Assembly: GCA_963805065.1 (NCBI GenBank)
Contig: CAWDSS010000010.1
Span: 1,048,359-1,112,358, forward strand
Source: Candidatus Omnitrophota bacterium
GTDB lineage: Bacteria; Omnitrophota; Gorgyraeia; Gygaellales; Profunditerraquicolaceae
Reading direction: 5' to 3'
Length of the DNA: 64,000 nt
The first letter of the stretch is position 1, and every line of letters begins with the position of its first letter. The translations under genes and the position numbers were made by a program. Below are positions 1 through 64,000 of the stretch, piece by piece. The notes below the pieces were generated by a model. That model was not told the DNA's origin, made no database searches, and saw nothing but the letters and a program-made list of their open reading frames with translations.

Positions 1-1
1 A

Positions 2-139
2 GTATGGTTACCGGATAAACAAATCCAGCATCAGATTCAACCCGGGATGGGGGTTGAATTCAGCAATATTCCGGCAGCTGTACAGCAAAGACTTGTGGAG
101 TTTATCGAAAGAAACCTCTCCTTTATGTCCACCGAGTAA
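2..139 (+). CDS. 3' end of an upstream gene (PilZ-like C-terminus); 5' end lies outside the window
   Basis: Frame is open from the window edge to TAA at 137-139. The tail QPGMGVEFSNIPAAVQQRLVEFIERNLSF resembles the GxGxxF end of PilZ domains. Motif-level only. Confidence 0.3.
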   Translation, partial: VWLPDKQIQHQIQPGMGVEFSNIPAAVQQRLVEFIERNLSFMSTE

Positions 140-157
140 TTAATCCGCTACTTAACA

Positions 158-826
158 ATGAAAAAATTAAAGGCAAAGCCAAAAGCAATTATCTTTGATA
201 TGGATGGGGTGATTGTAGATTCCATGCCCTATCATTTTCTTGCCTGGTACGAAGCTTTAAGGCCGTGGGGAGTGAGGGTGAGTTGTTTTGATGTTTACTC
301 CAAAGAGGGTGAACGCTGGGATAAAACGTTAAAAGATTTGCTCACTAAAAACGGAATAAAACCCAGTAAACTTCTGTTAAACAAAATTTTCCTCAGCCGC
401 CAGAAAATATTCAAACATTATTTTAAGCAGTTTATGTTTAAAGACGCAAAAGAATTTTTACTGTGTTTAAAGAATAAGGGCTATCTACTAGGCCTGGTTA
501 CCGGTACTCCTGATAACGAAATAAACAAAATTCTGCCTAAGCCCATGAAACAGCTGTTTGATGCGATAATAGCCGGTAATGATGTTAAGAACGGAAAACC
601 CCACCCCGAACCCTATCTTAAAGCTGCCAAGGCCCTGGCTGTAAGGCCTCAAGAATGCCTGGTTGTGGAAAATGCGCCTTACGGCATACAATCAGCTAAG
701 CGGGCGGGCATGTTTTGTATTGCCGTTACCACCAGCCTGCCAGAGGAGTACCTTAATCAGGCAGATTTGACGGTAAGCAAGCTATCCAGAATCATGGGAA
801 TTATAGAGAAATCCTGCCGGCTCTAA
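158..826 (+). CDS. HAD-superfamily hydrolase (beta-phosphoglucomutase-like, subfamily IA)
   Basis: N-terminal IIFDMDGVIVDS (DxDG nucleophile motif), LVTG, GKPHPEPY and a VVENAPYGIQSAKRAGM tail typical of HAD-IA. Confidence 0.75.
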   Translation: MKKLKAKPKAIIFDMDGVIVDSMPYHFLAWYEALRPWGVRVSCFDVYSKEGERWDKTLKDLLTKNGIKPSKLLLNKIFLSRQKIFKHYFKQFMFKDAKEFLLCLKNKGYLLGLVTGTPDNEINKILPKPMKQLFDAIIAGNDVKNGKPHPEPYLKAAKALAVRPQECLVVENAPYGIQSAKRAGMFCIAVTTSLPEEYLNQADLTVSKLSRIMGIIEKSCRL

Positions 827-954
827 TCTTATCTATCCTTTTGATTTTAAAGAGGTTTCTTGCCTGATAATACTTGTTGCCCCCTTGCCTTTCTTGTGCT
901 AAAATACACCCTTGCCTAGATTTGGCCTCTTAAAGCTGTTAAAACCCGTATAAT

Positions 955-1545
955 ATGAATAAATTAAAGCGTTATTTTATTACAGGCTTAATTGTCGTTG
1001 TCCCGATATCCCTGACAATCTACGTTTTGGTAATCATTTTCCAATTTCTTGATGGGATATTGGGCAGGTTTTTTAGCGGTTATTTCAAGAGCTCCTTAGG
1101 GTTTTATATTCCGGGCCTGGGTATTTTAGTATTTCTGCTATTGATAATATTAGCCGGGTTTATCGCTACCAGGTTAATCGGGCGCAGCATATTCCCTCAA
1201 CTGGAAAAATGGTTTTCTTCGTTACCTATAATCGGAAAAATTTATCCTACGCTTAGGCAAATAGTCTTATTTATCCTGTCACAGGAGCAATTCGGATTTA
1301 AAAAAGTTGTTTTGGTCGAATACCCTTCCAAGGGGATTTGGTCTTTAGGGTTCTTGACCAATGAAAACTACACTAAATTGGGAAAAATAAATGGTAAAGA
1401 ATTGGTCTCTGTTTTTGTCCCCAGTTCCCCAGGCCCGCTTACCGGTTACGTAATCTTTGTGACCAAAGAAGAACTGCGCTTCGTAGATATTTCCATTGCA
1501 GATGCCCTGAAGATTATCATTTCCGGCGGAGTTTTTAAGCCTTAA
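955..1545 (+). CDS. DUF502-family membrane protein
   Basis: Two N-terminal TM segments (FITGLIVVVPISLTIYVL; LGILVFLLLIILAGFIA) and a PSSPGPLTGY motif typical of DUF502. Confidence 0.6.
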   Translation: MNKLKRYFITGLIVVVPISLTIYVLVIIFQFLDGILGRFFSGYFKSSLGFYIPGLGILVFLLLIILAGFIATRLIGRSIFPQLEKWFSSLPIIGKIYPTLRQIVLFILSQEQFGFKKVVLVEYPSKGIWSLGFLTNENYTKLGKINGKELVSVFVPSSPGPLTGYVIFVTKEELRFVDISIADALKIIISGGVFKP

Positions 1546-1549
1546 TAAG

Positions 1550-2590
1550 ATGACTGGATACCTCTATAATTTAGCCACGGATAAGCATAAAGGTTTCGTT
1601 TCGGCAATTTTGAAATTAGGTTTATTTATTTTATCCTGTGCCTATGGGCTGGTTATCAGGTTTTTAATTTTATTTAACCGTTTACGGATTTATAAGTTAG
1701 GGGCAGTGGTAATAAGCGTAGGCAATATAACCTTAGGCGGTACAGGTAAAACTGTCATCGTAGAGTATATCTGCCGGTTTTTGCGAGAAAACAACAGGAA
1801 GGTTTCGGTGCTTAGCCGCGGTTATAAAATATCTCATAAAGCAATAGCTGATGAGCCAGGTATGTTACAGGCGAAGCTTAAAGATGTGCCTGTTTTAGTG
1901 GATCTCGACAGGATAAGGTCGGGTAACCTGGCAATAATTAATTATAGCGCCGATACCCTCGTATTGGACGATGGTTTCCAGCAATGGCGCATAGAGAAAG
2001 ATTTGGATATCGTGGTGATTGACGCCACAAATCCATTCGGCAATAATCATATGATACCCAGGGGAATCTTACGCGAGCCGTTATCCTCGCTTAAGCGTGC
2101 CAGTGTATTTGTGCTGACCAAGGTAAATTTTAGCTCTCAGATTGAATCTACGGTTGATTTTTTACGTAAGATTAATCCCTCTGCAGAAGTATTTGAGTCC
2201 CTGCATAAGCCGGTGGGGTTTTATAGCATGAGTAAGCCGCAGGAATTGTTAAGCCCGGAGCGTTTAAAAGGTAAGACTGCGGCTTTATTATGTGGTATCG
2301 GTGACCCCAGCTCATTTGAAAAAATTATCGTAAGCCTGGGGGTTAATGTCGGTTTATCCTTTAGGTTCCCCGACCATTACAATTACACTCAAAAAGATTT
2401 AGATGAAATCGCAAAGAAAATCAGCAATAAAGGCATTGATACCATAATTACTACTGAAAAAGATACAGCTAGACTTCGTAGCTTTCAGCTTTCAGCTTTC
2501 AGCTTTCAGCTTTTAGTGTTGAGGATAACTTTAGCCATAAAAGATGAACAGGGATTCCGTAACAGATTACTTAGCTTATATTCTGTTTAG
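1550..2590 (+). CDS. lpxK: Tetraacyldisaccharide 4'-kinase
   Basis: P-loop SVGNITLGGTGKT, LSRGY, DDGFQ and TTEKD motifs. Contains a GCTTTCA heptamer array near the 3' end. Confidence 0.85.
   Translation: MTGYLYNLATDKHKGFVSAILKLGLFILSCAYGLVIRFLILFNRLRIYKLGAVVISVGNITLGGTGKTVIVEYICRFLRENNRKVSVLSRGYKISHKAIADEPGMLQAKLKDVPVLVDLDRIRSGNLAIINYSADTLVLDDGFQQWRIEKDLDIVVIDATNPFGNNHMIPRGILREPLSSLKRASVFVLTKVNFSSQIESTVDFLRKINPSAEVFESLHKPVGFYSMSKPQELLSPERLKGKTAALLCGIGDPSSFEKIIVSLGVNVGLSFRFPDHYNYTQKDLDEIAKKISNKGIDTIITTEKDTARLRSFQLSAFSFQLLVLRITLAIKDEQGFRNRLLSLYSV
2481..2515 (+). repeat. Heptamer tandem array (GCTTTCA x4 plus GCTTTTA) inside lpxK
   Basis: Read directly: gctttca at 2481, 2488, 2495 and 2502, then gctttta. 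Translated as SFQLSAFSFQLLV. Confidence 0.9.
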
Positions 2591-4490
2591 GCTAATCGGC
2601 AGTATCCTAAGGAAGCTGCCGAAAGGCTTTAGCCTTTTTCTGGGAAGAAGGGTGGGGGACTTATTTTTTTGCCTTGATTGCAAACACAAAGCAATTGCCT
2701 ATTCAAATATAAAAACTGCATTAGGGGATAAGCTGTCAACCGGCCAATTACGTTTGGTTACGCGCAGGTTTTACCGGGCATACGGCCAGAATCTCGCGGA
2801 GATATTTCTTATTCCTAAAATTAACAAGCACTATTTAGATAAATATATAAATATTGAAGGACTTGATAATATTAAACAAGGCTTTGAGAAAGGCAAAGGA
2901 ATAATTTTCCTGGCTGTGCATGAAGGGAGTTGGGAGCTTTCTGGGGTTATGGCCTCTATTTTGGGTGTGCCATTTAATTTTCTATTCAGGGAACAGAAAA
3001 AATTTAAAAGGATAGCTAACCTGCTTAATCAATACCGTACTCAAAAAGGCTGCAAGATAATCCAGCGCTTGGATCAAACCAGGCAATTAATAGAAGTAAT
3101 CAAGAGTAACGAAGCAATAGGCATGACGCTGGATCAGGGAGGAAAAAGCGGCTGCCCGGTGGATTTCTTCGGCCGCAGCGCTTCCATGGCAACCGGGGCT
3201 GTAAGGATAGCCTTAAAATATGAAGCGGTGATACTGCCGATTTTCTTTTGCCGGATACGCGGCCCTTATATTAAACTTTTTATTGATCAGCCGTTTGAAA
3301 TCAAGAATACGGGGAATCGCCAAACAGACATACAGGATAACCTGCAAAGGCTGATACATGTCTTTGAAAAACATATAACCGATTATCCCAGTGAATACCT
3401 TTGGTCTTATAAGATATGGAAACATGGCTTAGACAGGAATATACTCATTTTAAACGATGGCAAGGCTGGACACCTACGCCAATCGCAGGCAGTAGCCGCT
3501 GTTTTAAGCGAATATTTTAAAGAAAATGGCTTAACGGTCAAGGTCGAAACAGAAGAAATACTGTTTAAAAGTAGATTTGCCAAAACGCTTTTGCAATTGA
3601 GCAGTTGCATATCGGGAAAATTCACTTGTCAGGGATGCCTTTCCTGCCTGAAGGTTTTGTTGCACAAAAAAGTTTACGATTCTCTGATAAAGAAGAAACC
3701 TAATGTAGTAATTTCCTGCGGGGCGAGCGTTACGCCGGTTAATTTTTTGATTTCCAGAGAAAACCTGGCAAAATCCATAGTGCTTATGCAGCCGTCAATT
3801 TTGAGTACGGCAAAATTTGATTTAGTGATTGTCCCTGAACATGACAATCCTCCCAAACGTAAAAACATTATTGTTACCGAAGGCGCTTTAAATTTAATCA
3901 ACGAGAATTATTTGAAAGAGCAGGCTGATAAATTATGCAAAACCCTTGGATTAAATAAAGGTTTTTATATCGGTTTACTAATCGGAGGAGACGCCGGGAA
4001 TTTTCACCTCAAGAAAGACACAGTCTTAGAAGTTTTACGGCAGGTCAAATCAGCCTGCGAGAATTTAGGCGCTGATATCCTGGTTACTACTTCCCGGCGC
4101 ACTTCGCGAGAAATTGAAGATACACTAAAAGAGGAACTTCGGGGTTACAGTAACTGTAAAATGCTGATTATTGCCAATGAGAAAAACATCCCTGAAGCTG
4201 TAGGCGGAATCCTCGGCTTAAGCCAGATTGTCATTACATCTGCGGAAAGTATCTCCATGATTTCAGAAGCAGCCAGCAGCAAAAAATACGTATTGGTTTT
4301 TACATCCGCTAACCTGGATAAGAAACACGCCAGGTTCCTGAAGAATTTTTCTCAAAAACAATACATACGCTTGATAGAGAACGCCTCTGATTTAAAAAAG
4401 AATATCGAAGAAGTCTGGTTTGATAAGCCAGGAATTCGCGTTCTCTCTGATAGCGCTGCCATAAAAGAGGCGGTAAAGAGAATTTTCTGA
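2544..4490 (+). CDS. Fusion: lipid A lauroyl/myristoyl acyltransferase (LpxL/HtrB-like) N-terminal half plus ELM1/DUF1022-like C-terminal half
   Basis: N-terminal half has the LpxL-like layout (AVHEGSWEL with the H-x4-E type acyltransferase motif). C-terminal half begins ILILNDGKAGHLRQSQAVA and has DLVIVPEHD, typical of the ELM1/DUF1022 family. Overlaps lpxK by 47 nt. Confidence 0.7.
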   Translation: MNRDSVTDYLAYILFRLIGSILRKLPKGFSLFLGRRVGDLFFCLDCKHKAIAYSNIKTALGDKLSTGQLRLVTRRFYRAYGQNLAEIFLIPKINKHYLDKYINIEGLDNIKQGFEKGKGIIFLAVHEGSWELSGVMASILGVPFNFLFREQKKFKRIANLLNQYRTQKGCKIIQRLDQTRQLIEVIKSNEAIGMTLDQGGKSGCPVDFFGRSASMATGAVRIALKYEAVILPIFFCRIRGPYIKLFIDQPFEIKNTGNRQTDIQDNLQRLIHVFEKHITDYPSEYLWSYKIWKHGLDRNILILNDGKAGHLRQSQAVAAVLSEYFKENGLTVKVETEEILFKSRFAKTLLQLSSCISGKFTCQGCLSCLKVLLHKKVYDSLIKKKPNVVISCGASVTPVNFLISRENLAKSIVLMQPSILSTAKFDLVIVPEHDNPPKRKNIIVTEGALNLINENYLKEQADKLCKTLGLNKGFYIGLLIGGDAGNFHLKKDTVLEVLRQVKSACENLGADILVTTSRRTSREIEDTLKEELRGYSNCKMLIIANEKNIPEAVGGILGLSQIVITSAESISMISEAASSKKYVLVFTSANLDKKHARFLKNFSQKQYIRLIENASDLKKNIEEVWFDKPGIRVLSDSAAIKEAVKRIF

Positions 4491-4494
4491 AACA

Positions 4495-4560
4495 AATAAT
4501 GGGGACGTTTCTATTTTTACGTCTCCAGGTAGGCAGAAAAATAGAAACGTCCCCATTATT
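4495..4560 (+). terminator. Perfect 24-bp inverted repeat hairpin (18-nt loop) followed by TTTTA; candidate terminator or attenuator
   Basis: AATAATGGGGACGTTTCTATTTTT (4495-4518) is the exact reverse complement of 4537-4560. 4501-4508 can alternatively pair with 4519-4526. Confidence 0.5.
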
Positions 4561-4569
4561 TTAGAGACA

Positions 4570-6660
4570 ATGAACATACTTCAAATACTTCCAGAATTAA
4601 ATGTAGGCGGAGTTGAGACAGGGACTGTTGACCTGGCAAAGTATTTAGTCAGGGCAGGGCACAAAGCAGTGGTGGTCTCAAACGGCGGAGAGCTGGTTGG
4701 TGAGCTTGAGGCAAACGGCGGCATACATTACCAGCTGCCAGTGCATAAGAAATCTTTATCCCTAATGATAAAAACAATTCCCCGGCTGGTTGAAATTATA
4801 AACAAAGAAAAAATAGATATTGTCCATGCGCGTTCCAGGGTACCTGGCTGGATTGCTTATTTTGCCGTACGCAGGACCAATGCGGTGTTTGTGACAACCT
4901 GTCACGGTTATTATAAGAAACACATCTTTAGCCAGGTTATGGGATGGGGCAAGGAAGTCATTGTATTAAGCAATGTCATAGGCAGGCACATGATTGACGA
5001 CTTTGGAGTTCCGCATGAGCGGATAAGGTTAGTGCCGCGTGGCGTCGACCTGGAAAAATTTCAATATTCAAGTCCTGCGCAGAAAAGGAAAAAAGAATTT
5101 AACATAGGTATAATCGGCAGGATTACCCCCATAAAAGGCCATTTGCATTTTATTAAGGCCATGGCAAAAGTCGTGAGGACCTTCCCGCACATTAAAATCT
5201 GGATAGTAGGGGATGCGCCTTCCTCGCGCGAGGCATACAAAGAAGAAATACAGGTTTTAGTCAGAAGATTAGGCTTGTCGCACTGCACGCAGTTCCTGGG
5301 AACCCAACGGGATATCCCCGCAGTTTTGTCAAACCTGGATTTGTTGGTACTGGCTACCACAACTCACGAGGCATTTGGCAGGGTAATTATTGAGGCGCAG
5401 GCGAGTGGTGTACCGGTTGTGGCGACTGAAGTAGGGGGTGTAATCGATATTATCGAAAATGAATTAACAGGCTTGCTTATACCGCCGGCAGATTCCGACA
5501 GGATGGCTTCTGCTGCCATAAGGATTTATAAAGACCCGCAATTCGCTAGTTTTCTGGCAGAGAATGCCTATAAAAAAGTTAAGGAAAAATATACTCCGCA
5601 GATAATGTTAAACAATACCCTCGATGTTTATAAAGAAGCCTTAAGCAATTTTAAGATTTTAATCATTAAGCTTAGCTCTCTGGGCGATATTATTTTATCT
5701 ACGGCTGCCATAAGGGCGATAAGGGAAAAATTCCTGCAGAATTATAAAATCAGCTTTCTTGTCGGCGAGCAGTCAAAAGAGGCCCTGTTAAGGTGCCCCC
5801 ATATTGACGAATTAATCGTTGCGGATTTCCAAAATAAAGATAAGGGTTTAGTAGGGCTTCTGAATATGGCGGGGGTTTTAAGAAAAAAGAATTTTGATAT
5901 AGTTATAGACCTGCAAAATAACAGAACCAGCCATATACTCTCATTTTTAAGCATGAGCCCCAACCGCTACGGTTATGATAATAAAAAATTTTCCTTTTTG
6001 CTTAATTCGCGCATAAAAGATGAACAACCTGCGCTGGACCCGGTTACGCACCAGTTTAAAATATTAAATATGCTGGGTATTGATTTAAAGGATAAACATT
6101 TGGAACTCTGGCCCACAGAGGACGATGAGCATTATATCGATGAGATGTTAAGCTCGCAGTGGCTAAGCGCGAATCAGAAACTCGTGGGGTTGAATATAAG
6201 CGCAAGCGAAAGATGGCTTACTAAGGTATGGCCGCAAAAAAACATGGCTAAGCTTTGCGAAGAATTGGCTAACCGTGATTTCAGGGTCGTACTTACGGGA
6301 ATTCACAAGGACCTGGATAAAGCTAACGAGCTGCTGAATATGGTCAGGAATTCAAAACCCATAAATGCCTGCGCGAAAACAACAATTAACCAGTTAGCCT
6401 GCCTTATAAAAAAATGCAGCGTGTTTATTTCTGCGGATTCTTCGCCTTTGCATATAGCGGCGGCAGTGGATACTCCTATTGTTGCGCTTTTTGGCCCCAC
6501 TGACCCGGCAAGGCACATGCCTCCTGCAAAAAAAAGCGTGATCATCAAGAAAGGTCTGGAATGCAGCCCCTGTTACAAGCCAAAATGTAAGAAGAATAAA
6601 TGCATGGAGATGATAATCCCGGAAGATGTGCTTTATGCCGTGAGCCAATTATTACAATGA
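4570..6660 (+). CDS. Fusion: GT4 glycosyltransferase (N) plus GT9 heptosyltransferase-like domain (C)
   Basis: N-terminal ILQILPELNVGGVETGTVDLAKYL and the E-x7-E region (EAFGRVIIEAQASGVPVVAT) are typical of GT4. From about residue 360, ILIIKLSSLGDIILSTAAIRAIREKF and SADSSPLHIAAA are typical of GT9. Confidence 0.75.
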   Translation: MNILQILPELNVGGVETGTVDLAKYLVRAGHKAVVVSNGGELVGELEANGGIHYQLPVHKKSLSLMIKTIPRLVEIINKEKIDIVHARSRVPGWIAYFAVRRTNAVFVTTCHGYYKKHIFSQVMGWGKEVIVLSNVIGRHMIDDFGVPHERIRLVPRGVDLEKFQYSSPAQKRKKEFNIGIIGRITPIKGHLHFIKAMAKVVRTFPHIKIWIVGDAPSSREAYKEEIQVLVRRLGLSHCTQFLGTQRDIPAVLSNLDLLVLATTTHEAFGRVIIEAQASGVPVVATEVGGVIDIIENELTGLLIPPADSDRMASAAIRIYKDPQFASFLAENAYKKVKEKYTPQIMLNNTLDVYKEALSNFKILIIKLSSLGDIILSTAAIRAIREKFLQNYKISFLVGEQSKEALLRCPHIDELIVADFQNKDKGLVGLLNMAGVLRKKNFDIVIDLQNNRTSHILSFLSMSPNRYGYDNKKFSFLLNSRIKDEQPALDPVTHQFKILNMLGIDLKDKHLELWPTEDDEHYIDEMLSSQWLSANQKLVGLNISASERWLTKVWPQKNMAKLCEELANRDFRVVLTGIHKDLDKANELLNMVRNSKPINACAKTTINQLACLIKKCSVFISADSSPLHIAAAVDTPIVALFGPTDPARHMPPAKKSVIIKKGLECSPCYKPKCKKNKCMEMIIPEDVLYAVSQLLQ

Positions 6661-7760
6661 ACATTCTCTATATTACAAACCATCTTAATATCGGAGGCAT
6701 TACTTCCTACGTTTTGACTTTAGGCAGGGGTTTAAAGTCTAAGGGTCATAATCTTTATATTGCTTCTAGCGGCGGAGAGCTGAGCGCTAATTTTGCGGAT
6801 AGCGGCATAGTTTACATACCAATACCCATAAGGACAAAAAAGGAAATCAGCCCCGGTGTTTTTATCAGCGCGTTAAAACTTTTAAAACCAATAAGAAAAT
6901 ATAAAATAAATATCATACATTCAAACAGCCGGACAACTTCGGTCCTGGCTTGTTTGTTAGAAAATTTATCAGGGGTGCCTTTTATTTCTACTTGCCACGG
7001 GTTTTTTAAAAAAAGAATTTCTAGAAGAATTTTTCCCTGTTGGGGCAAAAGGGTTATTGCCGTAAGCGAATCGGTAAAAGAGCATTTAATTAATGACTTC
7101 AAAGTTGACGCGAAAATAATTGATGTAATACATAATGGTATAGACGTAGAAAAATTCAAAACGCAAAACGCAAAAGGCAAAAGTGAATTAAAAACAGAAT
7201 TGGGTTTATGGGAAGGGCCGGTAATCGGCATAGTGGCACGGTTGTCGGATGTAAAAGGACACGCATATCTTATTAAAGCAATGCGCGAAGTAATAAATGA
7301 AATACCCCAGGCACAATTGCTTATAGTAGGAGATGGCAAGATTAAACAGGAGTTGGTAAATTTAACTAAAGCACTTGGCATTGGGAAAAACGTAATTTTT
7401 GTCCCATCGGTAGATGACACAATAGGTGTATTATCGGTAATGGATATATTCGTAATGCCTTCGCTAAAAGAAGGTTTGGGACTTTCGCTTATGGAAGCCA
7501 TGGCATATGGCTTGGCAGTAATCGGTTCCGATGTCGGCGGCATAAAGACGCTTATACAAAATAAAGAGAATGGTTTGCTGGTAAACCCGAAAGATACGAA
7601 GGCGTTAGCAAGAGAAATACTGGACCTGATAAGAGATCCGCAAGGAAGAGAAAAGCTAGGAGAGAATGCCAAAATCTTTATCAGCCGTAATTTTTCCCAG
7701 GAAAAAATGACCGGGGAAACCGAAGCGGTTTACTTAAAGTGCATAAAAAATGAACAATAA
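6657..7760 (+). CDS. GT4 glycosyltransferase
   Basis: Start moved to ATG 6657 (ATGA overlap with the upstream stop). MNILYITNHLNIGGITSYV and EGLGLSLMEAMAYGLAVIGSDVGG motifs. Contains an AAAANNN heptamer array. Confidence 0.8.
   Translation: MNILYITNHLNIGGITSYVLTLGRGLKSKGHNLYIASSGGELSANFADSGIVYIPIPIRTKKEISPGVFISALKLLKPIRKYKINIIHSNSRTTSVLACLLENLSGVPFISTCHGFFKKRISRRIFPCWGKRVIAVSESVKEHLINDFKVDAKIIDVIHNGIDVEKFKTQNAKGKSELKTELGLWEGPVIGIVARLSDVKGHAYLIKAMREVINEIPQAQLLIVGDGKIKQELVNLTKALGIGKNVIFVPSVDDTIGVLSVMDIFVMPSLKEGLGLSLMEAMAYGLAVIGSDVGGIKTLIQNKENGLLVNPKDTKALAREILDLIRDPQGREKLGENAKIFISRNFSQEKMTGETEAVYLKCIKNEQ
7151..7185 (+). repeat. Heptamer array AAAATTC-AAAACGC-AAAACGC-AAAAGGC-AAAAGTG inside the GT4 gene
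   Basis: Read directly. Encodes KFKTQNAKGKSE in the inter-domain linker region. Confidence 0.8.
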
Positions 7761-8772
7761 TAAGAGGATATTGATTTTTAACGTTAACTGGGTAGGAGAT
7801 GTGTTGTTTTCTACGGCAGCCATAAGAAATATCCGGCGAAATTTTCCGGATAGTTTTATCGCCTGCATAATACCCAGCCGGTGTTACCAGGTTTTAAAAG
7901 GTAACCCCTATTTAGATGAAATTATTATCTTTGACGAGCATGACCGGCATAAAGGCATTTTATCCAAGTTGAATTTTATAAAAACTTTGAAAGGAAAAGA
8001 GTTTGATACCGTATTTTTGCTGCACCGTTCATTTAGCCGCGCGCTTATCTGCAGGCTTGCAGACATACCCCACAGGATTGGTTTCTATACAAGGAAACGC
8101 GCGTTTCTTTTGACCAAAGCCATAATACCCCCTAAGAAGGATTCACTGCACCGCATAGACCATTATCTTTACTTAATCGAAAAAGCAGGGCTAAAATTAG
8201 AAGACAGATACCTGGATTTTTTTGTCAGCGATGAAGATAAAAAATCTGTGGAAGATTTCTTAAGCAGGAATTCCATTTACCCTAAGGATTTCCTGGCAGT
8301 GATAAATCCGGGAGGCAACTGGTTTGCTAAGCGCTGGCCGAAGGAGCATTGGGCGCAATTGGCAGATAAATTAGTCAAAGAGTTTAAAGCGAAGGTGGTA
8401 ATTACGGGAGGCAATTCCGACGTAGTCCTGGCAAAAGAATTACAGCATTTAATGGAAGAAGATTCCGTCGTTGCATGTGGAGCGTTAAGCCTAAAGCAGG
8501 CGGCAGCATTGTTTAAGCGCGCAGATTTGTTTATATCGGCAGATACCGGGCCTTTACATATCGCAAATGCTTGCGGAGCAAAAAAGATTGTGGCGATCTT
8601 TGGCCCGACGTCACCGGAAATAACCGGGCCATACCCCTTAAAGAATGTGATACTTTTGCGTAAAGACAGCGGATGTAAGATTCCCTGTTATGAAGCAAAA
8701 TGTAAAGATAGCCGTTGCATGAAGGCAATTTTGCCGGGTGAAATTATAAAGGCACTGAAAGATGCAGGTTAA
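7750..8772 (+). CDS. GT9 family ADP-heptose:LPS heptosyltransferase-like
   Basis: ILIFNVNWVGDVLFSTAAIRNIRRNFP, PGGNWFAKRWP and SADTGPLHIANA motifs. Confidence 0.8.
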   Translation: MNNNKRILIFNVNWVGDVLFSTAAIRNIRRNFPDSFIACIIPSRCYQVLKGNPYLDEIIIFDEHDRHKGILSKLNFIKTLKGKEFDTVFLLHRSFSRALICRLADIPHRIGFYTRKRAFLLTKAIIPPKKDSLHRIDHYLYLIEKAGLKLEDRYLDFFVSDEDKKSVEDFLSRNSIYPKDFLAVINPGGNWFAKRWPKEHWAQLADKLVKEFKAKVVITGGNSDVVLAKELQHLMEEDSVVACGALSLKQAAALFKRADLFISADTGPLHIANACGAKKIVAIFGPTSPEITGPYPLKNVILLRKDSGCKIPCYEAKCKDSRCMKAILPGEIIKALKDAG

Positions 8773-10780
8773 AAAAATACTTTTTATAACCTTAAGCAAT
8801 ATCGGAGATGCAATTCTTACGCTGCCGGTTTTGGATTATTTAAAGAAAAGCTTTGCCGGCTCCCAGATTACCGTGATGACGGGACTGCGTGCGAAGGAAA
8901 TTTTTGAAAATGATCCTCTCGTAAAAAATTTGCTTGTTTACGATAAACATGCGAGGCTCCGTGAAAAAATCAAATTATTCCGGCAATTAAAACAAAAGAA
9001 TTTTGATTTAATTGTAGATTTACGTAATAGCTTTTTGGGAAGATTGCTTAGTTTTGGGCGCAGGGGAGTTCTTAGGAGCGCTTCTTTAGTAAAATCCAGG
9101 CATATGAAGGATATACATATGTCTAAAGTCGCCACAAAAATACCTCATCTAGCCGGTAACTCTTTACATGTTACGCCCCAGGATGAAGATTATGTCACCC
9201 GTCTCCTTGAGGAAAACAATATTTCCCAGAAAGATAATTTCGCGGTTATTTCTCCGGGTGCCAGGAGCAATATAAAGAGATGGCCTGCGGAAAAATTTAT
9301 GGAATTAATTTACGGTATTACTCAAACATTTAAATTAAAGGTAGTCTTGGTGGGAGATAAGGATGATGTGCCAATTACCGGCTATATTACAGAGCGCTCT
9401 AAATATGCTGTTACGGATTTAGCAGGAAAGACCAGCATCCTTCAGTTGGCTGCTTTGTTAAAAAGGGCAAAGGCCTTAATTTGTAATGACAGCGCTAGTA
9501 TGCATTTAGCCAGTTACCTTAATATACCAGTGGTGGCATTATTCGGGCCTACAGATGAAACAAAATACGGGCCGTGGTCCAAAACTTCAGTAACCGTAAA
9601 AAAAGAAATCTCCTGCAGGCCTTGCAAAAAAGCGCAGTGTAAATTCAATACCTTAGAATGCATGCATTTGATAAAAGTCGAAGACGTAATGAGGGCTCTA
9701 AATAATGTTTTAGCCCAGAATCCAGAACCCAGAGCCCGGAACCTGGAGAATTTTAAGCGTATACTTATCGCCCGCACAGATAGAATCGGCGATGTCCTTT
9801 TGTCAACGCCCGTAATTAAAGCCCTAAGGGAAAATTACCCCAATGCATATATTGCCATGATGGTTAGCCCCTATGCAAAGGATATAGTAGAAGCTAATCC
9901 CTACCTTGACCAGGTTATAATTTATGACAAGGATACTAAACACAAGAGTTGGGCTAGGTCAATAAAGTTTTCTCAGAGGCTCAAAAATAAAAGGTTTGAA
10001 TTGGCTATTATCCTGCATCCTACAAACCGCGTGCACCTGATAACATTTCTTGCAGGCATACGCAGGAGAATAGGCTTTGACAGGAAACTGGGGATTTTGC
10101 TGACCGACAGGATTAAGCATACCAAGCAGATGGGGCTTAAACATGAATTAGAGTATACCCTGGATTTAATCAGGCATTTAGGTATAGAGCCGGAAAATAA
10201 AAATCTGTTTATACCCATAAGGCAAGAATCAGAAGATTGGGTAGATGAATTATTTAAACAGGAGAGGATTAAAAAAGAGGATTTGTTATTGGCGATTAAC
10301 CCTGGAGCAAGCTGTCCCTCAAAAATCTGGCCCAATGAAAGGTTCGCCGAGGTTGCCGACAGGCTAATTGAAAAGTACGGGTTTAAGGTTTTGGTTGTGT
10401 CCGGGCCAAAAGACACTAGCTTAGCAGCAAGCCTGATTAAACATATGCGCCATAGCGCCCTGGATTTATCCGGCAAAACTTCATTAAGCCAGTTGGCAAG
10501 CTTGTTAAAAAGAAGCAATTTGTTTATATCCAATGATTCGGGTCCCGTGCACATTGCAACTGCCGTGGGAGTGCCGGTAATCGCAATATTCGGCAGGAAT
10601 CAGACGGGTTTAAGCCCTCGTCGTTGGGGGCCGGTTGGCAGAAAAGACAAAATCCTTCATAAACAGGTAGGTTGTATTAACTGCCTGGCGCACAACTGTA
10701 AAAATGGGTTTGCCTGCCTTAAGGCAATAACCGTGGAGGATGTTTACGAAGCAGCTGACCAGATAATGCAGTGTGCTTAA
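8762..10780 (+). CDS. Tandem GT9-GT9 fusion (two heptosyltransferase-like domains in one ORF)
   Basis: Two full GT9 units. Unit 1: ILFITLSNIGDAILTLPVL ... CNDSASMHLASY. Unit 2: ILIARTDRIGDVLLSTPVI ... SNDSGPVHIATA. Confidence 0.75.
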   Translation: MQVKKILFITLSNIGDAILTLPVLDYLKKSFAGSQITVMTGLRAKEIFENDPLVKNLLVYDKHARLREKIKLFRQLKQKNFDLIVDLRNSFLGRLLSFGRRGVLRSASLVKSRHMKDIHMSKVATKIPHLAGNSLHVTPQDEDYVTRLLEENNISQKDNFAVISPGARSNIKRWPAEKFMELIYGITQTFKLKVVLVGDKDDVPITGYITERSKYAVTDLAGKTSILQLAALLKRAKALICNDSASMHLASYLNIPVVALFGPTDETKYGPWSKTSVTVKKEISCRPCKKAQCKFNTLECMHLIKVEDVMRALNNVLAQNPEPRARNLENFKRILIARTDRIGDVLLSTPVIKALRENYPNAYIAMMVSPYAKDIVEANPYLDQVIIYDKDTKHKSWARSIKFSQRLKNKRFELAIILHPTNRVHLITFLAGIRRRIGFDRKLGILLTDRIKHTKQMGLKHELEYTLDLIRHLGIEPENKNLFIPIRQESEDWVDELFKQERIKKEDLLLAINPGASCPSKIWPNERFAEVADRLIEKYGFKVLVVSGPKDTSLAASLIKHMRHSALDLSGKTSLSQLASLLKRSNLFISNDSGPVHIATAVGVPVIAIFGRNQTGLSPRRWGPVGRKDKILHKQVGCINCLAHNCKNGFACLKAITVEDVYEAADQIMQCA

Positions 10781-10798
10781 CGGTTGAGTCCATAAATA

Positions 10799-10828
10799 TT
10801 GTTGCAAAGCATATATAGATGATATAAT
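10799..10828 (+). promoter_or_regulatory. Candidate sigma70-type promoter (TTGTTG/TTGCAA ... TATAAT)
   Basis: TTGCAA at 10802-10807 with a 15-nt spacer (or TTGTTG at 10799 with 18 nt), then TATAAT at 10823-10828. GAGG RBS at 10847. Confidence 0.3.
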
Positions 10829-10858
10829 AGATAAATAAGCATTAATGAGGCGAATAGA

Positions 10859-11368
10859 ATGAAGAAAAGTAATAAAATAATCTTGATTATTTGTGCCGCT
10901 GTTGTTATCGCCCTTGGAGCATGGCAGTTCTGGCTCATATTTAAGGCATGGCAGCGCACCAAAGAACAACTTGCAAGCCTTCAAATACAATATTATAAGA
11001 CAGCAGAGGAATTAGCCGATTCACAAAAACAAATAGATTCCCTGAATCAAAAAATTATCGGCTTTAAAAAGAATAATGCCAGGCTTTCACAAGATAAGCA
11101 GAGCCTGCAAGAAAAAGTAGCAAGTTTGACGCAGGAAAAACAAGCTATAGAAGCCAAACTTCATTCATTAAAAGACCTTAAACAGGCAATTCGACAGGTC
11201 AAGATAGAGATGCATGACCAGCGGGTTAAGCAATATCTTGCCAGGGAAGAACGGCAAAAAGCAATCGATGCTCAAGAGCTAGCTTTGGGTAACCGCGGGT
11301 TTATGATAAAAGACGCTCAATCCACCTATAAACCGTCGATTAGGATAGAAGTTAAGCCTGCACAATAA
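10859..11368 (+). CDS. Membrane-anchored coiled-coil protein (hypothetical)
   Basis: N-terminal TM (IILIICAAVVIALGAWQFWLIF) followed by a long heptad-like Q/K/E/L-rich stretch. No family recognised. Confidence 0.5.
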   Translation: MKKSNKIILIICAAVVIALGAWQFWLIFKAWQRTKEQLASLQIQYYKTAEELADSQKQIDSLNQKIIGFKKNNARLSQDKQSLQEKVASLTQEKQAIEAKLHSLKDLKQAIRQVKIEMHDQRVKQYLAREERQKAIDAQELALGNRGFMIKDAQSTYKPSIRIEVKPAQ

Positions 11369-11413
11369 CTTACTTATTCCGAAGTGTCGGGATTCGTAAG
11401 TTGTGCGCTCATT
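11360..11413 (+). repeat. Modular palindromic repeat, M3 module copy (overlaps the upstream stop codon)
   Basis: GCACAATAACTTAC ... GTAAGTTGTGC outer stem with an inner CCGA-AGTG-TCGG hairpin. Homologous to 15108-15156 and 24664-24716. Confidence 0.75.
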
Positions 11414-11460
11414 AATTACAGTTGATTTACTAATAATTTATGCTAAAATTATAATTTCCC

Positions 11461-12390
11461 ATGATAGATAAAAACAAGGTAAAAACATATTCCATTAAGC
11501 ATCGGGCGAGTAAAGTAGAAACTGGCGATTTTGCCAAGGCTCCCGCTAAAAGAATCGGTTTTTCTAAATTTTATGATGCCCTTCCGAATATACTAAAAGC
11601 TAAAGATTTACGTGAAGTTGTCAGTGTGGTTATAAAGGCTCATAAGGCCGGCAAATCCGTTATTTTTATGGCAGGGGCCCACGTGATAAAATGCGGGCTT
11701 AATCCCGTATTAATTGAGCTAATCAAAAGAAAAGTCTTAAGCTGTATCTGCCTTAACGGAGCAGGCATAATCCATGATTTTGAGATTGCTTTTCAAGCTA
11801 GGACTTCCGAAGACGTAGGCGAGAATTTAAAACAGGGAAAATTCGGCATGGCTAAAGAGACCGCCGATTTTATAAACAATGCCGCCATAGAAGGAGTTGA
11901 AGGAGGCTTAGGATTTGGCTATGCTGTGGCTAAAAAAATCGCCTATTCTAAACTCAAATATAAAAACTTAAGCCTGATATTTAATGCTTATAAATATAAA
12001 GTCCCGGTTTGCGTTTTTCTGGCCATAGGTACTGATATCATACATCAGCACCCGTCTTTTAATGCCCCGCTTAGCGCAGAGGGAAGCTTAAGGGATTTTT
12101 ATTCACTGGTTGAGAATACCGCCGGGCTAAATCAGGGCGGGGTGTTGATAAATTTTGGTTCCGCGGTAATATTGCCCGAGGTTTTCTTGAAGGCATTGAA
12201 TTTAAGCCGTAACCTCGGCAATGAAGTCAAGAATTTTACCACTGCAAATTTCGATATGATTTATCATTATCGTCCTTCGCAGAATATCGTAGCTCGGCCG
12301 GTAATGTCCGGAGGCAAAGGTTTTTATATTACCGGGCATCATGAGATAATGCTGCCTTTATTGGCGCAGGCGATCATAGAGAAGTTATAA
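11461..12390 (+). CDS. Conserved hypothetical, possibly deoxyhypusine-synthase-like (DHS-like NAD-binding fold)
   Basis: VIFMAGAHVIKCGLNPVLIELIKRKVLSCICLNGAGIIHDFE resembles the DHS pattern (G-l-r ... L-i ... V-d-x-i-v-t-T-a-G-x-i-e-x-D). Weak, pattern-level only. Confidence 0.4.
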   Translation: MIDKNKVKTYSIKHRASKVETGDFAKAPAKRIGFSKFYDALPNILKAKDLREVVSVVIKAHKAGKSVIFMAGAHVIKCGLNPVLIELIKRKVLSCICLNGAGIIHDFEIAFQARTSEDVGENLKQGKFGMAKETADFINNAAIEGVEGGLGFGYAVAKKIAYSKLKYKNLSLIFNAYKYKVPVCVFLAIGTDIIHQHPSFNAPLSAEGSLRDFYSLVENTAGLNQGGVLINFGSAVILPEVFLKALNLSRNLGNEVKNFTTANFDMIYHYRPSQNIVARPVMSGGKGFYITGHHEIMLPLLAQAIIEKL

Positions 12391-12403
12391 ATACAAGAAG
12401 CTT

Positions 12404-12431
12404 GTGTAATGTGTAAAGTGTAATGTATACA
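12404..12431 (+). repeat. Heptamer array GTGTAAT-GTGTAAA-GTGTAAT-GTATACA (intergenic)
   Basis: Read directly, upstream of the heptose kinase gene. Confidence 0.7.
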
Positions 12432-12441
12432 GAAATAAGCC

Positions 12442-13455
12442 ATGAAGAATCTTAAGAAAATAATAAGCCGTTTTAGTCATGCCAATGTCCTTGTAGTAGG
12501 AGATTTGATTTTAGACGAATATATCTGGGGTAATGTTGACAGGATCTCGCCTGAAGCGCCGGTACCTGTGGTTTGGGCAAACAAAAGGACATATGTGCCC
12601 GGCGGAGCAGCCAATGTGGCAAATAATATCCGTTCCCTAGATGCAAAAGTATGTTTGGTGGGAGTTGCCGGCGCAGATACAAACAGCGAAGTCCTATTCC
12701 ATGAGCTAAAGAAAAGAAATATTGATACAAGGGGTATATTTTGTCAGCCTCAAAGGCACACTACGTTAAAGAGCCGTATTATTGCCGGGCATCAGCAGGT
12801 AGTAAGAGTTGACTGGGAACACACAGACCCCTTGCCAAGGCAATTGAATGAACGGATTATTAAATTCCTGCAGAAGAATATCGCTGATTTTGATGCTGTG
12901 ATTATCGAGGATTATGGCAAGGGCGTAATAAATATGCACCTATTGGAGGAACTTATCGGGTTAGCGCTTAAGCATAACAAGATTATTGCGGTTGACCCCA
13001 AGGAAGAAAACTTTCAGTTCTATAAAAAAGTCACTTCCATTACCCCCAACCGCCGGGAATTGGAAAATGCCATAAGGAATTTGAAGATAAAAGATACCAC
13101 AAACAGGTTTAAGGTTAATAGCGACAAGCTGTTTAGCGATAAGGATATTGATTCTGCGGCCAGGCAAATCTTAGAGTATTTAAAACTTGAATCCATGCTG
13201 GTTACGTTGGGCGAGCACGGTATGAAACTATTCGAGAAAAACGGACGGATGACGCATATACCAACGGTCGCGCAGGAAGTTTTTGACGTTTCCGGAGCAG
13301 GGGATACGGTGATAGGGACATTTAGTTTAGGGCTGTGCTGCCGGGCAACTAAGCTTGAGGCAGCGCATATAGCGAATTTTGCCGCGGGTATAGTTGTAGG
13401 AAAAGTAGGGACTGCAGTTACTACAAGAAAAGAACTAATCGAAAGGTTGCCTTAA
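12442..13455 (+). CDS. hldA: D-glycero-beta-D-manno-heptose-7-phosphate kinase (RfaE/HldE domain I, stand-alone)
   Basis: VLVVGDLILDEYIWGNVDRISPEAPVPVV and DVSGAGDTV (ribokinase-family) motifs. No adenylyltransferase domain attached. Confidence 0.8.
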   Translation: MKNLKKIISRFSHANVLVVGDLILDEYIWGNVDRISPEAPVPVVWANKRTYVPGGAANVANNIRSLDAKVCLVGVAGADTNSEVLFHELKKRNIDTRGIFCQPQRHTTLKSRIIAGHQQVVRVDWEHTDPLPRQLNERIIKFLQKNIADFDAVIIEDYGKGVINMHLLEELIGLALKHNKIIAVDPKEENFQFYKKVTSITPNRRELENAIRNLKIKDTTNRFKVNSDKLFSDKDIDSAARQILEYLKLESMLVTLGEHGMKLFEKNGRMTHIPTVAQEVFDVSGAGDTVIGTFSLGLCCRATKLEAAHIANFAAGIVVGKVGTAVTTRKELIERLP

Positions 13456-14196
13456 ATGGAAGCAATCGGAGTAATACCAGCCAGGTACTCCTCAACCAGA
13501 TTTGAGGGAAAAGTTTTGGCAGATATCCTGGGTAAACCCATGATTCAGCACGTATGGGAACACGCAAAGCAGGCTTTGATACTGGATGACCTTATAATTG
13601 CCTGCGACGAAGAAATTGTTGCCGATGCCTGCCGTAAATTCAAGGCCAAGGTTGTAATGACTTCCAAAGGTCATACATGCGGCACAGACAGGATAATCGA
13701 AGTAGTGAATCCTTTAGATGCAAAAATAATCATAAACATACAGGCGGATGAGCCGTTAATTCATCCTATGATGATTGATTCGGTTGCCAGGGCGCTTTTG
13801 GATGATAAAAGCGTTTCCATGGCCACGATTATGAAAAAAATAGAGGATGTTTCAGAACTCAAGGATCCTAACGTAGTAAAAGTCGTGGTGGATAAAAATA
13901 ATTTTGCCTTGTATTTTTCCCGTGCCCCTATTCCGCATCGGGCACATAGTTCAGAGATACAGTCTCCGGCATACTTTAAACATATCGGGCTCTATGGTTA
14001 TACAAAAGATTTTCTTTTTACTTACAAAAATTTACCGGTTTCCAATCTAGAGAAAATAGAGAAGCTGGAACAGTTAAGAGTCCTGGAAGAAGGTTTTCGT
14101 ATCAAGGTTGTTGAGACGAAGTTTGATACAGTGGGAGTGGATACTCCTCAGGATTTGGAAAAGGCCAGGTCGTATTTAGAAAAGGAAAATTTATAA
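13456..14196 (+). CDS. kdsB: 3-deoxy-manno-octulosonate cytidylyltransferase (CMP-Kdo synthetase)
   Basis: IGVIPARYSSTRFEGKVLADILGKPMIQHV, NIQADEP and GVDTPQDL motifs. Confidence 0.9.
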   Translation: MEAIGVIPARYSSTRFEGKVLADILGKPMIQHVWEHAKQALILDDLIIACDEEIVADACRKFKAKVVMTSKGHTCGTDRIIEVVNPLDAKIIINIQADEPLIHPMMIDSVARALLDDKSVSMATIMKKIEDVSELKDPNVVKVVVDKNNFALYFSRAPIPHRAHSSEIQSPAYFKHIGLYGYTKDFLFTYKNLPVSNLEKIEKLEQLRVLEEGFRIKVVETKFDTVGVDTPQDLEKARSYLEKENL

Positions 14197-15032
14197 TGCG
14201 CCAGGTTAATGTAAAGAATATTTTGATAGGAGACAAGAACCCTTTGGTTTTAATCGCCGGGCCTTGCGTTATTGAATCAGAAAGGCTTTGTTTGGAGGCG
14301 GCTAAAAAAATCAAGGATATTGCCGTAAAATTAAATATCCCGTACATATTTAAATCCAGTTTTGATAAAGCAAACAGAATGTCAATTGATTCTTATCGCG
14401 GCCCGGGCATAAAAAAGGGCTTAGAGGTTTTGCATAAGGTAAAACAGCAATTAAAAGTACCCGTGTTAAGCGACATACACTGCCAGAGGGATATCCCGGA
14501 GGCAGCCGAAGTGTTGGATATAATTCAGATACCGGCGTTTCTCTGTCGCCAGACGGATATTGTAGTTGCTGCTGCCATGACAGGCAAGGTCGTAAATATT
14601 AAAAAAGGCCAATTCCTGGCTCCTTGGGATATACTGCCGATAATCAAAAAGATTGAATCCGCAGGAAATAAATCAATATTGATTACTGAGAGGGGATTTT
14701 GTTTCGGTTATAATAATCTAGTGACTGATTTTAGGAGTTTGCAGATAATGCGCGAGTTTGGTTACCCTGTAATTTATGACGCGACGCATAGCGTACAGCT
14801 TCCGGGAGGCAAAGGAAATACTTCCGGAGGGCAGCGGGAATTTGTGGAAGGACTTTCGCGCGCAGCAGTTGCCTTTGGCTGCGACGGCTTATTCCTGGAA
14901 GTGCATCCTGAGCCGGATAGTGCCCTTTGCGATGGGCCGAATATGATTAATTTGGCTGGCTTGGAAAAACTTTTGAAACAGCTTAAGAAGATAAGCGAAG
15001 CCATAACTTATGGAGCACGTAGTGCGACATAA
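14196..15032 (+). CDS. kdsA: 2-dehydro-3-deoxyphosphooctonate aldolase (Kdo8P synthase)
   Basis: LIAGPCVIES, FKSSFDKANR, DATHSVQLPGG and CDGPN motifs. The last ~9 codons and the stop lie in repeat module M1. Confidence 0.9.
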   Translation: MRQVNVKNILIGDKNPLVLIAGPCVIESERLCLEAAKKIKDIAVKLNIPYIFKSSFDKANRMSIDSYRGPGIKKGLEVLHKVKQQLKVPVLSDIHCQRDIPEAAEVLDIIQIPAFLCRQTDIVVAAAMTGKVVNIKKGQFLAPWDILPIIKKIESAGNKSILITERGFCFGYNNLVTDFRSLQIMREFGYPVIYDATHSVQLPGGKGNTSGGQREFVEGLSRAAVAFGCDGLFLEVHPEPDSALCDGPNMINLAGLEKLLKQLKKISEAITYGARSAT

Positions 15033-15166
15033 GTTATTTGGCTGAACTTACCCAGCACTAATTTTATTTTAGCTAAGCATTTATCAAAATTAGTGCTGGG
15101 TTAATTCGCACAATAACTTACTCATCCCGACACTTCGGGATTCGTAAGTTATGTGCTCATTTAAGA
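15002..15166 (+). repeat. Modular nested-palindrome repeat, full copy (modules M1+M2+M3)
   Basis: M1 at 15002-15037 (stem ATAACTTATG/CATAAGTTAT). M2 at 15044-15107 (perfect 16-bp stem ACCCAGCACTAATTTT/AAAATTAGTGCTGGGT). M3 at 15108-15156. Ends TTAAGA directly before the kdsD ATG. Confidence 0.85.
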
Positions 15167-16135
15167 ATGAAAATTAATTGCATAAAACGCGCAAAACAAG
15201 TTTTGGAAATCGAAGCCCAAGCAATTAAAGATTTGACATCCAGGGTCGGGAAAAATTTCCAAAAAGCCCTGGATATAATTTTAAAGACCAAGGGCAGAGT
15301 GGTAGTCAGCGGCATGGGAAAAACCGGTATTATCGCCCAAAAATTTTCTGCTACGTTAGCTTCTACCGGTACCCCCAGTTTATTTTTACATACTGCGGAA
15401 GCAATTCACGGAGACTTAGGAAAGGTCATTTGTGATGATGTGGTAATTATACTTTCTAACAGCGGCACAACTGAAGAGATGAAACAGCTCCTTCCTTTGT
15501 TAAGAAAGATCGGCTGTGGAATTATTGCCCTTACGGGCAATACTAAATCTATTCTTGCAAAATATAGCGATTGTGTATTGGACGTTTCAGTAAAAAAAGA
15601 AGCCTGTCCCTTAGGCTTGGCTCCTACTGCTTCTACTACTGCTACCCTCGCTATGTCAGACGCACTGGCAGTTTGCCTTTTGGAATGCAAGGGTTTTAAG
15701 GAAAAAGATTTTGCATTCTTTCATCCTGGCGGGGCATTGGGAAAGCGCCTGCTTTTAAAAGTAGAAGACATTATGCGTACCGGCACTGCCAATCCAATTG
15801 TGCATGAGGATAAAAAAGTTTCTCAGGTTCTATTGAAGATTACCCAGGCAAGGGCAGGGTCAGCTACCGTGGTGGATAAAAACGGAAAACTAAAAGGCAT
15901 TTTTACTGACGGGGATTTGCGCCGCCACCTGGAGGATGATGCTGATTTGCCCGGACGAAAGATTAAAGAAGTAATGACCAAGAATCCCACGGTGATTAAT
16001 AAAGATATGCTGGCTGCGCAAGCCATGCGAATTCTACAGGAAAAAAAGATTGACGAGCTACCGGTGGTTGATAATAATAAGCGGCCGGTAGGCCTGCTTG
16101 ACGTGCAGGATTTATTAAAGGCCGGTTTGATTTAA
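15167..16135 (+). CDS. kdsD: Arabinose-5-phosphate isomerase (SIS + tandem CBS)
   Basis: GRVVVSGMGKTGIIAQKFSATLASTG SIS motif and a C-terminal CBS pair. Confidence 0.9.
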   Translation: MKINCIKRAKQVLEIEAQAIKDLTSRVGKNFQKALDIILKTKGRVVVSGMGKTGIIAQKFSATLASTGTPSLFLHTAEAIHGDLGKVICDDVVIILSNSGTTEEMKQLLPLLRKIGCGIIALTGNTKSILAKYSDCVLDVSVKKEACPLGLAPTASTTATLAMSDALAVCLLECKGFKEKDFAFFHPGGALGKRLLLKVEDIMRTGTANPIVHEDKKVSQVLLKITQARAGSATVVDKNGKLKGIFTDGDLRRHLEDDADLPGRKIKEVMTKNPTVINKDMLAAQAMRILQEKKIDELPVVDNNKRPVGLLDVQDLLKAGLI

Positions 16136-16662
16136 TGGATGACCTAAGAGATAAGGTAAAGAAAATTAAATTATTATTACTGGATGTTGACGGTGTTTTG
16201 ACCGACGGACGCATTGTCTATGATTCAGGCGGCCGCGACATGAAATTCTTTGACGTCCATGATGGCATGGGTGTCTATGCGCTTCATAGGTCCGGCATAA
16301 AGACCATTCTTGTTACTGCTAAAGGTTCAGCCGCCATAAAGCCCCGCGCGCGCGATATGCAGGTAGAAGAAGTATTTGTTGCCGACGGTTTTCCCAAAAC
16401 AGCGGTATTGGAAAAAATCCGCAAGAAATATAATATAGAAACAAGTGAAATATGTTTTGCGGGCGATGATTTAGTAGACCTTTGCCTTATGAAAAAAGTA
16501 GGTTTGCCTATAGCGGTATTTAATGCCTGCCCTGAAATCAAACAGGCAGCCTCTTATGTAACTATTCGAGAAGGCGGAAGGGGTGCTGTGCGTGAAATTG
16601 CCGAACTCATCCTGAAAATCCAGGGAAAATGGGAAGATCTCATAAAGCTTTATGACATTTAG
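16135..16662 (+). CDS. kdsC: Kdo-8-phosphate phosphatase (HAD-IIIA)
   Basis: LLLLDVDGVLTDGRI and GDDLVDL motifs. TAATG overlap with kdsD. Confidence 0.85.
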   Translation: MDDLRDKVKKIKLLLLDVDGVLTDGRIVYDSGGRDMKFFDVHDGMGVYALHRSGIKTILVTAKGSAAIKPRARDMQVEEVFVADGFPKTAVLEKIRKKYNIETSEICFAGDDLVDLCLMKKVGLPIAVFNACPEIKQAASYVTIREGGRGAVREIAELILKIQGKWEDLIKLYDI

Positions 16663-17566
16663 AATTAATTTTGCTGTAACTATTCTTTTTCTTTTTAGTA
16701 CGCATTGTTTGTATGCAAGCAAAACCTTGCCGCAGCAACAACAAGAATCCGACCAGCAGATAAATGAATTTTCTTTGTCAGGTTACGGTGAAAAAGGCAA
16801 AAAAAGCTGGGATTTGTCCGGCAAAACCGCGGATATATTTAACGAAATAGTGAAGTTAACCAAAGTAGTAGGTAATTTATACGGCAAAGAGGAGAATATT
16901 AACCTAACAGCTGAAAGAGGGGATTTTAACAAGAATGACGGCAAGGTACATCTGGAGCAGGACGTGGTAATCACCACGTCATCGGGGACAAAGATGACCA
17001 CAGATTCCCTGGATTGGGACAGGAAGAACCAGTTGGTAACTACAAACGACCCTGTGAATATACAAAGGGATAACATGGTGATAGTAGCGCAAGGCGCCAG
17101 GGGAGAGTCCAATTTAAAAAAAGTGGATTTGCAAAAAAATGTGCGGCTGGATATTAATCCCGCGGATAAGGCAAAAAATCATGATAAAGAAGCGGGAAAG
17201 AAAATTGTTATCACTTGCGACGGGCCGTTAGAAGTAGATTACGGCAAAAATATCGCCGTATTCAAAAATAATGTCAAGGTAGATAGAGAGGATGCCGTAA
17301 TCTATAGCGATGAAATGGAAGTGTATTTTACTACGTCAAAAAAAGAAACCAATACCTCCGCAACAAATAATGGACAGGAGATGATGAATAGTAAAATAGA
17401 TAAAATAATTTCCAAAGGCAATGTCAAGGTTGTGCGCGGTGAAAATGTGTCCTACAGCGATGAGGCAACCTACACTGCAGCGGATAAGAAGCTTGTTTTA
17501 ACGGGAAACCCTAGATTAGTAATATCCCAAACGGAGAATATAAGTAATGCACCTTTTGGAAATTAA
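16652..17566 (+). CDS. Fused LptC-like / LptA(OstA)-like LPS transport periplasmic protein
   Basis: N-terminal anchor, then two OstA-like beta-jellyroll style segments ([23 protein letters not shown]...; [11 protein letters not shown]...[16 protein letters not shown]). Lies just upstream of lptB. Confidence 0.6.
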
Positions 17567-18269
17567 AGGCCTGTCAAAATCATATGACGGAAGAGAAGTA
17601 GTTAAGGGCGTAGATATCCTGGTCAGGCGCGGTGAGATTGTGGGATTGTTAGGCCCTAACGGCGCAGGCAAGACCACAACCTTCTACATGGTAGTCGGTA
17701 TTATACCTCCTAATCGAGGAAAGATTATTTTTGACAACAACGACATTACTAACCTTCCCATACATGAAAGGGCACGCTACGGCATAGGTTATCTTGCCCA
17801 GGAGCCTTCGATATTCACCAAACTTACCGTAGAAGAAAATATCCTTTCTGTTTTGGAGACATTGCCTATAAGTAAGGCAGAGAGAAGACAAAGGCTTAAA
17901 AATTTATTGGAAGAGTTGAATATCTCGCATCTGGCAAAAAATAAGGCAGCTACGTTATCCGGCGGAGAAAGAAGGAGGCTGGAAATTACGCGCGCGCTGG
18001 TTACAAACCCTTCTTTCATATTGTTGGATGAGCCGTTTTCAGGGATAGATCCAATAGTGGTTAATGAGGCACAGGAGATTATCAAGGAGTTAAAAGAAAG
18101 AGGCCTGGGGATTTTACTGACGGATCATAACGTCAGAGAAACCCTCTCCATAACAGACAGGGCTTATTTGATAGCCGAAGGTAAGATTCTTATTTCCGGG
18201 ACAGCTGGAGAATTAATAAATAACCCCCAGGCAAGGCAAGTGTATCTGGGAGAGAAATTCAGGATGTGA
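17547..18269 (+). CDS. lptB: LPS export ABC transporter ATPase
   Basis: Walker [10 protein letters not shown], signature [11 protein letters not shown], Walker B ILLDEPF and a C-terminal VYLGEKF. Confidence 0.9.
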
Positions 18270-18270
18270 C

Positions 18271-18343
18271 CACGGATGACACGGATTATGCACGGATTAC
18301 ACAGTCCAAAGGTATATCCGTGTAATCCGTGGTTAAATCCGTG
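18271..18343 (+). repeat. Triple CACGGAT / triple ATCCGTG symmetric array (long imperfect hairpin)
   Basis: CACGGAT at 18271, 18280 and 18291. Reverse complement ATCCGTG at 18316, 18325 and 18337. The inner 12 bp CACGGATTACAC/GTGTAATCCGTG are perfect. Confidence 0.8.
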
Positions 18344-18374
18344 CGATTGAGTAAAGACTAAGAGGACAGTGGTT

Positions 18375-19253
18375 ATGAAAACAGAAGTAAAAAAAGTTGA
18401 CAGCATAAAACGGGAAATCAGCGTTGAGGTAACCGGAGATGTTATAAAGAATAAATTCGAAGAGGTATTTAAAAAAATTACCAGCGAAGCAAAAGTGGCG
18501 GGATTCCGGCCGGGACATGCCCCACGCGATATAATCGAGAAACAATATTCTTCACATGTTCATGATCAGGTCTTAAGAGAATTAATCCCCGATCTATATA
18601 ATGAAGCCATCGGGAAAGAAAAGCTCGATGTGATAGAATTGCCCCAGATTTCAGACGTTAAACTCGATAGGAACAGCATTTCTTTCAAGGCAACCGTTGA
18701 GATAAACCCGGAGATTGCCCTAAAGAATTATAAAGGCATAAAAGTTGGTTATAAACAAATAGCTGTTAGCGCCGATGATATAAAAAGAAGCGTTGATTCT
18801 TTAAAAGAGGCAAGAAAAATTGATAAAGCAGACGATGCCTTTGCCAAGTCCATAGGTTATCCGAACCTGTCTGAATTAGAGAAGGCCATGGAAAGGCAGA
18901 TTTTTATCCAGAAAGAAAACCAGCAGCGCCAAAAAATCGAAGACCAGATAATCGAGACAGTGACTAAGGATTTGGATTTTAAACTACCGCAGTCTTTAGT
19001 TAACCGTCAGGTGCAGGAAATGTTGCGGCATGCTAAGGTGGATTTAGCAATGAAGGGTGTCCCGCGAGAGAAAATCGATGAACAAGAAAAAGAATTACTA
19101 AAGAATATTGAACCCGAGGCCTTAAGGCAGGTTAAAATTTATTTGGTCCTTGCAGAAATAGCCAAGAAGGAAAATATTCCCCTGGATGACCACATGCCTT
19201 CCAGGGTAATGGAATTTTTATTAAGAGAAGCTAATTGGCAGGAATCCAGTTAA
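18375..19253 (+). CDS. tig: Trigger factor lacking the FKBP-type PPIase domain
   Basis: Ribosome-binding N domain with GFRPGHAP. The sequence then passes directly into C-domain-like helices. Start set to ATG 18375, 8 nt after AGAGGA. Confidence 0.8.
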
Positions 19254-19266
19254 TACGGAGGTGGAT

Positions 19267-19875
19267 ATGAATACTAAAGGACAGGTTTTAGTCCCCATGG
19301 TAATCGAGCAGACTGCGCGCGGTTACGAACGGGCGTATGATATTTACTCTCGCCTGTTAAAAGACCGCATAGTATTTATAGGTACGCCTATAGATGATTA
19401 TGTGGCAAACCTTGTCATCGCGCAGATGCTGTTTTTGCAGATGGAAGACGTCAATAAGGATATAAATGTTTACATCAATACCCCCGGCGGGTCGGTTACT
19501 GCAGGCCTTGCTATCTACGACACCATGCAATTTGTAAAATGCGATGTGGCTACTTACTGCGTGGGCCAGGCTTCAAGCATGGGTGCTCTTCTTCTATGCG
19601 CAGGCACCAAGGCCAAACGCCACGGTTTGCCCAATTCACGCATTATGATTCATCAGCCATGGGGAGGCATACAGGGTGCTGCAGAAGACATATCGCGCCA
19701 TGCCAAGGAAATCTTGATAATGCGCGACAGAATAAATGAAATATTATCCAACCACACAGGCCAGCCGATAGATAAAGTCCAGAAAGACACTGACAGGGAT
19801 TATTTTATGTCAGCACAAGAAGCTAAAGATTACGGGTTAATTGATGAGGTAATTGTACCGGCAAAGAAAAAATAA
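19267..19875 (+). CDS. clpP: ATP-dependent Clp protease proteolytic subunit
   Basis: [27 protein letters not shown] (catalytic Ser) and IMIHQP (His) motifs. Confidence 0.95.
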
Positions 19876-19985
19876 TTAAACACAAGTTTACACCAATCCA
19901 TCCGCCCCAGAAGGGGCGCACTTGGCATTCCTTTATGCCAAGGCGCGATAGGATTGGGTGTAAACATTTATTAAACACAAGTTTA
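19875..19985 (+). mobile_element. MITE-like or structured element: 80-nt three-stem unit flanked by a perfect 16-nt direct repeat
   Basis: ATTAAACACAAGTTTA at 19875-19890 and again at 19970-19985. Outer stem 19886-19899/19951-19965. Inner hairpins CGCCCC-AGAA-GGGGCG and CTTGGCAT-TCCTTT-ATGCCAAG. Confidence 0.55.
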
Positions 19986-20009
19986 ACTTTTGTTTATGGA
20001 GGAAGGAAA

Positions 20010-21146
20010 ATGCGTAAAATTTATTTACTTACACCAGGGCCAACACCATTACCACCCAAGGTTTCTGAAGCGATGGCGAGGCCCATTATCCATCATAGGA
20101 CGCCACAGTTTCAGGCAATATTAAAAGAAGCTACAGAAGGGCTTAAGTATGTTTTTCAGACTAAAAACGATTGTTTTATACTTGCTTCTTCAGGTACAGG
20201 TGCAATGGAAGCAGCAGTAATAAATTTACTTTCTCCCGGTGATACAGCCTTAACTGTCCAAGGCGGAAAATTTGGAGAAAGGTGGACTGAAATTTGTAAG
20301 GCCTACAACATAAATACTGAAATTATAGATGTGGAGTGGGGAAAAGCAGTAGACCCATCAGAAATTCAAAAAAGATTAAAAACTAATCCTAAAATAAAAG
20401 CGGTATTCGTTACCTTGTGTGAAACTTCTACGGGCGTGGTTAATGATATTCAGGCCATAGGAAAAGTTATAAAGGATACGCCTGCGGTTTTGGTAGTAGA
20501 TGCCATAAGTGGATTAGGGGCAATTGACCTAAAAACAGATGACTGGTCTTGTGATGTTGTGGTTTCCGGATCGCAAAAAGGCCTGATGCTTCCTCCGGGA
20601 TTAGGTTTTATTTCAGTAAGCCCGAAGGCAATGAAGTTAGTCGAAGCTTCAAAATCCCCCGGCTATTATTTCGATTTAAAGAAGGCCAAGAAAGCCATTG
20701 ATAAAACCGATACGCCATTTACCCCGGCTATCACTTTGATTGTTGCGCTTTGTGAAGCGATAAATTTGATTAAAGAAGATGGATTAGAGAGCGTATTCTT
20801 GCGCCATGCGAAAATGGCTGACGCGACCAGACAAGCTATGAAGGCATTGGGTTTGGAATTATTCGCGCCCAGCGCTTCATCGGATGTGGTTACTGCTGTC
20901 AAACTGCCGCAAGGCCTGGACGGAGAAAAGCTGGTTAAGACCATGCGAGATACCTATAATATTACAATAGCCGGAGGCCAGGATGAATTAAAGGGCAAGG
21001 TGTTTCGAATCGCTCATATGGGCTATATCGAAGAATTTGATATTATAGTTGGTATATCCTGCCTGGAAAAAGTTCTGGCTCAAATGGGGTACAAATTTAC
21101 TTTAGGGGCCGGCATTAAAGCCGCCGAAGAAATATTCTTGAAATAA
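20010..21146 (+). CDS. Class V aminotransferase (serine-pyruvate / phosphoserine aminotransferase-like)
   Basis: LLTPGPTPLPPKV N-terminus and SGSQKGLMLPPGLG (PLP lysine). Start moved to ATG 20010 after GGAGG. Adjacent to serA. Confidence 0.8.
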   Translation: MRKIYLLTPGPTPLPPKVSEAMARPIIHHRTPQFQAILKEATEGLKYVFQTKNDCFILASSGTGAMEAAVINLLSPGDTALTVQGGKFGERWTEICKAYNINTEIIDVEWGKAVDPSEIQKRLKTNPKIKAVFVTLCETSTGVVNDIQAIGKVIKDTPAVLVVDAISGLGAIDLKTDDWSCDVVVSGSQKGLMLPPGLGFISVSPKAMKLVEASKSPGYYFDLKKAKKAIDKTDTPFTPAITLIVALCEAINLIKEDGLESVFLRHAKMADATRQAMKALGLELFAPSASSDVVTAVKLPQGLDGEKLVKTMRDTYNITIAGGQDELKGKVFRIAHMGYIEEFDIIVGISCLEKVLAQMGYKFTLGAGIKAAEEIFLK

Positions 21147-21157
21147 GCGAGGGAGAA

Positions 21158-22744
21158 ATGATTAAAATTTTAGTCAGTGATCAACTATCGGAAGAAGGGC
21201 TAAAGATATTGAAGGAAGTAAAAGAGTTTCAGGTGGACGTTTTGACGGAATTGAAACCCGAGGCATTAAAAGAAATAATTAAAGATTATGATGCGCTTCT
21301 TGTAAGGAGCGCCACCAAAGTAACCAAAGACATAATCAACGCCGCAGATAAATTAAAGGTCATTGGCCGCGCAGGCGTAGGTCTGGATAATGTTGACTTG
21401 GAGGCAGCTACGCAAAAAGGCATTATTGTAATGAATACTCCGGCGGGCAACACAATTTCTACCGCAGAGCATACCTTTAGCATGATTTTAGCGCTTTCCA
21501 GAAACATTGCCCAGGCTAATGCTTCCACGAAAAAAGGAGAATGGAAACGCTCAAAATTCATGGGAGTGGAGCTGTTTGAGAAGACGCTGGGGATTGTCGG
21601 ATTCGGAAGAATCGGCTCGGAAGTGGCAAAGCGCGCTAATTCATTCGGTATGAAGGTATTGGCGTTTGACCCCTTTTTGTCTAAAAAAATTGCTGAAGGT
21701 ATTGGTGTGGAAGTGGTGGAATTAAAAGATTTGCTCCAGCGCTCAGACTATATAACCGTGCATACGCCTCTTACAGAAGAAACAAAACACATGATATCAA
21801 CGAAAGAATTCGTATTAATGAAAAAAGGCGCCAGGATTATTAACTGTGCAAGAGGCGGCATAGTTGACGAAGCAGCCTTGGTGGAAGCTATCAAAGAAGG
21901 CAAAGTCGCAGGCGCTGCAATTGATGTCTTTGAAAAGGAGCCGGTAGATCCAAACAGTGAATTATTGAAATTGGAGAATGTGGTTACTACTCCGCACTTA
22001 GGGGCATCGACCGAAGAAGCGCAGGTAAATGTTGCGATTGAAGTGGCAGAGATTACCCGCGATGCGCTTTTGGGTAAAGGCATACGCAATGCTGCAAATT
22101 ATCCCTGCATAGAAGCAGAGGCCTGTAAATTCCTAGATCCCTACATTAACTTGGCGCAAAATTTAGGCTCATTTTCCAGCCAGTTGGTAGAGGGTCGATT
22201 CCAGGAATTAAATATAAGTTATAGCGGAGATATCGTGAAATACGATTTAGGTCCGCTCACTATGTCATTGGTTAAGGGAGTGCTTTCACCAATCTTAAAA
22301 GAAACGGTGAATTTCGTTAATGCAATTTCTTTAGCCCGCGAAAGAGGCATAAAGATAAGCGAAGCAAAATCAACCAACGAAGAGGAATTCGTAAATCTTA
22401 TCCAATTACAAATAAAAACCGACCAGGAAACCAGGGTAATTTCAGGCACGCTTTCTTCCAACAAGCAGCCGCGTATAGTAAAAATAGACAATTATTATGT
22501 TGAGCTTTCTCCCGTAGGAGAAATGATTTTTATACAGAATTGGGATAAGCCGGGTATTATCGGTGCTTTGGGTACACTTTTAGGCAAGCACGATATCAAT
22601 ATTGCTGCTATGACCTTTGGCCGCGATAAGCCGGGCGGAAGGGCTATAAGCGTATTAAACGTGGATAGTGTTATTTCAGCGGATATTTTGGATAAAATAA
22701 GAAAAACAGAGAATGTATTAGGAGCTAAGGTGGTAAAACTATGA
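21158..22744 (+). CDS. serA: D-3-phosphoglycerate dehydrogenase (with C-terminal ACT domain)
   Basis: GIVGFGRIGSEVA NAD motif and the ARGGIVDE/TPHLGAST catalytic region. About 528 aa, long form. Confidence 0.9.
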   Translation: MIKILVSDQLSEEGLKILKEVKEFQVDVLTELKPEALKEIIKDYDALLVRSATKVTKDIINAADKLKVIGRAGVGLDNVDLEAATQKGIIVMNTPAGNTISTAEHTFSMILALSRNIAQANASTKKGEWKRSKFMGVELFEKTLGIVGFGRIGSEVAKRANSFGMKVLAFDPFLSKKIAEGIGVEVVELKDLLQRSDYITVHTPLTEETKHMISTKEFVLMKKGARIINCARGGIVDEAALVEAIKEGKVAGAAIDVFEKEPVDPNSELLKLENVVTTPHLGASTEEAQVNVAIEVAEITRDALLGKGIRNAANYPCIEAEACKFLDPYINLAQNLGSFSSQLVEGRFQELNISYSGDIVKYDLGPLTMSLVKGVLSPILKETVNFVNAISLARERGIKISEAKSTNEEEFVNLIQLQIKTDQETRVISGTLSSNKQPRIVKIDNYYVELSPVGEMIFIQNWDKPGIIGALGTLLGKHDINIAAMTFGRDKPGGRAISVLNVDSVISADILDKIRKTENVLGAKVVKL

Positions 22745-24510
22745 ATAGAAAAGTAAAAAGTAAAAAGCCAAAAGTAAAAAGTTTTGTTATTTTGATTTCA
22801 TTTGTCATTTGTACTTTGTGTTTTGTCATTGGCGTAGCAAATGCTAAGGAAATAGCAATCATCTACTCCGGACAGACCCACGCCATGATTTATCCCTGCA
22901 GTTGTCCTTTTGACCCCGAAGGCGGAGTTGCACGCAGGGCAACCGTGGTTAAACAGATACGAAAAGAATATCCCGATAACCTGCTTTTAGATTCCGGAGA
23001 TTTCTTTGCTGGAGGACTGATGGATGAATACACGCAAAATACCCAGCTTGACATCCAGCGTTCACTGGTAAATCTTAGGGCAATGGAGTTGATGAAATAT
23101 GACGCCGCAGCAATAGGTGACGACGAATTTAATTTCGGCAGCAAAATTTTGCGGGAGAATATTGCCAAGACGAAATTAACCTTTTTATCCTGCAATTTAA
23201 AATCCGACAAAGTATCTTCCTCTATGATTAAAGAAGTCTCTGGGGTAAAAATCGGCATTATCGCAGTAACTACGGTTTTGGCAAAACAAAAATCCGACGA
23301 CCTCGAATTTAATGATCCTAAAAGTGCAGTTTACACGGCAGTAGAAAATCTGCATAAGCAAAATGTAAATATTATTATAGTCTTAAGCCATTTGGCAGAA
23401 AACGAAAGCCTGAATTTGATTAATGATGTAGGGGGAATAGATATTTTAATCGAAGGCCATAGCGCGGCAAATAATAAGGAACCATCTACTAAGATAGGCA
23501 ATACCTTAGTGTTAAGGCCCTCTTGGGAGGGTAAGAGCCTGCAGGCCTTAATTCTTTCGGTTGAAGGCGATAAAATAAAGACATACAAACTTAGAGAGAG
23601 TAAATTATCGAATGCGGTTGCCGATGACCCGCAAATTATTTCTATATTACCCAAATGTTTTTCTGACAATAATTGTAAAAAAGAAGGGTTTGTGGGTTTA
23701 TGTAAAGACCCCGGAGATTTAAAATCCCGGTGTATTTTTAACAAAGCCAATCAGGTGAAGTTATTAATTGTTACGCCTAAAGATTGCCTTGTTTGCGAGA
23801 CAGCACCTATCTCGGATTTCTTAAAGAGGCAATTTCCCGGCTTAAGCATTTCTTACATGTATTATCCTGATAAACGCGTAAACTCACTTATAAAGGATTT
23901 TAACGTCACGGGACTACCGGCTTATTTTCTGGGAAAAGAAGTAGAAATGGAAGGAAATTTTAATGCCCTGAAAGGAAACTTAACGCTAAAAGGGCAATAT
24001 TATATGGTTGCGCCTTATTTTAGCGGGTTCTCTTATTTTTTAAACAGGCAGAAACAAAAAGGAAAATTGGACTTATTTTTAAGCTTGTTTGATAAAGCTA
24101 CGCCACAGCTTTTGACAGTTATAAAGGAATTCAATCCTCAAATACATTTTCTGGCAATTGAGGAATCAGGTAAGTTCGATGCAGCTTCGGGTAGAAGAGA
24201 AGTTGAGGAAGATATGCGTGCAGTATGTGTGCAACAATACTACCCAAAGCATTTCTGGGATTATATCAGCTGCAGGTCAAACAATATCGATAGTTCATGG
24301 TGGGAGGATTGCGCGCAAGGCATTGATTTAAGTAAAATTTTTACATGCGCCAGGGGAAACGAAGGATATTCTTTGTTGAAGGCAAATACCGCAATCACCA
24401 AAGAAGCCCACATCATGATGGGTCCGGCTTATTTACTGGATAACCTTGAAATATTCAGCTCTAGGGGTGCTCCTTCTAAGGATGAACTTAAGAAAATAAT
24501 AAAGAGGTAA
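22741..24510 (+). CDS. Exported 5'-nucleotidase/metallophosphoesterase-like protein with degenerate metal motifs; Cys-rich C-terminal half
   Basis: DSGDFFAG, IGDDEFNFG (in place of GNHEFD), VLSHLA and ILIEGHS align to calcineurin-like phosphoesterase motifs. The signal peptide is encoded by heptamer repeats. Confidence 0.45.
   Translation: MNRKVKSKKPKVKSFVILISFVICTLCFVIGVANAKEIAIIYSGQTHAMIYPCSCPFDPEGGVARRATVVKQIRKEYPDNLLLDSGDFFAGGLMDEYTQNTQLDIQRSLVNLRAMELMKYDAAAIGDDEFNFGSKILRENIAKTKLTFLSCNLKSDKVSSSMIKEVSGVKIGIIAVTTVLAKQKSDDLEFNDPKSAVYTAVENLHKQNVNIIIVLSHLAENESLNLINDVGGIDILIEGHSAANNKEPSTKIGNTLVLRPSWEGKSLQALILSVEGDKIKTYKLRESKLSNAVADDPQIISILPKCFSDNNCKKEGFVGLCKDPGDLKSRCIFNKANQVKLLIVTPKDCLVCETAPISDFLKRQFPGLSISYMYYPDKRVNSLIKDFNVTGLPAYFLGKEVEMEGNFNALKGNLTLKGQYYMVAPYFSGFSYFLNRQKQKGKLDLFLSLFDKATPQLLTVIKEFNPQIHFLAIEESGKFDAASGRREVEEDMRAVCVQQYYPKHFWDYISCRSNNIDSSWWEDCAQGIDLSKIFTCARGNEGYSLLKANTAITKEAHIMMGPAYLLDNLEIFSSRGAPSKDELKKIIKR
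22747..22830 (+). repeat. 12-heptamer block (5 A-rich xAAAAAG-type, then 7 T-rich TTTGNNN-type) encoding the signal peptide
   Basis: AGAAAAG TAAAAAG TAAAAAG CCAAAAG TAAAAAG | TTTTGTT ATTTTGA TTTCATT TGTCATT TGTACTT TGTGTTT TGTCATT. 84 nt = 28 codons (RKVKSKKPKVKSFVILISFVICTLCFVI). Confidence 0.85.
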
Positions 24511-24726
24511 GTGAGGACATAATTTATGGAGCGAACACCCGGCTTTATCGGAACAGCCGGTGTGCCGCTTGTGCGGCAAGCGAACATAAATTATTCGTCC
24601 GAACTTACCCAGCACTAATTTTGATAACAATAGACTAAAAGAAAATTAGTGCTGGGTTAAATTCGCACAATAACTTATGTCGGAGAATAGAAATTAATGC
24701 TCCATAAGTTATGTGCTCATTTAAGA
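24511..24726 (+). repeat. Modular nested-palindrome repeat, expanded copy (M1 with extra inner hairpins, M2, M3)
   Basis: GAGGACATAATTTATGG...ATAAATTATTCGTCC. M2 stem identical to copy A (24607-24622/24642-24657). M3 GCACAATAACTTATG...CATAAGTTATGTGC. Ends TTAAGA before the RBS and ATG 24736. Confidence 0.85.
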
Positions 24727-24735
24727 GGTGATTAT

Positions 24736-25974
24736 ATGGCTGACAAACCAAAGATTTATCTTATCGACGTAACTAACCGCGACGGAGTGCAGACTTCGCG
24801 CATATGCCTGTCTAAATTACAGAAGACCATGATTAATATTTACCTGAATGAAATGGGCGTATTTCAGTCGGAGTTTGGATTTCCCGTAACCCGCCACGAA
24901 ACAAATTACCTGAACGCAAACCTTGAATTAGTCAAAATGGGCGCACTTTCTCCCATCAGGTTAAGCGGCTGGATCAGGGCAACCAAGGAGGATGTATTAA
25001 CAGCATTCCATTTGGTTGCGCAAATCAAGCACCTAAACCTTTCCATTTCTACATCAGACCAGATGATTATGCATAAATTTAAGGGGAAGCTTGACCATGG
25101 GTCTGTAATACAGGAAATGACAGAAGCTGTTAAAGAGGCGCGTAAATTGAAAGCTGATTGCATTGGCGTAAACGCAGAAGATGCATCCCGCACCAGAATG
25201 GATTATTTAATTGAATTCGCCTTGGCAGCTAAAGAAGCGGGCGCCGACCGGATCCGTTATTGCGATACATTAGGATGCGATACGCCCTTTTCGATTTACG
25301 AAAGGATAAAACTTTTGGCGCAAGCCGTGAAAATGCCTATTGAAATTCATTGCCACAATGATTTGGGATTGGTAGTGGCTAATTCGATTGCCGGAGCAAA
25401 AGCAGCAATTGATGTCGGGTGCGATACCTATATAAATACCTGTGTAAACGGAATGGGTGAGCGCGCAGGAAACGCAGATTTAGTTTCAGTGATGCTGGCG
25501 CTAAAATACGGCAGCGGCATGCAGGATTATCGTTTAGATGAAAGGGTAAACTTCAAAATGGCCTGGAAGATATGTAAATATGCTTCTTATGCTTTCGGAG
25601 TGCCCATACCTATAAACCAGCCAGGCGTGGGGGCAAACGCATTTGCCCACGAATCGGGAATCCACGCAGACGGGGCATTAAAAGACAGGCGAAATTATGA
25701 GCTTTATGATTTTGAGGAACTGGGCAGGGGTGAGCCTGAAATAATTGAAACCGGCCGAAAGATCACCGCCGGAGAATACTCCGGAATAAAGGGTTTTCGA
25801 AATGTTTATGAAAAGCTGGAAGTGGTTTTTCGCGACGATGAAGAAGCCACAAAGGTGCTGGAATTAGTCAGGTATGCCAATGTCCATAATCAAAAGCCCC
25901 TGGTTGATGAGGAACTAAAGTTTATCGCTACGTATCCTGATATAGCGCGTAAAATATTCACCATGATACCGTAA
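24736..25974 (+). CDS. HMGL-like aldolase family enzyme (homocitrate / 2-isopropylmalate / citramalate synthase-like)
   Basis: IDVTNRDGVQT, HCHNDLGLVVANS and AHESGIH motifs. Start moved to ATG 24736 (AGAGG RBS). No LeuA dimerisation domain evident. Confidence 0.7.
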   Translation: MADKPKIYLIDVTNRDGVQTSRICLSKLQKTMINIYLNEMGVFQSEFGFPVTRHETNYLNANLELVKMGALSPIRLSGWIRATKEDVLTAFHLVAQIKHLNLSISTSDQMIMHKFKGKLDHGSVIQEMTEAVKEARKLKADCIGVNAEDASRTRMDYLIEFALAAKEAGADRIRYCDTLGCDTPFSIYERIKLLAQAVKMPIEIHCHNDLGLVVANSIAGAKAAIDVGCDTYINTCVNGMGERAGNADLVSVMLALKYGSGMQDYRLDERVNFKMAWKICKYASYAFGVPIPINQPGVGANAFAHESGIHADGALKDRRNYELYDFEELGRGEPEIIETGRKITAGEYSGIKGFRNVYEKLEVVFRDDEEATKVLELVRYANVHNQKPLVDEELKFIATYPDIARKIFTMIP

Positions 25975-25976
25975 TT

Positions 25977-27387
<1,411 letters not shown>

Positions 27388-27403
27388 GTAGGACATAAAC
27401 TAC

Positions 27404-27432
27404 TTGACTAAATTTATTGGTTGTGTTATAGT
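27404..27432 (+). promoter_or_regulatory. Candidate sigma70-type promoter TTGACT-17 nt-TATAGT
   Basis: TTGACT at 27404-27409, 17-nt spacer, TATAGT at 27427-27432. About 47 nt upstream of an AGGAGG-led ATG at 27480. Confidence 0.5.
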
Positions 27433-27479
27433 TAAACTCCACTCTAAAATATCAAAAATATAGACAGGAGGCAATTACC

Positions 27480-28133
27480 ATGAAAGCAAAATTTTTTACA
27501 ATCGGTTTAATAGTATTATTAACGGTTTCATTTTCCGGATGCACTTTTATTTTTCAAAAGGGACGGCGTTCTGACGTAGAAAAAATCGAAGAGTTGACAG
27601 ACCAGCTTAATGAGTTAAACAGGACAAAGAATCTGCTTGAAGACAGGCTTAGCCAGGAAATCAAAGATAAGCAGGTAAAATTGCAAATGATGGAAAAAGG
27701 CCTGGTTATTAATGTCGTGGGAGACCTTTTATTTGATTCCGGTAAAGCCAAGATCAGGCATGAGGCGTATCCTTTATTGGATAAAGTAGCAAGGGTATTA
27801 GAAGAAAATGTCCCGCAGAATAATGTGGGTATTGAGGGCTACACCGACAACCAGCCGATTAAATATTCGGGATGGAAATCAAATTGGGAATTGTCCTCTG
27901 CGCGTGCTTTAAGCGTGCTGCATTACATGGTGAATGAAAAAGGCATTTCTCCTGACCGTTTATCCGCAGCTGGTTACGGCGAATTTCAGCCGGTTGCCTC
28001 CAATGATACAAGGGAAGGCCGCCAATTAAACCGCCGGGTGGAAATAGTTATCTTACCTCAGCTTACAAAAGTAGGTAAGAATGAGGCCGCAAAGAAGCAG
28101 GATTTAGAAGAGACCGAGCAGAACCTTAAATAA
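27480..28133 (+). CDS. OmpA/MotB-family peptidoglycan-binding lipoprotein with coiled-coil linker
   Basis: Lipobox-like VSFSGC. OmpA_C motifs IEGYTDNQP, NWELSSARA and NRRVEIV. Confidence 0.8.
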   Translation: MKAKFFTIGLIVLLTVSFSGCTFIFQKGRRSDVEKIEELTDQLNELNRTKNLLEDRLSQEIKDKQVKLQMMEKGLVINVVGDLLFDSGKAKIRHEAYPLLDKVARVLEENVPQNNVGIEGYTDNQPIKYSGWKSNWELSSARALSVLHYMVNEKGISPDRLSAAGYGEFQPVASNDTREGRQLNRRVEIVILPQLTKVGKNEAAKKQDLEETEQNLK

Positions 28134-28158
28134 TTAAATTACATAATAAGAGGTAAAC

Positions 28159-28551
28159 ATGGAAGAAGCCATAAAGAATAGAATTATTTTGATCCTCTCC
28201 ATATTAAGCGCGATACTTTTTATTTCTACCATAGGTTCCTGTAGCAACGCATACAGGCAAAAAGCTGCCCGAGATAAGGAAATGGTTACCAGGCTTGACC
28301 TGGAAGAAAAGTCGGCTAAATCTTCTCAACAGATTGCTGCCTTGTCTGAAAAGTCAAAAGCACTCCAGAAGGACTTAGAGGAAGAGAAAACCGCTTGTGA
28401 AGCAACCAAGAAGGCGCTGACGCAGGAACAGTTGGTTAATAAAAGCATTAAAGAAGAGTTGGAAAAGGTAACCAAACTTAAGGAAAAACTCGAAGAAGAC
28501 CTTAAGGAAGCGCTGGTTGCCAGTAAGTCATTAAGAACTAAAATGAGATAA
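28159..28551 (+). CDS. Small coiled-coil (lipo)protein, hypothetical
   Basis: Signal/lipobox-like ISTIGSC followed by a K/E/L-rich coiled coil. Confidence 0.45.
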   Translation: MEEAIKNRIILILSILSAILFISTIGSCSNAYRQKAARDKEMVTRLDLEEKSAKSSQQIAALSEKSKALQKDLEEEKTACEATKKALTQEQLVNKSIKEELEKVTKLKEKLEEDLKEALVASKSLRTKMR

Positions 28552-28584
28552 AAGGGAGGAAAAGAACAAAGTTCAAGTTCTTTG

Positions 28585-28609
28585 AAAAGGGGATAAAATC
28601 CCCTTTTTT
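28585..28609 (+). terminator. Rho-independent terminator
   Basis: AAAAGGGGA-TAAAA-TCCCCTTTT stem-loop (9 bp) running into a T tract. Confidence 0.65.
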
Positions 28610-28625
28610 ATTGAGGCCACAACTT

Positions 28626-28671
28626 TAAGATTGAAAAATAAATGTCATCGATTCGTGCAAGGATCCAATTC
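28626..28671 (+). repeat. Partial copy of the variant M2 module (loop and right arm only)
   Basis: TAAGATTGAAAAATAAATGTCATCGATTCGTGCAAGGATCCAATTC closely matches 32931-32978. The left stem arm is absent. Confidence 0.7.
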
Positions 28672-28694
28672 ACGCTCAATAAAGGAGGTGTACT

Positions 28695-29711
28695 ATGGCA
28701 ATATTACGTAAGTTAAAAGAGAAGCTGAAAAGAATTTCAGAGAAAAAACTTAGTTTGAAAAATTACGTATCTAAATCCGCAAAGCCCAGGCAACACGAGG
28801 AAGCCAAGAAAGAAATTTTAGGAGTCCGCGAGACGGCAATTGAACAGTCTAAATTTTCACATCCCGAGGTGACGCGGCCGCGAAAGTTTATGCCCGAAGA
28901 CCTGCCTTATCAATATGAGAAAGACAGGATTATCCTGCAGGTGCGCGATACCAGATGGCTGCATGCATATTGGGAGGTAAGGGGCGCGACTTTCGAAAGG
29001 CTAAAGAGTGAATTTAACCAGGATTTTTACAATTCCAAAATGATTCTTAGGGTTTATGACGTAAGCCAGATAATATTTAACGGGCTTAATGCCCACAGGT
29101 TTTTTGACATACAGGTGAATGATTTTGCCAATAACTGGTACATTGATACAGGTGGCCCTGGCAGGTCTTGGTGCGTAGACTATGGCTTGCTCTTATCCGA
29201 CGGAAGATTTATTACGATAGTGCGTTCTAATACCGTGCATACTCCACTTGAAGGCCCTTCCTGGATTACCGACGAAGAATGGATGATCCCGGACGATATG
29301 TTTGCACGCCTTTATGGCATGGGGTTTGGCCTCGGACAAAGTTCTCCTGTCGGAAAAGCCTGGCAGGAAAGGGTGAAGCAGGTATTATTCTCGGGAGTTT
29401 TTGCTTCTCCCGGAATGGCCTCAATGGCCAGCCCCGTTAAGAAAGCAGCCAAGGAAAGAAAATTCTGGTTAAAGGTTGATTGCGAACTGATTGTATACGG
29501 AGCGACCGAGCCTGATGCAAAAGTTACTGTGCAGGATAAACCAATTAGATTACGCTCGGATGGCACATTTACATTGAGGTTTGCGCTGCCGGACGGAAAA
29601 CAAGTAATACCTGTAAAAGCAGTATCTTCAGACGATATCGAAGAGCGCACCATTACTCCTATAGTTTCCAGAGAAACCAAAAGCAGCTCACTAATCAAAT
29701 CCCAGGTTTAA
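28695..29711 (+). CDS. DUF4912 domain protein
   Basis: DRIILQVRDTRWLHAYWEV motif. This family is commonly found next to GH57 glucan enzymes. Confidence 0.6.
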   Translation: MAILRKLKEKLKRISEKKLSLKNYVSKSAKPRQHEEAKKEILGVRETAIEQSKFSHPEVTRPRKFMPEDLPYQYEKDRIILQVRDTRWLHAYWEVRGATFERLKSEFNQDFYNSKMILRVYDVSQIIFNGLNAHRFFDIQVNDFANNWYIDTGGPGRSWCVDYGLLLSDGRFITIVRSNTVHTPLEGPSWITDEEWMIPDDMFARLYGMGFGLGQSSPVGKAWQERVKQVLFSGVFASPGMASMASPVKKAAKERKFWLKVDCELIVYGATEPDAKVTVQDKPIRLRSDGTFTLRFALPDGKQVIPVKAVSSDDIEERTITPIVSRETKSSSLIKSQV

Positions 29712-29714
29712 AAA

Positions 29715-31295
29715 ATGCATAAAGGATACCTTTGTTTGGTTCTGCACGGGCACCTCCCGTTTGTGCGTCACCCGGAACATGAAGACTTTCTGGAGGAGGA
29801 CTGGTTTTATGAAGCGATAACCGAGACATATATCCCTCTGATATCGGTTTTTGAGGGTTTGATTAATGACGGGATAGATTTCAGGGTCACTATGACTTTA
29901 AGCCCTACATTAATCTCCATGCTGACGGATCCTTTGCTTCAGGGACGCTACATAAAACACATCCATAAACTGATTGAATTAGCGCATAAAGAGATTGAGA
30001 GAACAAGTTGGCAGCCGCAATTCCAGCACTTGGCAATAATGTACCTCAATGAATTCTGCAAGGCGCGCGATATTTTTGAAAAGTACGGCCGTAACCTAAT
30101 CAACGCTTTCAAAAAATTTCAGGATCTGGGTAAACTTGAAATTGTTACTTGCGCTGCTACGCACGGATATTTTCCTCTCATGGATGTATGTAGGGAATCC
30201 GTGAGGGCGCAGGTCAAGGTTGCAGTGAGCCACTACGAGAGTGTATTCGGGAAAAAGCCAAAAGGTATATGGCTGCCTGAATGCGGGTATCAGCCTGGCC
30301 ATGATGAAATTTTAAAAGAATGCGGCATACGTTATTTCTTTACCGATTCCCATGGCGTATTGCACGGTACACCCCGCCCTAAATACGGCGTGTTTGCTCC
30401 GGTTTACTGCCGGGGAACCGGTGTAGCTTGTTTTGCCAGAGACCTGGAGTCTTCTAAACAGGTTTGGTCATCAATTGAAGGTTACCCCGGAGATTATAAC
30501 TACCGGGAATTTTACAGGGATATCGGTTTTGATTTAGAATTTGATTATATAAAGCCTTATATTCATCCTGACGGCGTAAGGATAAATACCGGAATAAAAT
30601 ATTACCGTATCACAGGCACCGGGAATAATAAAGAGCCTTATATTCCCCAGTGGGCAAAGGACAGGGCGGCTGATCATGCGGGAAACTTTATGTTTAACCG
30701 TCAAAGGCAGATAGAATATTTATATGATTTTATGGGTAAGAAACCCATTATCGTTTCTCCTTATGATGCAGAGCTGTTCGGGCATTGGTGGTATGAGGGT
30801 CCGAAGTGGATTGATTTTCTTGCCAGAAAGATCGCCTGCGATCAGGATGAGATAAGCATGATTACGCCTTCTGAGTATTTAGTTTCGAACCCGCGTAACC
30901 AGGTGATAACTCCCTCATTGTCAAGCTGGGGATGGAAAGGTTACAGCGAAATGTGGCTCCAGGGTGCGAATGACTGGATTTACAAGCACCTGCATGTAGC
31001 ATCGGAAAGAATGACCGAGTTGGCAAAGAGTAATCAAAACACAAACGGTTTACACAAAAGAGCACTTAATCAGGCATTGAGAGAATTACTCCTCGCTCAA
31101 AGCTCTGATTGGGCATTTATAATGGGTACCGGTACGCATACCAGTTACGCCGTACGCCGCACAAAAGACCATCTCTTAAGGTTTACACGCCTCTATGAAG
31201 AGATAAAATCAAATTCTATTGATGAAGATTGGCTTGCTGATATCGAATACAAAGATAATTTATTCCCGAATATAGATTACCGGGTTCATCAATAA
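29715..31295 (+). CDS. GH57-family 1,4-alpha-glucan branching enzyme
   Basis: GYLCLVLHGHLPFVRHPE, WLPECGY and SPYDAELFGHWWYEG motifs. Confidence 0.8.
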   Translation: MHKGYLCLVLHGHLPFVRHPEHEDFLEEDWFYEAITETYIPLISVFEGLINDGIDFRVTMTLSPTLISMLTDPLLQGRYIKHIHKLIELAHKEIERTSWQPQFQHLAIMYLNEFCKARDIFEKYGRNLINAFKKFQDLGKLEIVTCAATHGYFPLMDVCRESVRAQVKVAVSHYESVFGKKPKGIWLPECGYQPGHDEILKECGIRYFFTDSHGVLHGTPRPKYGVFAPVYCRGTGVACFARDLESSKQVWSSIEGYPGDYNYREFYRDIGFDLEFDYIKPYIHPDGVRINTGIKYYRITGTGNNKEPYIPQWAKDRAADHAGNFMFNRQRQIEYLYDFMGKKPIIVSPYDAELFGHWWYEGPKWIDFLARKIACDQDEISMITPSEYLVSNPRNQVITPSLSSWGWKGYSEMWLQGANDWIYKHLHVASERMTELAKSNQNTNGLHKRALNQALRELLLAQSSDWAFIMGTGTHTSYAVRRTKDHLLRFTRLYEEIKSNSIDEDWLADIEYKDNLFPNIDYRVHQ

Positions 31296-31363
31296 AATTC
31301 ATCGGGTCTATAATGCATAGTCCATAGACCTCTGGCCCGTAGCTTATAAGTTTCTACCATTAT

Positions 31364-32080
31364 ATGATTGATAAAGATAAATTACCTGAACACGTAGCGA
31401 TAATCATGGATGGCAATGGCCGCTGGGCACAGGAGCGCAGATTGCCCAGGACAGCGGGGCACCGCGAAGGGATAGCCAGAGTCAGGGAGATTGTTGAATG
31501 CGGCCGTGAATTAGGCATAAAGATAATCACGCTGTTTGCATTCTCTGCAGAAAATTGGAGCAGGCCAAAAAATGAAATAAATATGTTGATGCGTTATTTA
31601 AATAATTTTTTAGACCGCGAAGTAGCTAGATTACACAAAAATAATATTAAATTTCTGGTTATCGGCAGGAAAGAGCCGATGCCTAAGAACATACAGGAAA
31701 AAATCAGAAAAGCAGAAGAAAAAACAAAAGATAACTCCCGGATGACCTTGGCTTTGGCATTAAATTATGGTTCAAGGCAGGAGATTGTGGATGCTGTAAA
31801 AAAAATTGCCCTGGCAGTGCTTGAGGATAAAGCCGCTATTTCGGATATCAATGAGGATACGTTCGGCAGTTATCTTTATACGGCAGGCCTTAAAGACCCG
31901 GACCTGTTAATCCGCACGAGCGGTGAGATGCGCATAAGTAACTTTTTGCTCTGGCAACTTTCCTATGCCGAGTTGTGTTTCCCCAGGAAATATTGGCCTG
32001 ATTTTAAAAAGAGCGATTTTAAAAAGGCAATTGAAGAATACCAAAACAGGGAAAGAAGATTTGGTAGGGTAAATGCTTAA
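31364..32080 (+). CDS. uppS: Undecaprenyl diphosphate synthase
   Basis: HVAIIMDGNGRWA, FAFSAENWSRP and IRTSGEMRISNFLLWQ motifs. Confidence 0.95.
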   Translation: MIDKDKLPEHVAIIMDGNGRWAQERRLPRTAGHREGIARVREIVECGRELGIKIITLFAFSAENWSRPKNEINMLMRYLNNFLDREVARLHKNNIKFLVIGRKEPMPKNIQEKIRKAEEKTKDNSRMTLALALNYGSRQEIVDAVKKIALAVLEDKAAISDINEDTFGSYLYTAGLKDPDLLIRTSGEMRISNFLLWQLSYAELCFPRKYWPDFKKSDFKKAIEEYQNRERRFGRVNA

Positions 32081-32867
32081 TAAAAGAGTAATCAGCGCAA
32101 GCGTCTTAACAGCGATTATTATCGCAAGCGTATTTAATGCCTGGTTGTTTAGTATTGCCATTACTTTTTTCATAGTAATGGGCCTGTATGAATTCTTTAC
32201 GATGTTAGAGAATAAGGGCATCTTAATTTACAAATATTTCGGTATTGGTATGGGTGCAATAATACCCATCTCCATATTAACGCGTTTTGAACCAACGAAA
32301 AAGTGGGAACTTTTATTTATTGTTTTAACAGTATTGTTCTTGATAATGATGCAGTTTAAACGCAGGCAGAATTCAGGAGTAATCGTAGACATCTCTACTA
32401 CGTTCTTCGGTATTCTTTATGTTTCCTGGTTCTTGAGTTTCTTAATTAAGATAAGAAGCCTTGCCGGCGGGATAGGTTTATTGGGCCTGGTTTTACTGGC
32501 GACAAAATTAGGCGACATCGGAGCCTACCTTGTTGGTTCGCGTTTTGGTAAGACTCCCCTAATGCCGCGCATCAGCCCTAAGAAATCTGTTGAGGGGGCC
32601 ATAGGCGGTTTATTGTTTAGTATTTCGGGTGCGTTGGCAAGCAAGGCTTTTACGGGTTTTAGTTACCCGCATCTTTTATTAATCGGATTTTCTTTAGGCA
32701 TATTAGGGCAACTGGGAGATCTTTCCGAATCTTTGATGAAGCGCGATTGTCAGGTTAAGGATTCCGGAAATATTCTGCCTGGTCTGGGTGGAATCTTAGA
32801 CCAACTCGACAGCCTTTTGTTTACCGCCCCTGTATTTTATTTTTACTTAAGCATTATCTTAAGATGA
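32073..32867 (+). CDS. cdsA: Phosphatidate cytidylyltransferase
   Basis: Polytopic membrane protein with the C-terminal signature SESLMKRDCQVKDSGNILPGLGGILD. Confidence 0.85.
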   Translation: MLNKRVISASVLTAIIIASVFNAWLFSIAITFFIVMGLYEFFTMLENKGILIYKYFGIGMGAIIPISILTRFEPTKKWELLFIVLTVLFLIMMQFKRRQNSGVIVDISTTFFGILYVSWFLSFLIKIRSLAGGIGLLGLVLLATKLGDIGAYLVGSRFGKTPLMPRISPKKSVEGAIGGLLFSISGALASKAFTGFSYPHLLLIGFSLGILGQLGDLSESLMKRDCQVKDSGNILPGLGGILDQLDSLLFTAPVFYFYLSIILR

Positions 32868-32978
32868 GGACATAACTTATGGAGCACATAGTGCGACATA
32901 AGTTATCCGTCCGAACTTATCCTTGACACGTAAGATTCAAAAATAAATGTCATCGAATTCGTGTCAAGGATCTAATTC
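32865..32978 (+). repeat. Modular nested-palindrome repeat (M1 plus variant M2 with a different stem)
   Basis: M1 nearly identical to 15002-15037. M2 keeps the flanks GAACTTA...TAATTC but has the stem ATCCTTGACACG/CGTGTCAAGGAT (32919-32930/32960-32971). Confidence 0.85.
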
Positions 32979-32998
32979 ATGCAAATAAATCGAGCATA

Positions 32999-34153
32999 AT
33001 GAAAAACATAGCAATATTGGGTTCCACAGGTTCCATAGGTAATAACGGGCTGGAAGTGGCAAGGCGTTTCCCGGATAAGTTCCGTGTGGTTGCTTTAACT
33101 ACGGATTCTAACATCGGCGTCTTATGCAGGCAAATCAAAGAATTCAGGCCCCTGTATGTTTGCGTGAGGGATGAAGCAAGCGCCTTAAAATTAAAAAAGA
33201 TGCCAAATGTTAAATTTAAGCTTTTTACAGGCACAAAGGGCCTGGAGGCGCTGATGGAAGAAAGAACGATAGAGAAGGTGTTGGTGGCGATAAGCGGATC
33301 TGCTGCGCTTCCCGTGCTGTTAAAGGCTTTGGATTGCCAAAAGCAAGTTGCCCTGGCGAATAAAGAAGCTTTGGTTATGGCAGGTTCCTTGATAATGAAT
33401 AAGGCAGCCAGAAAGAAAATAAAAATCGTTCCAGTTGACAGTGAACAGTCAGCTATCTGGCAGTGCCTGGAATCCCGGGATTTAAGCAAATTGAAGAATA
33501 TTTATATTACTGCTTCCGGCGGCCCTTTTAGGAAAGCCAAAAAGAAGGACCTCAAGAATGTCTCAATTAAAGATGTGCTTAACCATCCCAGATGGAAGAT
33601 GGGCAAAAAAATCAGCGTTGATTCGGCTAATCTTATGAATAAGGGTTTAGAGCTTATTGAGGCAATGTTTTTATTCGATGTGCCTTGTGATAAAATAAAA
33701 ATCGTAATACACCCACAGGCAATAGTGCACTCGATGGTAGAATTCATAGACGGTGTGGTGCTTGCACAGCTATCGGCAACCGACATGCGTATTCCCATAC
33801 AGTATGCGCTCACCTTTCCGGAAAGGTTAGCTAGCCCCTTTCCCCGGATTGATTTTTATAAATTGAACGAACTTCAATTTAGCGCTCCGGATTTTAAGAG
33901 ATTCCCTTGTTTAAAACTGGCTTATTACGCAGCTACGGAGCTTGGGACCATGCCGGCTGTCTTGAACGCGGCTAATGAGGCCTGTGTGAATGAATTCTTG
34001 AGCAGGAGAATTAATTTTCTTGCTATCCCTGAGATTATTGAGCGGGTTATCAATAGGCACAAAAATAGGCTTCATCCGGATTTAGGCGAGGTCCTTGAGG
34101 CGGATAGCTGGGCAAGACACGAGGCTTATAACGTGATTAAGGAGTTGAATTAA
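32999..34153 (+). CDS. dxr: 1-deoxy-D-xylulose 5-phosphate reductoisomerase
   Basis: ILGSTGSIG, ANKE, DSEQSA, HPRWKMG and SANLMNKGLE motifs. Confidence 0.95.
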   Translation: MKNIAILGSTGSIGNNGLEVARRFPDKFRVVALTTDSNIGVLCRQIKEFRPLYVCVRDEASALKLKKMPNVKFKLFTGTKGLEALMEERTIEKVLVAISGSAALPVLLKALDCQKQVALANKEALVMAGSLIMNKAARKKIKIVPVDSEQSAIWQCLESRDLSKLKNIYITASGGPFRKAKKKDLKNVSIKDVLNHPRWKMGKKISVDSANLMNKGLELIEAMFLFDVPCDKIKIVIHPQAIVHSMVEFIDGVVLAQLSATDMRIPIQYALTFPERLASPFPRIDFYKLNELQFSAPDFKRFPCLKLAYYAATELGTMPAVLNAANEACVNEFLSRRINFLAIPEIIERVINRHKNRLHPDLGEVLEADSWARHEAYNVIKELN

Positions 34154-34156
34154 AAT

Positions 34157-35236
34157 ATGCTTACCTTTATTTTATTTTTATTTATTTTAAGCGTGCTTAT
34201 AATTGCGCATGAATTCGGGCATTTTATTGCCGCAAGGAAAGTAGGGGTAAAAGTAGAGAAATTCTCCCTGGGATTTGGCCCGGTGTTACTGAAGAAAAAA
34301 AAGAATGATACGGAATATACCCTAAGCGCTATTCCCTTAGGTGGATTCGTTAAGCTTGCCGGAGACGATTTGGAAGAATATAAGGGAGAAAAATTCGAGT
34401 ATTATTCCAAATCTATTTTTGACAGGTTTAAAATAGTGTTTTTCGGCCCGTTCTTGAATTATGTAATGGGAATTGTTTGTTTCTGGATTATACTGGTCAG
34501 CGGCTACCCTATGCTTACCACCAAAGTCGGCGGGCTGCTTGAGGGATTCGGTGCAAAAAAAGCCGGCTTAGAGGTAGGGGATAAAATCCTTGCTATCGAT
34601 GGTAAAAAAGTAGGGTATTGGGAAGACCTGCAAAAACTAATCCAAAGTAAAGCTACAGCCAGCCAGGTCAATGTCTTAGTATTGCGGGAAAATAAGGAAT
34701 TGGCCTTTACTGTTTCTATAAAAGAAAAACAGATGAACGACCAGCTTGGCCAGAAGCGCAATGTCGGATTGCTTGGTATTAGTCCCTTTGATGAAATCGT
34801 AAGCGTAAAATATGGGCCGCTGGAGTCATTGGGCCGTAGCTTTCAAAAGGCATGGGAATTGACGGCTATGACTTATACTGCGCTTTGGCGCATGATTACA
34901 GGTAAAATGTCCATCAGCGATTCGGTTGCCGGCCCCCTAGGGATTTTCTATATAACTTCCAAGGCAGCTAGCCTCGGAGTAACTGCGGTAATCCACTTAA
35001 TCGCGATATTAAGCATAAGCCTGGCTATCTTTAACCTCCTGCCTTTACCTGTGCTGGACGGCGGGCATATTTTATTTTTAATTATAGAAAAGGTACGCAA
35101 AAAATCCCTAAGTATAAAAACCGAACGCATCGTTACCCAAATCGGATTTAGTATAATTATAACCATGGCAATCTTTGTAACTTATAATGATATATTAAGG
35201 TTATTTGGAGATAAAATATCCAAGTTTTTGAAATGA
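34157..35236 (+). CDS. rseP: RIP site-2 metalloprotease (RseP family, one PDZ)
   Basis: HEFGH zinc motif, a PDZ-like GLEVGDKILAIDG and a C-terminal NLLPLPVLDGG. Confidence 0.85.
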   Translation: MLTFILFLFILSVLIIAHEFGHFIAARKVGVKVEKFSLGFGPVLLKKKKNDTEYTLSAIPLGGFVKLAGDDLEEYKGEKFEYYSKSIFDRFKIVFFGPFLNYVMGIVCFWIILVSGYPMLTTKVGGLLEGFGAKKAGLEVGDKILAIDGKKVGYWEDLQKLIQSKATASQVNVLVLRENKELAFTVSIKEKQMNDQLGQKRNVGLLGISPFDEIVSVKYGPLESLGRSFQKAWELTAMTYTALWRMITGKMSISDSVAGPLGIFYITSKAASLGVTAVIHLIAILSISLAIFNLLPLPVLDGGHILFLIIEKVRKKSLSIKTERIVTQIGFSIIITMAIFVTYNDILRLFGDKISKFLK

Positions 35237-36303
35237 AAATTATAAGGCGAAAAAGCTTGATAGTAAAGATAGGTGATGTCAAAATAGGAGGTTGTAATCC
35301 GGTTGCCATACAATCTATGGCTAAGCATAAGACCTCTGATATTGAAAAAACAGTTACACAGTTAAATTGCCTGAAAAAATTGGGCTGTGAGATTGCCAGG
35401 GTTGCTATAAAAGATACTAATGATGCCAGGGCGATAAAACAGATTAAAAATAAAGTAAAGCTTCCGATAGTTGCCGATATCCATTTTGACTGGCATCTTG
35501 CCATAGAAGCAATTGAAAGCGGGGTAGATAAAATCAGGCTAAACCCTGGGAATATCTACAAGAAAGAAGAACTAAAGCAAATAGTCAGTGCTTTAAAATC
35601 GGCTAAAATACCATTAAGAGTAGGTTTAAATTCCGGATCGCTAAAATGCGTAAACTCTAAACATTTAAGTGTACCGGATAAACTTGTGGCATCTGCTTTA
35701 AATTATATAAGGATAATTGAAAAAATGAAATACCACGATATAGTGGTTTCACTTAAAGCTTCTAGTGTGCTGGATACCGTAGAGGCATATCGAAAAATGT
35801 CTAAGCTATGCGAGTTTCCCCTGCATTTGGGAGTAACGGCTACAGGTGCGCCGAATCAGGGAACAATAAAATCCAGCATTGCCATAGGCGCTTTATTAAT
35901 GGAAGGAATCGGGGACACGATAAGAATATCGCTTACAGAAGAACCCGGGCAGGAAGTTGCTGCAGCCAAGGCCATTTTAGAATCTTTGAATTTAAGGCAT
36001 TTCGGGCCTGAAATCATCAGTTGCCCGACGTGCGGAAGATGCGAAGTGGATTTAGTTAAGATAGTCAAAGATTTGGATAAGAAGCTATCAGTCGTCAGTC
36101 GTCAGTCGTCAGTCAAACCCTTAAAAGTTGCTGTTATGGGTTGTGTTGTGAACGGGCCCGGTGAAGCACGAGAGGCAGATGTAGGTGTTGCCTTTGGGAA
36201 ATCCGAAGGATTATTATTCAGGAAGGGAAGAGCAATAAAAAAAATAGCTTACCATGATATAACAAATTCCTTATTGAAGGAAATGGAGCAATTGAATGCT
36301 TAA
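35233..36303 (+). CDS. ispG: 4-hydroxy-3-methylbut-2-en-1-yl diphosphate synthase
   Basis: VQSM, ADIHFD, RINPGN, CPTCGR and GCVVNGPGEA motifs. Contains a TCAGTCG heptamer array. Confidence 0.95.
   Translation: MKIIRRKSLIVKIGDVKIGGCNPVAIQSMAKHKTSDIEKTVTQLNCLKKLGCEIARVAIKDTNDARAIKQIKNKVKLPIVADIHFDWHLAIEAIESGVDKIRLNPGNIYKKEELKQIVSALKSAKIPLRVGLNSGSLKCVNSKHLSVPDKLVASALNYIRIIEKMKYHDIVVSLKASSVLDTVEAYRKMSKLCEFPLHLGVTATGAPNQGTIKSSIAIGALLMEGIGDTIRISLTEEPGQEVAAAKAILESLNLRHFGPEIISCPTCGRCEVDLVKIVKDLDKKLSVVSRQSSVKPLKVAVMGCVVNGPGEAREADVGVAFGKSEGLLFRKGRAIKKIAYHDITNSLLKEMEQLNA
36088..36115 (+). repeat. Heptamer array (TCAGTCG x3 plus TCAGTCA) inside ispG
   Basis: Read directly. Encodes SVVSRQSSV between the CPTCGR motif and GCVVNGPGEA, where this protein is about 7 residues longer than E. 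coli IspG as I recall it. Confidence 0.85.
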
Positions 36304-37549
36304 AATACTGAAAAATAAAATAAAGCAAAAGCTGATTTCTGCAAGACAGGATTTATTTGCTGACGATAAAGTTAGCGATGACCAGCTAAAGAAGATGGTA
36401 GGTTTTATACTGCAGGAGATTATTGAACAGGAGCGCCTGAATGTTTCTAGCGTAGATAAGAACTCTATCATAACTGAGGTAATTAATGATTTGTTCGGTT
36501 TTGGCCCGATAGAGGAACTCCTGAAAGACCCGCTGGTCAGTGAAATCATGATTAATGGCCCTAAGAAAATTTATGTCGAGAGAGCAGGGAAAAAAGAATT
36601 ATCCGGTATAACTTTCGAAGATGAAAAGCATTTGATGTATTTAATACACAGGCTACTTGGGCCAACGCGTAAACACATAGATGAATCCTATCCTTATACG
36701 GAGACAGTTTTAAGGGACGGCTCCAGAATGAATATCATTATTCCGCCTTTGGCATTGAACGGGCCTATCCTTACCATAAGAAAGTTTTCCAAAGAAATAA
36801 CCTCTATCGAAGATTTGTTGAACTTGGAAACCCTGGATAAGCGTATGGCTGATTTTCTGATTGCTTGCATGAAAGCAAAGATTAACGTGATTTTTAGCGG
36901 CCCTACTGGTTCCGGAAAAACTACCAATTTGAACGTGTTTTCTTCTTATATAAACAATGACGAACGCATCATTACCATAGAAGATACAGCAGAATTGCGG
37001 CTGACTCAGGATAATGTGGTCAGGCTGGAAGCAAGGCAGTCTAATATTGAAGGCAAGGGCGCAGTTACTATAAGGGATTTGTTCGTGAACTCGCTGCGCA
37101 TGAGACCCGACAGAATTATTATCGGAGAAATCAGGGGAACAGAGGCATTGGATATGCTCCAGGCAATTTGTTCCGGGCACCGCGGGGCATTGGCAATAAT
37201 CCACGGTAATTCTCCCCAGGATGTCATATACAGGATTGAGACCATGATTCTGTCTTCAGGAGTGCCTATGGGTCTGGAAACAATACACAGGCAGATTGCC
37301 GCAGCAATAAATCTTATCGTACACCAGGAACAGCTTACAGGCGGCTCGCGAAAGATTATTAATATAACCCAGGTAAGCGGATTAAAAGATGGTGGTGTTG
37401 TGCTGGAAGATATTTTTTACTATGACGTTAATAACGAGCGTAATAGCCAAAAACCCGGTTGGTACGCTACCGGAGTAATCCCGGTATTCTATAACTTATT
37501 TAAAAAAGCAGGCATGAACTTGCCGAGAGAAATTTTTAATAAGGACTGA
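36296..37549 (+). CDS. CpaF/TadA-family type II/IV secretion ATPase (orphan)
   Basis: SEIMINGP, Walker A GPTGSGKTT, ITIEDTAEL and PDRIIIGEIRG motifs. No other pilus or secretion genes nearby. Confidence 0.8.
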   Translation: MLKILKNKIKQKLISARQDLFADDKVSDDQLKKMVGFILQEIIEQERLNVSSVDKNSIITEVINDLFGFGPIEELLKDPLVSEIMINGPKKIYVERAGKKELSGITFEDEKHLMYLIHRLLGPTRKHIDESYPYTETVLRDGSRMNIIIPPLALNGPILTIRKFSKEITSIEDLLNLETLDKRMADFLIACMKAKINVIFSGPTGSGKTTNLNVFSSYINNDERIITIEDTAELRLTQDNVVRLEARQSNIEGKGAVTIRDLFVNSLRMRPDRIIIGEIRGTEALDMLQAICSGHRGALAIIHGNSPQDVIYRIETMILSSGVPMGLETIHRQIAAAINLIVHQEQLTGGSRKIINITQVSGLKDGGVVLEDIFYYDVNNERNSQKPGWYATGVIPVFYNLFKKAGMNLPREIFNKD

Positions 37550-37551
37550 TT

Positions 37552-38802
37552 ATGTTTTGGACAAAATGTTTTATACCTACTTTAAAAGAAGCGCCAAAAG
37601 AGGCAGAATCCATTAGCCACAAACTATTGCTTCGTGCAGGGATGGTACGCATGCTTATGTCGGGAGTTTATTCCTACCTGCCGCTGGGCTTAAAAGTATT
37701 AAATAATATAGAAAATATCATTCGCCAGGAAATGGATAACTGTTGTGCTTACGAAGTATTGCTTCCCGCCTTGCAGCCTTTGGAATTGTGGCAGAAGACC
37801 GGGCGCGATAAAGATATAGGTGAAGTAATGATACAATTTACTGACAGAAGAGGCAGGAAAATTTGCCTGGGTCCTACCCATGAGGAAGTGATAACCGAAC
37901 TGGTCAAAAGCCACGTATCCAGTTATAAACAAATGCCTTTAATATTGTATCAGATACAGACGAAATTCCGCGATGAAATACGGCCGCGTTTTGGTTTGGT
38001 GAGAGGTTGTGAATTCATTATGAAGGATGCCTATAGTTTTGATAAAGACGAAGCTGGCTTAGATAAAAATTATAATGCGATGTATGAAGCATATAAGCGC
38101 ATATTCAAGAGATGCGGTTTGAAATTCTTAACTACCGAGGCTGATTCGGGATTAATGGGAGGAAAAGTCTCGCATGAATTTATGGTCCCGGCGCGAGACG
38201 GAGAAGATATGGTTTTGTTTTGTCCGAACTGCAAGTCCGTCAAATCCTTTAAAGAAGGAGAAAGCCAAAATTGCCCCAAGTGCAAAGAAAAGGCGGATAA
38301 GATAAGCGCAATTGAAGTAGGCCATATTTTTAAATTAGGGACAAAATATAGCCAGGCCCTGGAAGCAAATTTTCTTGATGCCCAGGGTAAACTTAGCCCC
38401 CTAATCATGGGTTGCTACGGCATAGGAGTCTCAAGGTTAATCTCGGCAATAGTTGAGCAAAATAATGATGAATTCGGGATTATCTGGCCGGATGAGGTTT
38501 CTCCCTACAAATTGATAATTTTACCCCTGGATGTTACGGATCAAAAAATAACGGAATTAGCAATGCAGGTTTACAATGAGTTATTAGATTCCGGGGTGGA
38601 AGCGATTTTGGATGACCGCGATGAGCGCGCAGGCACAAAATTCAAGGACGCCGATCTTTTAGGCATTCAATTACAGATAATTTTAGGTCGTGATGCAGTT
38701 AAGAATAATACGCTGGAATTAAAAATAAGGCGTAATCAGGAAAAGATCATAAAGCCGAAACAGGAAATTATCAATAAAATTAGAGAGTTTGTACATGGAT
38801 AA
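37552..38802 (+). CDS. proS: Prolyl-tRNA synthetase, bacterial-type but without the INS editing domain
   Basis: Class II motifs (FRDEIRPRFGLVRGCEFIMKDAYSF; GCYGIGVSRL). Only 416 aa. A short CPNC-x17-CPKC segment sits where INS normally lies. Confidence 0.85.
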   Translation: MFWTKCFIPTLKEAPKEAESISHKLLLRAGMVRMLMSGVYSYLPLGLKVLNNIENIIRQEMDNCCAYEVLLPALQPLELWQKTGRDKDIGEVMIQFTDRRGRKICLGPTHEEVITELVKSHVSSYKQMPLILYQIQTKFRDEIRPRFGLVRGCEFIMKDAYSFDKDEAGLDKNYNAMYEAYKRIFKRCGLKFLTTEADSGLMGGKVSHEFMVPARDGEDMVLFCPNCKSVKSFKEGESQNCPKCKEKADKISAIEVGHIFKLGTKYSQALEANFLDAQGKLSPLIMGCYGIGVSRLISAIVEQNNDEFGIIWPDEVSPYKLIILPLDVTDQKITELAMQVYNELLDSGVEAILDDRDERAGTKFKDADLLGIQLQIILGRDAVKNNTLELKIRRNQEKIIKPKQEIINKIREFVHG

Positions 38803-39253
38803 ACAGGAAATTATCAGCGAATTAAAGAATATAGTGGAGGGTTATCTTAGCACAAAGGACCTGGATTTAGTTGACCTGATTTACAGGTATGAAGGCCGCG
38901 ATTTAGTCGTAAGAATTTTGGCAGATAGGCCTGAGGGTGGAATAAGCCTGGGTGAATGTGCAAAGCTTAATAGTGAAATCAGCAGGATTCTCGATGAGAA
39001 AGATATCCTGCAGCAAGGCTATCTCCTGGAGGTATCTTCTCCGGGGCTGGATAGGCCGCTAAGTTCAAAAAAAGATTTTCTTCGCTGCCTCGGCAAGAAA
39101 GTTAAGATTTTCTTAAGAGAGCCCCTAAACGGAAAATTTGAACTGCAGGGTTTAATAAACAACGCAGATGATGATTCAGTCACGATAGATTATGAGGCAA
39201 GGGCAGTGAAAGTAGCGCTAAACATGATTAGCAAGGCAAAACAAATTGTATAA
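38795..39253 (+). CDS. rimP: Ribosome maturation factor RimP
   Basis: LEVSSPGLDRPL motif and the position upstream of nusA-infB. TTG at 38789 is an alternative start. Confidence 0.85.
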   Translation: MDKQEIISELKNIVEGYLSTKDLDLVDLIYRYEGRDLVVRILADRPEGGISLGECAKLNSEISRILDEKDILQQGYLLEVSSPGLDRPLSSKKDFLRCLGKKVKIFLREPLNGKFELQGLINNADDDSVTIDYEARAVKVALNMISKAKQIV

Positions 39254-39265
39254 CCGGAGAAAAAC

Positions 39266-40489
39266 ATGAGTCAGGAATTATTAGCTATAATAGAACAGAT
39301 CGAGAGAGAAAAAGGAATAAAGAAGGAAGTTTTGATTGAGGCAGTGCAAAGTGCCCTGCTTAGCGCGGCCAAAAAGGTTATTGATATTAAGCCGGATGAA
39401 GAACTTAAGGTAGAACTGGATCCGAATACCGGCAAGATTCACGCCTTCAGGAATAACGAAGAAATAACTTCTATAGATTTTGGCCGCATAGCCGCATCTA
39501 CTGCAAGGCAGGTCATAATTCAAAAGATACGGGAGGCTGAAAAGGATGTGGTGTTTAATGAATTTCAGGGCAGGATCGCAGAGATAGTCAGTGGTACGGT
39601 TTATAGATTTGAAAAAGGCAATATCGTCATTGACCTTTTAGGGAAAGCAGAAGGCATTCTCCTTAAGCGGGAACAGTCTCCCAAAGAAGAATTCAAGCAG
39701 GGCCAGCGCATACGTGCATATGTATTGGAAGTGAAAAAAGACATCAAGGGCGCCCAGATAATTCTTTCACGCGCGCACGCAAATTTCGTAAGGAAGCTAT
39801 TTGAGTTAGAGGTCCCCGAAATTTATGAAGGCATAGTGGAAATAAAAGCCATTTCACGCCAGCCCGGAGAACGCACGAAAATTTCAGTCTGGTCTAAAAA
39901 TGAAAAGGTGGATTCAGTGGGGGCCTGCGTGGGCATGCGGGGAAACCGCGTAAGAAACATCGTAAATGAGCTACAGGGCGAGAAGATTGATATCGTGCGT
40001 TTTAACGATGACATAAAGGAATATATCAAAGCAGCGCTTTCACCGGCGAAGGTTTCAGAAATTAAATTAGATAAGGAACATTTAAAAGCGCAGGTATTAG
40101 TGGATGATGACCAGCTTTCGCTGGCAATCGGCAAGCACGGACAGAATGTGCGTCTTGCTTCCAGGTTAATCGGCTGGGAATTGGATATACGCACAAAAGA
40201 AACTGCCGCCGCCGAGGCTGCAAAAGAAGAGAAGGCAAAAGAGGAAATAGTAGTAGCCGAAGAAATCGTAGAGAAACCCGCGAAGGCACAGAAGAAAAAG
40301 AAAAAAGAAGAAGTTTCCCTGGAAAGTCTGTCTGGAATCGGAGAAAAGACATTAGCTAACCTAAAGAAAGCAGGGATAAATACGATAGAAGACCTTTTAA
40401 AAGCAAAATTAGAAGATTTGACAGAGATTAAGGGCATCGGAGAAAAGAAGGCGCAAAATTTAATTGAAGAAGCTAAAAAACTAAAGTAA
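39266..40489 (+). CDS. nusA: Transcription termination/antitermination factor NusA
   Basis: N-terminal domain, S1 and KH region (GACVGMRGNRV; AIGKHGQNVRLAS) and a C-terminal HhH (LSGIGEKTLANL). Confidence 0.95.
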   Translation: MSQELLAIIEQIEREKGIKKEVLIEAVQSALLSAAKKVIDIKPDEELKVELDPNTGKIHAFRNNEEITSIDFGRIAASTARQVIIQKIREAEKDVVFNEFQGRIAEIVSGTVYRFEKGNIVIDLLGKAEGILLKREQSPKEEFKQGQRIRAYVLEVKKDIKGAQIILSRAHANFVRKLFELEVPEIYEGIVEIKAISRQPGERTKISVWSKNEKVDSVGACVGMRGNRVRNIVNELQGEKIDIVRFNDDIKEYIKAALSPAKVSEIKLDKEHLKAQVLVDDDQLSLAIGKHGQNVRLASRLIGWELDIRTKETAAAEAAKEEKAKEEIVVAEEIVEKPAKAQKKKKKEEVSLESLSGIGEKTLANLKKAGINTIEDLLKAKLEDLTEIKGIGEKKAQNLIEEAKKLK

Positions 40490-40512
40490 TTTTTAAGAAA
40501 GGCATACTCTTT

Positions 40513-42642
40513 ATGGTAAAACCCAAGAAAGAAAAAGTTGCGGTTAAAAAGGAAACTAAGCCAAAAAAGGCAGTAGCTAAGGCTGCTAAAATTAAAACCG
40601 TTGCCAAGCCGAAAAAAGTTCCTGTTTCCAAAGTTAAAAAAGTTATAAAAGAAATTCCTGTTAAACATAAGGAAATTAAAGCTAAAGAGCATATTCCTGT
40701 TGTTGCACCTCATCCTAAAGTTGAAAAGCCCGTAGAAAAGATTACAGCGCCTGCGGTTGCTACAGTTGTAATCCATAAGCCTCAAGTTAAGGCCGCGCCT
40801 AGTTTAAAGCCCGTTCAAATAAAACCTGCAGAAATAAAACCTGCGGTGGAAGTGAAACCTGCGGCACCTGCTCCTGCTGCGGTTACACTCAAAGAACTGG
40901 AATTGGAATTTCCCATTACTGTAAAAGATTTGGCAGTGAGGCTGCAGGAAAAACCTTCTAACATAATCAAATTCCTGATGGATATGCGGGTGATGGTGGG
41001 TATAAATCAGACCCTGGAAGAGCCGACAGTGGTAAAGATATGCGAGAAATACGGATTTAAAATAAAGAAAGCTTTGGGTAAAGAGGAACTGGCTTTACTC
41101 ATACATCAAAAGAAAGACGAGCCAAAAGATTTAGTCGCCAGGTCTCCTATAGTTACATTTATGGGGCACGTTGATCACGGAAAGACCTCGCTTTTGGATG
41201 CGATTAGGAAAACAAAAGTCGCAGAATCAGAACACGGCGGTATAACACAGCATATCGGCGCATATAGGGTAAATCTGGCGCACGGAGAAATTACTTTTCT
41301 TGATACCCCGGGCCACGAGGCATTTACTGCCATGAGGGCAAGGGGGGCAAGCATTACGGATATAGTTGTCCTGGTCGTGGCAGCGGATGACGGAATAATG
41401 CCCCAGACGCAAGAAGCCATAGATCATGCCAAGGCAGCAGGTGTTCCCATAATTGTAGCGGCAAATAAAATTGACAAGCCTCAGGCAAACCTGGATCGAG
41501 TTAAGAAACAACTGGCAGACGTGGATTTAAAAGCAGAAGACTGGGGCGGAAAAACCATTACTGTCCCCGTATCTGCAAAAACCGGGGATGGAATTGATAA
41601 TCTCTTAGAGATGATACTTTTGGAAGCGCAGATGTTAGAGTTAAAGGCTAACCCTAAGAAACTGGCATCCGGCGTGGTTATTGAAGCTAAGATGGCTAAA
41701 GGAAGAGGGCCGGTTGCAACGCTTATGGTAAAAAATGGGACGCTGCACCTAAATGAAAACATCATAGTCGGGAAATTCTTCGGCAAAATCAGGGCAATGT
41801 TTAATGACAGGGGCCAATCCGTTACTTCTGCAGGCCCTGGTGTTCCTGTAGAAATATTAGGGATGTCCGGCATTCCTGAAGCCGGGGAACAATTCTTCGT
41901 TATTGAAGATGATAAACAGGCAAAAGAACTGGCACAGATGCGCATGGAAGCAGAAAGGCAACAGCAGATAAAGACGGTAAAAAGGGTAAGCCTGGAAGAT
42001 TTACATGCACAGATCCAGGAAGGAAAAATCAAGGAATTAAAAATAATCATCAAGGCCGATGTGCAGGGATCGCTGGAAGCAATTAAGGAAACATTGAATA
42101 AACTCAATGTTTCGGAAATCAAGCTGGATATAATCCATACAGGAGTCGGTAATATCAACAGTTCTGATGTAATCCTGGCTGTAGCATCAAATGCGCTGAT
42201 ATTAGGGTTTAATGTTGATGCGGATGACCGTGCAAAAGAAATTAGCGCAAAAGAAGGCGTGGATGTAAAAACCTACAATATTATTTATGAATTGGCTAAT
42301 GATATTAAGGCTGCGGTTGAAGGGATGCTAGAGCCAAAGTTAAAGAAAGTTTTCTTAGGGAAGGCTGAAGTAAGAAAAGTTTTCAGGTTGACTCGGGCAG
42401 GAACAGTTGCCGGATGTTTTGTCACAAAGGGGAAGATATCACGCTCAAGTACGGTTAATCTGGTAAGAAATGGCGAAGTAGTATTTGAAGGGAAATTATC
42501 CAATCTAAAACGTTTTAAAGACGATGTACGCGACGTGCAGGAAGGTTTTGAATGCGGGATGGCTTTGGCTGGCTTTGATAATCTACAGGAAGGCGATATA
42601 TTAGAGGCTTATGAAATAGAAAAAATCGCAAGGAAACTATAA
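40513..42642 (+). CDS. infB: Translation initiation factor IF-2
   Basis: G domain: [20 protein letters not shown] and NKID. K/P/A/V-rich N-terminal region. Confidence 0.95.
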
Positions 42643-43621
42643 TGAAAAAAGTCATATTAAGCGGAATGCGGCCTACCGGGAAATTACATTTGGCCATTTT
42701 GTGGGCGCATTGGATAATTGGGTAAAGTTGCAGGATGAGTACGATTGTTTTTTTATGGTTGCTGATTGGCATGCGTTGATGTCGGAATATGAACACCCGC
42801 AAAGCTTAAAGGAAAATATGATTGATAATGTGATGGATTGGCTCGCCTGCGGAATGTCCCCTGAAAAATCCACTATTTTTATCCAGTCGCACATAAAAGA
42901 ACACCTGGAGCTATACATGGTCTTTTCCTTAGTCACGCCGTTAGGGTTGCTGGAACGCTGCCCTACTTATAAAGAGCAGCTGCGTGAAATCACCAACCGC
43001 GATTTAAGCAACTATGCTTTTTTAGGCTATCCGGTTTTACAGGCAGCGGATATCCTATTATATAAAGCAGAGGTTGTTCCCGTCGGCGAAGACCAGCTTC
43101 CGCATCTGGAGTTGACCCGCCAGATAGTAAGGAAATTCAATCATCTGTATAAAAAAGAAATTTTCCCTGAGCCAAAGGCATTATTGACTAAGGCCAACAG
43201 GCTCCTGGGGCTTGACGGAAGGAAGATGAGCAAGAGCTACGATAATTATATTGCCCTTTCTGAAGAGCCTGAGAACATACGTAAAAAAGTTATGAATATG
43301 TTTACTGACCCCACGAGAATCAGGGTTACTGATCCGGGCCATCCGGATAAATGCAATGTCCACAACTATTACGCAGTATTTGCGCCTGAAAGGAAAAAGG
43401 AAATTGATGAACGCTGTCGCAAATCAGAGATTGGTTGCACTGATTGCAAGAAAGAGCTGGCGGGTATTCTGATTAAATTCTTGGAGCCTATTCAGGAAAA
43501 ACGAAGAGACTTGCTTAAGGATAAGAACAAGATATTTGATATCCTGGATAGGGGTGAGAAAAAAGCCTCTTTCGTTTCGCATAAGACCATGGAAGAAGTC
43601 AAAGGGGTAATAGGCCTATAA
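42642..43621 (+). pseudogene. trpS: Tryptophanyl-tRNA synthetase with an apparent 1-nt deletion in the HIGH motif (true pseudogene or sequencing error)
   Basis: ATG 42642 (TAATG with the infB stop) gives [17 protein letters not shown], then goes out of frame and stops at 42723-42725. The downstream frame from 42701 is a complete TrpRS (KMSKS present). Restoring one G in TTGGCC at about 42691-42694 gives TGKLHLGHFVGALDNW. Confidence 0.8.
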
Positions 43622-44379
43622 TGAGTTATAAAATAAAACTAGAAATATTTGAAGGGCCGTTGGATTTATTGTTGTACCTGGTTAAGAAAGACCATCTTAA
43701 TATCTACGACATACCTATTTCCACAGTCACCGAACAATACCTTCAGTATCTAAACTTAATGCAGCTTTTGGATTTAAATATCGCCGGAGAGTTCCTGGTG
43801 ATGGCCGCTACTCTTATGCAGATAAAATCTGCAATGCTCCTGCCTGCACAGGAAGGCCAAACTCAAGAAGAACTCCAAGACCCGCGGCAAGAATTGGTTA
43901 AGCGTTTATTGGAATATGAAAAATTTAAACAAATAGCTGAAACGCTTCGCCAGAAAGAGACAGACCAGCGGGAGGTCTTTAAGCGGCCGCAGGTAGAAGC
44001 GGATAGGCAAGCGCTTACTGAAAAAGAAGTTTATTTTGAAGCAAGCATATTTGATTTAATCAATGCGTTTTCTGCGGCACTCAAAGACGTACCCAAAGAA
44101 GTATTTTATGAGGTCATAAAAGATGAATTTACCATAGAAGAAAAAGTCCATCAGATTCTCCATGTCTTACTGGAAGTTAATTCCCTAAAGTTATCAGATT
44201 TATTCGGCAAGGCAAAAAATAAAATTGAAATAATTGTCACGTTTTTGGCTATTCTAGAGTTAGCCAAGATGAGAGAAATTGTGGCAATTCAGTCGTCATT
44301 ATTCCAGGAAATAGAGATTACCAGAAACAAAAACAATATTACACCCTATGAGCGAAGAGATAAGACAGGCCCTGTTTAA
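43621..44379 (+). CDS. scpA: Segregation and condensation protein A
   Basis: FEGPLDLLLYLVKK N-terminus and ILELAK... C-terminal region. Confidence 0.85.
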   Translation: MSYKIKLEIFEGPLDLLLYLVKKDHLNIYDIPISTVTEQYLQYLNLMQLLDLNIAGEFLVMAATLMQIKSAMLLPAQEGQTQEELQDPRQELVKRLLEYEKFKQIAETLRQKETDQREVFKRPQVEADRQALTEKEVYFEASIFDLINAFSAALKDVPKEVFYEVIKDEFTIEEKVHQILHVLLEVNSLKLSDLFGKAKNKIEIIVTFLAILELAKMREIVAIQSSLFQEIEITRNKNNITPYERRDKTGPV

Positions 44380-45394
44380 GGGTAGCACTCCCATAAAAGA
44401 AACCAAAGAAACCGAAGAGGATGTTGTTTTAAATATTTCTCTTAGGCCCAAGAAGTTAGTCGAGTTTATCGGCCATAAGGAAATAGTGGATAACTTAAAG
44501 ATTTCCATTCAGGCAGCTAAACAGAGAAAAGAGCCATTGGAGCATGTTTTATTAAGCGGCCCTCCGGGATTAGGCAAGACTTCGCTTTCGCATATAATCG
44601 CCCATGAAATGAATACCAAGATTACCGCCACAAGCGGACCGGCTATTGAGCGCGCAGGCGACCTGATTGGCATATTAACTAACTTAGAGAATGGCGACAT
44701 CCTGTTTATCGATGAGATTCACCGGCTTTCTAAAGTCGTGGAAGAATTCCTTTATCCTGCCATGGAAAGTTTTCAGATTGATTTTGTAATAGATAAAGGG
44801 CCGTATGCCAAAACCATAAAATTTAATCTCAAACCTTTTACGTTAGTGGGCGCAACCACAAGAACCGGGCTCTTGGCAGCACCTTTAAGAGGTAGATTCG
44901 GGATATTCTATAATCTGGATTTTTACAAAGTTGAAGACCTGGCTAAAATCATCAAGAATTCTGCAAAAATCTTGGGTATTGAAATTGATGAACAAGCTTG
45001 TTTAGAAATAGGCAGGCGTGCCCGCGGAACTCCTCGCGTTGCGAATAGGTTATTACGCAGGATTCGCGATTATGCGCAGGTGGCTAAAATTAAGATAATA
45101 ACCTCTGAGGTTACGGCAAAAACCCTGGATGAATTGGGTATTGATAAGGCTGGACTTGATGATTTAGACCGCAAGGTCTTAAAACTTGTTTTAGAATCTT
45201 ATGGCGGCGGGCCGGTGGGCGTTGAAGCGCTGGCAGCCAGCCTCAATGAAGAAGTTGATACAATTGCAGATACCGTCGAGCCGTATTTGCTGAAAGCCGG
45301 TTACCTTAAGCGCACATCCCGCGGCCGACTCGCCACAAAGCTTGCATTCGAACATTTCGGCATAAAATACGAGAAACAAGAAGAATTATTCTAG
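44348..45394 (+). CDS. ruvB: Holliday junction branch migration helicase RuvB
   Basis: LRPKKLVEFIGH, GPPGLGKTSL, DEIHRL and GTPRVANRLLRR motifs. Confidence 0.95.
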   Translation: MSEEIRQALFKGSTPIKETKETEEDVVLNISLRPKKLVEFIGHKEIVDNLKISIQAAKQRKEPLEHVLLSGPPGLGKTSLSHIIAHEMNTKITATSGPAIERAGDLIGILTNLENGDILFIDEIHRLSKVVEEFLYPAMESFQIDFVIDKGPYAKTIKFNLKPFTLVGATTRTGLLAAPLRGRFGIFYNLDFYKVEDLAKIIKNSAKILGIEIDEQACLEIGRRARGTPRVANRLLRRIRDYAQVAKIKIITSEVTAKTLDELGIDKAGLDDLDRKVLKLVLESYGGGPVGVEALAASLNEEVDTIADTVEPYLLKAGYLKRTSRGRLATKLAFEHFGIKYEKQEELF

Positions 45395-45437
45395 TTTCAT
45401 TTTGCTTCAGGGTTTTGTTCGCGTGCTGAAGTTATTA

Positions 45438-45609
45438 TTTTGCGGGTCCTGCCGAGGCTTGTTTTCGCAGCATCGCTCGATTTTCCCCAGCGTGGAAAAT
45501 CTTCGCTCAAGCGGAAGCCTTCGCTCTTGGATACATATTTAACGAGGCAAACCATGCCCGCTCAGGCTTCCTTATGTGCTGCTCAAATCAAGCCTCGTCA
45601 CCCGCAAAT
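45438..45609 (+). mobile_element. GC-rich MITE-like repeat, copy G1 (about 170 bp, terminal inverted repeat GCGGGTCCTG...CACCCGC)
   Basis: Termini TTTTGCGGGT / ACCCGCAAA. The interior aligns by eye along its length with the reverse complement of 46345-46519. Confidence 0.75.
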
Positions 45610-45653
45610 TACATTCAAAAACAAATTTTAAATTACAAACAAGCAAAATAGAG

Positions 45654-46274
45654 ATGGTAGTGAGAATCTTACAAAATTGCGAGGTAATATTGAAAAAAAT
45701 AAAAATGATAGCAAAACGCCATTTAAAATCGATCATATTGCAGATAAAAGAGTTTAGAAAAAATATTCTTTTATTTCGTGAGCCAATTTTGATATCTTCC
45801 TTATTGGCAATCAATTATTATATATGGTATGTCTGGGGGCAAATAAATATTAAAAATTTCCATAATTTTATTGCTATTACAATAGTCATAACGTATTTTG
45901 TTCTAAGCCATAAATTGTCGGAATCTTTTATAATCAAGTTCTGGGAATATGTATCTCTTTCGAGAGTGCCAAATAAGCTAACTGCAACTTTAGGTGTCAT
46001 AGATAGAATTGTTTATGCAGCTTGTTTTGTAATACAACAGTATACACTTATTGGTGTATGGTTAGGCATTAAAGTAGCTGCAAGATTAGTTGAATTCAAA
46101 GGCGTTGAGCTAACTGGTGATTACAAGAAAGATGAAGAGAAAATTAGGCCATTAGGAGAAAGAAAAAACATATTTATAATCGGTAATTTGATTTCATTAC
46201 TACTAGGAATTGCTGGTGGATATTTAATTATTATTTTGTTTGGTTTCCCCGCGCCTAAGTTTTTCAAAGTTTAA
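45654..46274 (+). CDS. Orphan multi-pass membrane protein (hypothetical), in an AT-rich segment between inverted G1/G2 repeats
   Basis: About four hydrophobic segments (ILISSLLAINYYIWYVW; FIAITIVITYFVL; IVYAACFVIQQYTLIGVWLGI; IFIIGNLISLLLGIAGGYLIIILFGF). No family recognised. Start uncertain (45654 or 45705). The track start at 45576 lies inside repeat G1. Confidence 0.45.
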   Translation: MVVRILQNCEVILKKIKMIAKRHLKSIILQIKEFRKNILLFREPILISSLLAINYYIWYVWGQINIKNFHNFIAITIVITYFVLSHKLSESFIIKFWEYVSLSRVPNKLTATLGVIDRIVYAACFVIQQYTLIGVWLGIKVAARLVEFKGVELTGDYKKDEEKIRPLGERKNIFIIGNLISLLLGIAGGYLIIILFGFPAPKFFKV

Positions 46275-46344
46275 AAATGGATGGTCCATTTGTTATATAA
46301 TTTTATCTATAAATGAATCTGGGGTATTTCCGAGCGCCTTGTAT

Positions 46345-46519
46345 ATTAGCGGGTGGCTTGGGGTGATTTTGAGCGAGGCATGGAGGCGAGGAGCGGGCAC
46401 GGATGCCCCTCGTAAAACAAACCTGGCAGAGCGACGAAGCCGAGATGAGCGAAGTTTTGCCACGCCGGGGCAAAACGAGCGTCCTCGCGAAAAACACACC
46501 AAGACAGGACCCGCGTAAT
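46345..46519 (-). mobile_element. GC-rich MITE-like repeat, copy G2 (inverted relative to G1)
   Basis: The reverse complement begins GCGGGTCCTGTCTTGG and ends CCCCAAGCCACCCGC. It shares blocks with G1: TTTTCGC, CGCTCG-TTTT-CCC, GCGTGG-AAA-CTTCGCTCA, TTTAACGAGG/TTTTACGAGG, TGCCCGCTC and GCTCAAA-TCA. Confidence 0.75.
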
Positions 46520-46561
46520 GTAGGGCGCGAGAAAAACGACAGATTCATTAAATATAAATCT

Positions 46562-47104
46562 ATGAAACTACTTTTACATACTTGTTGTGCGCCGTGTTTG
46601 ATTTATCCTTTGGAGAAATTAAGGGAAGAAGGTTTCGAGGTCAAGGCCTTATTTTATAATCCCAATATTCATCCCCTGCCTGAATATAACGCCAGGAAAC
46701 ATTCAGTAGAGCATCTGAGCCAGAAAATCGGGGTAGAAGTAATTTATCCTGATTATGAGCCTAAAGAATATTTCCGGGCAGTGAATATGATGGAAGATAA
46801 ACTCCAGAGATGCCCCATATGCTGGTATCAACGATTAAAGGTCACGGCGCAACTGGCAAGAGAAAAAGGATTCACACATTTTTCTACTACTTTGTTGGTT
46901 AGTCCCTATCAGGACATTGAATTAATCCATAAGATAGGCCGTGACCTCGCGGAAATTGAGCGCGTGCAATTTTATTTTGAAGATTTCCGCCCGGGTTTTA
47001 GAAAGGCGCATGACGAGGCAAAAGCCGAAGGCCTATATTGTCAGAAATATTGCGGTTGTATTTATTCGGAATTGGAAAGATGCAGGAAATCGGGAAAGCA
47101 CTAA
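46562..47104 (+). CDS. queH: Epoxyqueuosine reductase QueH (DUF208)
   Basis: LLLHTCCAPCLIYPLEKL and YNPNIHP, with a later Cys-containing segment (RCPICW). Start moved to ATG 46562, since the track start lies in repeat G2. Confidence 0.8.
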   Translation: MKLLLHTCCAPCLIYPLEKLREEGFEVKALFYNPNIHPLPEYNARKHSVEHLSQKIGVEVIYPDYEPKEYFRAVNMMEDKLQRCPICWYQRLKVTAQLAREKGFTHFSTTLLVSPYQDIELIHKIGRDLAEIERVQFYFEDFRPGFRKAHDEAKAEGLYCQKYCGCIYSELERCRKSGKH

Positions 47105-47295
47105 TAATATTTGGAGCCATTTTACTTGGTGCAGGCTTATTACTTACATTTTTTAATAAAATACCGTATTTAGGAAAATTGCCGGGTGATATATTAATTC
47201 AAAAAAAGGATTTTACTTTTTATTTTCCTTTGGCGACCTCAATATTAATCAGCATTATCCTTTCTTTAATATTTTGGCTATGGCCTCGCCGGTGA
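47080..47295 (+). CDS. DUF2905-family small membrane protein
   Basis: IPYLGKLPGDILIQKKDFTFYFPLATSILISIILSLIFW is typical of DUF2905. Overlaps the queH end by 25 nt. Confidence 0.6.
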   Translation: MQEIGKALIIFGAILLGAGLLLTFFNKIPYLGKLPGDILIQKKDFTFYFPLATSILISIILSLIFWLWPRR

Positions 47296-47311
47296 TTTAA
47301 AATTTTACAAA

Positions 47312-48445
47312 ATGAAAATAAAACAAATTATAGGGATGATTGTGTTGGTTCTGGGTTCTGGGTTCTGGGTTCTGGGTTCTTTTGCCCTGCAGCAAAGCAC
47401 AGTAAGGGTACTTATTATAGATAAAACGCGATCTCTAAGCCTTAAACTCTTAGGGGATTATGAGATAATCAATTTAAAAGACAGCCAGATTTTATCCAGC
47501 GGCAGGGACCTTAAAACAACAGTAATGGGTTATTATAAAGGTATATTACTTGCCGGAAATAATTTCTCTGCGCAAAAACTTTTGCTTAAAGTGCAAAGCC
47601 AGGACGCAGTCATTATTAACGGCCGCTCATTCAGAGGAGATATCCAGGTGTCTCGAGACGGAGAACTCCTTTCAGTTATAAATTGTATCGATTTAGAAGA
47701 TTATATCAAGGGGATACTTTACCACGAAGCTTCGCATTATTGGCCGATGGAGGCTTTAAAGGCGCAGGCAATAGTTTGTCGTACCTACGCTATTTACGAG
47801 ATGCAGGAGAATAGAGATAAGGATTTTGATGTAACCAGCGATATATATTCCCAAGTTTACGGAGGAAAGACCTCCGAGCGTTTTCGCACCAATGAAGCAG
47901 TTGATGCTACTAGGGATGAGGTTTTAACTTATCAGGGAAAAGTTTTTCCCGCATATTTTCATGCTACTTGTGCAGGTCACACAGAAGATGCATCTCGTCT
48001 TTGGAACATTAATATAGCGCCGCTTAAAGGAGTACTGTGTGACTATTGCAAAGACTCTCCCCATTTTAACTGGCATTTGGTTTTAGACCGGGGGGAGTTG
48101 AGGCAAAGGCTGGTTAATTCAGGTTACTCGATGGGCATGATAAAAAATATCGAGATTTTAGGAAAGGATAATTCTGGAAGGATTACAGATCTAAAAATAT
48201 CCACCATAACCAAGGAAGTAAAAATATCTGCAAAGGATTTTCGTAACATCATCGGGCCCAATGAAATCAAAAGCACAAATTTTGTAGTTAGTTTCGCCGG
48301 TGAAGACTTTGTATTTGAAGGTTTTGGCTGGGGACATGGCGTAGGCTTATGCCAGTGGGGAGCTTATTTTATGGCTACGCAAGGTAAAACCGCAGAACAA
48401 ATCCTAAAGTATTATTATCCTCAAAGCAATGTTAAAACTTTCTGA
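47312..48445 (+). CDS. SpoIID/LytB-domain protein (peptidoglycan remodelling)
   Basis: DYIKGILYHEASHYWPMEALKAQAIVCRTYA, HATCAGHTE and GHGVGLCQWGA motifs. The signal peptide contains a GGTTCTG array. Confidence 0.8.
   Translation: MKIKQIIGMIVLVLGSGFWVLGSFALQQSTVRVLIIDKTRSLSLKLLGDYEIINLKDSQILSSGRDLKTTVMGYYKGILLAGNNFSAQKLLLKVQSQDAVIINGRSFRGDIQVSRDGELLSVINCIDLEDYIKGILYHEASHYWPMEALKAQAIVCRTYAIYEMQENRDKDFDVTSDIYSQVYGGKTSERFRTNEAVDATRDEVLTYQGKVFPAYFHATCAGHTEDASRLWNINIAPLKGVLCDYCKDSPHFNWHLVLDRGELRQRLVNSGYSMGMIKNIEILGKDNSGRITDLKISTITKEVKISAKDFRNIIGPNEIKSTNFVVSFAGEDFVFEGFGWGHGVGLCQWGAYFMATQGKTAEQILKYYYPQSNVKTF
47347..47381 (+). repeat. Heptamer array (GGTTCTG x4 plus GGTTCTT) in the SpoIID-like signal peptide
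   Basis: Read directly. Encodes [11 protein letters not shown] within the N-terminal hydrophobic segment. Confidence 0.9.
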
Positions 48446-49421
48446 TTTTGATTATTATTTGCCAAAGGAATTAATCGCGCAGTATCCTCTTTTAGTGCGT
48501 GATGCAGCAAGGCTATTGGTTTTAAACAGAAAAAAGCAAACCATAGAGCATCGCCTGTTTCATGGCATTTTAGATTACCTTAACAAAAATGACTTAATAG
48601 TTTTAAATGATACTAAGGTTTTGCCTTGCCGCCTTATCGGTAAAAGGTCCACAGGGGGCAGAGTAGAAATATTGCTCTTAAATAGAAAAGGCGGATTTAA
48701 TTTTAATGCCATGATAAAACCCAGCCGCCTGAATTTAGGAGAAAAAATAATCTTTAACGGTGGTGAAACCTTTGCAGAGGTTACCTCTAAGAATGAAGTC
48801 ACTTTTAATGTAGATAATTTAGACACTATTTATAATTTAGGCTCCATGCCTTTACCTCCATACATAAAAAGAGACAGCGAAGATATAGATAACATTTACT
48901 ATCAGACGGTTTACGCGAGCCGAGAGGGCGCTATTGCGTCTCCTACAGCGGGTTTGCATTTCACGAAAGAAGTACTTAAAATAATAGAAGCTCGCGGCAT
49001 TAATTTTGCTAATATAACGTTGCATGTGGGTGTCGGGACATTCAAGCCGGTAAAATCAGAAGATATAAGACAACACAAAATGGAGTCAGAATATTTTAGA
49101 ATCCCGAAAGATTCAATTCAAGCCATGGAGAAAACTAAACAAGAAAACGCTCGAATAATTGCAGTGGGAACCACAAGCCTGCGTACCCTGGAAACTTTTG
49201 CTAACGGAGTAGCAGAGGGCTTTACGGATTTATTTGTATATCCAGGTTATAAATTTAAATTAGCGGATTGCCTTTTGACTAACTTTCATTTACCCAAAAC
49301 TACGTTATTTATGCTGGTTTGCGCTTTTGCCGGAGAGGCTTTTGCCAAAAAAGCATATCAGGAAGCCATAGATAAAAAATACAGGTTTTATAGCTATGGT
49401 GATGCCATGCTAATTGTTTGA
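48429..49421 (+). CDS. queA: S-adenosylmethionine:tRNA ribosyltransferase-isomerase
   Basis: LSDFDYYLPKELIAQYP, PLPPYIKR, AGLHFT and VGTTSLRTLE motifs. Confidence 0.95.
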   Translation: MLKLSDFDYYLPKELIAQYPLLVRDAARLLVLNRKKQTIEHRLFHGILDYLNKNDLIVLNDTKVLPCRLIGKRSTGGRVEILLLNRKGGFNFNAMIKPSRLNLGEKIIFNGGETFAEVTSKNEVTFNVDNLDTIYNLGSMPLPPYIKRDSEDIDNIYYQTVYASREGAIASPTAGLHFTKEVLKIIEARGINFANITLHVGVGTFKPVKSEDIRQHKMESEYFRIPKDSIQAMEKTKQENARIIAVGTTSLRTLETFANGVAEGFTDLFVYPGYKFKLADCLLTNFHLPKTTLFMLVCAFAGEAFAKKAYQEAIDKKYRFYSYGDAMLIV

Positions 49422-49422
49422 T

Positions 49423-50667
<1,245 letters not shown>

Positions 50668-50673
50668 AATTTT

Positions 50674-50736
50674 GCTTTCAGTCATCAGTCGTCAGCTTAC
50701 AGCTGATAGCTGATAGCTGAAAGCTGAAAGCTGAAC
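50674..50736 (+). repeat. Nine-heptamer palindromic element filling the tgt-trmD gap up to the ATG
   Basis: GCTTTCA GTCATCA GTCGTCA GCTTACA GCTGATA GCTGATA GCTGAAA GCTGAAA GCTGAAC, then ATG. 50674-50697 pairs imperfectly (about 19 of 24) with 50701-50724. Confidence 0.9.
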
Positions 50737-51423
50737 ATGCGCATTGATATTATCACTATTTTCCCCAAGATGTTTGAGCCTGTATTAAATGAATCTATAA
50801 TCAAGCGGGCACAGCACAAAGGAAAGGTAAAGATTTGTCTGCACGACTTAAGAGATTTTAGCGCTGATAAGCATAGAAAAGTGGATGACCGGCCATTCGG
50901 CGGAGGTTCAGGGATGGTAATGAAGCCGGAGCCGATATTCAAGGCAGTAGAGTATATAAAAGTTAAAAGTCAAAAGCCAAAAGTCAAAACTAAGGTTGTT
51001 CTGTTATGTCCCCAAGGTAAAAAATTAACTCAAAAAACTTGTAAGAAATTAGCAAAATACAAACATTTGATTTTAATTTGCGGCCATTACGAAGGAGTTG
51101 ATGAGAGAGTAAGGCACTATTTAGCAGATGAAGAAATTTCTATCGGCGATTATGTTTTGACTGGCGGAGAACTGCCGGCCATGGTCTTGGTAGATGCTAT
51201 TGTCAGGCTTATCCCGGGAGTTTTAGGCGATAAAAATTCCTTGAATTTTGAGTCATTTGAGAGTAATCTATTAGAATATCCGCACTATACAAGACCCGCG
51301 AAATTCAGGGACATGTCAGTGCCTCGGGAACTCCTTTCCGGAGACCATAAGCAAATTGAAAATTGGAGAAAACAACAAGCCATAAACAGGACCAAACTTA
51401 GAAGACCTGATCTTCTAAAATGA
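50737..51423 (+). CDS. trmD: tRNA (guanine37-N1)-methyltransferase
   Basis: [36 protein letters not shown] and [12 protein letters not shown] motifs. Confidence 0.95.
50958..50992 (+). repeat. Heptamer array AAAAGTT-AAAAGTC-AAAAGCC-AAAAGTC-AAAACTA inside trmD
   Basis: Read directly. Encodes [11 protein letters not shown] in a variable loop. Near-identical to 58885-58923 and to the A-arm at 22747-22781. Confidence 0.85.
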
Positions 51424-51438
51424 CAAGGAGATAAACGC

Positions 51439-51795
51439 ATGGATAAACTAAAAGCCATTGAACAGGAATACACCAAAAAAGAACTCCCGAAATTTAATGT
51501 CGGCGATACGATAAAAGTCATGGTCAAAATTCCAGAAGGCCCTGATAAAGTACGCCTGCATCCTTTTGAGGGAGTGGTTATTGCCAAGCAGGGAAGTGGA
51601 ATCAGGGAGAGTTTTACCGTAAGAAAAGTTTCATACGGAGAGGGCATTGAGCGCGTCTTTCCATTGTATTCTCCCAGTATCGAGCGTATTGAGATCTTAA
51701 AGCAAGGCAAGGTCAAAAGAGCAAAGCTGTATTATCTTAGGACTAAAGTAGGAAAGCACGCCACCAAGATCGAATCTGCACAAGAAAAAGCTTAA
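51439..51795 (+). CDS. rplS: 50S ribosomal protein L19
   Basis: [11 protein letters not shown] and [21 protein letters not shown] motifs. Confidence 0.95.
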
Positions 51796-51807
51796 CATTT
51801 TTATAGA

Positions 51808-52407
51808 GTGCTCTATTTTGAGAGAAAGCTAAAAGCAAAAGGCAATGACGTTATAATCGGAGTAGATGAGGCTGGCCGCGGGCCGTTAGCCGGCCCGGTA
51901 GTTGCAGCTGCGGTAGTACTAAATTCCACCCGTTTCAAAAACCGGATTGATGATTCAAAAAAGTTAACGACACTCGCCCGTGAAAGGGCATTTCTCGAAA
52001 TCGTCAAAAAGAGCATATTCGGCATTGGAGTTGTTAACCACGTCATTATTGACCGGGTAAACATCTTGCAAGCAAGCCTTCGGGCAATGGAATATGCAAT
52101 TTACTGCGTTACCGGGAAACTTAATTCTAAACACAAGCATTTACACGTTATTGTAGATGGCAATATGGAGCTGAATATTAAATTGCCGTTTACCTGTATC
52201 GTAAAGGGAGATTCAAAATCCTTGAGTATCGCATCAGCATCAATACTGGCTAAGGTAACCAGGGACCATATCATGGATACCTATGATGAGCTTTATCCTG
52301 AGTACAATTTCAGGCAGCATAAAGGGTATCCTACAGCAGAGCACAAAAGGATTTTAAGGCGATTGGGGCCTTCGCCAATCCATAGAAAGAGTTTTTCTTG
52401 TGTCTAA
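51808..52407 (+). CDS. rnhB: Ribonuclease HII
   Basis: IGVDEAGRGPLAGPVV, DSKKL and ASILAKVTRD motifs. GTG start. Confidence 0.9.
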   Translation: MLYFERKLKAKGNDVIIGVDEAGRGPLAGPVVAAAVVLNSTRFKNRIDDSKKLTTLARERAFLEIVKKSIFGIGVVNHVIIDRVNILQASLRAMEYAIYCVTGKLNSKHKHLHVIVDGNMELNIKLPFTCIVKGDSKSLSIASASILAKVTRDHIMDTYDELYPEYNFRQHKGYPTAEHKRILRRLGPSPIHRKSFSCV

Positions 52408-52780
52408 ACAAAATATTCATTTAGGCAGTTGCGGTGAAGATCTAGCGGTCGCCTTATTAGAAGAAAACGGATATAAAATTTTAGCCCGGAATTTCAAGAC
52501 CAAAATCGGCGAGATTGATATTATAGCTAAAGACCGCGATACAATTACCTTCGTGGAAGTAAAGGCGAGAAACTCCGATAGATTTGGGCTTCCCCAGGAA
52601 GCTGTATCAATCCCTAAGCAAAGACAAATTTCCAAAGCAGCCTTAGTCTATCTAAAGGATAAAAATCTCCTAGACAGAAAAGCAAGGTTTGACGTGGTTT
52701 CTATATTGTTTTGCAATAAAGCATGCAAAACAAATTTAATCAAGAATGCTTTTGAATTGGAGACGCGTTATGTTATCTGA
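52400..52780 (+). CDS. yraN: YraN-family (UPF0102) endonuclease-like protein
   Basis: GEDLAVALLEENGYKILARNFKTKIGEIDIIAKD...FVEVKAR motif. GTG start. Confidence 0.8.
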   Translation: MSKQNIHLGSCGEDLAVALLEENGYKILARNFKTKIGEIDIIAKDRDTITFVEVKARNSDRFGLPQEAVSIPKQRQISKAALVYLKDKNLLDRKARFDVVSILFCNKACKTNLIKNAFELETRYVI

Positions 52781-54464
52781 TATAGAAATTGTCCGGAAGG
52801 CAAAAATAGAGCCAATCGAGAATATTGCCAAGAAACTCTCCGTTGATAAAAAATACCTTGTACCTTACGGTAAATATATCGCAAAAATTGATTTAAGCAT
52901 CCTGGGTAATTTAAAAAACAAGAAACAGGGTAAGTACATTTTGGTTACCGCGATTACGCCTACGCCTCTGGGAGAGGGTAAAACAGTTACCACCATCGGC
53001 CTTTCCATGGCGTTAAATAAATTAGGTAAACTTGCTTCTACCTGTATTCGCCAGCCATCTTTAGGCCCGGTTTTCGGCATAAAAGGAGGGGCTGCAGGCG
53101 GCGGATATTCCCAGGTTTTACCGATGGAGGATTTTAACCTGCATTTTACCGGAGATGTGCATGCAGTAGGGACAGCGCATAATCTGGCTGCGGCATTCCT
53201 GGACAATGCATTATTTAAGGGGAATAAGTTAAAGATTAATCCTGATAAAATATATTGGCGTAGGGCCGTTGATGTCAGCGACCGGTGTTTAAGAAATATA
53301 AAAATCGGATTAGGCTCAAAAGACGACGGTGTTCCCAGGGAAAGTGGATTTGATATTACCGTAGCCTCTGAAATAATGGCTATATTGGCATTGGCTGCGG
53401 ATTTAAAGGATTTACGTAAACGTATCGCTAGCATTGTTATGGCTGATGACATCGCAGGTAATCCCATAACCGCGCAAGATTTAAAAGTTGCAGGCGCTAT
53501 GACTGTTTTGCTTCGCGATGCCATAAAGCCCAATCTTATACAGACAATTGAAAATACGCCTTGTTTTGTGCATGCCGGGCCTTTTGCAAATATCGCCCAC
53601 GGAAATAATTCCATATTGGCTGACAGAATTGCCTTGAATTTTAGTGATTATGTAGTAACGGAGGCAGGTTTCGGAGCTGACTGCGGGGCAGAGAAATTTT
53701 TTGATATCAAATGCCGCGCAAGCGGTTTGACTCCCGACGCAGCAGTGATTGTTTGCTCTATAAGAGCGCTTAAAGCGCATAGCGGAAAATTTAAAATTGT
53801 GGCGGGAATGCCCCTGGATACATGTTTAGCAAATGAAGACCTAAAGGCCATAGAAGAAGGCCTGTGTAATTTAGAGAAACAAATTGATAATGTCAGGCAG
53901 TTTGGTATTCCGGTAGTAGTGGCTATAAACAGGTTTTCCTGCGACACGGATAAAGAAATAGATTTTGTGAAGAAAAAGGCAAAAGAATTCGGCGCGTATG
54001 ACTGCTGCGTCAGTGGTGTATGGGCTCATGGCTCAAGTGGCGGCATTGATTTAGCTAAAGCCGTAATAAAGGCAGCAGAAGAAAAGAGTAATTTCAAATT
54101 CCTTTACCCGCAAGAGTTATCTATAAAGGATAAAATTAAAACTATCGCAACAAAAATTTACGGAGCCAAAGATATAGAATATACTCACCTGGCAGAAGAA
54201 AAGATTAAGATTTATACAGAACGCGGTTATCACAAGTTACCTATCTGCATGGCAAAGACGCATTTATCTTTATCGCATGATCCTAATTTAAAGGGCAGGC
54301 CTTACGGCTTTACTTTACCGATAAGAGATATCAGGGCCTCAATAGGAGCCGGGTTTTTATATCCCTTATGCGGAGAAATGAAAACTATGCCAGGATTACC
54401 CAGTCGCCCGGTAGGAGAAAATATCGATATCAATGATAAAGGGGAAATAGAAGGATTATCTTAG
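52770..54464 (+). CDS. fhs: Formate--tetrahydrofolate ligase
   Basis: VTAITPTPLGEGKTVTTIGL, GGAAGGGY and EAGFGADCGAEKF motifs. Start moved to ATG 52770. Confidence 0.95.
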   Translation: MLSDIEIVRKAKIEPIENIAKKLSVDKKYLVPYGKYIAKIDLSILGNLKNKKQGKYILVTAITPTPLGEGKTVTTIGLSMALNKLGKLASTCIRQPSLGPVFGIKGGAAGGGYSQVLPMEDFNLHFTGDVHAVGTAHNLAAAFLDNALFKGNKLKINPDKIYWRRAVDVSDRCLRNIKIGLGSKDDGVPRESGFDITVASEIMAILALAADLKDLRKRIASIVMADDIAGNPITAQDLKVAGAMTVLLRDAIKPNLIQTIENTPCFVHAGPFANIAHGNNSILADRIALNFSDYVVTEAGFGADCGAEKFFDIKCRASGLTPDAAVIVCSIRALKAHSGKFKIVAGMPLDTCLANEDLKAIEEGLCNLEKQIDNVRQFGIPVVVAINRFSCDTDKEIDFVKKKAKEFGAYDCCVSGVWAHGSSGGIDLAKAVIKAAEEKSNFKFLYPQELSIKDKIKTIATKIYGAKDIEYTHLAEEKIKIYTERGYHKLPICMAKTHLSLSHDPNLKGRPYGFTLPIRDIRASIGAGFLYPLCGEMKTMPGLPSRPVGENIDINDKGEIEGLS

Positions 54465-54467
54465 GAG

Positions 54468-54567
54468 CTTAAAACGCAAATCGCAAAAGGCAAAACTGGA
54501 ACCCAAAACTAAAAACGTTTTAAGTTTTACGTTGCAGTTTTGAGTTTTGACTTTTTCGTTTTGAGTC
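54468..54567 (+). repeat. AAAANNN heptamer hairpin element centred on AAAACGTTTT
   Basis: The arms meet at the palindrome 54512-54521. The right arm 54516-54558 is the reverse complement (42 of 43) of 56870-56912. Confidence 0.85.
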
Positions 54568-54580
54568 AGGAGTATAAGGA

Positions 54581-55141
54581 ATGTATAAAGACAAGTCGCT
54601 AAGACAGTATCTGGATGATTTAGCTGGGAAACTTCCTGCTCCCGGAGGCGGGTCTGCCGCAGCTTTAAATGCAAGCCTAGGCGCAGCTTTAATCAGTATG
54701 GTAGTAAATTTCACTCTGGGAAAACCTAAATACGCCAAGTTTGAAAATGAATTAAAAGCAATCCTGGATAAGTCAGAAAAATTAAGGAATGATTTTTTAA
54801 ATTTAGTGGATTTGGACGTCACAGCTTATCAAAGTAAGAACGCCAGAAATGCCCTGGATGTGCCTTTTATGGTTGCCCGTCTTTGTTTTGAGGCAATTAA
54901 ATTATGCCCGCCGTTAATTACCAAGGCAAACACAAACCTTGCTAGCGATGTCGCGGTAGCTGCGATTCTTTTGGAATCAGCGTTCACCAGCGCTTATTTT
55001 AACGTGGAAATAAACCTTAAATTCATTAATGATGCAAAGTTTTCCAAGAAAATCAGAAAGGAATTGGCGCAAAAGCAAAAATCAATTAAAAAGATAAGAA
55101 TTCAAACGGAGGATAAAATTGGCAAAATTATTAGAGGGTAA
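54581..55141 (+). CDS. Cyclodeaminase/cyclohydrolase family protein (FTCD C-terminal-like)
   Basis: LRQYLDDLAGKLPAPGGGSAAALNASLGAALISMV is typical of the formiminotransferase-cyclodeaminase C domain. Sits between fhs and folD. Confidence 0.8.
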   Translation: MYKDKSLRQYLDDLAGKLPAPGGGSAAALNASLGAALISMVVNFTLGKPKYAKFENELKAILDKSEKLRNDFLNLVDLDVTAYQSKNARNALDVPFMVARLCFEAIKLCPPLITKANTNLASDVAVAAILLESAFTSAYFNVEINLKFINDAKFSKKIRKELAQKQKSIKKIRIQTEDKIGKIIRG

Positions 55142-55961
55142 ACCTTTAGCTGATAAAATTAAAGAAGAGATAAAACAGCAGGTACAGGCCATGAATAAAA
55201 AGCCTGTATTGGCAAGTGTTCTGGTGGGAGAAAATGCAGGGGCTGAAGTCTATGCAAAATCCCAGAGAAAGAATGCCGAAGGCTTAGGTATAGAATATCA
55301 ATTAAATAAATTGCCCCAAGAGACTAGCGAAACTAAGCTGATAGAGTTTATAAAAGAATTAAATCAGAATAAATCCATAAATGGTATCATCATCCAGATG
55401 CCGTTACCTGCACACATTGACTATAAGAAAATCAGCCAGTATATTCTTCCGGAAAAGGATGTGGAAGGAATGCATCCTGCCAACATCGGAAAGATTGTAT
55501 TCGGAAAGGCAAAGATTTTACCTTGCACCCCGGCAGCAGTCATGGAATTATTGAATTCTATTGGCATAGATTTATATGGTAAAGAAGTAGTTGTGGTTGG
55601 CCATAGTGAAATAGTAGGAAAGCCCTTAGCGCTTTTGTTATTGGAAAAGTTTGCTACTGTAACGGTTTGCCATATCGGAACATCCAAGGCGGGAAAATTA
55701 GAAGAGCATGTTAAAAAAGCAGAAGTTTTAATCGTAGCAGTCGGTAAAGCCGGATTAATTAAGGGCGATTTAATTAAACAAGGCGCAATTGTTATTGATG
55801 TGGGTATAAATAGGGTTGCGGATAAAATTGTAGGAGATGTTGAATTTGAAGCTGCGCAAAGGAGAGCTTCCTATATCACTCCTGTTCCCGGCGGAGTCGG
55901 GCCATTGACAGTAACCATGTTGATGCGCAATGTAGTTGAAACAGCCAAGTCACAACAATAA
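55119..55961 (+). CDS. folD: Bifunctional 5,10-methylene-THF dehydrogenase / 5,10-methenyl-THF cyclohydrolase
   Basis: GIIIQMPLP, PCTPAAV, VVGHSEIVGKP and TPVPGGVGPLT motifs. TTG start after GGAGGA. Confidence 0.95.
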   Translation: MAKLLEGKPLADKIKEEIKQQVQAMNKKPVLASVLVGENAGAEVYAKSQRKNAEGLGIEYQLNKLPQETSETKLIEFIKELNQNKSINGIIIQMPLPAHIDYKKISQYILPEKDVEGMHPANIGKIVFGKAKILPCTPAAVMELLNSIGIDLYGKEVVVVGHSEIVGKPLALLLLEKFATVTVCHIGTSKAGKLEEHVKKAEVLIVAVGKAGLIKGDLIKQGAIVIDVGINRVADKIVGDVEFEAAQRRASYITPVPGGVGPLTVTMLMRNVVETAKSQQ

Positions 55962-55989
55962 TAATATTTAATTACTTGAGGAGATTGAA

Positions 55990-56859
55990 TTGACTTTTAA
56001 AGAAAAATTACAGGCTGGGAAGTTTTTAGTGACATCCGAGATTGGACCGCCTAAAGGCATTGAAACCGCAATGCTTTTGGAAGATGCTGAGCTTATCCGC
56101 ACGCGCGTGGATGCGATTAATGTTACGGATTTACAGAGTTCAGTCATGCGTTTAGGCTCTTTGGTAGTTTGCTCGCTTCTAAAACAAAAAGGCTTTGAGC
56201 CGATATTTCAGGTAACCTGCCGCGACAGAAACCGCCTGGCTTTACAATCGGATATTTTATCCGCCGCTGCTTTAGGCATTGAGAATCTTTTGATTTTAAC
56301 CGGAGACCATACTACCTCAGGAGACCATCCGGAAGCAAAGCCTGTATTTGACCTGGATTCAGTGCAATTATTGCAGGTAGTAGGTAAGCTCCAGCAAGGC
56401 CTTGATATGAAAGATAATAAACTTGAGGGAAGAGCGCCGAAGTTTTGCGTGGGCGCTGTAGTAAACCCTGGGGCTGACCCCATAGAGCCGCAAATTATGA
56501 AGATGGAAAAGAAAATTGAAGCAGGTGCTGAGTTTTTTCAGACACAGGCTATTTATGACATTAAAATCTTCGAAAATTTCTTAAGCAAAATTAAACATCT
56601 TAAAACTACCATACTTGGCGGGATAGTTTTATTGAAATCCGCAGGCATGGCAAAATATATGAATAAAAATGTCGCAGGCGTATCTGTCCCCGACAGTTTC
56701 ATTAAGGAAATGGAAGAAACAAAAGATAAGTCAGCGAAATCCATAGAAATCGCTGCCAGATTAATTAAAGAATTAAAACCCATGTGTCAGGGTATACATA
56801 TTATGCCTATCGGCTGGGACAAGAAAGTTCCGTTAGTATTAGACGCGGCAAGGTTGTAA
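55990..56859 (+). CDS. metF: Methylenetetrahydrofolate reductase
   Basis: FLVTSEIGPPKG, INVTD, TCRDRNR and LILTGDH motifs. TTG start after GAGGAG. Confidence 0.85.
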   Translation: MTFKEKLQAGKFLVTSEIGPPKGIETAMLLEDAELIRTRVDAINVTDLQSSVMRLGSLVVCSLLKQKGFEPIFQVTCRDRNRLALQSDILSAAALGIENLLILTGDHTTSGDHPEAKPVFDLDSVQLLQVVGKLQQGLDMKDNKLEGRAPKFCVGAVVNPGADPIEPQIMKMEKKIEAGAEFFQTQAIYDIKIFENFLSKIKHLKTTILGGIVLLKSAGMAKYMNKNVAGVSVPDSFIKEMEETKDKSAKSIEIAARLIKELKPMCQGIHIMPIGWDKKVPLVLDAARL

Positions 56860-56863
56860 GAGC

Positions 56864-56964
56864 GCAAAACGTAAAAGTCAAAACTCAAAACTGCAACGTA
56901 AAACTTAAAACGTTTTGAATTTTGCGTTTAAGTTTTGCGTTTTGAGATTTGCCTTTTGAGTTTG
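56864..56964 (+). repeat. AAAANNN heptamer hairpin element centred on AAAACGTTTT
   Basis: Centre at 56907-56916. The left arm 56870-56912 matches the reverse complement of 54516-54558. Confidence 0.85.
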
Positions 56965-56979
56965 TTCAGAGGAGGTTAT

Positions 56980-58884
56980 ATGAGTGATCTCACGAATAAA
57001 TCAATAGACATAGCTACGCAAGAAGTCCTCAAGAAGGCTCAGGAAGAGAACATTAAGACTACTTGGGATAGATTGGAATTGCAGGAGCCGCAATGCGGGT
57101 TTGGGCAATTGGGCGTATGCTGCACGGTTTGCAGCATGGGCCCCTGCAGGATTGATCCTTTTGGTGAGGGTGCACAAGTCGGAGTATGCGGAGCAAATGC
57201 CGATACAATTGCCGCAAGAAACCTGGCTAGGAAGATCGCCGTAGGCGCTTCAGCGCATTCTGACCACGGAAGAGACGTTGCGCATGCTTTGTCGCATGTC
57301 GCAGAAGGCCATACGCACGATTATGAAATAATAGATGTAGAAAAACTTAAAAATGTGGCACAGGAATATGGAATTGATGTTTCTAAACCCAAAGAGCAGA
57401 TTGCCAAAGAACTCGGGAAAAAACTTAGCGAGGAATTCGGCAAGCAGGAAGGTGAATTGACATTTTGTAAACGAGCACCTAAGAAACGCCGCGATATCTG
57501 GAAAAAGTTAGGAATAACACCCAGAGGCATTGACCGGGAAGTCGTAGAATTACTGCATACTACCACTATGGGAGTTGACAATGATTACAAGAACATTATT
57601 AATACTGGTATGCGCTGTGCTTTATCAGATGGCTGGGGTGGTTCTATGATTGCCACCGACGCACAGGACATAATTCTAGGTAGCCCCGTGCCCGTAAGAG
57701 GAAAAGTTAATTTAGGCGTATTAAAAGAAAATTATGTAAATATTGTAGTGCATGGCCATGAACCGGTTCTATCTGAAATGGCAGTTAAGGCATCGCAGGA
57801 CCCGGAACTGCTGAAACTCGCGAAAGCTAAGGGAGCAGAAGGCATAAATTTAGCAGGTATATGCTGTACTGCCAATGAAGTTTTGATGCGTCATGGAATT
57901 CCTGTGGCAGGAAATTTCCTGCAGCAGGAATTGGCGATTATTACCGGAGCAGTTGAGGTAATGATGGTGGATGTACAGTGTATTATGCCGGCCTTGCATG
58001 AAATCGCAAGTTGTTTTCACACAAAACTGATTACTACCAGTTCCAAAGCGCGTTTTCCCGGAGTAGCGCACATTGAATTTGATACTAAAGATGCTTATAA
58101 AACGGCAAAAGAAATAATTAAGACCGCTGTAGAGAATTTCCCTAACAGGAATAAGGAAAGAGTGAATATTCCCAAACAGGAAATGGATTTGGTTGCCGGG
58201 TTTACCAAGGAAGTTGTTTTTCAGATTTTAGGCGGTAGATACCGTTCTACTTACAGGCCTTTGAATGAAGCAATTATTTCCGGAAGGCTGCGTGGTTTAG
58301 CAGGCGTGGTCGGTTGTAATAATCCTAAGCAGACGCATGATTATTATCATACCACTTTAGTAAAAGAGCTGATTAAAAATGACGTCCTGGTTTTACAGAC
58401 CGGTTGTTCCGCTATTGCCTGCGCAAAACAGGGTTTACTACTGCCTGAAGCAGCAAAGCAATACGCGGGAAAAGGCTTGCAGGAGATTTGCGAAGCAGTG
58501 GGAATCCCTCCGGTCTTACACCTTGGCTCTTGCGTGGATAATTCGCGCATTCTTACCGCAGCATCTCATATAATTGAAGAGGGTGGTCTCGGCCAGGATT
58601 TATCTGATATTCCTGCAGCTGGCTGTGCGCCTGAATGGATGTCTGAAAAAGCAATCACCATAGGATTTTACTTTGTTGCCTCCGGAGTCTATACCGTATT
58701 TGGCGCCAGCCCCTTTGCCACCCTGGGCAGCAAAAACCTTACGGAATATTTAACCCGTGATTTAGAATCCATTGTAGGCGGAAGGTTTGAATTTTGCGAT
58801 GATCCTCTGCAGATGGCAACGCTGATGATTGCACATATCGATAAAAAGCGTAAAGACCTGAATTTAAAGCCCGCAATGTACTAA
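56980..58884 (+). CDS. cooS: Ni-Fe carbon monoxide dehydrogenase catalytic subunit
   Basis: N-terminal Cys clusters (CGFGQLGVCCTVCSMGPCR), HGHEP, the GICCTANE region and CVDNSR. Start moved to ATG 56980 after GAGGAGG. Confidence 0.9.
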   Translation: MSDLTNKSIDIATQEVLKKAQEENIKTTWDRLELQEPQCGFGQLGVCCTVCSMGPCRIDPFGEGAQVGVCGANADTIAARNLARKIAVGASAHSDHGRDVAHALSHVAEGHTHDYEIIDVEKLKNVAQEYGIDVSKPKEQIAKELGKKLSEEFGKQEGELTFCKRAPKKRRDIWKKLGITPRGIDREVVELLHTTTMGVDNDYKNIINTGMRCALSDGWGGSMIATDAQDIILGSPVPVRGKVNLGVLKENYVNIVVHGHEPVLSEMAVKASQDPELLKLAKAKGAEGINLAGICCTANEVLMRHGIPVAGNFLQQELAIITGAVEVMMVDVQCIMPALHEIASCFHTKLITTSSKARFPGVAHIEFDTKDAYKTAKEIIKTAVENFPNRNKERVNIPKQEMDLVAGFTKEVVFQILGGRYRSTYRPLNEAIISGRLRGLAGVVGCNNPKQTHDYYHTTLVKELIKNDVLVLQTGCSAIACAKQGLLLPEAAKQYAGKGLQEICEAVGIPPVLHLGSCVDNSRILTAASHIIEEGGLGQDLSDIPAAGCAPEWMSEKAITIGFYFVASGVYTVFGASPFATLGSKNLTEYLTRDLESIVGGRFEFCDDPLQMATLMIAHIDKKRKDLNLKPAMY

Positions 58885-58923
58885 GAAAAGTTAAAAGTAA
58901 AAAGCCAAAAGGAAAAACTAAAT
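58885..58923 (+). repeat. Single-arm AAAANNN heptamer array
   Basis: GAAAAGT TAAAAGT AAAAAGC CAAAAGG AAAAACT AAA directly after the cooS stop. Closely matches 22747-22781 and 50958-50992. Confidence 0.8.
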
Positions 58924-58938
58924 CTATTGTTAAATGTC

Positions 58939-59391
58939 ATGAAGAATTTATACTATAAGGTCGACAAGTGTTTAGGCTGCAAGTCCTGTGAGATTGCCTG
59001 CGCAGTAGCGCATTCTGTAGTCCAGGATTTGTTTAAAACCATAAGAGAAGAAAATCTTTCTTTACCCAGGAAAAAAGTGCATTCTTCGAAAGGAAAAAAC
59101 TTTCCGGTTTCCTGCCGGCATTGTGAAGATCCCAAATGTGTGATGGCTTGTATGGCAGCAGCGCTTACCTATGATAAAGAGAAGGGAATGGTTCTGCATG
59201 ATGAATCCCGTTGTGTAGGCTGCTGGATGTGTGTGATGAGCTGCCCTTATGGAGCAATCCGGCCGAATATCAAAGCTAAGATTCCGGTGCGTTGTGATAA
59301 ATGCAAAGATAAGGATGAGCCGGCATGCGTAAAAGCTTGTCCCACAGGTACAATTATTTGGCAAGAGGATACAAAGATACCCCTAAAATGA
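58939..59391 (+). CDS. CooF-like 4Fe-4S ferredoxin-type iron-sulfur protein
   Basis: CLGCKSCEIAC, CRHCEDPKC, CVGCWMCVMSCP and CDKC...CVKACP cluster motifs. Confidence 0.75.
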   Translation: MKNLYYKVDKCLGCKSCEIACAVAHSVVQDLFKTIREENLSLPRKKVHSSKGKNFPVSCRHCEDPKCVMACMAAALTYDKEKGMVLHDESRCVGCWMCVMSCPYGAIRPNIKAKIPVRCDKCKDKDEPACVKACPTGTIIWQEDTKIPLK

Positions 59392-60653
59392 AACAATACA
59401 TAATTATCGGCAATTCTGCGGCAGGGATTTCGGCAATAGAGGCGATTCGTAAGCTTGATAAAACTTCTAAGCTTACTGTCATCTCTGATGAAGATTACTC
59501 AGGATATTGCCGCTGTCTGATTTCTTATTTTTTGGCACAGGACATAAAAGAAGATAAGATTTTATTCCGGCCCAAAGAATTTTATACAGAAAATAATGTC
59601 GAACTTCTGTTAAGTAAAAAAGTATCCAGGGTTGATGCGAAAAAGAACCGTGTTGTCTGTGAAGATAAAACCAGCTTAACTTACGACGCCTTGTTAATTG
59701 CCACAGGAGGTAGCCCTAAATTTCCTGATACCCCCGGCATGAAAAAAAGAGGCGTATTTGGTTTTCGTACCATAAAAGACGCCAAAGAAATCCAGGGGTT
59801 ATTACCGGTAACAAAAACCGCTTGTGTCATGGGTGGAGGGCTTATAGGCCTAAAGGCCGCCTATGCCTTAAAAAAGAATAAAATTGATGTAAAGGTAATT
59901 ATAAAGTCCAAGCAGGTATTGTCGCAGATGCTGGATTTTGATGCTGCGGCGTTTATCCAGAGGCGCCTGGAAGAAAATGGCATTGAAATAATTTTGGGCC
60001 AGGATGTTGCAGAGGTTATCGGCGAGGGCGAAATAAGAGCAGTAAAGCTTGATTCAGGAAAGGCTATAGGATGTTCCTTGGTTGTCGTCGGCAAGGGCGT
60101 ATCTGCCAATACGGGTTTAGTTAAAGAAACTGAAATAAAAATCAATGAAGGCATAATTGCCAACAATTCTTTGCAAACCAATATTGCCAATATTTATACA
60201 TCGGGAGATGTATGCGAAAGTTTTGATATGGCTATGGGTAAGCACACCATAAATGCGCTCTGGCCCATTGCAGTAGAGCAGGGCAAGATTTCCGGCAGCA
60301 ATATGGCGGGCGGGCAATTAAGCTATGAAGGCTCTTTAGGAATGAATTCCATAGAGTTTTATGGCCTACCGGTAATATCATTGGGAGTATATAAAGTAAC
60401 CGCAGGTGACCCGTCTTTTGAAGAGATGAAGATTCACGACGCAAAATCAGGAGTTTATAAGAAATTAATTTTAAAAGGAAATATGCTCATGGGAGCGATA
60501 TTCGTGGGAGATATTAAAAATAGCGGGGTATTCTTAAGGTTAATCAGAGAGAGAATAAATATCTCTTCCATAAAGAATAATTTGCTTAAAGAAAATTTCG
60601 GTTACCCCGATATTATGGATTTAGTCAAAGAACAGGAGAAGTTATATGTCTAA
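59388..60653 (+). CDS. FAD/NAD(P)-dependent pyridine nucleotide-disulfide-family oxidoreductase
   Basis: YIIIGNSAAGISA (FAD) and VMGGGLIGLKAA (NAD(P)) dinucleotide folds, plus TSGDV. ATGA overlap with the ferredoxin gene. Confidence 0.8.
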   Translation: MKQYIIIGNSAAGISAIEAIRKLDKTSKLTVISDEDYSGYCRCLISYFLAQDIKEDKILFRPKEFYTENNVELLLSKKVSRVDAKKNRVVCEDKTSLTYDALLIATGGSPKFPDTPGMKKRGVFGFRTIKDAKEIQGLLPVTKTACVMGGGLIGLKAAYALKKNKIDVKVIIKSKQVLSQMLDFDAAAFIQRRLEENGIEIILGQDVAEVIGEGEIRAVKLDSGKAIGCSLVVVGKGVSANTGLVKETEIKINEGIIANNSLQTNIANIYTSGDVCESFDMAMGKHTINALWPIAVEQGKISGSNMAGGQLSYEGSLGMNSIEFYGLPVISLGVYKVTAGDPSFEEMKIHDAKSGVYKKLILKGNMLMGAIFVGDIKNSGVFLRLIRERINISSIKNNLLKENFGYPDIMDLVKEQEKLYV

Positions 60654-62826
60654 GATTGTTGCAGAGAGCGTCATCAGAGGCGCTAATAAAATTTATAATG
60701 AGGCTTTTGAATCTTTGAATAAGGCAATTAAGGAAAAAGGGCCGACTCAAAAGGTAAGTTTTCCTGAGACCGCGTTTTATTTTCCGCTGGCTAATGCTTT
60801 ATTAGGGTCTAAAGTTGAAACGCTTAAAGATGCATCCTTAATTTTAGAGCATGCAAAATCACTTTTACCAAAACCTCCCTCGGATAAAGTGTGGCTTCCC
60901 TATTTAGGAGATGCCTTGAATGCAGGGATGTCCGCATTATTCAGCGAAGAGATAATTGTAGCATTACGCTACCTATATAATCAGGAGCCTCAGAAGGATT
61001 GCAATGGATTCTTCTCTGACACAATTATGCGTTCGTTAGGAATACAGCTCGTTGATGGGCGCATGCCGGGTTTTGCAGCCATATTGGGTGCTGCACCCGA
61101 TAATAAAACCGCAGTAGAGATTATCAGGGAATTACAGGAAAGAAATATTCTGATATTTGTGGGGTCTTCTGTAAATGGCCGCTCTATTATCGACCAGCTT
61201 CTGGAAGAGAATGTCCAGATGGGTTGGGATAACTATATTGTTCCCTACGGCCGCGATACCATCTCAGGAATTTTTGTTTTGAACTGGGCAATACGTTCTG
61301 CGCTGACTTTCGGCGGTATTAAGCCTGGCCAGGCACAGTCGTGCCTTATGTACACAAAGGAAAGGGTTTTTGCATTTGGGTTAGTATTAGGACCCTTGGA
61401 TGATATTAAATATGCCACTGGTGCCGGCGCCATAAACATGGGATTTCCCATAATTGCTGATACGGATATTCCTGAAATAAAACCTTCTGGTATTACTACC
61501 TATGAAGCGTTGGTAAAAGAATTAGACCGTAAGAAACTTGTCCCTCGTTGTATTGAAGTCAGGGGTATTAAAGTTAAAGTTACGAATATCCCTATACCGG
61601 TTCCTTATGCAGCTGCCTTTGAAGGAGAGCGTGTAAGGAAAGAGCAGTTGTGCGTGGAATTTGGCGGTAAGGCAAGTACGTCATTTGAATTCTTAAGCTC
61701 CAGGGATCCCGATCATATAGAGGACGCAAAAATTGAATTATACGGCCCGGATATCGATAAGCTGGAGCAAGGCTCTAAATCTTTACCTTTGGCAATTATA
61801 GCTGAGGTTTCCGGCAGGAAGATGCAGAAAGATTTTGAGCCGATATTAGAGCGTCAGATACACCGTTATGTAAATTATGCCATGGGGCTTATGCACGTCG
61901 GCCAGCGCGATATGAACTGGATAAGGATTTCTAATGATGCCTTCAATAAAGGTTTTCGCCTTAAACATATAGGGACCATTCTTCATGCCATGTTGCATCA
62001 GGAATATAGCGCCATAGTTGATAAAGTTCAAGTTAAGATTTATACCAAACAGCAAGATGTGCAGAATTTACTGGTAGATGCCAAAAAGAGCTATGATGAG
62101 CGTGATGAGCGCATAAGTGGAATGACCGATGAAAGCGTGGATACATTTTATTCTTGTTTATTGTGTCAATCGTTTGCCCCTAACCATGTTTGCGTAGTGA
62201 CTCCGGAGCGTTTAGGGCTTTGCGGCGCTTATTCCTGGCTGGATGCCAAAGCTTCTTTTGAAATTACGCCTACCGGTCCCAATCAGCCAATAGCCAAGGG
62301 CGCGGTTTCAGACGATAGGCTGGGGCTTTGGAATAACGTAAATGAATTTGTGAAACAAAAATCTAATAAAAGCATTGATAAAGTAAGTATGTATTCCCTT
62401 ATGGATTCGCCTCAATCTTCCTGCGGGTGTTTTGAGTGCATTGTTGCCATAATCCCCGAGGCAAATGGCGTGATGATTGTGCATCGTGATTATGCCGGGA
62501 TGACTCCTTGCGGCATGAGCTTTACCACTTTAGCCGGTTCTGTAGGCGGAGGTGTGCAAACACCAGGATTTTTAGGTGTGGGAAAATTATACATCTTAAG
62601 CAGAAAATTTATCTCTGCTGAAGGCGGCCTTAAGCGCGTAGTCTGGATGCCCAAAGAACTGAAAGAACTTTTAGGCGACAAACTAAAGCAGCGGGCAAAG
62701 GAAATAGGGGATGCAGGATTCGTGGACAAGATCGGCGATGAGACAGTGGCTACAAGCTCTGAGGATTTGGTAAAATTTCTGGGAAAAGTAAAACATCCTG
62801 CTCTTGAGATGGAGCCTTTGATTTAA
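60646..62826 (+). CDS. acsB: Acetyl-CoA synthase (CODH/ACS A-cluster subunit)
   Basis: About 726 aa, matching bacterial AcsB in size. PETAFYFPLA N-terminal region, CLLCQSFAPNHVC and SSCGCFEC (Cys-Gly-Cys A-cluster motif). Confidence 0.9.
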   Translation: MSKIVAESVIRGANKIYNEAFESLNKAIKEKGPTQKVSFPETAFYFPLANALLGSKVETLKDASLILEHAKSLLPKPPSDKVWLPYLGDALNAGMSALFSEEIIVALRYLYNQEPQKDCNGFFSDTIMRSLGIQLVDGRMPGFAAILGAAPDNKTAVEIIRELQERNILIFVGSSVNGRSIIDQLLEENVQMGWDNYIVPYGRDTISGIFVLNWAIRSALTFGGIKPGQAQSCLMYTKERVFAFGLVLGPLDDIKYATGAGAINMGFPIIADTDIPEIKPSGITTYEALVKELDRKKLVPRCIEVRGIKVKVTNIPIPVPYAAAFEGERVRKEQLCVEFGGKASTSFEFLSSRDPDHIEDAKIELYGPDIDKLEQGSKSLPLAIIAEVSGRKMQKDFEPILERQIHRYVNYAMGLMHVGQRDMNWIRISNDAFNKGFRLKHIGTILHAMLHQEYSAIVDKVQVKIYTKQQDVQNLLVDAKKSYDERDERISGMTDESVDTFYSCLLCQSFAPNHVCVVTPERLGLCGAYSWLDAKASFEITPTGPNQPIAKGAVSDDRLGLWNNVNEFVKQKSNKSIDKVSMYSLMDSPQSSCGCFECIVAIIPEANGVMIVHRDYAGMTPCGMSFTTLAGSVGGGVQTPGFLGVGKLYILSRKFISAEGGLKRVVWMPKELKELLGDKLKQRAKEIGDAGFVDKIGDETVATSSEDLVKFLGKVKHPALEMEPLI

Positions 62827-62834
62827 TATTTTTC

Positions 62835-62862
62835 TTGACGCTAAGTCCTTTAAATGTATAAT
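62835..62862 (+). promoter_or_regulatory. Candidate sigma70-type promoter TTGACG-16 nt-TATAAT
   Basis: TTGACG at 62835-62840 and TATAAT at 62857-62862. It would place the transcription start only a few nt before ATG 62875. Confidence 0.45.
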
Positions 62863-62874
62863 ATTATAAAGAAT

Positions 62875-63621
62875 ATGCAAATCCATTCTTTATCGAAGAA
62901 AATAGCCATACTGTTAGTTGTGCTATTCTCTGCTTCCTCAATCTTCGCCAAAGAGCCGAAAGAACCACGCTTAGAAGATAAATTAACAGCGCTTAAAAAA
63001 GATGCCCGGGTTTACCGCGATCAGGGTTTGGCCTGTCAACGTAGCGGAGACCTTGAAAGTGCTCTGAGTTTTTATCAGAAATCAATTCAGCTAGATCCGA
63101 CATACGTCGTAGCTTATAACGATTTGGGTGTAATCTATGAGGCAAAGGGCCAGGTTGACCGTGCTGAAGAAACATATCTTAGGGCGATAGCAACCGACCC
63201 CACTTATTTAAACAGTTATACGAATCTGGCCCTTTTGTATGAAGGTAAGCGTGACCTGCACAGGGCAGAGGAATTTTGGGAAAAAAGGGCAGAATTAGGT
63301 TCTGGTGATGATCCCTGGACAAATAAGGCAAATGAACGTGCAGAAGAAATCAGCCTGATTTTGTCCAAGAGGCCCTTAGAGGACTTAAGAGAAAAGGAAA
63401 TTTTACGTTTAACCGAAAGAGTATCCAAACCCCGGACCGTATTCACCTATGACGACAAGAGTATGTCCCGCAAGCATTTTTCAAAGGCAAATGAGTTCTA
63501 TAATAAAAGAGAATATGCGGCAGCTGTAAAGGAAGCTCTGGATGCGCAACAGTATGATCCCACTAACAAAGAAATCGAACAATTTATTGAAAAGGTCCAG
63601 TTAAGAGCGTTATCAGAATAG
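62875..63621 (+). CDS. Secreted TPR-repeat protein
   Basis: Signal peptide MQIHSLSKKIAILLVVLFSASSIFA, then TPR units (ALSFYQKSIQLDPTYVVAYNDLG...). ATG 62854 is rejected because it lies inside the promoter. Confidence 0.65.
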   Translation: MQIHSLSKKIAILLVVLFSASSIFAKEPKEPRLEDKLTALKKDARVYRDQGLACQRSGDLESALSFYQKSIQLDPTYVVAYNDLGVIYEAKGQVDRAEETYLRAIATDPTYLNSYTNLALLYEGKRDLHRAEEFWEKRAELGSGDDPWTNKANERAEEISLILSKRPLEDLREKEILRLTERVSKPRTVFTYDDKSMSRKHFSKANEFYNKREYAAAVKEALDAQQYDPTNKEIEQFIEKVQLRALSE

Positions 63622-63676
63622 TTCGCCACAAGAAAAACCTACCATAAGTGAAACTCCATGCTGATTAAATTACGTA

Positions 63677-64000
63677 ATGAGTAAGAAGCGATTATTTTTA
63701 ATTGATGCCACTGCTTTTTGTTACCGCGCTTTTTATGCGTTGCCTAGGCTAACTACTTCTTTCGGCCAGCCGACAAACGCGGTCTACGGATTTTTGAATA
63801 TATTAAATAAGATCTTAAAAGAAAACAAGCCTGATTACCTGGCTGTTTGTTTTGATGTTTCAAGGGAAACTTTTAGACAAAAGAAGTTTGCGGAATATAA
63901 AATACAAAGGCCAGCCATGCCTGATGATTTGTCTAGCCAGATACCCCTGATAAAAGAAATAATTTCTGCTTATGGTATACCGATATTCGAAAAAGAGGGG
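63677..64000 (+). CDS. polA: DNA polymerase I, 5'-3' exonuclease domain (3' end lies outside the window)
   Basis: My own translation: MSKKRLFLIDATAFCYRAFYALP...GQPTNAVYGF...LAVCFD...FR. Open to the window end and absent from the ORF track because it has no stop. Confidence 0.85.
   Translation, partial: MSKKRLFLIDATAFCYRAFYALPRLTTSFGQPTNAVYGFLNILNKILKENKPDYLAVCFDVSRETFRQKKFAEYKIQRPAMPDDLSSQIPLIKEIISAYGIPIFEKEG

Follow-up and report, generated by a model that had tools for sequence, protein, structure and literature searches.

The new analysis indicates that three GC-rich repeats, G1, G2 and G3, in the window (the whole 64-kb stretch of Omnitrophota DNA that was analysed) belong to one family of imperfect, GC-rich palindromes (named E in this text), which occurs in many Omnitrophota and is apparently undescribed. 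All helices of E are maintained through compensatory changes, and the constraint on the element is equal on both strands. The 3' side of E gathers other sequence, namely the palindromes X and Y, an inverted E or foreign DNA, and the interval between an E and the X or E facing it constitutes a slot whose contents differ between strains with common flanks. We lean, if not strongly, towards the reading that E is a mosaic repeat family of the REP, BIME and ERIC kind which acts as DNA and marks a slot for gene cassettes, and that it is not part of a classical composite transposon.

Omnitrophota are uncultured, their cells are very small and their gene exchange is poorly known. E offers a sequence-defined marker of the spots where strains swap small orphan genes inside conserved housekeeping operons, and because either a covariance model or a pattern of 28 nt suffices to find this marker, existing metagenomes can be used directly to test for cassette turnover.

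Elements at two junctions of the window

The initial annotation had described G1 and G2 as an inverted pair of repeats that face each other (+/-) around an AT-rich segment between ruvB and queH (Table 1). Pfam confirms both neighbours, and the interval 45606-46348 indeed has a GC content of 29%, versus 45% and 41% on its two sides. The core of G1 begins 48 nt past the ruvB stop codon, and the true queH start is the ATG at 46562 instead of 46403, as the Pfam QueH match runs from residue 56 of the longer ORF. The single orphan membrane-protein ORF reported for the segment is also found, with a product of 206 aa (194 aa from the alternative start TTG at 45690) that contains hydrophobic segments and has no match to a Pfam, PADLOC or PHROG family. 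Among 5.8 billion proteins it has two homologues, a 194-aa protein with 99% identity on a 1.19-Mb contig and a second one with 47% identity, and no E was found near the latter (L167-L169) even with filters off; a look-up of the former by its exact sequence gave no record.

Table 1. Features of the ruvB-queH and queA-tgt junctions in the window
Feature	Position	Strand	Remarks
ruvB	44348..45394	+	Pfam RuvB_N, AAA_lid_4, RuvB_C; upstream housekeeping gene
G1, long-form E	45438..45609 (core 45442-45605)	+	3' end toward insert
AT-rich insert (cargo)	45610..46310	.	slot between G1 and the X/G2 hairpin
Orphan ORF, 206 aa, hydrophobic segments	45654..46274	+	from translation
X palindrome, left arm (AAATGAATCTGGGGTATTTCCGAGCG...)	46311..46347	+	pairs with 46515-46549 and lengthens the G2 stem; from inverted-repeat detection
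G2, long-form E	46345..46519 (core 46349-46514)	-	in the apex of the X palindrome; 3' end toward insert
X palindrome, right arm (...GCGCGAGAAAAACGACAGATTCATT)	46515..46549	+	13 nt upstream of the queH start codon
queH	46562..47104	+	Pfam QueH; downstream housekeeping gene
G3, short-form E	49423..49497 (core 49428-49492)	+	queA-tgt spacer, same orientation as the genes

The common termini and colinear internal blocks that had been read from a manual alignment of G1 and G2 are upheld by computed alignment, which gives 70% identity for this pair and places all three elements colinearly between the common ends GCGGGTCCTG...CACCCGC. The exact decamer GCGGGTCCTG occurs at three sites in the 64-kb window, all of them at G1, G2 and G3, and allowing one mismatch yields 7 matches versus 1.6 expected from shuffles. 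G3 keeps both ends and lacks the apical part of about 100 nt, so that the relationship of full-length to internally deleted copies proposed for it holds. Each element forms one long hairpin that is closed by GCGGGU/ACCCGC, with stems running 3-4 bp past GCGGG/CCCGC (TTTA...TAAA). The predicted folds reach -68.9 kcal/mol for G1 (z -5.9 as RNA; z -4.9 as DNA), -63.2 kcal/mol for G2 (z -3.0) and -41.4 kcal/mol for G3 (z -8.2). Covariance model R2 scores G1 at 156.6 bits and G2 at 162.4 bits, and model R1 scores G3 at 87.9 bits. Two subtypes are represented: G1 has the stem CCGAGGCUUG/CAAGCCUCG and G2 the stem UCUUGG/CCAAG, and G2 is 80% identical to the copies in L003, L016 and L025. Covariance-model searches of the whole window returned no further E copies; a weak R1 match at 18272-18342 is a different palindrome of heptamer repeats and not a fourth copy.

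Together with G2, the arms of X form a hairpin of about 240 nt, and a DNA fold of 46305-46556 pairs 46312-46549 (z -4.95). Synteny around ruvB is shared with L036, L148 and L056. In L036, a relative of the window whose QueH is 64% identical to that of the window over 180 aa, the order is ruvB, E, about 35 nt, X and queH, which corresponds to an empty slot with the orthologous X right arm directly upstream of queH, and the same junction in L148 carries no element. The queA-tgt spacer of the window measures 91 nt, from the queA stop at 49421 to the tgt ATG at 49513, and holds the short form; its counterpart holds a long form in L148 and no element in L130, where the spacer is 4 nt. The initial annotation was to be abandoned if there were no further copies, no empty site in relatives and background similarity between G1 and G2; further copies and empty sites exist, and the similarity persists in a proper alignment.

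Distribution of the family

A search of species-representative genomes with a 28-nt pattern from the 5' end of E retrieved 46 loci, almost all of which bear the label Omnitrophota, and a species genome has 1-2 of these matches; because all loci were retrieved with this 5'-end pattern, the number of copies per genome is a lower bound and the invariance of the first 28 nt is partly a matter of ascertainment. Of all the loci retrieved, one (L137) is a chance match on a contig of 65% GC. The same pattern found at least 120 loci in metagenomes, with lake sediment and groundwater samples (series Ga0315xxx, SO_2017 and Sandtown) as source habitats, among them duplicates and close relatives, eleven of which were taken out by eye. 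Covariance models detect about 170 E copies in two size classes in approximately 1 Mb of these loci, so the proposal to look for additional copies is answered by many in Omnitrophota genomes and metagenomes alike. The repeats are not a burst of MITEs restricted to this window.

Viral contigs gave no match to the pattern and plasmids none to G1, which led us to reject a phage or plasmid origin. Against Rfam 15, neither the window nor any of 14 loci reaches the gathering score, and positions 45000-50000 of the window give nothing relevant at E-values up to 10; ARAGORN found no tRNA or tmRNA, and on these blanks we rejected E as a tRNA, a tmRNA or a known RNA. No description of E was found in the literature on Omnitrophota repeats, hairpins and RNA motifs, or for the decamer. 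A single Omnitrophota paper mentions RNA motifs, and it says no more than that Rfam was used to annotate them.

A branched fold kept by compensatory change

E units span 59-252 nt, are branched and share the head UUUAGCGGGUCCUG. The short form (about 65 nt) is a core hairpin composed of stem P0-P1 (UUUA-GCGGGU/ACCCGC-UAAA), a CCU bulge and stems P2-P4. The long form (about 165 nt) adds two apical hairpins to this core and thereby acquires a three-way junction, and in the extra-long form (about 240 nt) a long E sits inside the apex of a palindrome of family X. The apex is a small hairpin in the simplest case and a three-way junction in the most complex, with the CCU bulge and single unpaired bases conserved.

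For the long form, 46 pairs are predicted, of which 28 show compensatory changes in 20 sequences. Across 110 copies, 95.6% of cells pair and double changes occur at 37 of the 46 pairs (812 cells), in an alignment that was fitted to the model and favours the modelled pairs. None of 500 shuffles matched this pairing and covariation, and slid controls of the alignment pair at only 30-49%. In the short form pairing reaches 97.6%, with eight compensatory pairs. Sequence is also conserved in the unpaired CCU bulge, the CCCAGCGUGG loop and five GCUC motifs on one strand, and E is therefore not symmetric. Unpaired segments conserved in this way are usually seen in a functional RNA or in a single strand that binds protein.

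The mismatched cells of the alignment carry no strand bias, with 90 G·U versus 72 A·C overall, 30 versus 30 in copies on the gene strand and 48 versus 37 in copies on the opposite strand, a comparison of about 160 mismatched cells that has moderate power. E copies sit in spacers between co-directional genes, 41 in the orientation of the genes and 54 opposite to it. Their flanks show no conserved upstream promoter, and neither strand has a U-tract: UUUA precedes the hairpin, UAAA follows it and the 3' flank is A-rich. A consensus scan for promoters and terminators at G1, G2 and G3 likewise returned nothing. An intrinsic or bidirectional terminator was rejected on the lack of a U-tract on either strand. 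The location of G2 upstream of queH and of G3 upstream of tgt raised the question of a queuosine-related riboswitch or leader, which was also rejected because E adjoins unrelated genes (cysS, tmk, ilv, arg, xerC/D and others) in both orientations. The maintenance of a large branched palindrome by compensatory change on both strands points to selection on the secondary structure of DNA rather than RNA. Apart from integron attC sites and single-strand replication origins, few cases of such selection are known.

Slots, cargo and flanks

Neighbouring E elements no more than 3.5 kb apart are convergent in 13 of 18 pairs (p = 3e-5). Their members are 64-78% identical, usually of different subtypes, and the pair interiors have 29-34% GC versus 40-45% outside. 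Slots are either empty (4-105 nt) or hold 0.5-3 kb of low-GC DNA, and a filled slot usually contains one orphan ORF of 150-230 aa, often beginning with a membrane helix. No two of the cargo proteins are related, and there is no transposase or recombinase among them, on which grounds the cargo genes were rejected as mobility enzymes. Different contents between common flanks are seen in L083 and L073, where the flanks are 90-95% identical. Both loci have the right-hand E and the base of the left-hand one in common, with unrelated cargo in between; L145, L012, L140 and L086 share a flanking gene and differ in slot content. There are exceptions: the convergent short-form pairs in L049 and L061 enclose ordinary housekeeping genes, and the cargo of L086 has 40% GC. 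A pair with its cargo was not seen at a second site.

X arms as at G2 also flank the right-hand E in L073, L083 and L074. Overall, of 25 cases, 23 have an X arm located 3' of E; in 16 of the 23 this arm follows within 60 nt in the same orientation, and in four it lies 530-710 nt away with a single-ORF insert in between, which has 29-34% GC in three of the four. Both X and a third family, Y, are found adjacent to E or nested with it.

Some copies persist, and others are recent duplicates or sit nested in the loops of other elements. The cysS-tmk junction is occupied by E in eight loci, with long and short forms alternating, across CysS proteins of 45-86% identity. In L005, a complete long E lies within the loop of the short E at this junction. 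The copies in L003, L016 and L025 are 98-99% identical at unrelated sites, with the similarity confined to the element, and such near-identical copies show that a transposition-like process exists. The search for target-site duplications that the initial annotation had proposed found no direct duplication of 3 bp or more at E; direct flank repeats of at least 4 bp occur at 3 of 125 elements, two of them the palindrome TTAA. Instead, the flanks are reverse-complementary (TT|AA, GA|TC, CA|TG, GC|GC) and extend the stem, with 73% complementarity over the first four bases versus 55% with shuffled partners, and 73-81% over 2-4 nt. About half of the copies have TA next to each end, and since TA is its own complement a 2-bp TA duplication remains compatible with these flanks.

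A search for a cognate transposase had been proposed as well. No transposase family occurs among the neighbour clusters of E or in the cargo, and tblastn with approximate IS200/ISHp608 TnpA queries found no IS200/IS605-type transposase in 1.07 Mb around the roughly 170 copies. In L050, L052 and L071, the start of an xerC/D orthologue is 28-70 nt away from E, an adjacency that may be due to chance because the three probably represent one orthologous junction. In L160, a divergent Xer-like recombinase gene adjoins a short E that is followed by an AT-rich ORF. Apart from this gene, no integrase was found beside the slots, and no integron attI was found adjacent to E. Compared by eye, E matches the arms of E. 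coli dif at only 6 of 11 positions.

Weighing the alternatives

In the reading that we favour, E elements would act as DNA, in the shape of hairpins or cruciforms that are extruded or of single strands that fold when the DNA is replicated. Cargo would be exchanged through recombination, either at the paired structures or between them, by breakage and repair at palindromes or by a putative structure-specific recombinase. The elements would not be the ends of a classical transposon, and the ruvB-queH slot, which in the window holds the 206-aa orphan membrane protein, would be one place of such turnover. Of the composite cassette or hotspot that the initial annotation had put forward, the recurrent hotspot with a strain-variable insert stands and the classical composite transposon is not supported, as cargo is replaced while the elements stay. 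That E is a non-autonomous MITE with terminal inverted repeats, moved by a DDE transposase, and that G1, the ORF and G2 were transposed as a unit into the ruvB-queH spacer, is in our view improbable. Its inverted-repeat ends, the coexistence of full-length and internally deleted forms, the presence or absence of elements at orthologous sites, the nesting in L005 and the near-identical copies at unrelated sites would all be expected of a MITE, and TA at both ends of about half of the copies would suit a TA duplication. However, the flanks are reverse-complementary with hardly any direct repeats, no transposase was found in the cargo and none of the IS200/IS605 type in about 1 Mb, a genome has 1-2 pattern matches, and the cysS-tmk junction stays occupied across CysS divergence down to 45%, so that the classical MITE of the initial annotation is not borne out. 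Nor does transposase binding explain why helices far inside the element covary, and the members of a pair are too different (64-78% identity, different subtypes) and their cargo too changeable for a unit of transposition. A further possibility is that the hairpins of E and X are folded recombination sites, comparable to integron attC or to the attP(+) hairpin of phage CTX, and that a tyrosine (Xer-like) or HUH recombinase uses them to insert and excise cassettes of one gene. We regard this as improbable too. It would account for the imperfect palindromic shape of E, in which the bulge is conserved and the apical domain varies, for cargo that in most cases consists of one orphan ORF of 0.5-0.8 kb and is swapped at fixed boundaries between conserved elements, for the equal constraint on both strands, as for DNA, and for the xerC/D and Xer-like genes near E. 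Against it, integron core sites are absent from E, which has ATTTAGC and GCTAAAT in their place, and the sites are convergent, although a single crossover with a circular cassette would give direct repeats. Most E copies, moreover, are lone elements in housekeeping operons without cargo, most slots lack a neighbouring recombinase, and the xerC/D adjacency may be fortuitous.

The initial annotation had also offered a family of structured small RNAs, of which the structure is confirmed by strong covariation and the RNA gene is not, given the failure to find a conserved promoter or terminator, the occurrence in either orientation and the similar numbers of G·U and A·C. More broadly, E could be a small RNA gene or a hairpin in operon transcripts that stabilises, processes or insulates mRNA, with selection on the RNA fold. 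Very strong covariation of a multi-helix fold with a three-way junction, conserved loop and bulge nucleotides, the constant location in transcribed spacers between co-directional genes and the retention of some copies at one operon junction across distant species point in this direction, as do the many intergenic hairpins in the window. We nevertheless consider it unlikely: Rfam has no match, neither a conserved upstream promoter nor a downstream U-tract was seen, orientation to the genes is about even, and in neither orientation class does the transcribed strand favour G·U over A·C. An RNA would also leave the convergent pairing, the nesting and the foreign DNA on the 3' side unexplained. Finally, there is a more novel proposal that we think possible though doubtful. 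E, X and perhaps Y would be folded-DNA sites of a putative structure-specific recombinase (Xer-like or HUH), forming a new chromosomal single-gene cassette system of Omnitrophota that is integron-like but built on branched palindromes, and the slots in housekeeping operons would take up low-GC genes that are specific to a strain and encode membrane or secreted proteins. Should there be a dedicated recombinase, E and X would represent a cassette system of a new kind.

Relation to known systems

Among the closest parallels are the REP, BIME and REPIN sequences of proteobacteria, which are likewise imperfect palindromes in transcribed intergenic spacers in either orientation. E also forms REP-like inverted doublets with short spacers (34 nt in L097, 65 nt in L074, 81 nt in L034 and 104 nt in L004; 34-105 nt for convergent doublets overall), several motif types (E, X and Y) build mosaics as in BIMEs, and long persistence is combined with occasional spread. 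On the other hand, E is branched and 65-240 nt long whereas REPs measure 20-40 nt, it lacks the conserved GTAG head, and its pattern occurs 1-2 times per genome, with three copies in the window, in contrast to hundreds of REP copies. REPs have a RAYT-type (Y1 HUH) transposase, of which none was seen in about 1 Mb of E loci, and REP doublets, unlike those of E, are not known to enclose foreign genes. The ERIC (IRU) elements of enterobacteria and the Correia (NEMIS) elements of Neisseria resemble E as hairpin-forming intergenic repeats of about 100-170 nt with short variants by internal deletion and long variants by internal insertion, conserved across genera in transcribed regions. They have no sequence similarity to E, which differs in its three-way junction with covarying internal helices and in its polar slot for foreign genes on the 3' side; Correia elements, furthermore, have a TA duplication and defined terminal inverted repeats, whereas E has an ambiguous TA only.

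With integron attC sites, E has in common that structure is conserved over sequence, that bases are bulged and that the apex is variable, and integron cassettes, like E cargo, mostly carry one short, strain-variable orphan ORF. Integron core sites follow the consensus RYYYAAC (R'') and GTTRRRY (R'), which ATTTAGC and GCTAAAT of E match at 6 of 7 positions each, with AGC and GCT replacing AAC and GTT. Integrons form co-oriented arrays with intI and attI, whereas E is convergent with neither found adjacent, and most E copies stand alone in operons, unlike integron cassettes. In the pdif modules of Acinetobacter plasmids, inverted site-like repeats also bracket accessory genes (toxin-antitoxin genes and orphans) and modules are exchanged without a transposase; pdif sites, however, are 28-bp XerC/XerD sites that are not known to form secondary structure, in contrast to a chromosomal branched palindrome of 65-240 nt, and a link of E to Xer is only a lead. 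As a purely structural analogy, the T-shaped hairpins of parvovirus inverted terminal repeats and attP(+) of phage CTX are likewise DNA of about 150 nt with a stem and two small hairpins. Inverted copies lie at both ends of a short cargo in parvoviruses too, and E repeats GCTC motifs as the Rep-binding element of AAV does. Unlike parvoviruses, E cargo contains no replication protein and E has no viral-contig matches, and the ends of an E pair are 64-78% identical versus near-identical terminal repeats.

As an observation apart from E, the 64-kb window is a run of same-strand genes with many other intergenic hairpins, which suggests that hairpins punctuate the transcripts of this region.

The three GC-rich repeats of the window, G1, G2 and G3, belong to a conserved, modular, branched palindrome family, here called E. 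As the initial annotation had proposed, they align colinearly with a common 5' end, GCGGGTCCTG, and a common 3' end, CACCCGC, and G3 lacks about 100 nt of the centre. The exact decamer GCGGGTCCTG has three sites in the window, which are G1, G2 and G3 only, and seven matches with one mismatch against 1.6 expected. Each repeat folds into a single long hairpin with the closing stem GCGGGU/ACCCGC, at a stability far above that of shuffled sequence (z -5.9 for G1, -3.0 for G2 and -8.2 for G3). G1 and G2 are 70% identical, and G2 is 80% identical to the copies of loci L003, L016 and L025. Covariance models of the short and long forms (R1 and R2) recover only these three copies in the window and about 170 across ~1 Mb of sequence, confirming that further copies exist beyond it; they form two size classes, long (~154-214 nt) and short (~59-69 nt).

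E is widespread rather than confined to a local burst. The pattern GCGGGTCCTGNCNNGGNNTGTTN{1,2}TCGC, taken from its 5' end, retrieves 46 loci in species-representative genomes, with one or two matches per genome and labels that are nearly all Candidatus Omnitrophota, with a few Planctomycetales and one Margulisiibacteriota, as well as at least 120 metagenome contigs. Viral contigs gave no match to the pattern and plasmids none to G1; one of the metagenome contigs, L137 with 65% GC, is a chance pattern match. Every locus was retrieved by this pattern, which makes the invariance of those 28 nt partly one of construction, and partner copies found by model alone vary at the 5' end (ACGGGT, GCAGGG, GTGTCT). 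No Rfam family matches E, ARAGORN reports nothing there, and no description of the family was found in the literature.

In the consensus fold, UUUA-GCGGGU pairs with ACCCGC-UAAA as the base stem; the other parts are a conserved CCU bulge, stems P2 to P4 and, in the long form only, two more hairpins, giving a three-way junction. The pairing is under selection, and on both strands alike. For the pairing itself, 20 long copies show compensatory double changes at 28 of 46 pairs, and in an alignment of 110 copies, whose fitting to the model favours the modelled pairs, 95.6% of cells are paired, with double changes at 37 of the 46 pairs (812 cells). None of 500 shuffles reached any of five pairing measures, and sliding the partners leaves only 30-49% pairing; the short form is 97.6% paired, with eight compensatory pairs.

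The genes around the repeats, all on the forward strand, encode in order a class I (Trp/Tyr-type) tRNA synthetase, ScpA, RuvB, the segment bounded by G1 and G2, QueH, a SpoIID-like protein, QueA and, beyond G3, Tgt and TrmD. The AT-rich segment with one orphan ORF that had been described between G1 and G2 is borne out: it has 29% GC against 41-45% outside, and its sole ORF encodes a 206-aa protein that has hydrophobic segments and matches no family. Among 5.8 billion proteins this cargo gene has only two homologues, one 99% identical, on a 1.19-Mb contig that is probably the source genome itself, the other at 47% identity and with no E around it.

The inverted pair around this cargo is present as first reported, and is one version of a more general arrangement that involves a second branched palindrome family, X (5' arm AAATGAAnCTGGCGGnTTTTCGAGCG, ~230 nt in full form; arms 5' AAATGAAnCTGGCGGnTTTTCGAGCGAATGGAGnTTTTAGCCA and 3' TGAGCGAGAAAAnCGACAGnTTnATT). 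Of 25 cases, 23 have an X arm 3' of E; in 16 it is at most 60 nt away with matching orientation, and in four it stands 530-710 nt from E with a single-ORF insert between (three at 29-34% GC, one at 41%). In the window G2 occupies the apex of X, lengthening the stem to ~240 nt, an arrangement that recurs in L073, L083, L074 and L024. Together, these arm positions and the nesting establish the general architecture as E, a slot for inserted DNA, and X, sometimes bearing an inverted E. X also occurs in L036, L066, L081, L103, L108, L118, L119 and others, with a short form in L020; an inverted E may occupy its apex, as may a copy of Y, a third branched palindrome family (~195 nt, start TTTTGCGGAGGGATTTGTGAGCGTGCATTAGAAAATTTTTGGCA). 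The Y 5' arm motif is found in 19 loci (e.g. L010, L039, L071, L072, L093, L116, L165), usually on the 3' side, after E or after E then X. Neither X nor Y has an Rfam match. A chimera in L052 combines the 5' portion of E, up to and including the first inner hairpin, with the 3' portion of X, which shows that the two families recombine.

The polar slot 3' of E carries strain-specific, low-GC, single-gene inserts, and long copies often have a low-GC 3' flank. After removal of duplicate loci, neighbouring copies at most 3.5 kb apart comprise 13 convergent pairs (3' ends inward), three direct and two divergent (binomial p 3e-5 against 25% convergent expected). Convergent long-form pairs are either separated by a spacer of 34-105 nt or enclose 0.6-3.2 kb at 29-34% GC within surroundings of 40-45%. 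The enclosed ORFs are mutually unrelated, most of them 150-230 aa and several with an N-terminal hydrophobic helix; Pfam and PHROGs identify HTH_17, DUF6941 and a lipoprotein family among them, ORF6N/KilA-N-like domains and a CopG/BrnA-type antitoxin in an islet beside the single element of L016, and no transposase or recombinase in either set. This low-GC islet of ~3 kb has a long E at one side and only a TCCGCTAAAA remnant at the far side, and it encodes a probable BrnT-like toxin beside the antitoxin, two ORF6N (KilA-N/Rha-like) proteins and orphans; ORF6N-domain proteins lie near E in six loci.

Cargo turns over between elements that remain in place. In L083 and L073 the left flanks are 90% identical, and both loci have the same base of the left E, closed by an unusual A...T pair, and the same ~20 nt next to it. 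On the right they agree in the X arm, the E and the flank (95%). Neither the apical domain of the left E nor any of the cargo is related between them. Around the slot of L145, L012, L140 and L086 one flank gene is common to all (79-87% identical), and the slot content is different in each.

E itself is both old and mobile, and is occasionally duplicated and nested in hairpin loops. It occupies the cysS-tmk junction in eight loci (six long, two short) with CysS identities of 45-86%, and in three further loci it lies instead on the other side of cysS, between it and the preceding gene (probably cysE). At cysS-tmk in L005 a short E with a decaying 3' half has a complete long E, UUA/UAA flanks included, in its loop. 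The copies of L003, L016 and L025 are 98-99% identical over the element's ~170 nt only, with different neighbours, and copies from one genome are mostly not each other's nearest relatives. Among relatives of the window all states occur. L148 has a long E at the position of G3, and the queA-tgt spacer of L130 is 4 nt, with no element. Between ruvB and queH, L036 carries one long E, ~35 nt and an X palindrome. The same spacer in L148 holds an ORF for a 119-aa multi-pass membrane protein at ordinary GC and with no element, so the lineages of the window and of L148 have each filled this junction with a small membrane-protein gene, by different routes.

The initial annotation had suggested MITE-like repeats that bound a composite, transposon-like cassette or mark a hotspot; the transposon reading is weakened by these data. 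The 3-4 bases outside GCGGG/CCCGC are mutual reverse complements, most commonly TTTA/TAAA and otherwise TT/AA, GA/TC, CA/TG, TG/CA or GC/GC. Their stem-type identity is 73-81% against 55% with partners shuffled, whereas direct-repeat identity stays at the shuffled level (31% vs 30%, four bases), and direct repeats of at least 4 nt occur at 3 of 125 elements, two of them TTAA. The flanks thus lengthen the stem rather than duplicate a target; no target duplication of 3 bp or more was seen, and a 2-bp one, TA, may occur. The covarying internal helices, pairs with members of different subtypes, the lack of any transposase among the cargo and neighbouring genes, and the swapping of cargo without the elements likewise speak against a classical MITE or composite transposon.

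The alternative of a structured small RNA family gains from the strong conserved fold and from several unpaired segments and five GCUC motifs conserved on one strand. A fold selected as RNA, however, should tolerate G·U but not A·C on the transcribed strand, and the absence of this bias weakens that reading: G·U is barely commoner among non-Watson-Crick cells (90 vs 72; 30 vs 30 in copies on the strand of the genes, 48 vs 37 in opposite ones). No conserved promoter motif was seen upstream, a consensus scan found neither promoter nor terminator at the elements, and the downstream flank is A-rich. Nor is there an orientation preference, with 41 long copies on the same strand as the genes and 54 opposite. 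The distribution of E is intergenic and orientation-free, in spacers of co-directional genes among ordinary housekeeping neighbours, with no gene family constantly adjoining.

In the proposed model, E would instead act at the DNA level as hairpins or cruciforms, and cargo would turn over through recombination between the paired structures or at either of them. Among known repeats, REP/BIME/REPIN mosaics and ERIC/Correia-type hairpin repeats come closest; in what it carries and how it is bracketed, the slot is like integron cassettes and pdif modules. Several of the defining features of these systems, tested for E and the slot, are absent. An obvious candidate enzyme is a Xer-like recombinase, which is a lead and not evidence. 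In L050, L052 and L071, probably one orthologous junction, the distance between the start of a xerC/D orthologue and the 5' end of E is 28-70 nt. A short E in L160 has a divergent Xer-like tyrosine recombinase 167 nt away on its 5' side and an AT-rich ORF for a secreted protein on its 3' side. Given ~155 loci, such adjacency could be due to chance.

Coordinates of the repeats, genes and inserts discussed
Sequence	Position	Strand	Feature
Window	45438-45609	+	G1, long E
Window	45654-46274	+	cargo ORF
Window	46311-46347		X arm
Window	46345-46519	-	G2, long E
Window	46515-46549		X arm
Window	46562	+	true start of queH
Window	49423-49497	+	G3, short E
Window	49513	+	true start of tgt
L036	about 1520-1704	-	X
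L159	3730-3935	-	Y; fold -79.4 kcal/mol, z -8.1
L052	2285-2470	+	E-X chimera
L016	940-4024		low-GC islet
L148	3034-3393	-	membrane-protein ORF, ruvB-queH spacer
L050	1251-2105	-	xerC/D orthologue
L052	1409-2254	-	xerC/D orthologue
L071	2142-2909	+	xerC/D orthologue
L160	3570-4529	-	Xer-like tyrosine recombinase
Window	18262-18340		heptamer palindrome
Window	25990-26104		heptamer palindrome
Window	50674-50735		heptamer palindrome
Window	54468-54565		heptamer palindrome
Window	56865-56963		heptamer palindrome
Window	47347-47380		heptamer array within ORF
Window	50028-50082		heptamer array within ORF
Window	50958-50989		heptamer array within ORF
Window	15002-15153		nested palindrome
Window	24508-24723		nested palindrome
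Window	4494-4561		perfect inverted repeat

The window holds other repeats besides E. Intergenic palindromes built of tandem heptamers (AAAACxx-type, AGCTGAA, CACGGAT) form a distinct family in spacers of same-strand genes. Heptamer arrays also lie within ORFs, an unusual place for a 7-nt unit: the SpoIID-like gene has (GGTTCTG)x4.9 close to its N-terminus (47347-47380), tgt has (GGTTCTG)x4.4 and then (GAAAACC)x3.4 over a stretch that does not align with the relative L130 (50028-50082), and trmD has (AAAAGTC)x4.6 (50958-50989). A nested palindrome family is present in two copies, with inner arms GAACTTACCCAGCACTAATTTT / AAAATTAGTGCTGGGTTAA and CATAACTTATGGAGC-like outer arms, and a perfect 25-bp inverted repeat (AAATAATGGGGACGTTTCTATTTTT / AAAAATAGAAACGTCCCCATTATTT, 18-nt loop) lies between two forward-strand ORFs. 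Across positions 1-64000 all large ORFs are on the forward strand and hairpin-forming repeats are often found at gene boundaries, and over the interval sampled for it, 43000-51000, there is a steady rise in cumulative GC skew.

Follow-up and report, generated by a model that had tools for sequence, protein, structure and literature searches.

Two hairpins that share one arm

The Wood-Ljungdahl cluster of this Omnitrophota genome contains two imperfect palindromes, one behind fhs and one behind metF, and an arm of the first is nearly the reverse complement of an arm of the second. The questions are what these hairpins are, and why one arm is shared so closely when the other is not. Coordinates below are those of the window, by which we mean the whole 64,000-nt stretch of DNA that was analysed. 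Arms were detected by PWM, for which the maximum in shuffled sequence was 2.8 bits, and the genes were assigned by Pfam.

E1, 54468-54563: imperfect palindrome of ~96 nt built of AAAACNN/NNGTTTT heptamers, in the fhs-ftcd gap
E1 5' arm, 54468-54516, plus strand: A-rich, seven degenerate AAAACNN heptamers and a 6-nt "odd unit"; PWM 52.4 bits
E1 3' arm (the shared arm), 54517-54563, plus strand: T-rich NNGTTTT heptamers with odd unit GTTGCA; PWM 56.2 bits
Bracketed block, 54581-56859, plus strand: ftcd-like cyclohydrolase, folD and metF
ftcd-like cyclohydrolase, 54581-55141, plus strand
folD, 55119-55961, plus strand
metF, 55990-56859, plus strand
E2, 56865-56960: imperfect palindrome of ~96 nt built of AAAACNN/NNGTTTT heptamers, in the metF-cooS gap
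E2 5' arm, 56865-56911, plus strand: A-rich, the reverse complement of the E1 3' arm; PWM 57.4 bits
E2 3' arm, 56912-56960, plus strand: T-rich, resembling the E1 5' arm only to the extent of the family background; PWM 55.1 bits

The bracketed block is part of a co-directional fhs...acsB cluster, and the hairpins fit tightly into its gaps. E1 begins 3 nt past the fhs stop codon (TAG 54462-54464) and is followed by the ribosome-binding site AGGAG and the ftcd ATG at 54581, while E2 begins 5 nt past the metF stop codon (TAA 56857-56859) and is followed by GAGGAGG and the cooS ATG at 56980. TRF gives period 7 in both, with degenerate units (65-80% matches) in palindromic arrangement. Self-complementarity is 79-80% in each, and the stems consist of 5-bp AAAAC:GUUUU blocks separated by 2-nt spacers that are mostly mismatched. 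Folding of the sense strand gives -33.5 and -37.4 kcal/mol for the two elements, with z = -3.5 and -4.2. An Rfam search of 54300-57200 at a permissive E-value had no match at gathering score, just sub-threshold noise from miRNA hairpins.

The match between the two elements had been put at 42 of 43 positions in the original prediction, comparing 54516-54558 with the reverse complement of 56870-56912, and this count is exact. The match extends further, with a perfect run of 44 nt (54512-54555 against the reverse complement of 56873-56916), 46/47 identity over the whole E1 3' arm against the reversed E2 5' arm, and 51/52 in the BLAST alignment. Including the centre, the shared tract is 54512-54563 in E1 and 56865-56916 in E2. 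As had been noted, the centre common to both is AAAACGTTTT, which the window has at 3 sites where 0.27 would be expected, and the remaining arms are only loosely related, at 40/49 (82%). That value is inside the family background, in which arms compared with arms are 72 ± 7% identical with a 95th percentile of 83% (n = 924); the probability of at least 46/47 at an identity of 0.72 is 3.8 × 10−6. The asymmetry between the two pairs of arms, taken by itself, is only moderately significant (Fisher p = 0.016). Over the 64-kb window and ~1 Mb of related loci, the 43-mer is not simply a family consensus present everywhere. In the independent Logan assembly ERR10755942 the junctions are normal and contigs break inside the shared arm, as expected of a genuine repeat longer than 31 nt.

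Because one arm is shared beyond the family consensus, recent copying or gene conversion, one of the explanations first offered, is the right kind. The most likely account of the shared arm is a recent, local, non-reciprocal copying of one arm, with gene conversion the likeliest route, and not a selected signal. Such conversion would have started at the palindrome centre, with a probable direction from E1 to E2.

The sites in related genomes

The gene order and orientation are constant in 24/24 related loci, and the hairpins at the orthologous sites are labile. Among the relatives examined, only the closest, L292 (FTCD 85%), carries an orthologue of E1, with a 5' arm ~89% identical. Neither the E1 nor the E2 sequence is conserved in relatives at 68-79% FTCD identity, whose fhs-ftcd and metF-cooS junctions often hold other heptamer arrays; L128 has unrelated elements at the two junctions, and L144 has a junction array built from the start codon. 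E2 is absent from every relative examined, and in most of them the metF-cooS gap is 9-22 nt. Two candidate contigs for the metF-cooS junction of the sister species (the L292 lineage) carry no element, with metF (top hits 92-93%) being too conserved to pick the right contig. Judged by the orthologous copy in the closest relative, E1 is ancestral and predates the split from that relative; E2 is probably younger than E1.

A family of hairpins around PF05635 genes

A third member of the family lies elsewhere in the window.

E3, 25978-26108, no strand assigned: hairpin with a 30-nt loop in the gap between an HMGL-like (homocitrate-synthase-like) gene and purA; PWM 54.4 and 58.7 bits

Both arms of E1, E2 and E3 have the 6-nt odd unit at a fixed place, two units from the centre. 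A pattern scan of contigs found the same arm skeleton, among the matches listed, in at least 29 hairpins from at least 4 phyla, including the source phylum Omnitrophota, Patescibacteria, Atribacterota and Planctomycetota. The order of the arms is invariant, with 34 pairs in which the A-arm precedes the T-arm and 0 reversed, and the elements occur in both orientations relative to transcription. Co-directional housekeeping genes flank all of the full elements described below and at least 19/24 hairpins. Applied to viral contigs, the same pattern gave 0 hairpins, and 8 of the 120 matches listed were not poly-T. Rfam at gathering score has nothing over the hairpins of 18 related loci, the 18 element-bearing loci contain no rRNA, and a literature search on heptamer or palindromic repeats in Omnitrophota found nothing.

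The main point of interest is what some of these arms enclose. Seven independent loci have a gene of 123-125 aa between these same arms; it belongs to PF05635, the "23S rRNA intervening-sequence protein" family of S23p/Avd-like four-helix bundles. The 125-aa ORFs between the arms in L113 and L020 match PF05635 with E = 9 × 10−22 and 4 × 10−24. Four further full elements were found via protein identity alone and turned out to have arms exactly at the ORF ends, scoring 24-57 bits, and L088 is the seventh locus with both arms. In a full element the A-rich heptamer arm overlaps the start codon of the ORF and the T-rich arm begins at its stop codon. One contig has a full copy together with an internal-deletion copy, in that L113:7599-7776 equals L113:1670-2176 minus 1724-2052 and still has the final 26 codons between its A-arm and T-arm. 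ATG-containing remnants of the start are found in hairpins of L006, L036 and L073 and in E3, where the 3' arm retains an ivp-start-like motif on the minus strand. The PF05635 proteins of the elements share 77-86% identity between Omnitrophota, Planctomycetota and Caldatribacteriota, a similarity between phyla that we count as suggesting mobility. ORF-less miniature copies and lone half-stems are common in the family.

With arms that bracket PF05635 genes at seven loci and a deletion copy beside a full one, E1 and E2 are best read as solo stems, meaning ORF-less copies of a selfish element resembling the intervening sequences (IVSs) of rRNA. The window has no PF05635 gene, and similarity to the full elements places the E1 and E2 arms confidently in neither the start-side nor the stop-side type. 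We consider it reasonably probable that E1 and E2 are such solo stems and that their shared arm is a recent one-arm copy, not a selected signal. An internal deletion would take out the PF05635 gene and leave both arms as an imperfect palindrome of ~100 nt, and the resulting solo stems would occupy spacers between co-directional genes and be transcribed inside the operon mRNA. There the stems may fold and be cut by RNase III, as in rRNA IVSs, which would yield separate fhs, ftcd-folD-metF and cooS messages. We infer this splitting of the operon mRNA at E1 and E2 solely from the analogy, with cleavage of the local hairpins made uncertain by the mismatched spacers every 5 bp.

Alternative explanations

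E1 and E2 could also pair with each other. A selected long-range duplex in the polycistronic mRNA would form an rRNA-like stalk, cut by RNase III to release or co-regulate ftcd-folD-metF, and selection would keep the arms complementary. The predicted pairing is near-perfect over the inner 52 bp and reaches 90% over ~96 bp. Its energy of -119.4 kcal/mol compares with -71.1 for two local hairpins, it is present in the MFE fold of the 2504-nt segment, where 90 positions of E1 pair with E2, and the E1 5' arm prefers the E2 3' arm (-45.3) to its own partner (-33.5). Two copies of any palindromic family could, however, form such a duplex, the local hairpins would form earlier in transcription, and ribosomes would be translating the intervening 2.3 kb. 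It is moreover a single instance, with no covariation, and the arrangement is not seen in relatives, where the E2 site is mostly empty and the two elements of L128 are unrelated, so that we regard a stalk kept by selection as improbable. The suggestion that the conserved arm is a strand-specific RNA or protein-binding motif fares no better. Arms pair with their own partners at 74.3%, against 72.2 ± 7% with arms of other genomes, and on the sense strand of 22 elements G-U and A-C are about equal, at 58 and 55. Selection for pairing would be expected to leave other traces, and these 22 elements have neither covariation between arms nor an excess of G-U over A-C on the transcribed strand.

Another alternative is that heptamer slippage made the arrays in situ, in the manner of STRR repeats and without descent from PF05635 elements, with the shared arm arising by chance or convergence. 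Heptanucleotide repeats are the commonest class of long SSR in prokaryotes (PMC4679880). Arrays of at least 4 copies occur here only at period 7 when periods 4-12 are compared (8 vs 0 in the window, 13 vs at most 1 in relatives), and orthologous junctions have arrays of unrelated units, including the start-codon array of L144. Given this general excess in the genome of heptamer arrays whose units are unrelated, some arrays may indeed arise in situ. Slippage nevertheless leaves unexplained the odd unit fixed two units from the centre, the 34:0 order of A-arm then T-arm, the arms placed exactly at the ends of PF05635 ORFs in seven loci, and the deletion derivative. An identity of 46/47 against a 72% background is not convergence either, and as an account of E1 and E2 slippage seems improbable.

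The original prediction compared the pair with REP/BIME elements, and the likeness stands as far as the intercistronic position and the predicted co-transcription are concerned. Like the REP/BIME/REPIN sequences of proteobacteria, E1 and E2 are palindromic, multi-copy, of ~100 nt, in intercistronic or extragenic spacers and inside operons, and their stable sense-strand folds are predicted to be able to affect segmental mRNA stability. A REPIN-type explanation would have them mobilised by RAYT and acting as barriers to 3' exonucleases that set differential mRNA stability in the operon. E1 and E2 lack a GTAG-type head, however, and have arms made of heptamer arrays instead of REP units of 20-35 nt; the gene between the arms of the parent element is PF05635 and not a Y1 transposase, and the arms do not co-evolve as REPIN arms do. 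We give this explanation very little credence; the IVS-like PF05635 elements are closer kin than REP/BIME, and the origin of the hairpins in them had been missed.

Intrinsic, possibly bidirectional, terminators or attenuators splitting the cluster into transcription units are suggested by an A-rich arm followed by a U-rich one directly past a stop codon, which superficially looks like an A-tract, a hairpin and a U-tract. In fact the stems are AT-rich and mismatched, not G+C-rich with a U-run. A scan for sigma-70 promoters and terminators found no consensus-like match at E1 or E2, with counts at the shuffled expectation, the next ribosome-binding site is 3-10 nt downstream and leaves no space for a promoter, and the elements are missing from most relatives that share the operon, all of which makes termination highly improbable. 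Reading the A-arm as a -10 or UP-element promoter was rejected as well, since the palindrome would give two convergent promoters and has no -35; attC and CRISPR readings are ruled out by the anatomy.

Last, inverted repeats of 52 bp, near-perfect and immediately flanking a 2.3-kb block, could in principle flip ftcd-folD-metF as a switch, but this would turn three core pathway genes antisense within their operon, no recombinase gene is adjacent, the sole independent assembly has normal junctions, and none of the 24 relatives departs from this gene order and orientation, so that the inversion proposed earlier is very unlikely indeed.

Comparison with known systems

The solo-stem reading is to be set beside what is known of IVSs. 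Those with an S23p/PF05635 ORF are found in Leptospira, Coxiella and Brucella, classically at helices 9, 25 or 45 of 23S rRNA. IVSs have been described as selfish elements that end in inverted repeats, carry an S23p ORF and are excised by RNase III (PMC4990558). The elements described here have the same gene family and the same long stem of terminal inverted repeats around the ORF, and they resemble IVSs in being selfish, horizontally transferred and, by prediction, transcribed within a host RNA (PMC4990558). Unlike classical IVSs, the present elements separate protein-coding genes within operons, E1 lying at fhs|ftcd and E2 at metF|cooS, and the stems are degenerate heptamer arrays of 45-55 nt that in full copies overlap the start and stop codons of the ORF. 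Excision by RNase III is demonstrated for rRNA IVSs, whereas for E1 and E2 it is an expectation from analogy.

A 7-nt period, a position between genes just before start codons and the potential for hairpins between cistrons are found also in the STRR repeats (such as the hupS-hupL hairpin; PMC2670836) and in the TAACTGA repeats of Beggiatoaceae (PMC4679880), for which roles in transcript stability or translational coupling have been proposed (PMC2670836; PMC4679880). Those are mostly direct arrays with other unit sequences and in other lineages, STRR being cyanobacterial and the host here an omnitrophote, in contrast to the strict A-arm/T-arm palindrome, the fixed odd unit and the protein-coding parent element of the present family. 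Non-autonomous internal-deletion derivatives that keep both terminal inverted arms of a gene-bearing parent recall MITEs, although the parent gene here is no recognisable transposase and no target-site duplication is definable.

Avd is the nucleic-acid-binding partner of the reverse transcriptase in diversity-generating retroelements. PF05635 proteins resemble it (PMC10053308), although, unlike Avd systems, no element examined has a reverse transcriptase, template repeat or variable repeat beside it. A more far-reaching proposal, possible but on the unlikely side, is that PF05635 and the heptamer stems together constitute a cross-phylum mobile element that settles between the cistrons of essential operons in Omnitrophota, Patescibacteria, Atribacterota and Planctomycetota, with half-stems also entering coding regions. 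Its RNA would be freed by RNase III like that of an rRNA IVS and possibly copied back via an RNA intermediate with an Avd-like cofactor, and in this operon E1 and E2 would in addition pair as a 96-bp stalk through which the ftcd-folD-metF message is excised as a unit.

How rRNA IVSs originate and move, and what the S23p gene does, is a question some 30 years old. Elements of this little-studied kind are known chiefly from ribosomal RNA genes; here they are between the genes of essential operons in several uncultured phyla. The gene family of the rRNA IVSs, found together with long repeat stems in the mRNA operons of four or more little-known phyla, provides full, partly deleted and gene-less copies, a series suited to working out how the element moves and what the stem does. 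The result also accounts for a conspicuous feature of these lineages, their heptamer hairpins and arrays, at which short-read assemblies break and which may be taken in error for regulatory RNAs, and it warns annotators against treating hairpins of this sort as terminators or as signals like riboswitches. The prediction that follows is that RNase III divides operon mRNAs into segments, here the mRNA of the Wood-Ljungdahl cluster.

One further array in the window is possibly a half-element.

Lone A-rich heptamer array (AAAAGNN), 58886-58922, plus strand: in the cooS-Fer4 spacer; weak PWM score, 10.9 bits

The E1 and E2 elements

The shared arm belongs to 2 heptamer palindromes that fill intercistronic gaps on either side of ftcd-folD-metF, and a third copy of the family is found elsewhere in the window.

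E1, 54468-54563, occupies the gap between the fhs stop (TAG 54462-54464) and the RBS of the FTCD_C-type cyclohydrolase gene, ftcd (ATG 54581)
E2, 56865-56960, occupies the gap between the metF stop (TAA 56857-56859) and the RBS of cooS/acsA (ATG 56980)
E3, 25978-26108, lies between an HMGL-like gene and purA

The original prediction matched the 3' arm of E1 to the reverse complement of the E2 5' arm at 42/43 positions, a count that is exact, and the shared tract goes beyond it, with a perfect run of 44 nt (54512-54555 = reverse complement of 56873-56916) and 46/47 identity for the whole arm. In a repeat search the whole of E1 aligns with the whole of E2 over 96 nt at 90% when one is inverted, and at 78% in direct orientation. 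The remaining arms are 40/49 identical (arm asymmetry, Fisher p = 0.016), with all differences on spacer positions. Each element is palindromic at 79-80%, and the pair table has 5-bp AAAAC:GUUUU helices separated by mostly mismatched 2-nt spacers, with 38-39/53 Watson-Crick pairs. In an independent Logan assembly of short reads from the same organism (ERR10755942; L001, L002), contigs stop within the E1/E2 shared arm, the behavior expected of a genuine repeat of more than 31 nt. Elements of this type break assemblies, and MAGs may contain too few of them.

The hairpin family

The skeleton pattern TTTTNNNTTTTNNGTTNNNGTTTTNNNTTTT, used to search for arms, has 6 matches in the window versus 0 expected, these being both arms of E1, E2, and E3. 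With one genome per species it matches at least 119 loci, many of them poly-T noise; among the matches listed, 29 have an upstream A-rich partner arm that the pattern does not require, and the hosts are Patescibacteria, Omnitrophota, Atribacterota, Planctomycetota, and a few unclassified MAGs. The common anatomy has several (S)TCAAAA units, a 6-nt odd unit (AAAAC-YRY-AAC / GTT-RYR-GTTTT) 2 units off centre, a loop of 0-83 nt, and, on the far side, a T-rich arm in mirror image. A 45-nt PWM derived from family arms scores E1 and E2 at 52-57 bits against at most 2.8 in shuffled windows, and its pairs are 34 in the order A-arm then T-arm and 0 in the reverse order. At least 19/24 hairpins fit snugly between 2 co-directional genes, which is weak evidence by itself because the host genomes are strongly co-directional. 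A literature search on these hairpins, or on PF05635 elements in operons, found no description. The pattern also matched a long GTTTTTA/GTTTTAG heptamer-block array in Trichodesmium erythraeum (L033, 1059-2585), yet the architecture there differs, with a conserved spacer of about 30 nt (GGTAGTTTGAAAAAGTGTTAGGCGGCAGG) between blocks.

PF05635 elements

The A-arm to T-arm distance is 412 nt in a Caldatribacteriota locus (L113) and 344 nt in an Omnitrophota locus (L020), and in each the arms enclose a 125-aa ORF that is PF05635, "23S rRNA-intervening sequence protein" (E = 9e-22 and 4e-24). The 2 proteins are 77.6% identical across phyla. Their family is large, with 3550 proteins at E ≤ 1e-20, many at 80-86% identity and labelled as a "four helix bundle protein" of Omnitrophica or Planctomycetes. 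Protein identity alone retrieved 4 more full copies, located between POR alpha and beta subunit genes, after ribBA, at pyrB-pyrC, and at ligT-recA; these and the L020 copy, between atpE and atpF, are all co-directional with their neighbors. In the copies fetched by protein, the PWM places arms exactly at the ORF ends with 24-57 bits. The A-arm of full elements codes for the start codon and first ten or so residues (MQNQNLKFKTK), and the T-arm starts at the ...KF* stop codon. A Portnoybacteria locus, L088, is the seventh PF05635 locus with arms.

An intermediate is found on the Caldatribacteriota contig, where 5.4 kb from the full copy (L113:1670-2176) there is a second one (L113:7599-7776) that equals the first minus 1724-2052, retaining the A-arm (44/54), the last 26 codons, and the T-arm (113/124). 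Several ORF-less hairpins still have the start motif AAAATGCAAAAC; a PF05635 gene was sought in the 64-kb window and none was found. The loop-less E1 and E2 are best read as the end point of this series from full to deleted to ORF-less, and our main result is that the hairpins are best read as gene-less stems of a cross-phylum, IVS-like PF05635 element. Stems made of heptamers may be a general property of PF05635 elements, with the unit differing by subfamily, as a distant homologue (35-37% identity; L105, 7526-7957) has flanking arms of a different heptamer, TAGGATT. After cooS, a relative (L136, 5628-5759) has an ORF-less hairpin whose outer units are of the TAGGATT type. In the POR operon copy (L276, 2400-2500), the upstream host frame enters the A-arm and ends at a TAA 1 base before the PF05635 ATG, so the insertion replaced the original C-terminal end and stop codon of the host gene.

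23S rRNA intervening sequences (IVSs) are selfish elements with inverted-repeat boundaries, some with an S23p ORF; RNase III removes them with no religation (PMC4990558). PF05635 resembles Avd, the DGR accessory protein (PMC10053308). Since the gene family and the arrangement of a stem around an ORF are common to both, the elements here most likely work, by analogy, like IVSs. They differ in being found in mRNA operons and not at the rRNA location that defines an IVS, and in adding heptamer-array stems and abundant ORF-less copies. The original comparison to REP elements holds for intercistronic position but not for kinship: REP/BIME, cyanobacterial STRR hairpins (PMC2670836), and TAACTGA repeats (PMC4679880) are analogues in position and periodicity, not relatives.

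Age and origin of the pair

Homologues of the cyclohydrolase carry the label Candidatus Omnitrophica, and 24 related metagenome loci (68-79% identity) retain the order fhs-ftcd-folD-(variable)-metF-cooS, so the suggested inversion of the bracketed block is very unlikely. Spacers at these junctions are not conserved among the 24. At fhs-ftcd there are only 4-9 nt in many relatives, heptamer hairpins with units unlike those of E1 in L122 and L128, and plain heptamer arrays in L143/145 and L144. The metF-cooS spacer is 15-22 nt in most of the loci, and 2 contigs with metF 93% identical have gaps of 9 and 16 nt. The closest relative, L292 (FTCD 85%), has an orthologous element at fhs-ftcd, with a 5' arm about 89% identical to that of E1, a 3' arm that matches at 41/50 and repeats the rare GTTGCAG odd unit of E1, and a 25-nt loop absent in E1. 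From this orthologue and the short metF-cooS gaps, E1 is old and E2 is probably restricted to the source lineage.

Arms of the family are 72 ± 7% identical to one another, and the 95th percentile of these values is 83%. BLAST with the E1 3' arm gives 98% to the E2 5' arm and 77-87% to all other arms in any genome, a gap which rules against the 43-mer being mere family consensus in the material examined. The non-shared arms of E1 and E2 resemble arms of other phyla at least as closely as they resemble one another. The recent copying originally proposed is therefore supported for the shared arm, which is far above the family background; the other arm is at background. Another Omnitrophota MAG has 4 copies alike in both arms (85-98%) and in a single orientation, so whole-element copying is normal there and one-arm sharing is unusual. 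The shared tract takes in everything between the centre of the palindrome and the outer end of the arm, and a conversion event starting at the centre, for instance repair of a break at the hairpin tip, could have produced it, with E1 the likely donor because it is ancestral.

The same niches hold other repeats. The L144 fhs-ftcd spacer (5970-6001) is 4 copies of ATGAACY, ftcd start codon included, and looks like in-situ heptamer amplification; metF-cooS spacers of L132 and L144 hold TAGGTNA arrays; and L128 has another small palindrome (GGGACAGTCCC / GGGACTGTCCC core) at folD-metF and metF-cooS (3804-3849 and 4715-4828), which is a separate repeat family.

RNA structure and transcript consequences

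E1 and E2 fold on the sense strand at -33.5 and -37.4 kcal/mol (z about -3.5 to -4.2) versus -28.7 and -27.3 antisense, an advantage that does not generalise to the family. The 22 elements oriented by flanking genes have 58 G-U and 55 A-C, arm complementarity is 74.3% with the own partner versus 72.2 ± 7% with other-genome partners, and one subfamily is found in both orientations to transcription (L005, L110 vs L006, L036), all of which goes against the strand-specific functional motif that had been suggested. Conservation is seen in the heptamer skeleton and in the odd unit, but not in spacer pairing. Neither Rfam nor scans for sigma-70 promoters and intrinsic terminators gave a match at the hairpins.

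On a rival, less likely reading, E1 could also pair with E2, and the resulting stem would bracket ftcd-folD-metF as an ideal RNase III substrate. The predicted energy is far better than that of the self-paired hairpins (-119.4 vs -71.1 kcal/mol), and the MFE fold of the 2504-nt segment adopts the long-range stem; however, such pairing is open to any 2 members of a palindromic family, no relative shows the arrangement, and co-transcriptional folding and translation favor the local hairpins.

Other heptamer arrays

In the window, tandem arrays of at least 4 copies number 8 at period 7, and no other period in the range 4-12 has any; related Omnitrophota loci (145 kb) have 13 at period 7 versus at most 1 for other periods. 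The units are mutually unrelated (AGCTTTC, GGTTCTG, TCAGTCG, AGCTGAA, AAAAGNN).

Heptamer arrays in the window
2476-2520, period 7, in lpxK
7151-7187, period 7, in a GT4 interdomain linker
25975-26014, period 7
36083-36117, period 7, in ispG/gcpE
47342-47383, period 7
50026-50082 (period scan, 50026-50060), period 7, in tgt
50692-50737, period 7
50956-50989, period 7, in trmD
9714-9743, heptamer array, in a heptosyltransferase gene

The arrays listed with a gene are in-frame within single-domain housekeeping genes, where the match to the Pfam domain runs on at both sides, so the 7-nt repeats are translated as short insertions, for example 12 residues in TrmD. The tgt-trmD spacer is itself occupied, up to the trmD start codon, by a palindrome of another heptamer (TCAGTCN / AGCTGAN; 50676-50743). 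Lone arms inside ORFs of other phyla are A-rich on the coding strand in 10/10. An A-arm/T-arm heptamer hairpin at 22749-22830 forms the 5' end of the ORF at 22741-24510. Its A-rich arm codes for an N-terminus rich in Lys and its T-rich arm for a hydrophobic stretch (MNRKVKSKKPKVKSFVILISFVICTLCFVIG...), which makes the palindrome read as a signal-peptide-like sequence.
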